Shown piece after piece: positions 1 to 24,000 of a stretch of DNA of 24,000 nucleotides (position 1 is the first letter of the stretch; each line of letters opens with the position of its first letter). The translations under genes were made by a program, and so were the position numbers. The stretch comes from an uncultured Phascolarctobacterium sp. (GTDB lineage: Bacteria; Bacillota; Negativicutes; Acidaminococcales; Acidaminococcaceae): NCBI RefSeq assembly GCF_900770955.1, contig NZ_CAAGLX010000021.1, forward strand, positions 85,631 through 109,630, written 5' to 3'. Under the pieces are notes generated by a model. That model did no database searches and was not told where the DNA came from. It was given only the letters and a program-made list of their open reading frames with translations.

Positions 1-605
1 GTATTTTTGGCTACCGTTTTGTGCATACGCCTCCGGAAATTCTGGAGGTTTCACTGGAAGGCGGCGGTGGTGGCGCTGAAGCTCAGGAAGAAGAAATTGA
101 GCAGCAGGAAGAACCGCTTGTACAAAGTCTGGAGGATATTATTGACCAAAAGCTTAAACCCAAGCCGCAAAAAAAGATTGTCAGGAAAAAGACTGATGCT
201 GCTGCTCCCGGGCCAAAGGCTCCTGCCGGTAATAATACCGGTAGCGGCAGTGGTACAGGCAGTGGTACAGGTACCGGGAGTGGTACGGGTACTGGCAGTG
301 GAAGTGGCAGCAGCGATGGTCGCGGCGTACCGGTTAAGCCTCCGCGTCTGCTGCGTGAGGTTGCTCCCGTATATCCTGCGTCTGCACGCAACAGTGGCGC
401 TACCGGTGTAGTGACGGTACGCATTCTGGTAGGTGCCGACGGCAGTGTAGAGGATGTGTCGGTAGTAAAATCCTCCGGCAACAGTGCTATGGATAACAGC
501 GTTGTGACAGCAGTCAATAAATGGCGCTTCAGCCCTGCCAAGGATAAACTGGGGCAGAACGCACGCTGCCGCGTTACGCGAGCAGTCAGCTTTAATCTGA
601 AATAA
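1..605 (+). CDS. TonB-family protein, C-terminal part (5' end outside window)
   Basis: The reading frame is open to the window edge. The 'M' at 21 is an in-frame GTG, and no N-terminal TM helix is present. A charged E/K/P-rich segment is followed by a (Gly-Ser/Gly-Thr)n linker. The C-terminal ~90 aa (PVYPASARNSGATGVVTVRILVGADGSVEDVSVVKSSGNSAMDNSVVTAVNKWRFSPA) match the TonB_C pattern. Confidence 0.75.
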   Translation, partial: IFGYRFVHTPPEILEVSLEGGGGGAEAQEEEIEQQEEPLVQSLEDIIDQKLKPKPQKKIVRKKTDAAAPGPKAPAGNNTGSGSGTGSGTGTGSGTGTGSGSGSSDGRGVPVKPPRLLREVAPVYPASARNSGATGVVTVRILVGADGSVEDVSVVKSSGNSAMDNSVVTAVNKWRFSPAKDKLGQNARCRVTRAVSFNLK

Positions 606-637
606 AAACTATATACGGACAGATGCTTTTACGCAAA

Positions 638-688
638 AAAGCTGCTAATCTCCGCCTTTAGACGGAGGTCAGCAGCTTTCGCTTTTTA
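638..688 (+). terminator. Rho-independent terminator after the TonB-family gene
   Basis: AAAGCTGCT (638-646) pairs with AGCAGCTTT (671-679). An inner CTCCG/CGGAG stem lies between them, followed by CGCTTTTTA. Confidence 0.6.
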
Positions 689-708
689 TACTACGGATTT
701 TTGCGCTG

Positions 709-755
709 AAAAAGAGAAAAACACGGTCATGAACATGCCGTGCTTTTCTCTTTGC
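709..755. terminator. Strong symmetric hairpin, candidate bidirectional terminator
   Basis: AAAGAGAAAAaCACGG (711-726) pairs with CCGTGcTTTTCTCTTT (738-753), giving 15 bp with one mismatch. The A-tract/T-tract arms supply a U-run in either orientation. Confidence 0.55.
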
Positions 756-800
756 CTTGGTCTCACGGAAGGAATGAGACGGAGTGGAAGGGTTTAGATA

Positions 801-836
801 AATACAAAAATCGTCGGCTGATATTTCATCAGCTGC
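801..836 (-). terminator. Weak terminator-like hairpin downstream of the aminotransferase gene
   Basis: On the minus strand GCTGAT-gaaat-ATCAGC is followed a few nt later by TTTTTGTATTT. The stem is short, so confidence is low. Confidence 0.35.
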
Positions 837-890
837 GTATATTATACTACATGATAAAAGAACTTGTCTAATATGGAGTCAGCATAACAG

Positions 891-2084
891 TTATTTCGCC
901 TTGTTCAGATTTCTGTATTTCGTTACGAAGAGGGCGATACGCTCCAGTGCCTTATGCAGGATTTCCTCGCTGTAAGCATAGGAGCAACGGATATAGCCTT
1001 CGCCGCCGGCACCGAAGATATTGCCGGGGATTACGAGAACCTCCTGCTCCTCCAGCAGCTTTTCAACAAATTCCATACTGGAAAGACCGGTTTCCTTGAT
1101 GCAGGGGAAAACATAGAAGGCACCTTCGGGCTCATACAGCGGCAGTCCCATCTTGTGGAAGCCGTCAATCATAATCTGACGGCGGCGGCTATATTCGGCA
1201 ACCATGTTGTCAACGTCCTGACGGCAGTATTTCAGTGCCGCAATAGCGCCGTACTGTGCCGTAACATTGGGGCAGAGCACCACATACTGATGCAGAATAT
1301 TCATAGCGTTGATGATTGCCGCCGGTGCCATGATATAGCCGAGACGCAGACCGGTCATAGCGTAGGCTTTGGAGAAGCCGTTGAAGATAATGGTGCGGTC
1401 GCGGAATTCCGGGAAGGAGGTGAACATGGTGTGTGTTTTGCCGCCGTAGGTAAGATGAGCATAAAGCTCGTCACTGATGACAATCAGGTCATGCTTAACT
1501 GCCCAGTCACCGATAGCCTTAATCTGCTCCTTGCTCATAACAGCGCCGGTCGGGTTATTGGGATAGCCGAGCATAATAGCCTTGGTCTTAGGCGTAACAG
1601 CCTTTTCCAAATCTTCGATAGTAGGCACAAAGCCGTTTTCCTGATATGTTTCTACGGAAACAGGCTTGCCGCCTGCCAAAATAACGCAGGCCTTGTTGGC
1701 AACGTAGCAGGGCTCGGGCAGAATAATTTCGTCACCGGGATGCATAATCGTGGTGATAGTGGTGTACAGTGCTTCACTGACACCGACGGTTACCATGATT
1801 TCGGTTTTGGGATCGTATTTAACGCCGTAGTTTTTATGGATATCATCTGCAATTGCTTCACGCAGCTCCAAAAGACCGAGAGTGGGAGTATAGCAGCTTT
1901 TGCCTTCGCAGATGCTGTTGATTTCGGCATCCTTGACAGCCTGTGGAATATCAAAATCGGGTTCGCCGACGCTGAGAGGTACGATGTTGGGGTTAGCAGC
2001 CATAATATCAAGAAACTTTGCCAGACCGGAGGGAGGCAGTGCTTTAATAAAGGGAGAAACAGCAGCATCAAAATTATAGGACAT
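891..2084 (-). CDS. PLP-dependent class I/II aminotransferase (aspartate/aromatic-type)
   Basis: The ORF track gives 891..2153. I prefer the internal ATG at 2084 (MSYNFDAAV...), which is preceded by GAAAGGTGG. Family motifs are GYPNNPTG and the PLP-lysine context FSKAYAMTGLRLGY. Confidence 0.85.
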   Translation of the reverse strand: MSYNFDAAVSPFIKALPPSGLAKFLDIMAANPNIVPLSVGEPDFDIPQAVKDAEINSICEGKSCYTPTLGLLELREAIADDIHKNYGVKYDPKTEIMVTVGVSEALYTTITTIMHPGDEIILPEPCYVANKACVILAGGKPVSVETYQENGFVPTIEDLEKAVTPKTKAIMLGYPNNPTGAVMSKEQIKAIGDWAVKHDLIVISDELYAHLTYGGKTHTMFTSFPEFRDRTIIFNGFSKAYAMTGLRLGYIMAPAAIINAMNILHQYVVLCPNVTAQYGAIAALKYCRQDVDNMVAEYSRRRQIMIDGFHKMGLPLYEPEGAFYVFPCIKETGLSSMEFVEKLLEEQEVLVIPGNIFGAGGEGYIRCSYAYSEEILHKALERIALFVTKYRNLNKAK

Positions 2085-2294
2085 AAAAATACCACCTTTC
2101 TTAAAAAGCTTGTCGATAAAGCGCCCTTGTAAAAACTGACACTTTTTCCACAATCTCTATCTGTTTACTATATTACTGTAGCAGATATTTTTATGACTGG
2201 CAAGCGTAAGCGCCGTGTATACATTTTCCATGGTAGATTTAGCATTTTTTTGTATAAAATTTAACATATCATAACTATATATAGCGTCTGCTAC

Positions 2295-2323
2295 TTGCAA
2301 GACTTGCCAACAGATGCTATAAT
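2295..2323 (+). promoter_or_regulatory. Sigma-70-type promoter for the rimP-nusA-infB operon
   Basis: TTGCAA (2295-2300), a 17-nt spacer, then TATAAT (2318-2323), about 150 nt upstream of rimP. Confidence 0.5.
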
Positions 2324-2472
2324 AAGAATAGCCAAAATAAGTATGACTTGTGAAAGAGTGGGTTTAAAGCCCGCTCTTTCCGCTTATTACGATGTTTCTG
2401 ACGCATTTGCGGCAGAAGCAGGTATTGGCCGCAAGGTTAGTACAGAAAGAAAAACTTAATATGGAGGTGAAA

Positions 2473-2952
2473 ATGATGCAGGCAAAAGAAGTTGAAGCAC
2501 TGATTACCGCAATGGTAGAACCCCTTCTGCAGGACACCGGACTTACTCTGGTTGATGTAGAATATGTGCGTGAAAAGGACTGGTACCTACGGATTTTTCT
2601 CGATAAGCCTGGCGGAGTTGAAATTGATGACTGCCAGATGGTAAGCGAAAAGCTGACGGAGATTCTGGATGCAGAGGATCCTATTCCCGAAAAATACTTT
2701 TTGGAGGTTTCTTCCCCGGGCATTGACCGTCCGCTGAAGAAGGACAAGGACTTTGAAGCTGCCTACGGCACCAAGGTTGATATTATGTTCTATACTCCGT
2801 GGGAGGGAATGAAAAATCTGACCGGTATTCTGGTAGCACATGACGACGAAGCTGTACAGGTTAAAAAGATTATTAAAGGTAAGGAATTCAAAAATCCTGA
2901 CCGCATTGAACGTAGGCTGATTGCGAATATCAGACCGCATATAGACTTTTAA
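2473..2952 (+). CDS. rimP: Ribosome maturation factor RimP
   Basis: The ATG at 2473 is preceded by GGAGGTG. The upstream extension in the track (from 2392) lacks an RBS. The sequence LRIFLDKPGGVEIDDCQMVSEKLTEILD...YFLEVSSPGIDRPL is typical of RimP, and the gene sits immediately upstream of nusA. Confidence 0.85.
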   Translation: MMQAKEVEALITAMVEPLLQDTGLTLVDVEYVREKDWYLRIFLDKPGGVEIDDCQMVSEKLTEILDAEDPIPEKYFLEVSSPGIDRPLKKDKDFEAAYGTKVDIMFYTPWEGMKNLTGILVAHDDEAVQVKKIIKGKEFKNPDRIERRLIANIRPHIDF

Positions 2953-2976
2953 TTTAAAAAATAGGAGGCTTATTAA

Positions 2977-4050
2977 GTGAACGCAGATTTTATCTCAGCA
3001 ATCCAGGAATTAGGAAAGGAAAAGGGTATTGACCCCGAGCTTTTGTTCCAGGCTGTTGATGACGCTTTGGTTGCTGCTTACAAGAAGAACACCGGCACAA
3101 ACCAGAATGTCCGTGTTGAAATGAATAAAGAAACAGGTGAAATCCATGTATATGCACAGCGCACTGTAGTTGAAGGTGAGGCTGACGGCATTAACGAGAT
3201 GACTCTGGAGGATGCTCAGGAAATCAATCCGCAGTATCTGGCAGGCGATATCGTAGAGGTAGAGGTTACTCCGAAAAACTTCGGTCGTATTGCTGCACAG
3301 AACGCTAAGCAGTTTGTTGTACAGCGTATCCGTGAGGCAGAGCGCGGACAGGTGTATGAACGCTTCCAAAGCCGTGCCAATGATATCGTTACCGGTATTA
3401 TCGAGCGCATGGAAAACCAAAACGTTTATATCGATTTGGGCAAGGTTGAGGCCGTACTGACTCCTAACGAGCAGATTCCCGGTGAAATCTACCAATACCA
3501 TGAGCGTATGAAAACCTATATTGTTGAGGTTAAGCGCACCAACAAGGGACCGCAGATTATGGTTTCCCGTACTCATCCCGGCCTGCTGAAGCGCCTGTTT
3601 GAGCTGGAGGTTCCGGAAATTCATGACGGCGTGGTTGAAATCAAATCCGTTGCCCGTGAGCCCGGTATGCGCTCCAAAATTTCCGTATATACCGCTGACA
3701 GCAATGTTGATCCGGTAGGTGCCTGCGTAGGCCATAAGGGCATGCGTGTGCAGACTATCGTTAACGAGCTGCGCGGTGAGAAGATTGATATTGTAAAATA
3801 CAGTGAAGATCCGGCACAATATGTTGCCAACGCTCTGAGCCCGGCAAAGGTTGTCAAGACAACCATTAACGAAGCAGATAAAATCTGCCGTGTTGTCGTA
3901 CCGGATTACCAGCTGTCCCTGGCTATCGGCAAGGAAGGCCAAAATGCCCGTCTGGCTGCTAAGCTGACCGGCTGGAAGATTGATATTAAGAGCGAAACTC
4001 AGGCTGCCGAAGAGGCTGCTGCTGAGCCTGCTCCCATGGAAGAAGCATGA
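2977..4050 (+). CDS. nusA: Transcription termination/antitermination factor NusA
   Basis: GTG start after AGGAGG. It has the NusA N-terminal, S1 and two KH regions ([27 protein letters not shown]) and the conserved position between rimP and ylxR. Confidence 0.95.
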
Positions 4051-4322
4051 TGAAGGTAAAAAAAATTCCGCAGCGTAAATGCTTAGGCTGCAATGAAATG
4101 AAGGATAAAAAGGCTCTGCTGCGCGTTGTACGTTCGCCTGAGGGCGAGGTCAGTCTTGACCTTACCGGCAAGAAGAACGGACGCGGCGCATATGTCTGCC
4201 CCGATAAGGAATGCATTACCAAGGCCGTAAAGGAAAAACGTCTGGAGCGCGCTTTGGAAAAGCCTATCGGTGATGATGTACTCAAGCAGCTGCTGGAGGA
4301 ATTCGAACATGGCAGGCAATAA
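4047..4322 (+). CDS. ylxR: YlxR/RnpM family (DUF448) RNA-binding protein
   Basis: The signature RKCLGCNEMKDKKALLRVV...GRGAYVC is present. The start overlaps the nusA stop (ATGATG). Confidence 0.85.
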   Translation: MMKVKKIPQRKCLGCNEMKDKKALLRVVRSPEGEVSLDLTGKKNGRGAYVCPDKECITKAVKEKRLERALEKPIGDDVLKQLLEEFEHGRQ

Positions 4323-4605
4323 TGTTGCTTTTGCTTTAGGGTTGGCGCAAAAGGCAGGCAAAACCGCTTCCGGCGATACAGCTGTGCGTGCTGCCTTAAA
4401 AAGCGGCAAGGTCAAGGTACTTGTTTTGGCACAAGATGCTGCCCCTAATTCAAAAAAGGAAATATATTTCCTGACAGAGATGGCAGGTGTACAGGTTATT
4501 GAGCTGTTGACGCGCAATGAGCTGGGCTATGCAATCGGCAAGGGACCAAGAATTGCAGTGGCTGTTACCGATGCGAATTTTGCCAACATGCTGCTAAAAA
4601 AATAA
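4309..4605 (+). CDS. ylxQ: L7Ae-family ribosomal-protein-like YlxQ
   Basis: I prefer the MAGNNVAFALGLAQKAGK... start at 4309 (the track starts at 4270). It shows the L7Ae/L30e-like pattern and the conserved nusA-ylxR-ylxQ-infB order. Confidence 0.8.
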   Translation: MAGNNVAFALGLAQKAGKTASGDTAVRAALKSGKVKVLVLAQDAAPNSKKEIYFLTEMAGVQVIELLTRNELGYAIGKGPRIAVAVTDANFANMLLKK

Positions 4606-4689
4606 TAATTTAAATCACAGTTGTCTGCGCAGCTTGTGTAAGCTTCGCAGATGAATCTGCTTCTTATTATCTGGTCTGGAGGTGGATGA

Positions 4690-7245
4690 ATGGGTAATAA
4701 AAGAATATATGAGGTTGCCAAGGATTATGGCAAACCTGTAAACGAGGTCATTGACCTATTGAAGAAAAATAATATTGAAAAGACTAATTTTAGTGCAGCT
4801 GATGACAAGGCTATGTCTGTTATCCGTAAAGCATACGATAAAAAACCAGAACCGCCCAAACCGGCGAAGACGGAAAAACGTGATGTCAGCAAACCGGCTG
4901 CTCCTGCGCGTCCGCAGGCTACAGCTAAAAGAAACGATAACAATATGAATAGGAATAACGGACAGAGGAATATGCAACAAAATCAGCAACAAAATCAACG
5001 CAATAACAACAACGCTCAACAAGGGCGTAATGAAAATCGTCAGGGTGGCCGCAACGAAGGCCGTCCGCAGCAAAATCGCGGTGGCCAGCAGGGCAACCGC
5101 CAAGGCGGCCGTAACGAAGGCCGTCCGCAAAACCGTGGCGGCCAACAGGGTGGTCAGGGCAACCGTCAGGGTAACCGCAATGGCCAGCAACGTCAGGGCG
5201 GTATCTTTGTAGGCCCCAAGAGCCAACAGCAGGGCCCGAGCGTACACGGTGAAAGCCGTGCACAGGTTAGCGGTGGCCGCAGCGAAGGCCGTAGCGGCGG
5301 CCGCAGCGAAGGTGCTCGCGATAACCGCCAGGGCGGCCGTAATGCAGGCAAGAGCCGTAAGGACAACAAGCCGCAGATTAAGGGCAGCTACGCTACCCGC
5401 GAAAGCCGTCCGAACCGCAGTGCCGGCCATCAGATGCCGGTAAACCGTGGCGGCAAGAAGCCCGCACCGAAGCAGCAGCAGGCTCCTGTAGAAATCGTTC
5501 GTCCGACCTATGTTGAAATCGGCGAATCTATCAATGTACAGGAATTCTCCAAGCTCATTAAGCGTGAGGTTAACGAAGTAATCAAGGCTCTCTTTATGCT
5601 GGGCGTAATGGTTACCATCAACCAGGATATTGATTTCGAAACCGCACAGCTTATCGGTGACAACTTCGGCGTAGAGGTTGGCCAAAAGGCTCCGGAAGAG
5701 GATCCGACCGAAATTCCCGAGGTTGACGATCCGCCTGAAAAACGCGTTCCGCGTCCGCCGGTTATTACCGTTATGGGTCACGTTGACCATGGTAAAACCT
5801 CCTTGCTGGACGCTATCCGCAAAACCAACGTTACTTCCCGCGAGGCCGGCGGTATTACCCAGCACATCGGTGCTTATAAGGTAAACTACCAGGGCAAGCA
5901 GATTGTTTTCCTGGATACCCCGGGCCATGAGGCTTTCACTGCTATGCGTGCCCGCGGCGCACAGGTAACCGACGTTGCTATTCTGGTTGTAGCAGCAGAT
6001 GACGGTGTAATGCCGCAGACCATCGAGGCTATCAACCATGCTAAGGCTGCAAAGGTACCTATCATTGTAGCTATCAACAAAATCGACCGTCCGGGCGCAA
6101 ATCCGGATCACGTTAAACAACAGCTGGCCGAGCATGAGCTCATTCCTGAGGATTGGGGCGGCGACACCATTATGGTTCCTGTTTCCGCACATCAGAAAAC
6201 CGGTATCAGCGACCTGCTGGAAATGATTCTGCTAGTTGCTGAAATGCAGGAGCTGAAGGCTAACCCGAACCTGCCTGCTCACGGCACCATCATCGAGGCA
6301 CAGCTGGATAAGGGTCGCGGACCTGTTGCTACCGTACTGGTACAGCGCGGTACTCTGCATATCGGTGATACCATTATTGCCGGCATCTCCTACGGTAAGG
6401 TTCGTGCAATGATTAATGACCGTGGCGAAAAGGTTAAAAAAGCTCTGCCTTCTACCCCTGTAGAGGTATTGGGCTTAAACGATGTACCGGCTGCCGGCGA
6501 TATCCTCGACAGCACCGATGAAAAGACTGCCCGCAGCGTTGCCGAAAAACGTATCGCCAAGAAGAAGGAAGAGGAAATCAAGCTGAACTCCAAGGTTTCT
6601 CTGGATGACCTGTTCCAACGCATTAAAGAAGGCGAAATCAAAGAGCTGAACATCGTAGTTAAGGCTGACGTTCAGGGCACCATCGAAGCACTGAAGGCAT
6701 CTCTGGAAAAAATCAAAAACGATGAGGTTAAGGTTGCCGTTGTCCATGCAGGCGTAGGCGCTATCACCGAATCCGACGTAATGCTGGCATCCGCTGCCAA
6801 CGCGCTGATTATCGGCTTTAACGTTCGTCCTGATGCCAACGCGCGCAAGGCTGCCGAAACCGAAAAGGTTGACGTACGCACCTACCGCGTTATTTACGAC
6901 GCACTCAACGACGTTGAGGCTGCTATCAAGGGTATGCTTGCTCCTAAATTCAAGGAGGTTATCCAAGGCCGCGTAGAAATCCGTCAGCTGATTACTATTT
7001 CCAAGCTGAAGATTGCGGGCTGCTATGTAGTTGAAGGTAAGGTTACCAACAGCTCCAAGGTTCGTGTTGTCCGTGACGGTATCGTAGTTCACGAGGGCGT
7101 TATCGAATCTCTGCGCCGCTTCAAGGACGATGTCAAGGAAGTTGCTCAAGGCTACGAATGTGGTATTACTTTAGAGAAGTTCAGCGACCTTAAAGAGGGC
7201 GATGTCTTTGAAGTATACGACATGGAAGAAATCGCAGTAGAATAG
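4690..7245 (+). CDS. infB: Translation initiation factor IF-2
   Basis: GGAGGTG RBS. The GTPase motifs are [13 protein letters not shown] and NKID. The full C-terminal domains and a long low-complexity N-terminal region are present. Confidence 0.97.
5035..5151 (+). repeat. In-frame tandem repeat inside infB (about 60 + 57 nt units)
   Basis: Unit A (5035-5094) encodes [20 protein letters not shown] and unit B (5095-5151) encodes [19 protein letters not shown]. The nucleotide sequences are near-identical, and degenerate copies continue to about 5200. A separate [14 protein letters not shown] repeat lies near 5272-5313. Confidence 0.8.
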
Positions 7246-7349
7246 TCTGCCGCATAAGGCACATGGCGCAGGAATGCAGGCCGCATACGCCGCATTCCCG
7301 CAGCTGCTGCCTGTACGTCAGTCTGTATCTATATATAGAGGAAAAGAAA

Positions 7350-7727
7350 ATGGCAAGACTTAGAGTAGAAAAAGTACAAGAGGCCATCAAGCATGAAATC
7401 AGCAAAATGCTGCTGCATGATGTCAAGGATCCGCGCATTCAGTTTGTTACCGTAACCGGTGTGGAGCTGACAGATGACATGAGCTATGCAAAGATTTTCA
7501 TCAGCATGTATGGTCCCAAGGATAAACAGGATGAAACCTGGAAGGCTCTGAACAAGGCATTAGGCTTCATGCGTACGGAAATTGCTAAACGCATCCGCCT
7601 GCGCTTTGCACCGACCCTGATTCTGCAGAAGGATACCTCTGCAGAATACAGTGCGCATATTCAGAGCATTTTAGATAAGATTAAGCAGGAAGAAAAGCCT
7701 GCAGCCGAGGAAGCAGAGCATGAGTAA
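7350..7727 (+). CDS. rbfA: Ribosome-binding factor A
   Basis: ATG at 7350 after AGAGGAAAAG. The sequence MARLRVEKVQEAIKHEISKMLL...VTVTGVELTDDMSYAKIFIS is typical of RbfA. The track's upstream extension from 7263 is implausible. Confidence 0.9.
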   Translation: MARLRVEKVQEAIKHEISKMLLHDVKDPRIQFVTVTGVELTDDMSYAKIFISMYGPKDKQDETWKALNKALGFMRTEIAKRIRLRFAPTLILQKDTSAEYSAHIQSILDKIKQEEKPAAEEAEHE

Positions 7728-8670
7728 GGAGCTTAGCCTGCAGGAAACAGGCGCTATGCTGCTGGCGGCAGAAAAAATCGTGCTGTGCACCCATGTAAGC
7801 CCGGATGGCGACACCCTGGGCTCCACCTTGGGACTGGCACGCTTTTTGCTGGCACAGGGCAAGCAGGTTACTGTTTTCTGTGATGACGTTATCAACAAAA
7901 GCTTTAGCTTTTTTCCCGGCATTGAATTGTGTGAACGCCCGGTAGAGGGCAGCAAGCTGCAGACGGAGCTGCTGGTTGTTATTGATGCCAGCTCCTTTGA
8001 TCGCGTCGGACTGGTGTCCGAGGTTGTAGAAGCCAAAACGCTGCTGAACATCGACCACCATATTTCCAATGAACGCTTTGCCGATTATCTCTATCTGGAT
8101 GCCAAGGCAGCAGCCGTAGGCGAGGTAATGTGCGATCTGTTCATGGCTATGCAATGGCCCTTTGATAAGGAAATTGCTACCTGCTTTTACACAGCAATCA
8201 GCACAGACTGCGGTTCGTTCCGCTATGCCAACACTACGCCGAAAACTATGCGTAATGCCGCCAAGCTGCTGGAATACGGCGTGCAGCCTAACGAAATCAG
8301 CGACGCTATGGACGTGCGCTCCCGTGAAACGGTAGAGATGCTGGCCAAGGTATTGCCTTCGCTGACCTTCGCTTATGACGGCAAAATCGCTTATCTCACA
8401 ATTACCAACGATTTATATGACAAGGATGTCCAGACCGACAGCTTTGTGTCCTACCCGCGCTATATCGAGGGCGTTGACGTAGCTATTATGTTCAAGGCCG
8501 TTGAACCGGCGGTAACGCGCGTGAGCATGCGCTCCAAGAGCGTTGATGTATCCGCTGTGGCTGTAGCCTTCGGCGGCGGCGGTCATCTGCGGGCAGCAGG
8601 CTGTACGATTTATGCACCGGTAGAGGAGGCTCGCACTCAGCTGCTGGAGGCATTGGGCAAATTGGTTTAA
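7720..8670 (+). CDS. nrnA: DHH/DHHA1 phosphoesterase (NrnA-like oligoribonuclease/pAp phosphatase)
   Basis: Motifs seen: HVSPDGDTLGS, NIDHHISN and FGGGGHLRAAG. The start overlaps the rbfA stop by 8 nt. Confidence 0.85.
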   Translation: MSKELSLQETGAMLLAAEKIVLCTHVSPDGDTLGSTLGLARFLLAQGKQVTVFCDDVINKSFSFFPGIELCERPVEGSKLQTELLVVIDASSFDRVGLVSEVVEAKTLLNIDHHISNERFADYLYLDAKAAAVGEVMCDLFMAMQWPFDKEIATCFYTAISTDCGSFRYANTTPKTMRNAAKLLEYGVQPNEISDAMDVRSRETVEMLAKVLPSLTFAYDGKIAYLTITNDLYDKDVQTDSFVSYPRYIEGVDVAIMFKAVEPAVTRVSMRSKSVDVSAVAVAFGGGGHLRAAGCTIYAPVEEARTQLLEALGKLV

Positions 8671-8671
8671 T

Positions 8672-9547
8672 ATGGACGCAATTTTTAATGTATTAAAACC
8701 ACCACAGATGACATCACATGATGTTATCGGCTTTTTGCGGCGCGTGCTTAACACAAAGAAAATCGGACATGGGGGAACTCTTGACCCTGACGCGGCAGGA
8801 GTTCTTCCTGTTTTTGCGGGCAGTGCAACCCGTCTGCTGGAATTTGCCGTGGAGGGCCGCAAGGAATATATTGCTGAATTTACGCTGGGAGCGCAGACTG
8901 TTACCGGCGATGACAGCGGCGAGGTTGTCAAAACGATGCCTGTGCCTGCGTTCGGGAAGGCAGAGCTGGAAGCTGTGCTTGCACGCTTTACGGGTAAGCA
9001 GCTGCAGCTGCCGCCGATGTATTCGGCAATCAAAATCAACGGCAAAAAGCTGTATCAGCTGGCACGTCAGGGTGTAGAGGTGGAACGCACCGCACGTCCC
9101 ATCGAGGTTTATAAGCTGGAGCTTCTGCATTACACGGCAAACAGCTTCACCGTGCGTGTAGCCTGCTCCAAGGGCACCTATATCCGCGTTCTGGGCGAGG
9201 ACCTGGCGACGGCGCTGGGAACCTGCGGTACCATGAGCTTTTTGCTGCGTACCCAGGTGGGAGCCTACACGATTGACAAGGCCTGCACGCTGCAGGAAAT
9301 CGCGGAGAACCCAGAGGCCTGTGCCGCAGAGCCGCTGACTGCTGTTGCCGAGCTGCCCAAGCTCAAGGTGAATGCCCGTCAGGCGGCGCGCATTACCAAC
9401 GGTGTACGCACCACGGTGGCGCAGACTGCCGACGGCAGATACGTCCTGCTGGGGCCGGGGGATGAATTCTTAGGCATCGTCCGCTGTGAGCAGGAACGCC
9501 TGCAGGCAGAAAAAATCTTAGAGCATTACCCGATGCCAGAGGAATAA
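8672..9547 (+). CDS. truB: tRNA pseudouridine(55) synthase TruB
   Basis: Catalytic-Asp motif GHGGTLDPDAAGVLPV, followed by KGTYIRVL. Confidence 0.95.
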   Translation: MDAIFNVLKPPQMTSHDVIGFLRRVLNTKKIGHGGTLDPDAAGVLPVFAGSATRLLEFAVEGRKEYIAEFTLGAQTVTGDDSGEVVKTMPVPAFGKAELEAVLARFTGKQLQLPPMYSAIKINGKKLYQLARQGVEVERTARPIEVYKLELLHYTANSFTVRVACSKGTYIRVLGEDLATALGTCGTMSFLLRTQVGAYTIDKACTLQEIAENPEACAAEPLTAVAELPKLKVNARQAARITNGVRTTVAQTADGRYVLLGPGDEFLGIVRCEQERLQAEKILEHYPMPEE

Positions 9548-9549
9548 GC

Positions 9550-10473
9550 ATGGAGATTATTACTTCTTTAGAACAACTGCATAAATTTTCCGCTCCCTGT
9601 GTGGTAGCATTGGGTACCTTTGACGGCCTGCACCGTGGTCATCTTGATGTAATAGAAACTGCACGGGAAAGGGCGCGTGAATGCAATTCCAAGCTGGCTG
9701 TCTTTACCTTCAGCAACCATCCCTATGAATGGATTCGTCCGGGTATGGTGCCGCCGGCGCTGATAACAGGCGCGCAAAAGCAGGAGCTTTTGCAGCAGCT
9801 TGGCGTGGACGTGCTGGTGGACATTCCCTTTAATCAGCAGGTGGCCGACCTGTCGCCGCAGGAATTCCTGCAGCGTCTGCAGCAGCTTGATTACAGATGT
9901 CTTGTAGTAGGCGCCAACTTTACCTATGGCTGCCGCGGACAGGGCACTGTCTATACGCTGGCTGCCTCTGCCAAAGCCATGGGCTTTGAGCTGATTGTGC
10001 GCGAGCTGGTAAGCAAGGGCGCAACTGTTATCAGCAGTACCGCTATCCGTCAGCTGATTGCTGCAGGCGAGGTGGCAGAGGCTGCCGACATGCTGGGGCG
10101 CAGCTACAGCATCAGCGGCATGGTGGCGCACGGCAACGAGCGTGGCAGACTGCTGGGATATCCTACAGCTAACATTGAGCTGGAGGCTGCCAATGTTGCG
10201 ATTCCTCTGGGGGGAGTGTATGCTGTGCGGGTACTGGTGAATGGCGCAAGCTATCACGGCATGGCTAATATTGGCTATAACCCGACCTTTGGCGATTTAG
10301 CCAAACCGCGTCTGGAAACGAATATTTTTGATTTTACCGGGGACCTTTACGGTAAGCAGCTCACAGTACAGTTTGTGCAGCGCATCCGCGGCGAAGTAAA
10401 ATTTGCCGGCATTGAACAGCTGAAGCAGCAGCTGGCGCAGGATAAGCATGACTGTGAAGCAGCATTGCGGTAA
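9550..10473 (+). CDS. ribF: Bifunctional riboflavin kinase / FAD synthetase
   Basis: N-terminal GTFDGLHRGH nucleotidyltransferase motif. The C-terminal riboflavin kinase region carries GYPTANI and NPTFG. Confidence 0.93.
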   Translation: MEIITSLEQLHKFSAPCVVALGTFDGLHRGHLDVIETARERARECNSKLAVFTFSNHPYEWIRPGMVPPALITGAQKQELLQQLGVDVLVDIPFNQQVADLSPQEFLQRLQQLDYRCLVVGANFTYGCRGQGTVYTLAASAKAMGFELIVRELVSKGATVISSTAIRQLIAAGEVAEAADMLGRSYSISGMVAHGNERGRLLGYPTANIELEAANVAIPLGGVYAVRVLVNGASYHGMANIGYNPTFGDLAKPRLETNIFDFTGDLYGKQLTVQFVQRIRGEVKFAGIEQLKQQLAQDKHDCEAALR

Positions 10474-10508
10474 AGCAAACAGTTTTTATAAAAAACTTTA
10501 CAAAACAC

Positions 10509-10538
10509 TTGCTATCAGGTGGCAAGATATGGTATACT
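10509..10538 (+). promoter_or_regulatory. Promoter for rpsO
   Basis: TTGCTA (10509-10514), an 18-nt spacer ending in TGG (extended -10), then TATACT (10533-10538). This leaves a leader of about 85 nt before rpsO. Confidence 0.5.
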
Positions 10539-10627
10539 ATCATAGTATTTGAACCAAGGCCTGGCAGTTCGATTCTCCAACGGCTGCTACGCTTATGGCA
10601 ATTTGAATTTTTAGGAGGAAACAAACA

Positions 10628-10894
10628 ATGTTAACTAGCGAAGCTAAACAAGCAGTAATTCTGGCAAACGCACGTCATGAAGGTGACACCGGTTCTTCTG
10701 AGGTACAAATCGCAGTTCTGACCGAACGCATCAAATATTTGACCGAGCATCTGAAAGAGCACAAAAAAGACCATCATTCCCGTCGCGGCCTGTTGAAACT
10801 GGTAGGTAAACGTCGTGGCCTGCTGAACTACCTGGCTGGCAAAGACATCGAGCGCTATCGTGCAATCATTGCTAAACTGGGTATCCGTAAATAA
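10628..10894 (+). CDS. rpsO: 30S ribosomal protein S15
   Basis: AGGAGG RBS, 88 aa, with the signature [29 protein letters not shown]. Confidence 0.97.
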
Positions 10895-10912
10895 TCCGGT
10901 TTATGCTGAAAA

Positions 10913-10939
10913 GTCCGTCCGTAAGGGCGGGCTTTTTTT
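10913..10939 (+). terminator. Rho-independent terminator of rpsO
   Basis: GTCCGTCC-gtaa-GGGCGGGC forms 8 bp including two G-U pairs, followed directly by TTTTTTT. Confidence 0.85.
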
Positions 10940-11147
10940 GTGCTTGTTTTACTTTCCGGCAATTTATTTATTTTTTTGTTTAGTGAAGGTCAGATAGTCA
11001 CTTTGTTAAACCAAGGTTTAGAAATATCAATTTTTATACTTAGGGTTATCTTGACATTAGCCCCCAAGTTTGGAAGGTTAGAGATGCCTTCTATGTGCCT
11101 TACGAGTTTCATACCTAATAGCTCAAGAACCAGTTACACCACCGCTC

Positions 11148-11176
11148 TAGACTAAAGCCTAAAGCAGTGGTATAAT
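11148..11176 (+). promoter_or_regulatory. Candidate plus-strand promoter reading antisense into the small ORF and hammerhead region
   Basis: TAGACT (11148-11153), a 17-nt spacer ending in TGG, then TATAAT (11171-11176). A second TATAAT lies at 11182-11187. Confidence 0.35.
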
Positions 11177-11207
11177 AATAGTATAATGGTCTTAGGAACT
11201 CAGGTGC

Positions 11208-11339
11208 CTACTTGCAATCGCTAAAACATTCAACGATTATTATTGCCAAAACCGCACCCAGGCAAGATGCAGCAGCAATAACTTCATTGAAGAATAAAGC
11301 ATCCAGGTAGGTGCCGAGACCTATCAAGATGAATTCCAT
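11208..11339 (-). CDS. Hypothetical 43-aa hydrophobic peptide (below the ORF-track cutoff)
   Basis: My own translation is MEFILIGLGTYLDALFFNEVIAAASCLGAVLAIIIVECFSDCK*. GGAG lies 9 nt upstream of the ATG. There are two hydrophobic stretches. I recognise no homology, so the coding status is unproven. Confidence 0.3.
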   Translation of the reverse strand: MEFILIGLGTYLDALFFNEVIAAASCLGAVLAIIIVECFSDCK

Positions 11340-11388
11340 AGAAGTCATCTCCGTTCTTCCAAAGACGAGTGTATTTTAACTGAATGAA

Positions 11389-11451
11389 CCCCGTTTCGTC
11401 TTAATCTTCCAAGACTCATCAGCGCCGTTTATCGTTAATCGGCGGACAGGA
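11389..11451 (-). ncRNA. Type III hammerhead ribozyme (candidate)
   Basis: The minus strand reads uCCUGUC|CGCCG-auuaacgauaaa-CGGCG-CUGAUGA-GUCUU-ggaagauu-AAGAC-GAAAC-GGGG. It has a GUC cleavage triplet, a 5-bp stem I hairpin and an intact CUGAUGA box. Stem II is 5 bp with the G10.1-C11.1 pair, the GAAA box is intact, and stem III (ACGGGG/UCCUGU) closes with 6 pairs including two G-U. Confidence 0.7.
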
Positions 11452-11463
11452 AAAACTAGAATT

Positions 11464-11501
11464 ATGCCCCTTACTAGACAATAAAATCTAGCAAGGGGCA
11501 T
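11464..11501. other. Long hairpin immediately 5' (in minus sense) of the hammerhead
   Basis: ATGCCCCTT (11464-11472) pairs with AAGGGGCAT (11493-11501), with an inner CTAGA/TCTAG stem. U-rich sequence follows on the plus strand (TAAATTTATTT). On the minus strand a U5 run lies 8 nt away. It could terminate a plus-strand antisense RNA. Confidence 0.4.
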
Positions 11502-11710
11502 TAAATTTATTTGGACCTCCAAAACAGTGGCTAAAGTCAAACCACCGGGGGCGGAAACGCAACCCTAAAAAATATATTTTTATATATTTTCCTTCTGTCA
11601 AAAGTTACCTAAAATTTTCAGATAACTTATCAAAACAAAAATAATCGCGCCCGCTTTATTTATAGACGCGATTAATTGCTTATACAGAGAGAGCAATAGA
11701 ATTCCATCGT

Positions 11711-11760
11711 TATAATAAAAATAAGGATTCACTTCCGATTTACTTGCGAAGTGAATCCTT
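11711..11760 (-). terminator. Terminator of the HTH gene (bidirectional hairpin)
   Basis: A perfect 13-bp stem, AAGGATTCACTTC (11723-11735) with GAAGTGAATCCTT (11748-11760), abuts the stop codon. T-runs follow on both strands. Confidence 0.7.
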
Positions 11761-11959
11761 ATTTTTTGTTTGTTAAGCCTAAAATGTAATCCGTGGATGT
11801 GTTATGAAATTTAGCCAAGGCAATGAGTATATCTGTCGGTATATCACGCTCGCCTTTTTCATAGTTGCTGTAGACTCTTTGTGAGCAGTTAAGGATTTCA
11901 GCCATTTGTGTTTGCGTCATATCCTTGTCCTCACGTAAGTCGCGAATGCGCTGATACAT
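11759..11959 (-). CDS. XRE-family helix-turn-helix transcriptional regulator (66 aa)
   Basis: MYQRIRDLREDKDMTQTQMAEILNCSQRVYSNYEKGERDIPTDILIALAKFHNTSTDYILGL is a textbook HTH_3/Cro-C1 pattern. An alternative GTG start lies at 11968 (track). The gene is divergent from the four-gene operon. Confidence 0.85.
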   Translation of the reverse strand: MYQRIRDLREDKDMTQTQMAEILNCSQRVYSNYEKGERDIPTDILIALAKFHNTSTDYILGLTNKK

Positions 11960-12008
11960 TGTTATCACCCAATAACATTATAGAAAGAGATGGCACTTCA
12001 ACTTGCTA

Positions 12009-12029
12009 TTTAGCGCAAATTGCGCTAAA
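12009..12029. promoter_or_regulatory. Perfect 10-1-10 palindrome, candidate operator
   Basis: TTTAGCGCAA-A-TTGCGCTAAA lies 27 nt upstream (in minus-strand sense) of the minus-strand TATAAT at 11977-11982. That TATAAT would drive the HTH gene. Confidence 0.5.
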
Positions 12030-12043
12030 ATCAAAATAGAAAA

Positions 12044-12061
12044 GTATTAGCTTGCTAATAC
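12044..12061. promoter_or_regulatory. Second palindrome (8-2-8), candidate operator
   Basis: GTATTAGC-TT-GCTAATAC shares the TTAGC/GCTAA half-site with the first palindrome, but at a different spacing. Confidence 0.4.
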
Positions 12062-12094
12062 GCCAGGCAAAACACACTCGATGTGTGCTTTTGC

Positions 12095-12122
12095 TTGACT
12101 GGGGGGGACAACAGTGTATCAT
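12095..12122 (+). promoter_or_regulatory. Candidate promoter of the four-gene operon with a G7 tract in the spacer
   Basis: TTGACT (12095-12100), a 16-nt spacer beginning GGGGGGG (12101-12107), then TATCAT (12117-12122). A TATAAT follows at 12123-12128. Confidence 0.4.
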
Positions 12123-12182
12123 TATAATAAGTTATTGACAAATTTTTAATACATGAACAATTAACGGAGCTGACTTGGGAAA

Positions 12183-15100
12183 ATGAAGTTTATTAACAAT
12201 GTTAATGAAACATTAAGAGATGATATGGCCGCAGAAATGAAAAAGGGCAGTAAGCTGTCTATCGCTGCTGCCTATTTTTCTATCTATGCGTTTGAAGCGT
12301 TGCGCAAAGAACTGAGTAATATCGACGAATTGCGTTTTATTTTTACTGATCCTACATTTATTCAGAAGGAGAACAGCAAAAAGGAAAAGCGTGAGTTTTA
12401 TATTCCTAAATTAAAGCGCGAGCGTGGCATTTACGGTACGGAATTTGAAGTGAAGCTACGCAATGAATTGAACCAAAAGGCTATTGCCAGGGAATGTGCA
12501 AATTGGGTTAAGAAGAAGGTTATGTTTAAATCCAATGTAGGCAATAAGGATATTACGGATAAGTTTATTTTGCTGGATGACAAGGCATATTTTCCTGTTA
12601 ACGGCTTTACAACCGTTGATTTAGGCTGTGAGCAGGGTAATAACATGGGAACTAACATCGCGAAGGTTGCAAGCCCCATGTCGTTGACGCTGATAGAGCA
12701 GTTTGAAAAGCTCTGGCAGAATAATGAAGAGTTACAGGATGTAACTGACAAGGTAATAAGCAGTATCAGCTCTGCTTATAACGAAAATGCTCCGGAGTTT
12801 ATATATTTTGTGACGTTATATAATATTTTCCATGAATTTCTTGACGATATCAGCGAGGATGAACTGCCGAATGAGCGCACAGGCTTTAAAAACAGTAAAA
12901 TCTGGAGCATGCTCTTTAATTTTCAACGTGATGCAGCGCTTGGCATCATCAACAAGCTGGAAAAATATAATGGCTGTATTTTGGCAGACAGTGTAGGCTT
13001 GGGCAAAACCTTTACGGCTTTGGCTGTTATTAAATATTACGAGGGGCGCAATAAAAGTGTGCTTGTTTTGTGTCCGAAAAAGCTGGCAGACAACTGGAAT
13101 ACCTATCGTGCCAACTACAAAAATAATCCTATTGCTGCAGACCGTTTAGGTTACGATGTTTTGTATCACACGGATTTGCTGCGTAAGCATGGCTACAGCG
13201 GTTCCCTTGATTTAAGCAAGATTAACTGGAGCAATTATGATTTGGTCGTTATAGATGAATCGCATAATTTCCGTAACGGCGGTGCGTTTAGTGATGACGA
13301 AAAAGAAAATCGCTATACGGTGCTTATGAACAAGGTTATTCGCGAGGGTGTGCAGACAAAGGTGCTGATGCTTTCGGCTACGCCGGTAAATAACCGCTTT
13401 AATGATTTGAAAAATCAGCTGCAATTAGCCTATGAAGGAGATAGCAGCAAAATAAACGATAAGCTGGATACGAAAAGCTCGATTGAAGATATTTTCCGCA
13501 ATGCGCAGGCAGCATACAACCAGTGGTCGAAGCTGTTGCCGGAAGAGCGTACCTTGCAAAAGCTGTTGGAGCATCTGAGCTATGATTTCTTCACGCTTTT
13601 GGATTCTGTAACTATTGCGCGCTCGCGTAAGCATATTACCAAGTATTACGATACCAAAGATATCGGTAACTTTCCGGAGCGCAAAACGCCGCTGTCTTTC
13701 CGTCCTGCGTTGGTTACGGATGGCTCGGTAAATTACAGCGAGATTTTTGCCAAGTTGGATGAGCTGGAGCTTTCGGTGTATACGCCTACGGAGTTTATCC
13801 TGAACAGCCGTCAGCAAAAATATGCAGCACTTTTTGACGATAACAAGGTTAATACCGGTTTCACGCAGTCGAACCGTGAGCGCGGTATTCGCCGCTTAAT
13901 GGCGATAAATATTTTGAAGCGTATGGAAAGCTCGGTGTATTCCTTCAGGCTGACTGTTATAAGAGTACGGGCGAGAATCGCTGCAGTTTTAGATAAAATT
14001 TATCGCTATACACAGCACAGGCTCGCAAATGCACAGATTGAATCAGGTGCGGATATAGACACAACTGATTTTGATATGGAAGAGGAAAGCTTTACCGTAG
14101 GCAAAAAGGTGCCTATTTCGCTGGCAGATATGGATATTGTAAGCTGGGCAAATAGCCTGCAGCGTGACAAGGAGCGTTTGGATGAGCTGCTTGGCCTGGT
14201 GCAGGGCATAACGCCTGAGCAGGATAATAAGCTGCATGAGCTGCTGACGCTTATTGATAATAAAATTCAGCATCCTCTGAATGCAGGCAATAAGAAAATT
14301 ATCATCTTTACGGCTTTTACCGATACAGCACAGTATCTTTATGAGCATGTAAGTGCTTATGCCAAAGAAAAATTTGGCCTAGACACTGCTATGATTACCG
14401 GTACAGTTGATGGCAGGTCTACAATTCCTGAATTGAGATGTGATTTTAACACCGTGCTGACCTGCTTTGCGCCTTTGGCCAAGGATAAAGCGCTGTTGTT
14501 CCCGGAAGATAACAATGAGATAGATATTCTGATTGCGACAGATTGTATTTCCGAAGGCCAGAACCTGCAGGATTGCGATTATTTGGTTAATTACGATATT
14601 CACTGGAACCCGGTGCGTATAATCCAGCGCTTTGGGCGTATTGACCGTATTGGCAGCAAGAACGCTTATATTCAACTGGTCAATTTTTGGCCTGATGTTG
14701 ATTTAGATGAATACATAGATTTGAAAAGTCGCGTTGAAAGCCGTATGAAGGCGGTGGATTTGACAGCGACGGCAGATGACAACCTGCTGAGTAATAATGA
14801 AAAGCTGGATTTGCAATACCGCAAGCAACAGCTTAAGCAATTGCAAAAAGAGGTTGTTGATATCGAGGATATGGGTACAGGTATTTCCATCATGGATTTG
14901 GGCTTGAATGAATTCCGCCTGGATTTACTGGAATATATCAAGACGCATGGCGAGCTGGATAAAACACCCTTCGGCCTGCATGCCGTTGTACCTGCGAGTG
15001 AGGAATGTCCTCCGGGTGTAATTTACGTGCTGAAAAACTGCACGGATAACATAAATATAGACAGAAAAAATCTTCTGCATCCGTTTTACGCCGTATATAT

Positions 15101-15419
15101 TGGCGAGGATGGCGAGATTATCTGCAACCATCTGGCGCCGAAAAAGCTGCTGGACAAGCTGCGCTTTACCTGCCGTGGCAAGGACAAGCCTTTGACGGAT
15201 TTGTGCAATGAGTTTAACAAGGTGACGGATGACGGCAGAAATATGGGTGTTTATTCCCGGCTTTTGGAGGATGCTATTGCTTCCATAATCAACGTGAAGG
15301 ATGCAGACGATGTGGACAGCTTCCTGAGCGGTGAGGAAATCAGCTTCTTTGACAACAGTATTAAAGGACTGGATGATTTTGAACTGATTTGTTTCCTCGT
15401 TGTGCGGGGTGAGCAGTGA
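12183..15419 (+). CDS. SNF2-family helicase with N-terminal PLD-like domain lacking the catalytic His
   Basis: SNF2 motifs: ILADSVGLGKT (about 12979-13010), DLVVIDESHNFRN (DESH at 13254-13265), LMLSATPVNN, KIIIFTAFTDT, and ATDCISEGQNLQDCDYLVNYDIHWNPVRIIQRFGRIDRIGS. The N-terminus (LSIAAAYFSIYAFEAL..., TDKFILLD) has a PLD/HKD-like layout. Confidence 0.9.
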   Translation: MKFINNVNETLRDDMAAEMKKGSKLSIAAAYFSIYAFEALRKELSNIDELRFIFTDPTFIQKENSKKEKREFYIPKLKRERGIYGTEFEVKLRNELNQKAIARECANWVKKKVMFKSNVGNKDITDKFILLDDKAYFPVNGFTTVDLGCEQGNNMGTNIAKVASPMSLTLIEQFEKLWQNNEELQDVTDKVISSISSAYNENAPEFIYFVTLYNIFHEFLDDISEDELPNERTGFKNSKIWSMLFNFQRDAALGIINKLEKYNGCILADSVGLGKTFTALAVIKYYEGRNKSVLVLCPKKLADNWNTYRANYKNNPIAADRLGYDVLYHTDLLRKHGYSGSLDLSKINWSNYDLVVIDESHNFRNGGAFSDDEKENRYTVLMNKVIREGVQTKVLMLSATPVNNRFNDLKNQLQLAYEGDSSKINDKLDTKSSIEDIFRNAQAAYNQWSKLLPEERTLQKLLEHLSYDFFTLLDSVTIARSRKHITKYYDTKDIGNFPERKTPLSFRPALVTDGSVNYSEIFAKLDELELSVYTPTEFILNSRQQKYAALFDDNKVNTGFTQSNRERGIRRLMAINILKRMESSVYSFRLTVIRVRARIAAVLDKIYRYTQHRLANAQIESGADIDTTDFDMEEESFTVGKKVPISLADMDIVSWANSLQRDKERLDELLGLVQGITPEQDNKLHELLTLIDNKIQHPLNAGNKKIIIFTAFTDTAQYLYEHVSAYAKEKFGLDTAMITGTVDGRSTIPELRCDFNTVLTCFAPLAKDKALLFPEDNNEIDILIATDCISEGQNLQDCDYLVNYDIHWNPVRIIQRFGRIDRIGSKNAYIQLVNFWPDVDLDEYIDLKSRVESRMKAVDLTATADDNLLSNNEKLDLQYRKQQLKQLQKEVVDIEDMGTGISIMDLGLNEFRLDLLEYIKTHGELDKTPFGLHAVVPASEECPPGVIYVLKNCTDNINIDRKNLLHPFYAVYIGEDGEIICNHLAPKKLLDKLRFTCRGKDKPLTDLCNEFNKVTDDGRNMGVYSRLLEDAIASIINVKDADDVDSFLSGEEISFFDNSIKGLDDFELICFLVVRGEQ

Positions 15420-16030
15420 TGTTAGGCTTACCGCAGACTACAGAAGTTAAGAAGATTATCCCTAAACGTGCCTTATACAGCAAGTTTGAAATGAATACAG
15501 CGGAGCAGAAGGAGTTTGACGCAGCCATCAGGCAGATGAGCATTGTCAACGAAATTTCCTTGCGTACAATTCCTGCTTTGCAGAAAAAAGAAGAGAACAA
15601 AGCAATCTTTGTTCTTGCCGTACAGCTGAAGCAGGAGGGGTGCGCGGAAAGGCTTTTGCAAAGGCTGTGCAGGCTGATTGACCAGCGCTTGCTGTTAGCG
15701 CTTTGCTATGAAGATAAGCTGCAGCTGGCACTGTATTTCGATAACAGAATATTGCTCAATGAATTTATGCTTGCAAGCGAGCAGCAAGTGCACTTGCAAG
15801 GCACAAGCCTAAACGATATTTGGGAGCACTTAGCTCTGCAGGTGGCGCAATTAACGCCACGTGCAGGGCTTACACCTGCTTCTGTAATTGCCAACGCCGG
15901 CAGGCGGGCAGAAGCAGAAGCACAGATAGCAGCGCTGATGAAGAAAATGTTTGCGGAAAAGCAGGCACGCAAAAAACTGACCTTGCGTGAAGCAATAAAC
16001 AAGCTGAAAAAAGAACTGGAGGATTTATAA
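15416..16030 (+). CDS. Hypothetical protein, DUF4391-like (assignment from memory, unverified)
   Basis: The GTG at 15416 and ATG at 15419 overlap the upstream TGA (GTGATG). The 204-aa product has the N-terminal pattern LPQTTEVKKIIPKRALYSKF and a C-terminal charged coiled-coil-like tail (RRAEAEAQIAALMKKMFAEKQARKKLTLREAINKLKKELEDL). I see no catalytic motif. Confidence 0.6.
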   Translation: MMLGLPQTTEVKKIIPKRALYSKFEMNTAEQKEFDAAIRQMSIVNEISLRTIPALQKKEENKAIFVLAVQLKQEGCAERLLQRLCRLIDQRLLLALCYEDKLQLALYFDNRILLNEFMLASEQQVHLQGTSLNDIWEHLALQVAQLTPRAGLTPASVIANAGRRAEAEAQIAALMKKMFAEKQARKKLTLREAINKLKKELEDL

Positions 16031-17946
16031 TGATGGAACATCTCAACATGCAATCTATGGATAAGGTTGCAGCAAACGTAGCCAAGATAAGGGAGCTATT
16101 CCCTAATTGCGTAACGGAAATAATCAATAAAGAGGGCAAGCTGGAGCATGCCATTGATTTTGATATGCTGAAACAGGAGCTTAGTGACCATGTTGTAGAT
16201 GGTTTGCAGGAACGCTATCAGTTCACTTGGCCGGATAAACGCAAGGCTATTCTTGCTGCTAATGCGCCGATTAATAAGACCTTGCGCCCCTGCAGAGAGG
16301 AGAGCGTAGACTTCGATAATACGGAGAACCTTTATATTGAAGGCGATAATCTGGAAGTGCTCAAGCTGCTGCAGGAAACGTATTTGGGCAAGGTGAAGAT
16401 CATTTATATTGATCCGCCGTATAATACAGGTAAGGATTTTGTTTATAATGATGATTTTAAGCAAAGCCTAGATGAGTATGTTGAAAACAGCGGACAGTTA
16501 GATGATGATGGCAATCGTCTTGTAGCTAATACAGAAAGCAATGGTCGTTTTCATACTGATTGGCTTAATATGATGTATCCAAGGTTGAAGCTGGCGAAGG
16601 ATTTATTGAGTGAAGATGGTGTTATTTTTATTAGTATAGATTCTATTGAATGTTCAAATTTACGTAAAATATGTGATGAAATATTTGACGTAGAAAATTT
16701 TATATGTAATGCAATTTGGAGATCTTCAGATAATAGCAATAATGATGCAAAAAAATTCTCTAATGATTATAATTCAACACTAATATATAGTAAGAACGCT
16801 TTATGGCAACCTCGAAAACAAGAAGATCCTGAAAAAAGAAAACATTTTAAAAATCCGGATAATGATCCTAAAGGAGCATATTTTGATGGTAATCCATTAA
16901 ATTCACCTAACTACAGAGAAAACTTGAGATATAATATTGTTTCACCTTCTGGAAAGATAATATATCCACCCAAAAATGGTTGGAGATGGTCAAAAGAAAC
17001 TATGTTGGAAAAAATTCGTACAGGTGAAATAAGATTTAATAAAGATGAGAATAACATAAAACGTAGAACTTATCTTTGTGATATGAAAGGATTACCACCT
17101 TCAAATTTGTGGATAGATTTTACGAGAACTGGGCATAATCGGCAAGCTAAATATGAGTTATTAAGTATATTGCCAGAAGATGTATTTGATACTCCGAAAC
17201 CGGTTTTGTTAATAAAATACATATTGAAATTAGTAGACGATTCAAAAAATGCGATTGTTATGGATTTTTTTAGTGGATCAGCTACTACTGCTGATGCAGT
17301 AATGCAAATGAACAATGAGGATTCTGGCAAGAGAAAATATATTTTAGTACAATTACCTGAAAATCTTGATTATAGTTTAGTCCATGCTTCGAATGATGGT
17401 AAAAAGACAATAGAAAATGCAATTGCATTATGCGATAAACTTAAAAGAAAACATCTTCTAACAGAAATAGCGAAGGAGCGCATCCGTCGTGCCGGCCAAA
17501 AAATCAAAGACGAAAATCCGCTGACAACACAGGATTTGGATATTGGCTTCCGTGTTTTGAAATGCGACAGCAGCAACATGGAAGATGTGTACTTCACACC
17601 GAAGGAATACATGGATAAACAGCAGAATTTGTTTGTCGATAATATTAAAGCAGACCGTAGCGACGAGGATTTGCTGTTTGATGCTATGCTGAAGCTGGAT
17701 ACGCCGCTTTCCAGTAAAATCGAAAAAAGAAGCATTGCCGGCAAAACTGTTTACAATGTGGCACAAGGTCATTTAATGGCATGCTTTGACAAGGATGTGA
17801 CGGATGAGGTTATCACCGCCATTGCCAAAGAAATGCCAAGCTATTTTGTTATGCGTGACAGCTCGCAGGCAGATGACAGCGTTGCAATTAACTTTGAGCA
17901 GATTTTCAACACCTATAGTCCGCAAACTGTGAGGAGGGTGCTGTAA
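16030..17946 (+). CDS. mod: Type III restriction-modification Mod subunit (beta-class N6-adenine DNA methyltransferase predicted)
   Basis: The start overlaps the upstream stop (TAATG). The N-terminus ERYQFTWPDKRKAILAANAPINKTLRPCREESVDFDNTENLYIEGDNLEVLKLL is characteristic. Motif IV DPPY (16411-16422) precedes motif I DFFSGSATT (17263-17289), and a conserved C-terminal region follows. Confidence 0.9.
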   Translation: MMEHLNMQSMDKVAANVAKIRELFPNCVTEIINKEGKLEHAIDFDMLKQELSDHVVDGLQERYQFTWPDKRKAILAANAPINKTLRPCREESVDFDNTENLYIEGDNLEVLKLLQETYLGKVKIIYIDPPYNTGKDFVYNDDFKQSLDEYVENSGQLDDDGNRLVANTESNGRFHTDWLNMMYPRLKLAKDLLSEDGVIFISIDSIECSNLRKICDEIFDVENFICNAIWRSSDNSNNDAKKFSNDYNSTLIYSKNALWQPRKQEDPEKRKHFKNPDNDPKGAYFDGNPLNSPNYRENLRYNIVSPSGKIIYPPKNGWRWSKETMLEKIRTGEIRFNKDENNIKRRTYLCDMKGLPPSNLWIDFTRTGHNRQAKYELLSILPEDVFDTPKPVLLIKYILKLVDDSKNAIVMDFFSGSATTADAVMQMNNEDSGKRKYILVQLPENLDYSLVHASNDGKKTIENAIALCDKLKRKHLLTEIAKERIRRAGQKIKDENPLTTQDLDIGFRVLKCDSSNMEDVYFTPKEYMDKQQNLFVDNIKADRSDEDLLFDAMLKLDTPLSSKIEKRSIAGKTVYNVAQGHLMACFDKDVTDEVITAIAKEMPSYFVMRDSSQADDSVAINFEQIFNTYSPQTVRRVL

Positions 17947-20900
17947 TGAAGTTCAGTTTTAAAATTCAGCAGTACCAGACAGATGCTGTTAATGCAGTAG
18001 TGGATGTGTTCAAGGGACAGGTGCGCCCTGCGCAGGATAGCAGCTACTTTTTTGATCCGGGAAAACTGGTGCCGGTGAAAACAAAAAAAGCAAAGAATAC
18101 AAGTGGCTATAATTTATTTCAGCAGGAGCTGGATGAACAGGAAGCCAAGCAGGATATTATTCTTGGTTATGCCAACGCGCCTATCAAATTGGATAAAACT
18201 CAGCTTTTGGAGAATATCAAGCTTATTCAAGGCAATAACAATATAACTCCGTCTAAAGAGCTTATAGAAGGTCAAGGCAAATGCAGTCTTGATATCGAAA
18301 TGGAAACAGGTACAGGCAAAACCTATGTCTATATCAAAACCATGTTTGAGCTGAATAAGCAATATGGCTGGAACAAGTTTATTATCATCGTGCCTTCTGT
18401 CGCAATTCGTGAAGGTGTCAGGAAAAGCTTTGAAATGATGGAAGAGCATTTCATGAGCCAGTATGGCAAGAAAGTGCGTTATTTCATCTATGACAGTAAG
18501 AATTTGACGAAGATAGATGATTTTGCCAAAAGCAACGAAATCAACGTAATGATTATTAATAATCAAGCTTTTGCCAAGTCTTTGAATGAGGAAAAGAATA
18601 AAGAAGGCCGTGGCGGTGATAAGGGTGCATTGATTATCTACAGTGAACGTGATGATTTTGGTTCACGCAAGCCTATTGATGTTATCGCCAAAACTAATCC
18701 TATTTTGATTCTAGATGAACCGCAGAAGCTGAATGGTCCTGCTACGCAAAAAGCAATGAAGCGCTTTAATCCGCTTTTTAGCGTCAATTATTCTGCTACG
18801 CATAAACAGGAGCATAACGAAGTATACCGTTTAGATGCGCTTGATGCCTACAATCATAAGCTGGTCAAAAAGATAGAGGTTAAGGGTATTGAGGTTGTAA
18901 ATCTCAAAGGCATTGACGGTTATCTTTACTGCGACAGCTTTGTAACCAGCAAAGATAAAGCACCTATGGTAAAGCTGGAATTTGAACAGCAGCTGAAAAG
19001 CGGTACTGTCAAGCGTGTTTTACGCAATTGTTCCTATGGAGATAATCTGTACGAGCTTTCTAACGGCATGCTGCAGTACGAAGGCTATAAAATCAGTGAA
19101 ATTGATGCCAGCGATACCGGTTGCGTAAGATTTACTAACGGCGAAGAATTACATAGCGGTGAAGTAGCCAACAACAGTCAGGAAATGGCAAACTTACGTC
19201 GTGTGCAGATTCGTGAAACTATAAAATCTCACTTTGAAAAGGAAGAACAGCTTTTTGCGCAGGGCATCAAAACCTTATCGCTATTTTTTATTGATGAGGT
19301 TGCCAAGTACAGATTATATGACGAAGATGGCACACAAAAGCTGGGCGAATACGGTAAAATCTTCGAAGAAGAATATCAGAAAATATTTAGAGATAGGATG
19401 CAGGAGCTTTATCAAACGCCTTATGGTGAATATTTGAGAAATATGGCTGCAGATGTAAGCGTTGTACATACAGGCTACTTCAGTATTGATAAAAAAGGTC
19501 ATAGCGTTGACAGTAAATGCGAACGTGGCAAGGATACTTCTAACGATGAATCTGCCTATGATTTGATTATGCGTAACAAAGAAGCACTGTTAAGCTTTAA
19601 TAATCCTGTACGTTTTATTTTCTCTCACTCCGCATTGCGTGAAGGCTGGGATAACCCCAATGTTTTTCAAATCTGTACCCTGAAGCAGTCCAACAGCAAT
19701 GTCAATAAGCGTCAGGAGGTCGGTCGTGGTATGCGTATCTGTGTTAATCAGCAGGGTGAGCGCATGGACGAAAGCGTATGCGGAGCTAATGTGCATATTG
19801 TTAATAAGCTGACGGTTATTGCCAGCGAAAGCTATGCCGGTTTTGTCGACAGCTTGCAGGATGAAATCAAAAAAGCTCTGTATGAACGTCCTGAAAAGGT
19901 ATCTATAGAGTACTTCTTTGGCAGAGTAGTAAAGGTTGGCGATGAAACTTATAAAATTGAAGGCGAGCAAGCTCGTCAGATAGTGAAATATCTTGACAGA
20001 CATGATTATCTTGACGATGATGACAGAATCACCGAAAAATATAAGCAGGATGCTGCCAACGGTACTTTGGAGCCTGTGCAGGATAAGCTTAAGGATATTG
20101 AGCCTGCTGTACATGTGCTGATTAAGAGCCTGTATGATAATGATTCACTTAAGGATATGATTACTAACGGTAATCAGACAACCGTTGAAAACAAGCTCAA
20201 CAATAAGAATTTTGAAAAGCAGGAATTTCAGGAGCTGTGGAAGCGTATCAACCGTAAGTGCGCTTATACCGTAAAGCTTGATAGCAATGAGCTGATTGAC
20301 AAGGCTGTAGCAGCAATTGATGCTAAGCTGCAGGTTACTCAAACACTTTATACCTTGAGCGTCGGAGATCAGAAGAATACTATGCAGGCGCATGAATTAG
20401 AGCAAAAAACCAGCTTTGTATCACCCGCGCATACTACAAACGTATTGGATAATGCTCATGACAGCAGCTTGAAGTATGATTTGCTGCACGAGCTGACGCA
20501 GCGAACATCGCTGACACGTCGCACGGTTGCTGCTATTTTGAGCAGAATCAATATGATGAAGTACATGAAGTTCCGTGATAATCCGGAAGAGTTTATCAGT
20601 AAGGTTGCACGTCTGATTAATGAACAGAAGGCAGGCCTGATTGTAGAAGGCGTTACCTACAATACGACAAATGAAGTATTTGACAAAGAAATTTTTACGG
20701 CAGAATGTCATCGTGTAGCTTTGTCAAAAGTATTTCCTGCGCTGCGTGCTGTAACTGATTACGTTGTTACTGATGGCATAGCCGAGCAGAGTGTAGAGCG
20801 CAAATTTGTTGAAAATCTGGATAAAGCAGATGAAGTTGCAGTATATGCAAAGCTTCCGCGTGGATTTTACATCCCAACGCCTGTAGGTAAATATTCGCCG

Positions 20901-21113
20901 GACTGGGCAATTGCTTTCAAAGAGGGTAAAATTAAGTACGTATATTTTATTGCTGAAACCAAAGGAACAAATGAAAGTACGGAACTGAAATCTATGGAGC
21001 AGGCAAAAATTAAATGTGCCGAGAAGCTTTTTGAAAAGCTTTCCAACGGCGAAGTGCATTACGGTCAGGTAAAGGATTACAAGAGCCTGATGGATATTGT
21101 ACTGGATAAATAA
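17946..21113 (+). CDS. res: Type III restriction enzyme Res subunit (SF2 helicase plus C-terminal PD-(D/E)xK nuclease)
   Basis: The start overlaps the mod stop (TAATG). Motifs: ETGTGKT Walker A (about 18300-18326), DEPQ (18714-18725), SATH, ALREGWDNPNVF and QEVGRGMRI. The nuclease motif is PDW (D at 20901-20903) ... AETKG (E at 20955-20957, K at 20961-20963). Confidence 0.9.
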   Translation: MKFSFKIQQYQTDAVNAVVDVFKGQVRPAQDSSYFFDPGKLVPVKTKKAKNTSGYNLFQQELDEQEAKQDIILGYANAPIKLDKTQLLENIKLIQGNNNITPSKELIEGQGKCSLDIEMETGTGKTYVYIKTMFELNKQYGWNKFIIIVPSVAIREGVRKSFEMMEEHFMSQYGKKVRYFIYDSKNLTKIDDFAKSNEINVMIINNQAFAKSLNEEKNKEGRGGDKGALIIYSERDDFGSRKPIDVIAKTNPILILDEPQKLNGPATQKAMKRFNPLFSVNYSATHKQEHNEVYRLDALDAYNHKLVKKIEVKGIEVVNLKGIDGYLYCDSFVTSKDKAPMVKLEFEQQLKSGTVKRVLRNCSYGDNLYELSNGMLQYEGYKISEIDASDTGCVRFTNGEELHSGEVANNSQEMANLRRVQIRETIKSHFEKEEQLFAQGIKTLSLFFIDEVAKYRLYDEDGTQKLGEYGKIFEEEYQKIFRDRMQELYQTPYGEYLRNMAADVSVVHTGYFSIDKKGHSVDSKCERGKDTSNDESAYDLIMRNKEALLSFNNPVRFIFSHSALREGWDNPNVFQICTLKQSNSNVNKRQEVGRGMRICVNQQGERMDESVCGANVHIVNKLTVIASESYAGFVDSLQDEIKKALYERPEKVSIEYFFGRVVKVGDETYKIEGEQARQIVKYLDRHDYLDDDDRITEKYKQDAANGTLEPVQDKLKDIEPAVHVLIKSLYDNDSLKDMITNGNQTTVENKLNNKNFEKQEFQELWKRINRKCAYTVKLDSNELIDKAVAAIDAKLQVTQTLYTLSVGDQKNTMQAHELEQKTSFVSPAHTTNVLDNAHDSSLKYDLLHELTQRTSLTRRTVAAILSRINMMKYMKFRDNPEEFISKVARLINEQKAGLIVEGVTYNTTNEVFDKEIFTAECHRVALSKVFPALRAVTDYVVTDGIAEQSVERKFVENLDKADEVAVYAKLPRGFYIPTPVGKYSPDWAIAFKEGKIKYVYFIAETKGTNESTELKSMEQAKIKCAEKLFEKLSNGEVHYGQVKDYKSLMDIVLDK

Positions 21114-21229
21114 AACCACAACCGAATATGGCATAAATCACGCTGATAGTTTGCTTGTGCCTATGTGTACACTCTTTTTGTAAAATCTTTACACTTGCCG
21201 CTATAAGAACAGGCTAATAATTTTCTTCA

Positions 21230-21258
21230 TTGACAAATAGCAGTAACAGTAATATAAT
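21230..21258 (+). promoter_or_regulatory. Consensus sigma-70 promoter of the lysine-riboswitch operon
   Basis: TTGACA (21230-21235), exactly 17 nt, then TATAAT (21253-21258). Confidence 0.65.
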
Positions 21259-21280
21259 TTTTTTAATAGCAAACCATTAA

Positions 21281-21434
21281 GATAGAGGCGCGGAAAGCAT
21301 GAGTAGGTTGTGGAGCGGGAGCTGAGAAGCATCACAAAAGGGCTAACGCCGAAGTGCAATGGCAGCCGTGTCGTTGTGCTGGGCCGTCAGTGAAAGCTGC
21401 CGGACTGTCGCTGCATCTGCAGCGGAGGGCTATC
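21281..21434 (+). promoter_or_regulatory. Lysine riboswitch (L-box) aptamer
   Basis: The conserved L-box blocks occur in order: GAUAGAGGCGCG, GAGUAGG, GCCGAAG, ACUGUC and GGAGGGCUAUC. P1 forms from GAUAG...CUAUC. The element lies upstream of lysine-biosynthesis genes. Confidence 0.8.
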
Positions 21435-21466
21435 TCGGCTATGGGTGTGAATATTATTTAGCATGC

Positions 21467-21513
21467 TAACCGTTGAGATAGAATCCAAAGGAAATATCTC
21501 AACGGTTATTTTT
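21467..21513 (+). terminator. Riboswitch expression-platform terminator
   Basis: TAACCGTTGAGATA (21467-21480) pairs with TATCTCAACGGTTA (21495-21508), followed by TTTTT. GAGATAG (21475-21481) can pair instead with the P1 3' strand CTATCTC (21429-21435) to form an antiterminator. Confidence 0.85.
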
Positions 21514-21533
21514 ATGATTAAGGAGTGAACGAC

Positions 21534-22304
21534 ATGATTCGTGTTTTGGTAAATGGTGCGCTGGGCCGCATGGGCAGCGAGGTATGTAAAAAGGTATATA
21601 GCGAAGCTGATTTGGAGCTTGTCGGTGCTGTAGATATTAAGGAAGGCACCGTGACTCTGGGTGACGGCGTTAAGGTAACTACTGACCTGGTTGCTGCGAT
21701 TGAGGCTGCCAAACCGGATGTTGTTGTTGACTTCACCCGTCCCGATGTTGTTATGGGCAACCTGCGCAAAATGCTGCCGCTTGGCGTACATGCCGTAGTT
21801 GGCACAACAGGCTTCAGCGATGCGGACTTAAAAGAGGTTGATGAGCTGGCACGCAAGCACAACACCAGCCTGCTGATTGCTCCGAACTTTGCGCTTGGCG
21901 CAGTTGTGATGATGAAGCTGGCGTGTGAGGCTGCCAAATACTTCCCGCATGTGGAAATTATCGAGAAGCATCACGATAACAAGCTGGATGCTCCGAGCGG
22001 TACTGCTATTATCACTGCACAAAAAATTGCTGAGGTGCGCAAGGCAATGCACCAAGGCAATCCTGATGAAAAGGAAACCATGGCAGGTGCACGCGGTGCC
22101 GATTACGAGGGCATGAAGATTCACAGTGTCCGCTTGCCGGGTTACGTTGCTTCCCAGGAGGTTATCTTCGGCGGTCAGGGCGAAACGCTGAAAATCAGTA
22201 CCGACCCGATTAACCGCGAATGCTACATGCCGGGCGTTGCGCTTGGCTGCCGCAAAATTGTTGACCAAGTAGGCCTGGTATACGGCTTAGATAAATTACT
22301 CTGA
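21534..22304 (+). CDS. dapB: 4-hydroxy-tetrahydrodipicolinate reductase
   Basis: The ATG at 21534 lies 8 nt after AGGAG (the track's GTG at 21525 overlaps the RBS). Motifs: VNGALGRMG and EKHHDNKLDAPSGTA. Confidence 0.93.
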   Translation: MIRVLVNGALGRMGSEVCKKVYSEADLELVGAVDIKEGTVTLGDGVKVTTDLVAAIEAAKPDVVVDFTRPDVVMGNLRKMLPLGVHAVVGTTGFSDADLKEVDELARKHNTSLLIAPNFALGAVVMMKLACEAAKYFPHVEIIEKHHDNKLDAPSGTAIITAQKIAEVRKAMHQGNPDEKETMAGARGADYEGMKIHSVRLPGYVASQEVIFGGQGETLKISTDPINRECYMPGVALGCRKIVDQVGLVYGLDKLL

Positions 22305-22323
22305 TAGTGAGGGGGAAAATGTT

Positions 22324-23361
22324 ATGAAAAAGTATAACGTTGCTATTTTGGGCGCTACCGGTGCTGTTGGTACTGAATTTCTGAAGCTTATCGAAGAAAG
22401 AAACTTCCCGTTTGCCGAGCTGCGTCTGCTTGCTTCCAAGCGCAGCGCAGGCAAGCAGATTGAATTTATGGGCAAGACATATACTGTACAGGAGGCTACC
22501 AAGGACTCCTTCGAGGGCATTGATATCGCTCTGTTCGCAGGCGGCAGCATTTCCAAGGAGTTCGCTCCCTACGCTGTAAAGGCCGGTGCCGTTGTTATTG
22601 ATAACTCCAGCACCTTCCGTATGGATCCAGAGGTGCCGCTGGTTGTGCCGGAGGTTAACCCCGAGGATATCCTGAAGCACAAGGGCATTATCGCCAACCC
22701 CAACTGTTCTACCATTATTATGGTTATGGCACTGAAACCGCTGTATGACCTGGCACGCATTAAACGCATTGTCGTTTCTACCTATCAGGCTGTTTCCGGC
22801 GCCGGCAAGGAGGGCATTGACGAGCTCACCGACCAGACCAAGGCTTACAGTGAGGGCCGTGAGATGGAGGCACACATTCTTCCGTCCGCAAGCCTGCCGA
22901 AGCATTATCCGATTGCTTTTAACCTGATTCCGCAGATTGATGTTTTCCTTGACAATCTTTACACTAAAGAAGAGATGAAGATGATCAACGAAACCAGAAA
23001 GATTATGCATGATGACGAAATGCGCATCACCGCTACTACCGTGCGTGTGCCTGTATACCGCAGCCACAGCGAATCGGTAAACATCGAATTTGAGCATGAT
23101 CTGGAGCTGCAGGATATGGCAGCTGCAATCAACGCTTTCCCCGGCATTCAGATGATGGATGATCCGTCCAACCAGATTTATCCGATGCCTTTATATACCT
23201 CAGAAAAATATGACTGCTTCGTTGGCCGTCTGCGTCGCGATGAGTCTAACCCGAACACCTTCAACCTGTGGGTAGTAGGCGACCAGATCCGCAAGGGTGC
23301 TGCGCTGAACACGCTGCAGATTGCTGAGGTTATGATTAAAAACGGCTGGTTAGAAAAATAA
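22324..23361 (+). CDS. asd: Aspartate-semialdehyde dehydrogenase
   Basis: GAGGGGG RBS. Motifs: GATGAVG, the active-site NPNCSTI, and QAVSGAG. Confidence 0.95.
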   Translation: MKKYNVAILGATGAVGTEFLKLIEERNFPFAELRLLASKRSAGKQIEFMGKTYTVQEATKDSFEGIDIALFAGGSISKEFAPYAVKAGAVVIDNSSTFRMDPEVPLVVPEVNPEDILKHKGIIANPNCSTIIMVMALKPLYDLARIKRIVVSTYQAVSGAGKEGIDELTDQTKAYSEGREMEAHILPSASLPKHYPIAFNLIPQIDVFLDNLYTKEEMKMINETRKIMHDDEMRITATTVRVPVYRSHSESVNIEFEHDLELQDMAAAINAFPGIQMMDDPSNQIYPMPLYTSEKYDCFVGRLRRDESNPNTFNLWVVGDQIRKGAALNTLQIAEVMIKNGWLEK

Positions 23362-23471
23362 TAATGCACCTCTGCGGTGTAAAGACTACCGGCGTACAGC
23401 TTGTACGCTACAGCCTTTCCGGCATCCGGTACATTTTGCATTTTAATTCAAACAGATGAGGAGCAATTTAC

Positions 23472-24000
23472 ATGAAAATCATTGTACAGAAATTCGGCGG
23501 CACCTCTGTTGCAAGTGAGGAAACCCGCATTGCAGTTAAAAATAAGGTACAGCAGGCTATCCGCAACGGTTACTCCCCGGTAGTAGTAGTTTCCGCAATG
23601 GGACGCAAGGGTGCGCCCTACGCGACCGATACTCTTATCGGCACTCTGAAGGACGTTAACCTTTCCGTTAATGTGCGCGAGATGGATATGATGATGTGCT
23701 GCGGCGAAATCATTTCTGCCTGCGTAATGGCAGCAACGCTGCAAAAATTCGGCATCAACGCTATGGCGCTCACCGGCGGTCAGGCAGGCATCGTTACTGA
23801 TTCCCAGTTTGGTGCTGCACGTATCAAAAACATCAATACCTCCGGTCTTATCCGTCTTTTGGAGGCAGGCATCATTCCGGTTGTCTGCGGTTTCCAGGGT
23901 ATGACGGAAAACAACTATAAATTTACGACATTGGGCCGCGGTGGCAGCGATACCTCTGCTGCTGCACTGGGCGCTGCGCTCAAGGCTGATTTTGTTGAAA
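23472..24000 (+). CDS. Aspartate kinase (3' end outside window)
   Basis: This ORF is absent from the track because it is open-ended. The ATG at 23472 follows GAGGAG. My translation begins MKIIVQKFGGTSVASEETRIAVKNKVQQAIRNGYSPVVVVSAMG..., with the KFGGTSV signature. The frame stays open to 24000. Confidence 0.9.
   Translation, partial: MKIIVQKFGGTSVASEETRIAVKNKVQQAIRNGYSPVVVVSAMGRKGAPYATDTLIGTLKDVNLSVNVREMDMMMCCGEIISACVMAATLQKFGINAMALTGGQAGIVTDSQFGAARIKNINTSGLIRLLEAGIIPVVCGFQGMTENNYKFTTLGRGGSDTSAAALGAALKADFVE

Follow-up and report, generated by a model that had tools for sequence, protein, structure and literature searches.

In the window (the whole 24-kb stretch of DNA analysed here), the plus strand carries ribF, rpsO with its terminator and, further on, a type III RM island formed by the genes for an HKD+Snf2 helicase, a DUF4391 protein, type III Mod and type III Res, and the minus strand carries the gene for a C-protein-like XRE regulator. 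Between the terminator of rpsO and that of the XRE gene there is a further minus-strand unit, a short cassette whose elements succeed one another in the order terminator, promoter-like motif, hairpin, hammerhead, 36 nt, Shine-Dalgarno, peptide gene and 3' region (Table 1). The start codons used here for the two small genes are those of recorded proteins: the exact-protein look-up was empty for a 69-aa form of the XRE regulator and for a 46-aa form of the peptide, and it is the ATG-started forms of 66 aa and of 43 aa (start at 11339), respectively, that are recorded.

Table 1. Features of the cassette and its surroundings, in window coordinates; parts of the ribozyme are listed in the order in which they would be transcribed.
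Feature	Position	Strand	Basis
ribF	9550-10473	+	
rpsO with terminator	10628-10894	+	
Variable phage-derived cassette, ~750 bp, between rpsO terminator and XRE terminator	10947..11694	-	comparison of related loci
Nearly invariant stretch after the peptide gene (3' region), ~230-260 nt	10947..11207	-	alignments
Hairpin of ~20 bp in the 3' region	11175-11134	-	RNAalifold pair table
Conserved promoter-like site TAGACT-17-TGnTATAAT, antisense into the peptide gene	11148-11176	+	
43-aa hydrophobic peptide gene (MEFILIGLGTYLDALFFNEVIAAASCLGAVLAIIIVECFSDCK)	11208..11339	-	homologues, dN/dS
Shine-Dalgarno GGAG, 9 nt before AUG	11352-11349	-	
UCGUCUUUG, predicted partner of Shine-Dalgarno and first AUG (CGGAGAUGA, 11353-11345)	11360..11368	-	fold of 11444-11310
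Type III hammerhead ribozyme	11389..11451	-	sequence, RF00008, model R1, shuffles, homologous alleles (L247, L253, L220, others)
Helix III, 5' strand	11450-11446	-	
C17 (predicted cut between 11445 and 11444)	11445	-	
Helix I with 12-nt loop AUUAACGAUAAA	11444-11423	-	
CUGAUGA core	11422-11416	-	
Helix II with loop GGAAGAUU	11415-11398	-	
GAAA	11397-11394	-	
Helix III, 3' strand	11393-11389	-	
16-bp hairpin (AUGCCCCUUGCUAGA...UCUAGUAAGGGGCAU) directly upstream of the ribozyme; U-run 8 nt later	11464..11501	-	terminator-like scan
Promoter-like stretch: TTGACA (11601-11596), then A/T-rich AAAATATATAAAAATATATTTTTTAGGG	11563..11601	-	consensus-like motif
Intrinsic terminator (AAUCGCG...CGCGAUU and U-run), upstream end of cassette	11632..11673	-	sequence; conserved in related elements
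Second intrinsic terminator, toward XRE	11766-11717	-	sequence
C-protein-like XRE regulator, 66 aa	from 11959	-	
HKD+Snf2 helicase, DUF4391, type III Mod, type III Res	12183-21113	+	

In 20 related loci with both flanks in common, the stretch from 10947 to 11694 is either missing or replaced, and the hammerhead therefore lies in a variable cassette. Only about 15 contigs have the cassette in its exact form, each of them at the same locus, and the 10 copies that were compared are 99.3-100% identical. The exact peptide is confined to 15 contigs, whereas the XRE protein is present in 3570 blocks of the collection; the source names recorded for the peptide are Phascolarctobacterium, and many of the carrier contigs come from human gut metagenomes. 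Moreover, there are strains with the same XRE/RM island that lack the cassette, and strains without the island that carry related cassettes. A reading of the ribozyme as part of the XRE/RM operon was rejected on this independent distribution of the two units among strains and on the two terminators that stand between them. A BLAST search of 10940-12180 against phage and plasmid collections gave no match. The cassette is nonetheless piecewise homologous to phage-like elements, of which it is a shortened version that keeps the promoter motif, the hairpin, the ribozyme, the peptide gene and the 3' region, the upstream genes of the phage-like operon being missing in the window. This homology bears out the phage or mobile context that the original prediction had expected. 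That prediction had also placed the ribozyme by a defence regulator and a small hydrophobic ORF; the ORF is a real, conserved gene, but the ribozyme does not belong to the defence island.

Two elements of the cassette upstream of the ribozyme recur in its relatives. The promoter-like motif is conserved and is repeated three to four times in the phage-like relatives L216, L217 and L230, and transcription of the cassette is likely to begin there, about 110 nt before the ribozyme. The hairpin that immediately precedes the ribozyme has homologues in L247, L217, L228 and L253, in the last of which a G-C pair has been replaced by A-U through compensatory changes. Because in the relatives it comes after an upstream gene (of 81 or 59 aa), this hairpin is probably a 3' stabiliser or a weak terminator of the upstream RNA.

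The minus-strand sequence of 11451-11389 is UUCCUGUC, CGCCG-AUUAACGAUAAA-CGGCG, CUGAUGA, GUCUU-GGAAGAUU-AAGAC, GAAAC and GGGG, which follows the order of elements of a type III hammerhead (GUC, helix I hairpin, CUGAUGA, helix II hairpin, GAAA) with its characteristic topology, in which helices I and II are closed by loops and helix III is open. The core nucleotides C3, U4, G5, A6, N7, G8 and A9, together with G12, A13 and A14, are all present, with no mismatch to the consensus of RF00008 or to that of the subfamily model R1 described below. The cleavage triplet, GUC at 11447-11445, agrees with N-U-H, its C17 not being a G; U16.1 (11446) pairs with A15.1 (11394) and thereby closes helix III, the G10.1-C11.1 pair is in place, and there is no mispair beside the core. 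Helix I has 5 bp (CGCCG/CGGCG), helix II has 5-7 bp, the first of them a G-C pair, and helix III has 6 pairs, two of which are G-U. The minimum-free-energy fold of a 71-nt segment recovers the three-helix junction, and the fold energy of this segment is ordinary (z -0.58). In this way, the points on which the element had originally been proposed as a hammerhead are sustained: all invariant core positions lie on the minus strand (the sequence and the alignments to RF00008 and R1 agree on this), the three helices can form, with their pairs present, the junction recovered in the fold and covariation in the relatives, and the cut is placed between 11445 and 11444, the GUC triplet ending at 11445.

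Hammerheads need a tertiary contact or pseudoknot between loop I and loop II for fast cleavage at physiological Mg2+. When the two loops were inspected by eye for Watson-Crick complementarity to each other, none that was convincing was seen; loop I (AUUAACGAUAAA, 12 nt) is unlike that of most subfamily members and loop II fits the subfamily. A competing pairing against helix III, of UUUUUCC with GGAAGAA, is also predicted, and one may speculate that this alternative could compete with helix III. As for the coding capacity of the site, the minus-strand ORF 11540-11376 was considered as a coding sequence and rejected, as it is devoid of a Shine-Dalgarno, starts with TTG and has its frame broken in L253 by length differences of 1 nt and 4 nt.

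In a permissive scan of 11330-11520 (191 nt), the Hammerhead_3 model of Rfam (RF00008) matches 11452-11388 on the minus strand over its full length (model positions 1-54), with 37.6 bits and an E-value of 4.9e-7. The curated gathering score of RF00008 is 48.5 bits, and because the window copy is below it, a scan of the whole window at gathering thresholds reports a lysine riboswitch only. With the same model, 40.7-42.6 bits are obtained for close relatives of the window copy and 48.4-53.7 bits for canonical members of its subfamily, which is therefore ordinary Hammerhead_3. The low score of the window copy can be attributed, we infer, to its 12-nt loop I and to the G-U pairs of helix III. The covariance model R1, for which 31 type III hammerheads of phages and genomes were used and the window was excluded, gives the element 55.9 bits, with an E-value of about 1e-13, and has no other match in the window. 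Likewise, a descriptor that demands the consensus core, G10.1-C11.1, A15.1-U16.1, an NUH triplet and at least 4 pairs in each helix finds a single match in the 24-kb window, the hammerhead site, and no match in any of 1000 dinucleotide shuffles (24 kb, both strands). The Hammerhead_3 covariance model had been put forward with the original prediction as a check, and its outcome is divided: the match is significant, but it stays under the curated threshold. The judgement that a 63-nt match of this kind is improbable by chance is upheld without such reserve by the shuffles and by the R1 E-value. The persuasive evidence is that of the subfamily-specific model and the homologous loci, rather than the Rfam score.

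The subfamily in question was delimited in this analysis by a 5-bp helix II and an 8-nt loop II ending in AUU, and 31 distinct sequences of it were aligned. At least 120 loci on viral contigs share the core and helix II (CTGATGAGTCTT...AAGACGAAAC); among the matches listed, type I hammerheads predominate, which share helix II with the window element and have almost the same loop II, and type III is the minority. The pattern specific to type III is found at 34 viral and 39 genome loci, many of the latter in Patescibacteria and Bacillota and some on contigs with three or four copies; the genome of the window is not among the genome-contig matches of this pattern. In the 31-sequence alignment, helix I is 100% paired and all three of its aligned pairs change on both sides, giving a covariation score that none of 500 shuffles reached. 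Once the window and its relatives are added, 93.9% of the cells are paired and 10 of 15 pairs have changed on both sides. Loop II of the window (GGAAGAUU) is identical in the viral members L050, L131 and L138. Judging from core, pairing and covariation, the window element is a real member of the hammerhead class, of type III, and belongs to this phage-associated subfamily with its 5-bp helix II and conserved 8-nt loop II. Regarding the genes around these ribozymes, L176 has four model matches, three of which flank single genes, and, in a survey with rough ORF calling, about half of the subfamily members lie no more than 150 nt upstream of an ORF that bears a Shine-Dalgarno.

Since the loci of the same species are 99-100% identical and carry no covariation information, variation was drawn from the DNA around eight homologues of the peptide and one metagenome match (L247). 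In every relative examined, the peptide gene is preceded by a self-cleaving ribozyme class, which comes in three versions. The first, hammerhead allele 2, is that of the window and is found in L247 and twice in L253, with 3-4 of 62 positions differing from the window copy. All of these differences lie in loop I or preserve a pair in helix III (U-G to C-G at 16.3/15.3 and U-G to U-A at 16.6/15.6), and next to the two L253 copies the adjacent gene has a synonymous divergence of about 0.86-0.88. The second, hammerhead allele 1, precedes the peptide gene in L220-L227 and L229, and lies further upstream in L216, L217, L228, L230, L253 and L254. Its helix I is wholly different from that of the window and is fully paired (GGAUGC/GCAUCC), with a compensatory GGGUGC/GCACCC in L253. 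Many allele 1 copies carry an A6a insertion (CUGAAUGA), a core variant for which low activity has been reported (PMC3088659) and which co-occurs with the compensatory change in helix I; an A9G substitution (CUGAUGG), also a variant of reduced activity, is present in L225, and an A-C mismatch in the L217 copy. The third version is a twister-P5 (RF02684), with 35.2-40.7 bits (gathering score 37.6) in L216, L217, L230, L254 and L255. L228 is absent from the matches of the Rfam scan and is assigned to this version by a leader near-identical to those of the twister-P5 relatives.

The arrangement of these versions is the most informative result. In L247, the order is an 81-aa gene, the hairpin, the hammerhead, the peptide gene, the conserved 3' region and the gene for a giant RdRP-fold protein, and in L216 and L254 the same 81-aa gene is followed by twister-P5, the same peptide gene, the 3' region and the giant protein. 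Therefore, two unrelated ribozyme classes share one intergenic slot. The elements can also accumulate several ribozymes, with a hammerhead, a small gene, a twister and the peptide gene in succession in L216, L217, L230 and L254 and four hammerheads in L253; the window itself has a single ribozyme and no twister. In the L220-type relatives, a bidirectional terminator stands between the ribozyme and the peptide gene, which weakens a strict reading of the ribozyme as the 5' UTR of the peptide gene. Among the neighbours in these elements are an HNH/homing endonuclease PHROG, a PHROG of unknown function and the giant RdRP-fold protein, which matches PF05183 with 33 bits (cutoff 23.8), so that, going by gene content, the elements look phage-like.

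Downstream of the ribozyme, the peptide ORF is, by the measure of its homologues and of its substitution pattern, a real conserved gene. Its exact 43-aa product, regarded as a membrane peptide, is called on 15 contigs. The 18 homologues have 60-100% identity, do not vary in the N-terminal half and end in a charged C-terminus, and the median dN/dS is 0.18 (dS 0.5-1.5). Searches of the peptide against Pfam, PHROGs, NCBIfam and PADLOC returned no family match. Structure prediction for the 3' cleavage product places UCGUCUUUG, which is partly retained in L247, in a hairpin with CGGAGAUGA, and translational control by this hairpin is a speculative possibility. The conserved region 3' of the gene is present in all the related elements, and Rfam scans of 10900-11340 gave terminator-like noise only. 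The long hairpin within this region shows compensatory changes, and its G-U pairs are valid on the minus (sense) strand only.

Taken together, the most probable explanation, in which we place good though not complete confidence, is that a real hammerhead of the phage subfamily resides in a phage-derived cassette, that its co-transcriptional cut uncouples the mRNA of the peptide and that self-cleavage is what has been selected. It is part of this explanation that, in a minority of Phascolarctobacterium strains, the cassette has been inserted at a hypervariable site that follows rpsO. Transcription would start at the cassette's own promoter-like motif, and the ribozyme, as expected from its class, would fold co-transcriptionally and cut after C17. 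The upstream product would be an RNA ending in a stable hairpin and a 2',3'-cyclic phosphate, and the downstream product a 5'-OH mRNA for the peptide, headed by the compact ribozyme body and with the Shine-Dalgarno 36 nt further on. The cut would thus uncouple the peptide mRNA from the upstream RNA and set its 5' end, and plausibly its stability or translation. The likeliest role is this co-transcriptional separation, which matches what has been proposed for ribozymes in phage polycistronic transcripts (PMC3088659, PMC6765202). Self-cleavage itself seems to be the selected property because hammerhead and twister-P5 alternate in the orthologous slot, an interchange that points to selection on cleavage and not on any one fold.

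The window cassette is a remnant without the upstream genes, and processing consequently may no longer matter here. The corresponding alternative is that the element is a hammerhead by descent, untranscribed or inconsequential in a truncated remnant, which persists only through the recent arrival of the cassette. The rarity of the cassette (15 contigs versus 3570 XRE blocks), the 99.3-100% identity of its carriers, which leaves no time for selection to become visible, the loss of the upstream genes of the phage-like operon and the core variants of allele 1 (CUGAUGG in L225, the A-C mismatch in L217) are all compatible with it. It is nevertheless unlikely, although it survives better than the other alternatives: the core of the window copy is a perfect consensus, the module of ribozyme, peptide and 3' region is intact in at least five architectures, the conservation of the ribozyme is far above that of synonymous sites, and the association of A6a with a compensatory change in helix I suggests that selection continues even on the variants.

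Another way of reading the persistence of that module is to take it as the selected unit, with a ribozyme of any class, the 43-aa gene and about 230 nt of ultra-conserved 3' RNA as its three parts, which would outlive the element and in which cleavage would license or limit a toxic or phage-excluding peptide. This is decidedly unlikely, but it would have consequences: if true, the locus would represent a ribozyme-processed cassette, type I-toxin-like or for superinfection exclusion, in a defence hotspot, and a defined physiological role would be assigned to bacterial hammerhead and twister ribozymes. Very improbable in our estimation is the proposal that the peptide acts as a membrane effector, either type I-toxin-like or of phage origin, whose mRNA is silenced by Shine-Dalgarno sequestration plus an antisense RNA and activated or tuned by cleavage, and that the module stays in the chromosome, next to the RM island, as a cassette for addiction or defence. 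The peptide is indeed short and hydrophobic, its sequence is conserved and its C-terminus charged, the module persists once the remaining element is lost, and a predicted hairpin sequesters the Shine-Dalgarno and AUG; the conserved plus-strand promoter-like site is antisense to the gene, and a bidirectional terminator of the L220 type would suit an antisense RNA. However, the databases searched contain no toxin, holin or defence family that the peptide matches, and the promoter-like site falls inside the sense-strand hairpin, whose G-U pattern explains its conservation without an antisense RNA. Finally, it is barely conceivable that the site is a chance resemblance or a coding region, for which one could invoke the Rfam score under gathering and the 54-aa TTG-started ORF that spans it (11540-11376, minus strand), given the shuffles, the R1 E-value and the compensatory changes in the homologous ribozymes.

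The preferred reading, that of a selected co-transcriptional cut, touches on a more general question. For the thousands of bacterial and phage hammerheads, twisters and related ribozymes, the sole published clue to a biological role is that neighbourhoods are shared across classes. In this regard, the locus is an unusually clean natural experiment, which could show whether the stability or translation of an mRNA depends on cleavage. It also has a practical implication for annotation, as real members whose loop I is long go undetected when RF00008 is applied at its gathering score. A literature search found no paper pairing a hammerhead with Phascolarctobacterium.

Several known systems resemble parts of the cassette. 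It shares with type I toxin-antitoxin systems (fst/RNAII, txpA/RatA, bsrG/SR4) a small hydrophobic peptide, a structured leader, a location in a prophage-derived chromosomal remnant and a possible 3' antisense promoter, but there is no sequence relationship to them. No type I toxin-antitoxin system is known to have a self-cleaving ribozyme that processes its mRNA. Ribozymes that control expression from a 5' UTR and lie, as here, a few tens of nt upstream of a start codon are glmS, the haloviral HHphage hammerhead, which lies 13 nt upstream of the start of a helicase (PMC3088659), and the 5' UTR ribozymes of RNA viruses, for which ribozyme-dependent translation has been described (bioRxiv 10.1101/2024.05.16.594327); here as there, cleavage would leave a 5'-OH mRNA, whose fate may differ from that of the precursor. 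Unlike glmS, the present ribozyme has no ligand-sensing domain, and the eukaryotic cap-independent mechanism of the RNA-virus ribozymes is inapplicable to bacteria.

The closest resemblance is to the type III hammerheads of phages and prophages (Perreault et al. 2011, PMC3088659), with which the window copy shares the core, the topology and the GUC triplet. In bacteria, hammerheads occur in clusters with the genes of prophages, and within polycistronic RNAs they flank single genes (PMC3088659); the ribozymes described here are similarly intergenic in phage-like polycistronic sets, those of the relatives flank single small genes, and the A6a variant recurs in allele 1. The window copy differs from the hammerheads of RF00008 and PMC3088659 in its sub-threshold score, its 12-nt loop I and its G-U-rich helix III, and from those of PMC3088659 in that it stands alone in a truncated chromosomal cassette beside rpsO and a type III RM island, and not in an intact prophage. 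Hammerhead and twister ribozymes are likewise known to share bacterial gene neighbourhoods (reviewed in PMC6765202), with which the presence of twister-P5 in the same slot upstream of the 43-aa gene in relatives is in line; the association in the literature holds for gene families at large, while the present swap is located at an orthologous slot between the same two genes. Thus, the three topologies of bacterial and phage hammerheads, their link with prophages, the ribozymes that flank genes, the core variants and the neighbourhoods shared with twisters are all already published, and what is added here is one short conserved gene, the swap of classes at an orthologous slot and the natural presence and absence of the cassette among strains of a common gut genus.

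Allele 1 of the hammerhead, the version with a different, fully paired helix I, in many copies has a core with a one-base insertion (CUGAAUGA), described as 'A6a' by Perreault et al. 2011 (PMC3088659). Because this variant is recurrent in several diverged elements and because, in the cassette relative L253, the insertion is accompanied by a compensatory change in helix I, the sequences suggest that it is maintained and not decaying. L253 also carries a tandem duplication adjoining rpsO (1291-3830), where the gene for the 43-aa hydrophobic peptide occurs twice and hammerheads four times; the repeat unit runs from hammerhead allele 1 to a 59-aa gene, hammerhead allele 2 (that of the window) and the peptide gene.

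The position upstream of the 43-aa gene homologues can also be taken by a different ribozyme, twister-P5, found in five loci with 35-41 bits (gathering score 37.6). In four of them (L216, L230, L254 and L255) it fills the slot 3' of the 81-aa gene, which in L247, another locus with allele 2, holds a hammerhead; L217 is the exception.

On the other side of the 43-aa gene, the ~260 nt that follow it (window 10947-11207, minus strand) are almost invariant among elements with a coding dS of 0.5-1.5. This region, which has no match in Rfam, may be an RNA, an att arm or a promoter region, and it contains a hairpin whose G-U pairs are valid on the sense strand only. All relatives keep a strong σ70-like site that faces into the 43-aa gene in the antisense direction and could be the promoter of an antisense RNA, but it overlaps the conserved sense-strand hairpin. 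Upstream of the small-gene operon, the phage-like relatives have 3-4 tandem copies of an A/T-rich motif (about AAATTTATAAAATTTTT, then ...GGGG), which may be promoters, perhaps serving the element's own RdRP-fold polymerase.

Coordinates of the features in the window and in related loci (L-numbers)
Feature	Location	Strand	Remarks
A6a hammerhead	L216:2261-2328
A6a hammerhead	L217:1509-1576
A6a hammerhead	L229:2810-2877
A6a hammerhead	L230:798-865
A6a hammerhead (two copies)	L253:1291-1358 and 3040-3107
A6a hammerhead	L254:1784-1851
Twister-P5	L216:2805-2894		RF02684; after 81-aa gene
Twister-P5	L217:2807-2894		RF02684; after 165-aa gene
Twister-P5	L230:1322-1410		RF02684; after 81-aa gene
Twister-P5	L254:2306-2394		RF02684; after 81-aa gene
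Twister-P5	L255:284-372		RF02684; after 81-aa gene
~20-bp hairpin	window 11134-11175	-	compensatory changes
σ70-like site	window 11148-11176	+	motif TAGACT-17-TGnTATAAT
Second TATAAT	window 11182-11187	+	sequence motif
Tandem A/T-rich motif	L216:1700-1960
Tandem A/T-rich motif	L217:900-1100
Tandem A/T-rich motif	L230:210-450
A/T-rich motif	window 11563-11590	-	single remaining copy
C-protein-like XRE	window 11959-11759	-	divergent from defence island
Four-gene defence island	window 12183-21113	+	HKD+Snf2 helicase (PADLOC C3a139), DUF4391, type III methyltransferase, type III restriction enzyme
Lysine riboswitch	window 21275-21440	+	RF00168, 92.3 bits

Phascolarctobacterium has a hypervariable hotspot immediately 3' of rpsO (window 10895-12182; loci L186-L205 and L220-L229), containing, depending on the strain, DUF4143/AAA_14 ATPase genes, a Y1 transposase fragment, the island of XRE plus type III RM, BNR/TctC genes or ribozyme cassettes. 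In the window, the lysine riboswitch upstream of the next gene cluster marks where the core chromosome resumes after the island.

Beyond these elements, the pattern CTGATGAGTCTT-N(4-14)-AAGACGAAAC, which covers the core and helix II, is present in at least 120 viral contigs; among the matches listed (L001-L120), the 8-nt loop II is near-identical in most, type I and type III topologies are both present, and many type I copies begin directly after a TAA stop codon.

Type II hammerheads that have the same helix I stem occur in soil and freshwater metagenomes (L236-L239, L243-L245, L249 and L252). They stop 10-25 nt short of a Shine-Dalgarno sequence with its start codon and are a further case of ribozymes immediately 5' of genes. 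Genome bins of Patescibacteria (CPR) contain many type III hammerheads with a long helix II (L147-L182), as many as four within 8 kb (L182), and these frequently lie some 20-40 nt ahead of an ATG.

Follow-up and report, generated by a model that had tools for sequence, protein, structure and literature searches.

A Type III restriction operon from a gut Phascolarctobacterium sp. that carries a conserved Snf2-family ATPase and a DUF4391 protein

Introduction

Why would a restriction-modification (R-M) operon of Type III that looks complete also carry a second ATPase and a small partner protein? Type III R-M is treated as a solved two-subunit machine. The question is raised by a four-gene operon of a gut Phascolarctobacterium sp. 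(positions 12183-21113 of the 24,000-nucleotide stretch analysed here, hereafter the window), whose products are a Snf2-family ATPase, a protein of the DUF4391 family and the Type III subunits Mod and Res.

Results

The features of the locus, in order of position, are:

11759..11968, minus strand: small XRE-type helix-turn-helix (HTH) gene, divergent from the operon (Pfam HTH_3, 1.2e-13)
12009..12029, no strand: perfect inverted repeat with 10-nt arms, TTTAGCGCAA-T-TTGCGCTAAA, separating the HTH gene from the promoter of the operon (repeat search)
12095..12122, plus strand: predicted sigma-70-like promoter TTGACT-16-TATCAT, 60 nt 5' of the first gene (consensus scan, 10/12 positions)
12183..15419, plus strand: Snf2-family ATPase, 1078 aa (Pfam, PADLOC, motifs)
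15419..16030, plus strand: DUF4391 protein of 203 aa, with GTG 15416 as the alternative start (Pfam DUF4391)
16030..17946, plus strand: Type III Mod, beta-class amino-methyltransferase, 638 aa (PADLOC MTase_III, EcoP15I homology)
17946..21113, plus strand: Type III Res, 1055 aa, SF2 ATPase with a C-terminal PD-(D/E)xK endonuclease domain (PADLOC REase_III, Pfam)

The operon consists of only these four genes, all on the plus strand, and is flanked by housekeeping genes (window ORFs, Pfam). Every neighbouring pair overlaps in the ORF list and sequence of the window; the junctions claimed in an earlier note on this DNA (GTGATG at 15416-15421, TAATG at 16028-16032 and TAATG at 17944-17948) were re-read at exactly those positions. 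DUF4391 homologues align from residue 2 of the GTG-started query, and the start of this gene is therefore most likely ATG 15419, not GTG 15416; the SNF2/DUF4391 junction would then be TGATG, with a 1-nt overlap. Stop/start overlaps are common in operons and are weak proof by themselves. The arrangement goes beyond chance because its order is conserved across about 100 loci. Upstream, the XRE-type HTH gene is a candidate controller of the operon and the inverted repeat a putative operator. The XRE HTH region is common to other strains of the species, and an HTH or WYL-HTH gene lies just 5' of the operon in many relatives (L006, L011, L095, L096, L100).

Mod matched Pfam N6_N4_Mtase and PADLOC MTase_III (5e-226) and was homologous to the Mod proteins of EcoP15I (1e-56) and H. 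pylori (3e-72). Motif IV (DPPY, residue 128) precedes the TRD and motif I (FFSGSATT, an FxGxA variant, near residue 440), as in the beta class. Res matched Pfam ResIII and RE_endonuc (4.6e-31) and PADLOC REase_III (6e-290) and was homologous to EcoP15I Res (2e-73); the motifs GTGKT, LDEPQ, QEVGRGMR and SPD...AETKG give it an SF2 helicase-like ATPase and a C-terminal PD-(D/E)xK. The best 25 of 27 PADLOC matches of Mod were to R-M methyltransferase models, and Res matched only REase_III models. Both proteins are genuinely homologous to their EcoP15I counterparts, match Type III subunits of solved structure over their full length and contain the catalytic motifs. They share with the classical two-gene systems (EcoP15I, EcoPI, StyLTI) full-length homology, an end-to-end match to NCBIfam PRK15483, the beta-class methyltransferase layout, the SF2 ATPase, the C-terminal PD-(D/E)xK, mod before res and overlapping codons. 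Unlike classical systems, the operon has two conserved extra genes 5' of mod/res, and its Res, of a subfamily that carries RE_endonuc (PF19778), scores 386 bits against an NCBIfam cutoff of 564. The earlier note regarded Mod/Res as self-sufficient, in agreement with which close relatives occur as Mod-Res only.

The first gene product matched Pfam SNF2-rel_dom and Helicase_C. Its Snf2 core is split (about residues 245-415 and 650-880 of 1078), and in the conservation profile the 240 N-terminal residues and ~200 aa at the C-terminal side were conserved as well. Since the ATPase motifs (GLGKT, DESH, SATP and QRFGRIDR) are all intact and identity across phyla is 51-55%, the protein is under strong purifying selection. 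Some orthologues have a YAcAr/SLOG domain. Such domains are typical of nucleotide-signal binding. The top PADLOC match, over the full length, was C3a139 'HKD+Snf2' (2.8e-127), a gene cluster found near type III CRISPR loci. That model label was the sole hint of a PLD fold in the N-terminus. No Pfam PLD domain was detected there even at E<=10, and the whole 1078-aa protein contains no H.K motif and thus no catalytic HxK(x)4D of an HKD nuclease; where that motif would fall, the 75 orthologues compared, like those of other phyla, have a conserved (T/M/R)FKSN. An HKD (PLD-family) nuclease fused to Snf2 was ruled out as an active nuclease, the catalytic motif being missing. The overlaps and gene identities in the earlier description of the four-gene layout hold; its 'PLD-like' label was not confirmed. 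The AF2 model of residues 1-245 had a pLDDT of 37.6, and a PDB profile search with the N-terminal domain gave no match.

The second gene product matched Pfam PF14335 (4.4e-20; 73 bits, cutoff 29.9) along its full length (residues 3-201 against model positions 1-232), which places it in the family. The AF2 model (pLDDT 91.6) has an N-terminal alpha/beta domain and a long C-terminal helical hairpin with a conserved EKQPRKK-like tip. The model had no significant fold match in the PDB, and the homologues (504 clusters at 50% identity) have no invariant catalytic-type residues; an 'adaptor' role is a guess. PADLOC and NCBIfam hold no model for DUF4391. In two loci without Mod/Res the protein is fused to an ASCH (PUA-like) domain.

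A species-level set of 80 GTDB loci was collected through DUF4391. The order SNF2-DUF4391-Mod-Res was found in 62 of them, most others being cut by contig ends, and recurs on plasmids of Gamma- and Alphaproteobacteria, Actinobacteria and Bacilli (at least three phyla: Proteobacteria, Actinobacteria and Firmicutes) and on E. coli chromosomes. Within E. coli the gene order recurs in at least four lineages. Among complete E. coli genomes, 5,426 in number, 88 had relatives of the helicase/DUF4391 segment, one of them being CFT073; IncF plasmids and plasmids of Listeria, Enterococcus and Lactococcus are also among the replicons with the cassette. The cassette sits on plasmids, islands and ICE-like elements. 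The gap from SNF2 to DUF4391 is typically -19 to +22 nt. Mod and Res are kept, in one order and on one strand, in about 93% of evaluable DUF4391 loci, and the SNF2-DUF4391 pair always forms the 5' end. The pair was found without Mod/Res in only about five evaluable loci, two of them the ASCH fusions, and close Res relatives, some on mobile plasmids, occur with Mod alone. The dependence is asymmetric: Mod/Res can go without the extra pair, and the pair almost never goes without Mod/Res. The cassette is not a chance neighbourhood. The recurrence of this gene order, suggested in the earlier note, was thereby borne out, and the synteny survey that it proposed found conserved linkage of the first two genes with mod/res.

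SNF2, DUF4391 and Res co-diverge, and Mod swaps its specificity region. Across 50 loci the Spearman coefficients of pairwise divergence were 0.75 (SNF2-Res), 0.65 (SNF2-DUF4391) and 0.69 (DUF4391-Res), against 0.37-0.47 for any pair that includes Mod. Loci L037 and L038 compare at 0.99 (SNF2), 0.99 (DUF4391), 0.90 (Res) and 0.66 (Mod); within the species, the window and strain L108 share 96%, 93%, 96% and 67% identity, respectively. Compared with other strains, the window's mod has a replaced central specificity region (about 16687-17464), and the GC content of mod dips to 0.31.

Two fixed insertion slots, after DUF4391 and after mod, were found in most relatives. They hold TIR, SIR2-HerA, AbiH, Abi_C, RhuM, Shedu-like, PDC-S05, PDC-S23 and PDC-S66 genes; the 131 slot ORFs form 70 clusters, and 116 lie on the operon strand. 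The SNF2-DUF4391 pair is never within the slots. The slot proteins are of stand-alone effector type and frequently have no evident sensor. Both slots are empty in the window and in several other loci, which keep SNF2-DUF4391. Defence genes nest in Hma, BREX, DISARM and Type I R-M operons (Payne et al., 2024, preprint, 10.1101/2024.01.29.577857), and the PADLOC candidates PDC-S05, S23 and S66 were first found by 'guilt by embedding'. As in those scaffolds, the core genes of this operon's relatives are interspersed with varied defence genes on the same strand; Type III operons of this kind were not analysed in that work, and here there are two fixed insertion points, both empty in the window.

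A Type III system with an extra ATPase, as suggested in the earlier note, had in general form already been published. The 'third group' (Eco86II, BspHIV) has an extra helicase-like ATPase 5' of mod, with an unexplained role (Murray et al., 2021; PMC8259958), and the Eco86II-type arrangement is present in >500 genomes according to its authors. The DUF4391 family differs from Eco86II. At the E. coli NCTC86 (Eco86II) locus a Snf2-related ATPase gene likewise stands directly 5' of mod/res, but there are three genes, for a SNF2 of 963 aa, a Mod of 1040 aa and a Res of 1126 aa, and a profile search found no DUF4391. The Eco86II SNF2 has no 240-aa N-terminal region and aligned in two helicase-lobe segments only (~32% identity), its Res was not alignable to the window Res by BLASTP, and its Mod matched in the MTase core only (27%). 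Membership of the Eco86II/BspHIV type was rejected on these grounds. Eco86II methylates m4C, and its extra ATPase is dispensable for methylation and absent from a DNA-cutting preparation (PMC8259958); that paper makes no mention of a small second gene or of embedded ones.

DISARM DrmD, BREX BrxHII, Hma HmaA and the 'BREX-related' HKD+Snf2 effectors are likewise Snf2 motors encoded beside a DNA methyltransferase in defence operons. The earlier note called this a hallmark of DISARM and BREX; it is analogy only, the defining genes of both being absent. PADLOC matches to DrmD (4e-38), BrxH (6e-28) and HmaA (5e-25) were partial, in the helicase lobes only, and NCBIfam DrmD scored 152 bits against a cutoff of 610. 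Unlike in those effectors, the motor here has no active HKD or REase, and the nuclease is in the separate Res. DISARM was rejected because the window has no drmA (helicase with a DUF1998 partner), drmB (DUF1998) or drmC (PLD), BREX because it has no PglZ phosphatase, BrxC ATPase or PglX, and Hma because the HmaA match covers residues 545-827 and HmaB methylase and HmaC ATPase are absent. As the earlier note anticipated, no named, characterised system was found in the defence and domain libraries or literature searched: Pfam and PADLOC assigned none to SNF2 and DUF4391, and NCBIfam gave nothing above cutoff.

Discussion

The reading that we prefer, at a probability of about 45%, is a canonical Type III enzyme combined with a separable, dependent Snf2-DUF4391 accessory motor in one two-module defence operon. 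In the first module, Mod would recognise and methylate a short asymmetric site, and Res, as in EcoP15I, would provide ATP-dependent switching and cut with its PD-(D/E)xK domain. A Type III enzyme would be expected to cleave with ATP close to one of two unmethylated sites in inverse orientation and to hemimethylate its asymmetric site. For the second, we propose that the dsDNA-translocase-type Snf2-family ATPase and DUF4391 form a motor-adaptor complex with translocase activity, an add-on that would rely on Mod/Res for self/non-self discrimination. It would work with the Res side, perhaps through contact with Res, and not with the sequence specificity of Mod. Its contribution to defence would likely lie in making restriction reach further or work more securely, for instance through movement along invading DNA flagged by Mod2Res, its remodelling or the removal of proteins from it. 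In most relatives the operon frame is also a carrier for other defence genes in its two slots. The co-divergence data are in keeping with the working idea of the earlier note, a second translocase and adaptor backing up Type III restriction; SNF2/Res co-divergence may also be simple linkage of both ends of a mobile cassette. Against this reading, Mod-Res-only relatives show that restriction does not require the second module and the SNF2-DUF4391-ASCH loci show that it is viable without Mod/Res. By analogy the motor might also be dispensable, as is the Eco86II ATPase, though that is of another family (PMC8259958).

Alternatively, SNF2-DUF4391 would be a two-gene defence system in its own right that accompanies Type III R-M as a complementary layer and needs neither Mod nor Res, for example attacking DNA that escapes restriction or is modified against it, like BrxU inside BREX. 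Either module is found without the other, R-M-like operons commonly harbour nested defence genes (Payne et al., 2024, preprint; the slots described above), and the Eco86II ATPase is dispensable in vitro (PMC8259958). We nevertheless hold this to be doubtful, given that about 93% of evaluable loci retain Mod/Res in fixed order on one strand, that the pair is always 5', outside the slots, and co-diverges with Res across swapped mod genes, and that the examples lacking Mod/Res have gained an ASCH domain, as if in place of a lost partner. It is unlikely that the second module serves safety or establishment, as an ATP-driven remodeller that strips or restrains Mod2Res on unmethylated host DNA. Such restriction alleviation, when the operon has entered a new host or after DNA damage or a mod swap, would make a mobile, specificity-switching system tolerable; the cassette is indeed on plasmids, islands and ICE-like elements, an autoimmunity risk arises because the mod specificity region is often swapped, and the Eco86II ATPase is outside the cutting enzyme (PMC8259958). 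However, Mod-Res-only relatives on equally mobile plasmids manage without it, there is no known Snf2 precedent for such a role with Type III enzymes, and the ASCH-fused variant has nothing to restrain.

The position of the slots right after DUF4391 and mod, their stand-alone effectors and the YAcAr/SLOG domain of some SNF2 orthologues would suit a platform in which Snf2-DUF4391, with or without Res, senses invader DNA and activates the slot TIR, SIR2 and Abi effectors. This seems very improbable: the window and several other loci keep the second module with empty slots, the extreme diversity of the cargo (131 ORFs in 70 clusters) speaks against a specific interface, and unrelated scaffolds also contain embedded genes of these cargo families. 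More speculatively, and with little expectation that it is right, Snf2-DUF4391 may be a portable motor-adaptor that plugs into DNA-modification readers (Mod2Res; ASCH at other loci) and, working with ATP on the DNA so flagged, both extends restriction and licenses the nested TIR/SIR2/Abi effectors. If so, a simple restriction enzyme would become an immune hub of several layers, with DUF4391 as a coupling subunit of new fold.

A sizeable, cross-phylum share of Type III-like systems has a highly conserved second ATPase and partner protein. SNF2 and DUF4391 are overlooked by current annotation and defence-finding tools, and recent lactococcal methylome and defensome surveys scored only R and M. 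The function is directly testable because the cassette occurs in tractable hosts and on replicons of clinical or industrial relevance, namely E. coli CFT073, IncF plasmids and the plasmids of Listeria, Enterococcus and Lactococcus. The role of Snf2-DUF4391, once known, would inform the unexplained Snf2 parts of DISARM, BREX and Hma, and the two slots are a further scaffold for defence-gene discovery by embedding.

Gene content, junctions and upstream region

Searches of Pfam and PADLOC were run on the four encoded proteins and returned SNF2/helicase, DUF4391, Type III Mod and Type III Res assignments. The genes and the elements 5' of them are:

11759-11968, divergent XRE-type HTH gene, 5' of the operon
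12009-12029, perfect 10-nt palindrome, 5' of the operon
12095-12122, promoter-like site, 5' of the operon
12183-15419, + strand, SNF2 ORF (Pfam SNF2-rel_dom and Helicase_C)
15416-16030, + strand, DUF4391 ORF (Pfam DUF4391, 4e-20, full length)
16030-17946, + strand, Mod ORF (Pfam N6_N4_Mtase; PADLOC MTase_III, 5e-226)
17946-21113, + strand, Res ORF (Pfam ResIII and RE_endonuc; PADLOC REase_III, 6e-290)

The junction sequences (cagTGATGtta, ttaTAATGatg and ctgTAATGaag) were as read in the earlier note, and a Shine-Dalgarno-like GGAGG/GAGGAGG is found directly 5' of the last two. The DUF4391 start is most likely the ATG at 15419, with a predicted 1-nt overlap with the SNF2 gene, because homologues align from DUF4391 residue 2. 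The EcoP15I subunits, whose structures are solved, are homologues of Mod (1e-56) and Res (2e-73), and catalytic motifs were found in both window proteins (DPPY and a motif I of FFSGSATT in Mod; GTGKT, DEPQ, QxxGRxxR and PD...ETK in Res). The SNF2 motifs are GLGKT, DESH, SATP and QRFGRIDR.

Firmicutes and the window have a small XRE-type HTH gene upstream. In Proteobacteria, SNF2 is instead often preceded by the gene of a WYL-domain HTH regulator (YafY/BrxR-like), and the two genes overlap at the SNF2 start (8096-9001 in L100, the E. coli CFT073 copy; plasmid matches H27-H29 and H35). These upstream regulator genes suggest that the whole cassette is under regulated expression.

The SNF2 N-terminal region and the DUF4391 protein

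The N-terminal 240 residues of SNF2 are conserved. The protein had been labelled PLD-like, and a PLD fold was not confirmed: Pfam at E<=10 gave no PLD domain in this region, the HxK motif is absent, with (T/M)FKSN at the aligned position, and a profile search of the PDB gave no match. An AF2 model from a shallow alignment reached a pLDDT of 37.6. If PLD-derived, the region has lost its catalytic function. The name PLD-like goes back to C3a139 ('HKD+Snf2'), which Shah et al. (2018) defined as a cluster among genes near type III CRISPR loci. About 20 of 75 SNF2 orthologues are ~125 aa longer (~1200 aa; for example in the relatives' loci L001, L009 and L011), and a YAcAr (SLOG-type) domain was found in all three longer proteins with Pfam calls. 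The YAcAr/SLOG fold is usually tied to the binding of nucleotide-derived ligands.

DUF4391 was modelled with AF2 (pLDDT 91.6) as an alpha/beta domain (residues 1-125) followed by a long helical hairpin (131-202) with a conserved EKQP(R/K)KK motif at its tip. Foldseek against the PDB gave no significant match, and no invariant catalytic-type residues were evident in the alignments. The literature searched gave no description of the family; the term occurred in two papers only, in one within a gene-content table and in the other as an apparent slip, in a preprint on gp127 of phage Goslar/PhiKZ (bioRxiv 10.64898/2026.04.21.720040) where it appears to mean DUF7941, the family of the surrounding text.

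Conservation and spread of the gene order

Loci were collected with a profile of one, mostly clostridial, DUF4391 subclade, which gave 80 loci, each from a different GTDB species, and their ORFs were searched by phmmer with the window's four proteins. Most were from gut Clostridia, with some Negativicutes, one Sphaerochaetaceae genome and Bacteroides/Prevotella MAG contigs. The order SNF2-DUF4391-Mod-Res on one strand was present in 62 of the 80; most of the other 18 were truncated by contig ends, with about five true exceptions. Five more metagenomic lineages had the same order. Other phyla were sampled by tblastn against plasmids, where the window's own DUF4391 gave no match and a consensus-like query (P0297) gave 26 records. 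Distant DUF4391 genes (21-26% identity) stood in the same order on plasmids of E. coli, Acinetobacter, Methylotuvimicrobium, Sulfitobacter and Mycolicibacterium, and Listeria and Lactococcus plasmids found by SNF2 and Res searches shared it. Relatives of the helicase/DUF4391 segment occurred in 88 of 5,426 complete E. coli genomes; the four lineages inspected all carried the four genes, one copy lying in the leuX island of CFT073 (L100, 9001-18661) with a WYL-HTH regulator before the operon. A further E. coli copy lies on an IncFIB plasmid (L093, 3234-12562). The recurrence suggested in the earlier note was thereby documented. Identities across phyla were 51-55% for SNF2 and 44-52% for Res; SNF2 is unusually conserved and DUF4391 fast-evolving.

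Insertion sequences were seen in many copies of the cassette (among them L098 of L. cremoris pJM1D, 1220-7140, and L101, L094, L097, L102 and L103): IS712 in the SNF2 gene, IS30, IS1, IS256 or IS5 in or beside mod, and IS3 between SNF2 and DUF4391. The cassette seems to be inactivated often, which is what one expects of defence genes that carry a cost.

Comparison with known systems

Some Type III systems (Eco86II, BspHIV) are already known to have an additional helicase-like ATPase gene on the 5' side of mod, reported in >500 genomes; this ATPase was dispensable for methylation, was missing from a DNA-cutting Eco86II preparation and was not assigned a role (Murray et al., 2021; PMC8259958). 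Eco86II was located in E. coli NCTC86 as three genes (SNF2, 963 aa; Mod, 1040 aa; Res, 1126 aa). Because its locus, unlike the window's cassette, is without DUF4391, the SNF2 proteins have only the helicase lobes in common and the Res proteins are not alignable, the four-gene family is a different lineage. A fusion of DUF4391 into the large Eco86II Mod, which would have counted as Rosetta-stone evidence, was looked for and gave no signal. Membership of DISARM, BREX or Hma was ruled out, since core genes are missing and scores fell below cutoff. Surveys of lactococcal and streptococcal R-M systems count R and M only. As the earlier note had supposed, no named, characterised system was found for the four-gene layout, nor any description in the literature searched.

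Cargo slots

The gap between DUF4391 and mod (slot 1) was <=58 nt in only 7 of 75 loci and that between mod and res (slot 2) <=65 nt in 7 of 64, all others measuring 0.3-6 kb. The slots contained 131 ORFs in 70 sequence clusters; 116 of these ORFs run in the direction of the operon, and the two slots had no cluster in common. Slot 1 was rich in TIR proteins (12/64) and also held SIR2+HerA, RES, AbiH, KAP, Schlafen-like and DUF4365 proteins; RhuM, nucleoside-deoxyribosyltransferase-like, Abi_C, DUF2971 and Lar-like proteins were found in slot 2. PADLOC models matching the cargo were PDC-S66, PDC-S05, PDC-S23, ThsB-like TIR and SIR2/HerA. Neither slot is filled in the window, which is the minimal form. 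Gene embedding has been reported for Hma, BREX, DISARM and Type I R-M, the present scaffold not being described alongside them (Payne et al., 2024 preprint; 10.1101/2024.01.29.577857).

In two plasmid copies, from Mycolicibacterium and Methylotuvimicrobium, res is followed on its own strand by the gene of a large AAA ATPase (L095, 14683-17274; L096, 14914-17022); the Mycolicibacterium product, when scanned, was an AAA_13/SMC-like ABC-type ATPase. It may belong to the accessory genes, or its place may be a third slot for cargo.

Relations between the modules and proposed mechanism

Pairwise identities over 50 complete loci were correlated among SNF2, DUF4391 and Res (Spearman 0.65-0.75) and less so between Mod and these three (0.37-0.47); Mod was only 66% identical between loci with near-identical SNF2/DUF4391 pairs. 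Co-variation of DUF4391 with Mod specificity was thus ruled out: because it tracks SNF2 and Res and correlates poorly with Mod, DUF4391 is no partner of the Mod specificity domain and travels with the two ATPases.

Dependence between the modules is asymmetric. On C. taeniosporum pCt3 and E. faecalis pE006-19, Mod is the sole partner of a close Res relative, and on A. veronii pHX3 such a relative stands with Mod and an embedded AAA/DUF4276 pair; SNF2-DUF4391 almost never occurs without Mod/Res. For this reason we read SNF2-DUF4391 as a separable add-on that needs a partner, usually Mod/Res. Two exceptional loci without Mod/Res (L039, 9992-12356; L047, 5070-7670) have DUF4391 fused to an ASCH domain (PUA-like superfamily) after SNF2, followed by an uncharacterised 420-480-aa protein. 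In L047, brxL of BREX is found close by on the opposite strand.

The system represents a widespread, uncharacterised Type III R-M variant that has two cargo slots and whose Snf2-DUF4391 add-on is conserved. We favour, at a probability of about 0.45, a canonical Mod2Res with a coupled ATP-driven Snf2-DUF4391 accessory, in an operon that doubles as a defence-gene carrier. Mod2Res would act as a classical Type III enzyme; the accessory would rely on Mod/Res for discrimination and would work with the Res side, extending or securing restriction, and the operon would also carry other defence genes. DUF4391 is predicted to bind SNF2 by way of its helical hairpin. Set beside the few pairs without Mod/Res and the near-constant linkage elsewhere, an independent complementary defence pair is an unlikely, if serious, candidate. 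A device that guards against self-restriction, by restraint or during establishment, to be weighed with the Mod-Res pairs that occur alone, is distinctly improbable, and a sensor that licenses embedded effectors, given both the filled slots of relatives and the empty ones of the window, is the reading we would credit least. Of the earlier account, the four coupled genes stand as observed and the interpretation, a second translocase and an adaptor that modify, license or back up restriction, found partial support.

Genomic setting and strain variation

The operon lies within a low-GC island (0.31-0.45 versus ~0.5 in the flanks) bordered on the left by rpsO, the end of a nusA-infB-rbfA-truB-ribF-rpsO block, and on the right by a lysine riboswitch and dapB-asd. 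Pfam gave nothing at E<=0.001 for a 392-aa ORF 5' of the nusA block (954-2132). In front of dapB-asd stand a promoter with perfect consensus (TTGACA-17-TATAAT, 21230-21258) and then the riboswitch (21275-21440; Rfam RF00168, 92 bits); they mark where the island ends on the right and are host elements, not part of the R-M operon.

The nearest relatives come from Phascolarctobacterium succinatutens; in other strains of that species the four genes are found at this site too, next to another left flank, which is a variable spot. In such strains (L107-L110, 3360-6240) rpsO and the operon are separated by two AAA_14/DUF4143 ATPase genes; in their place the window has ~750 bp of mostly non-coding DNA unique to this strain (10946-11695). 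Within it are a very hydrophobic 46-aa ORF (11208-11348, - strand; MTSMEFILIGLGTYLDALFFNEVIAAASCLGAVLAIIIVECFSDCK), which resembles a small membrane peptide or a toxin of type I, and, after this ORF, a long hairpin/terminator-like structure (11134-11175).

Between strains, SNF2, DUF4391 and Res are 96%, 93% and 96% identical and Mod 67%, and the nucleotide alignment to strain L108 is broken at 16687-17464, inside mod; the mod specificity region has been swapped. The window's lowest GC (0.31; 16500-17500) coincides with the replaced part, which suggests a foreign source for the target-recognition domain.
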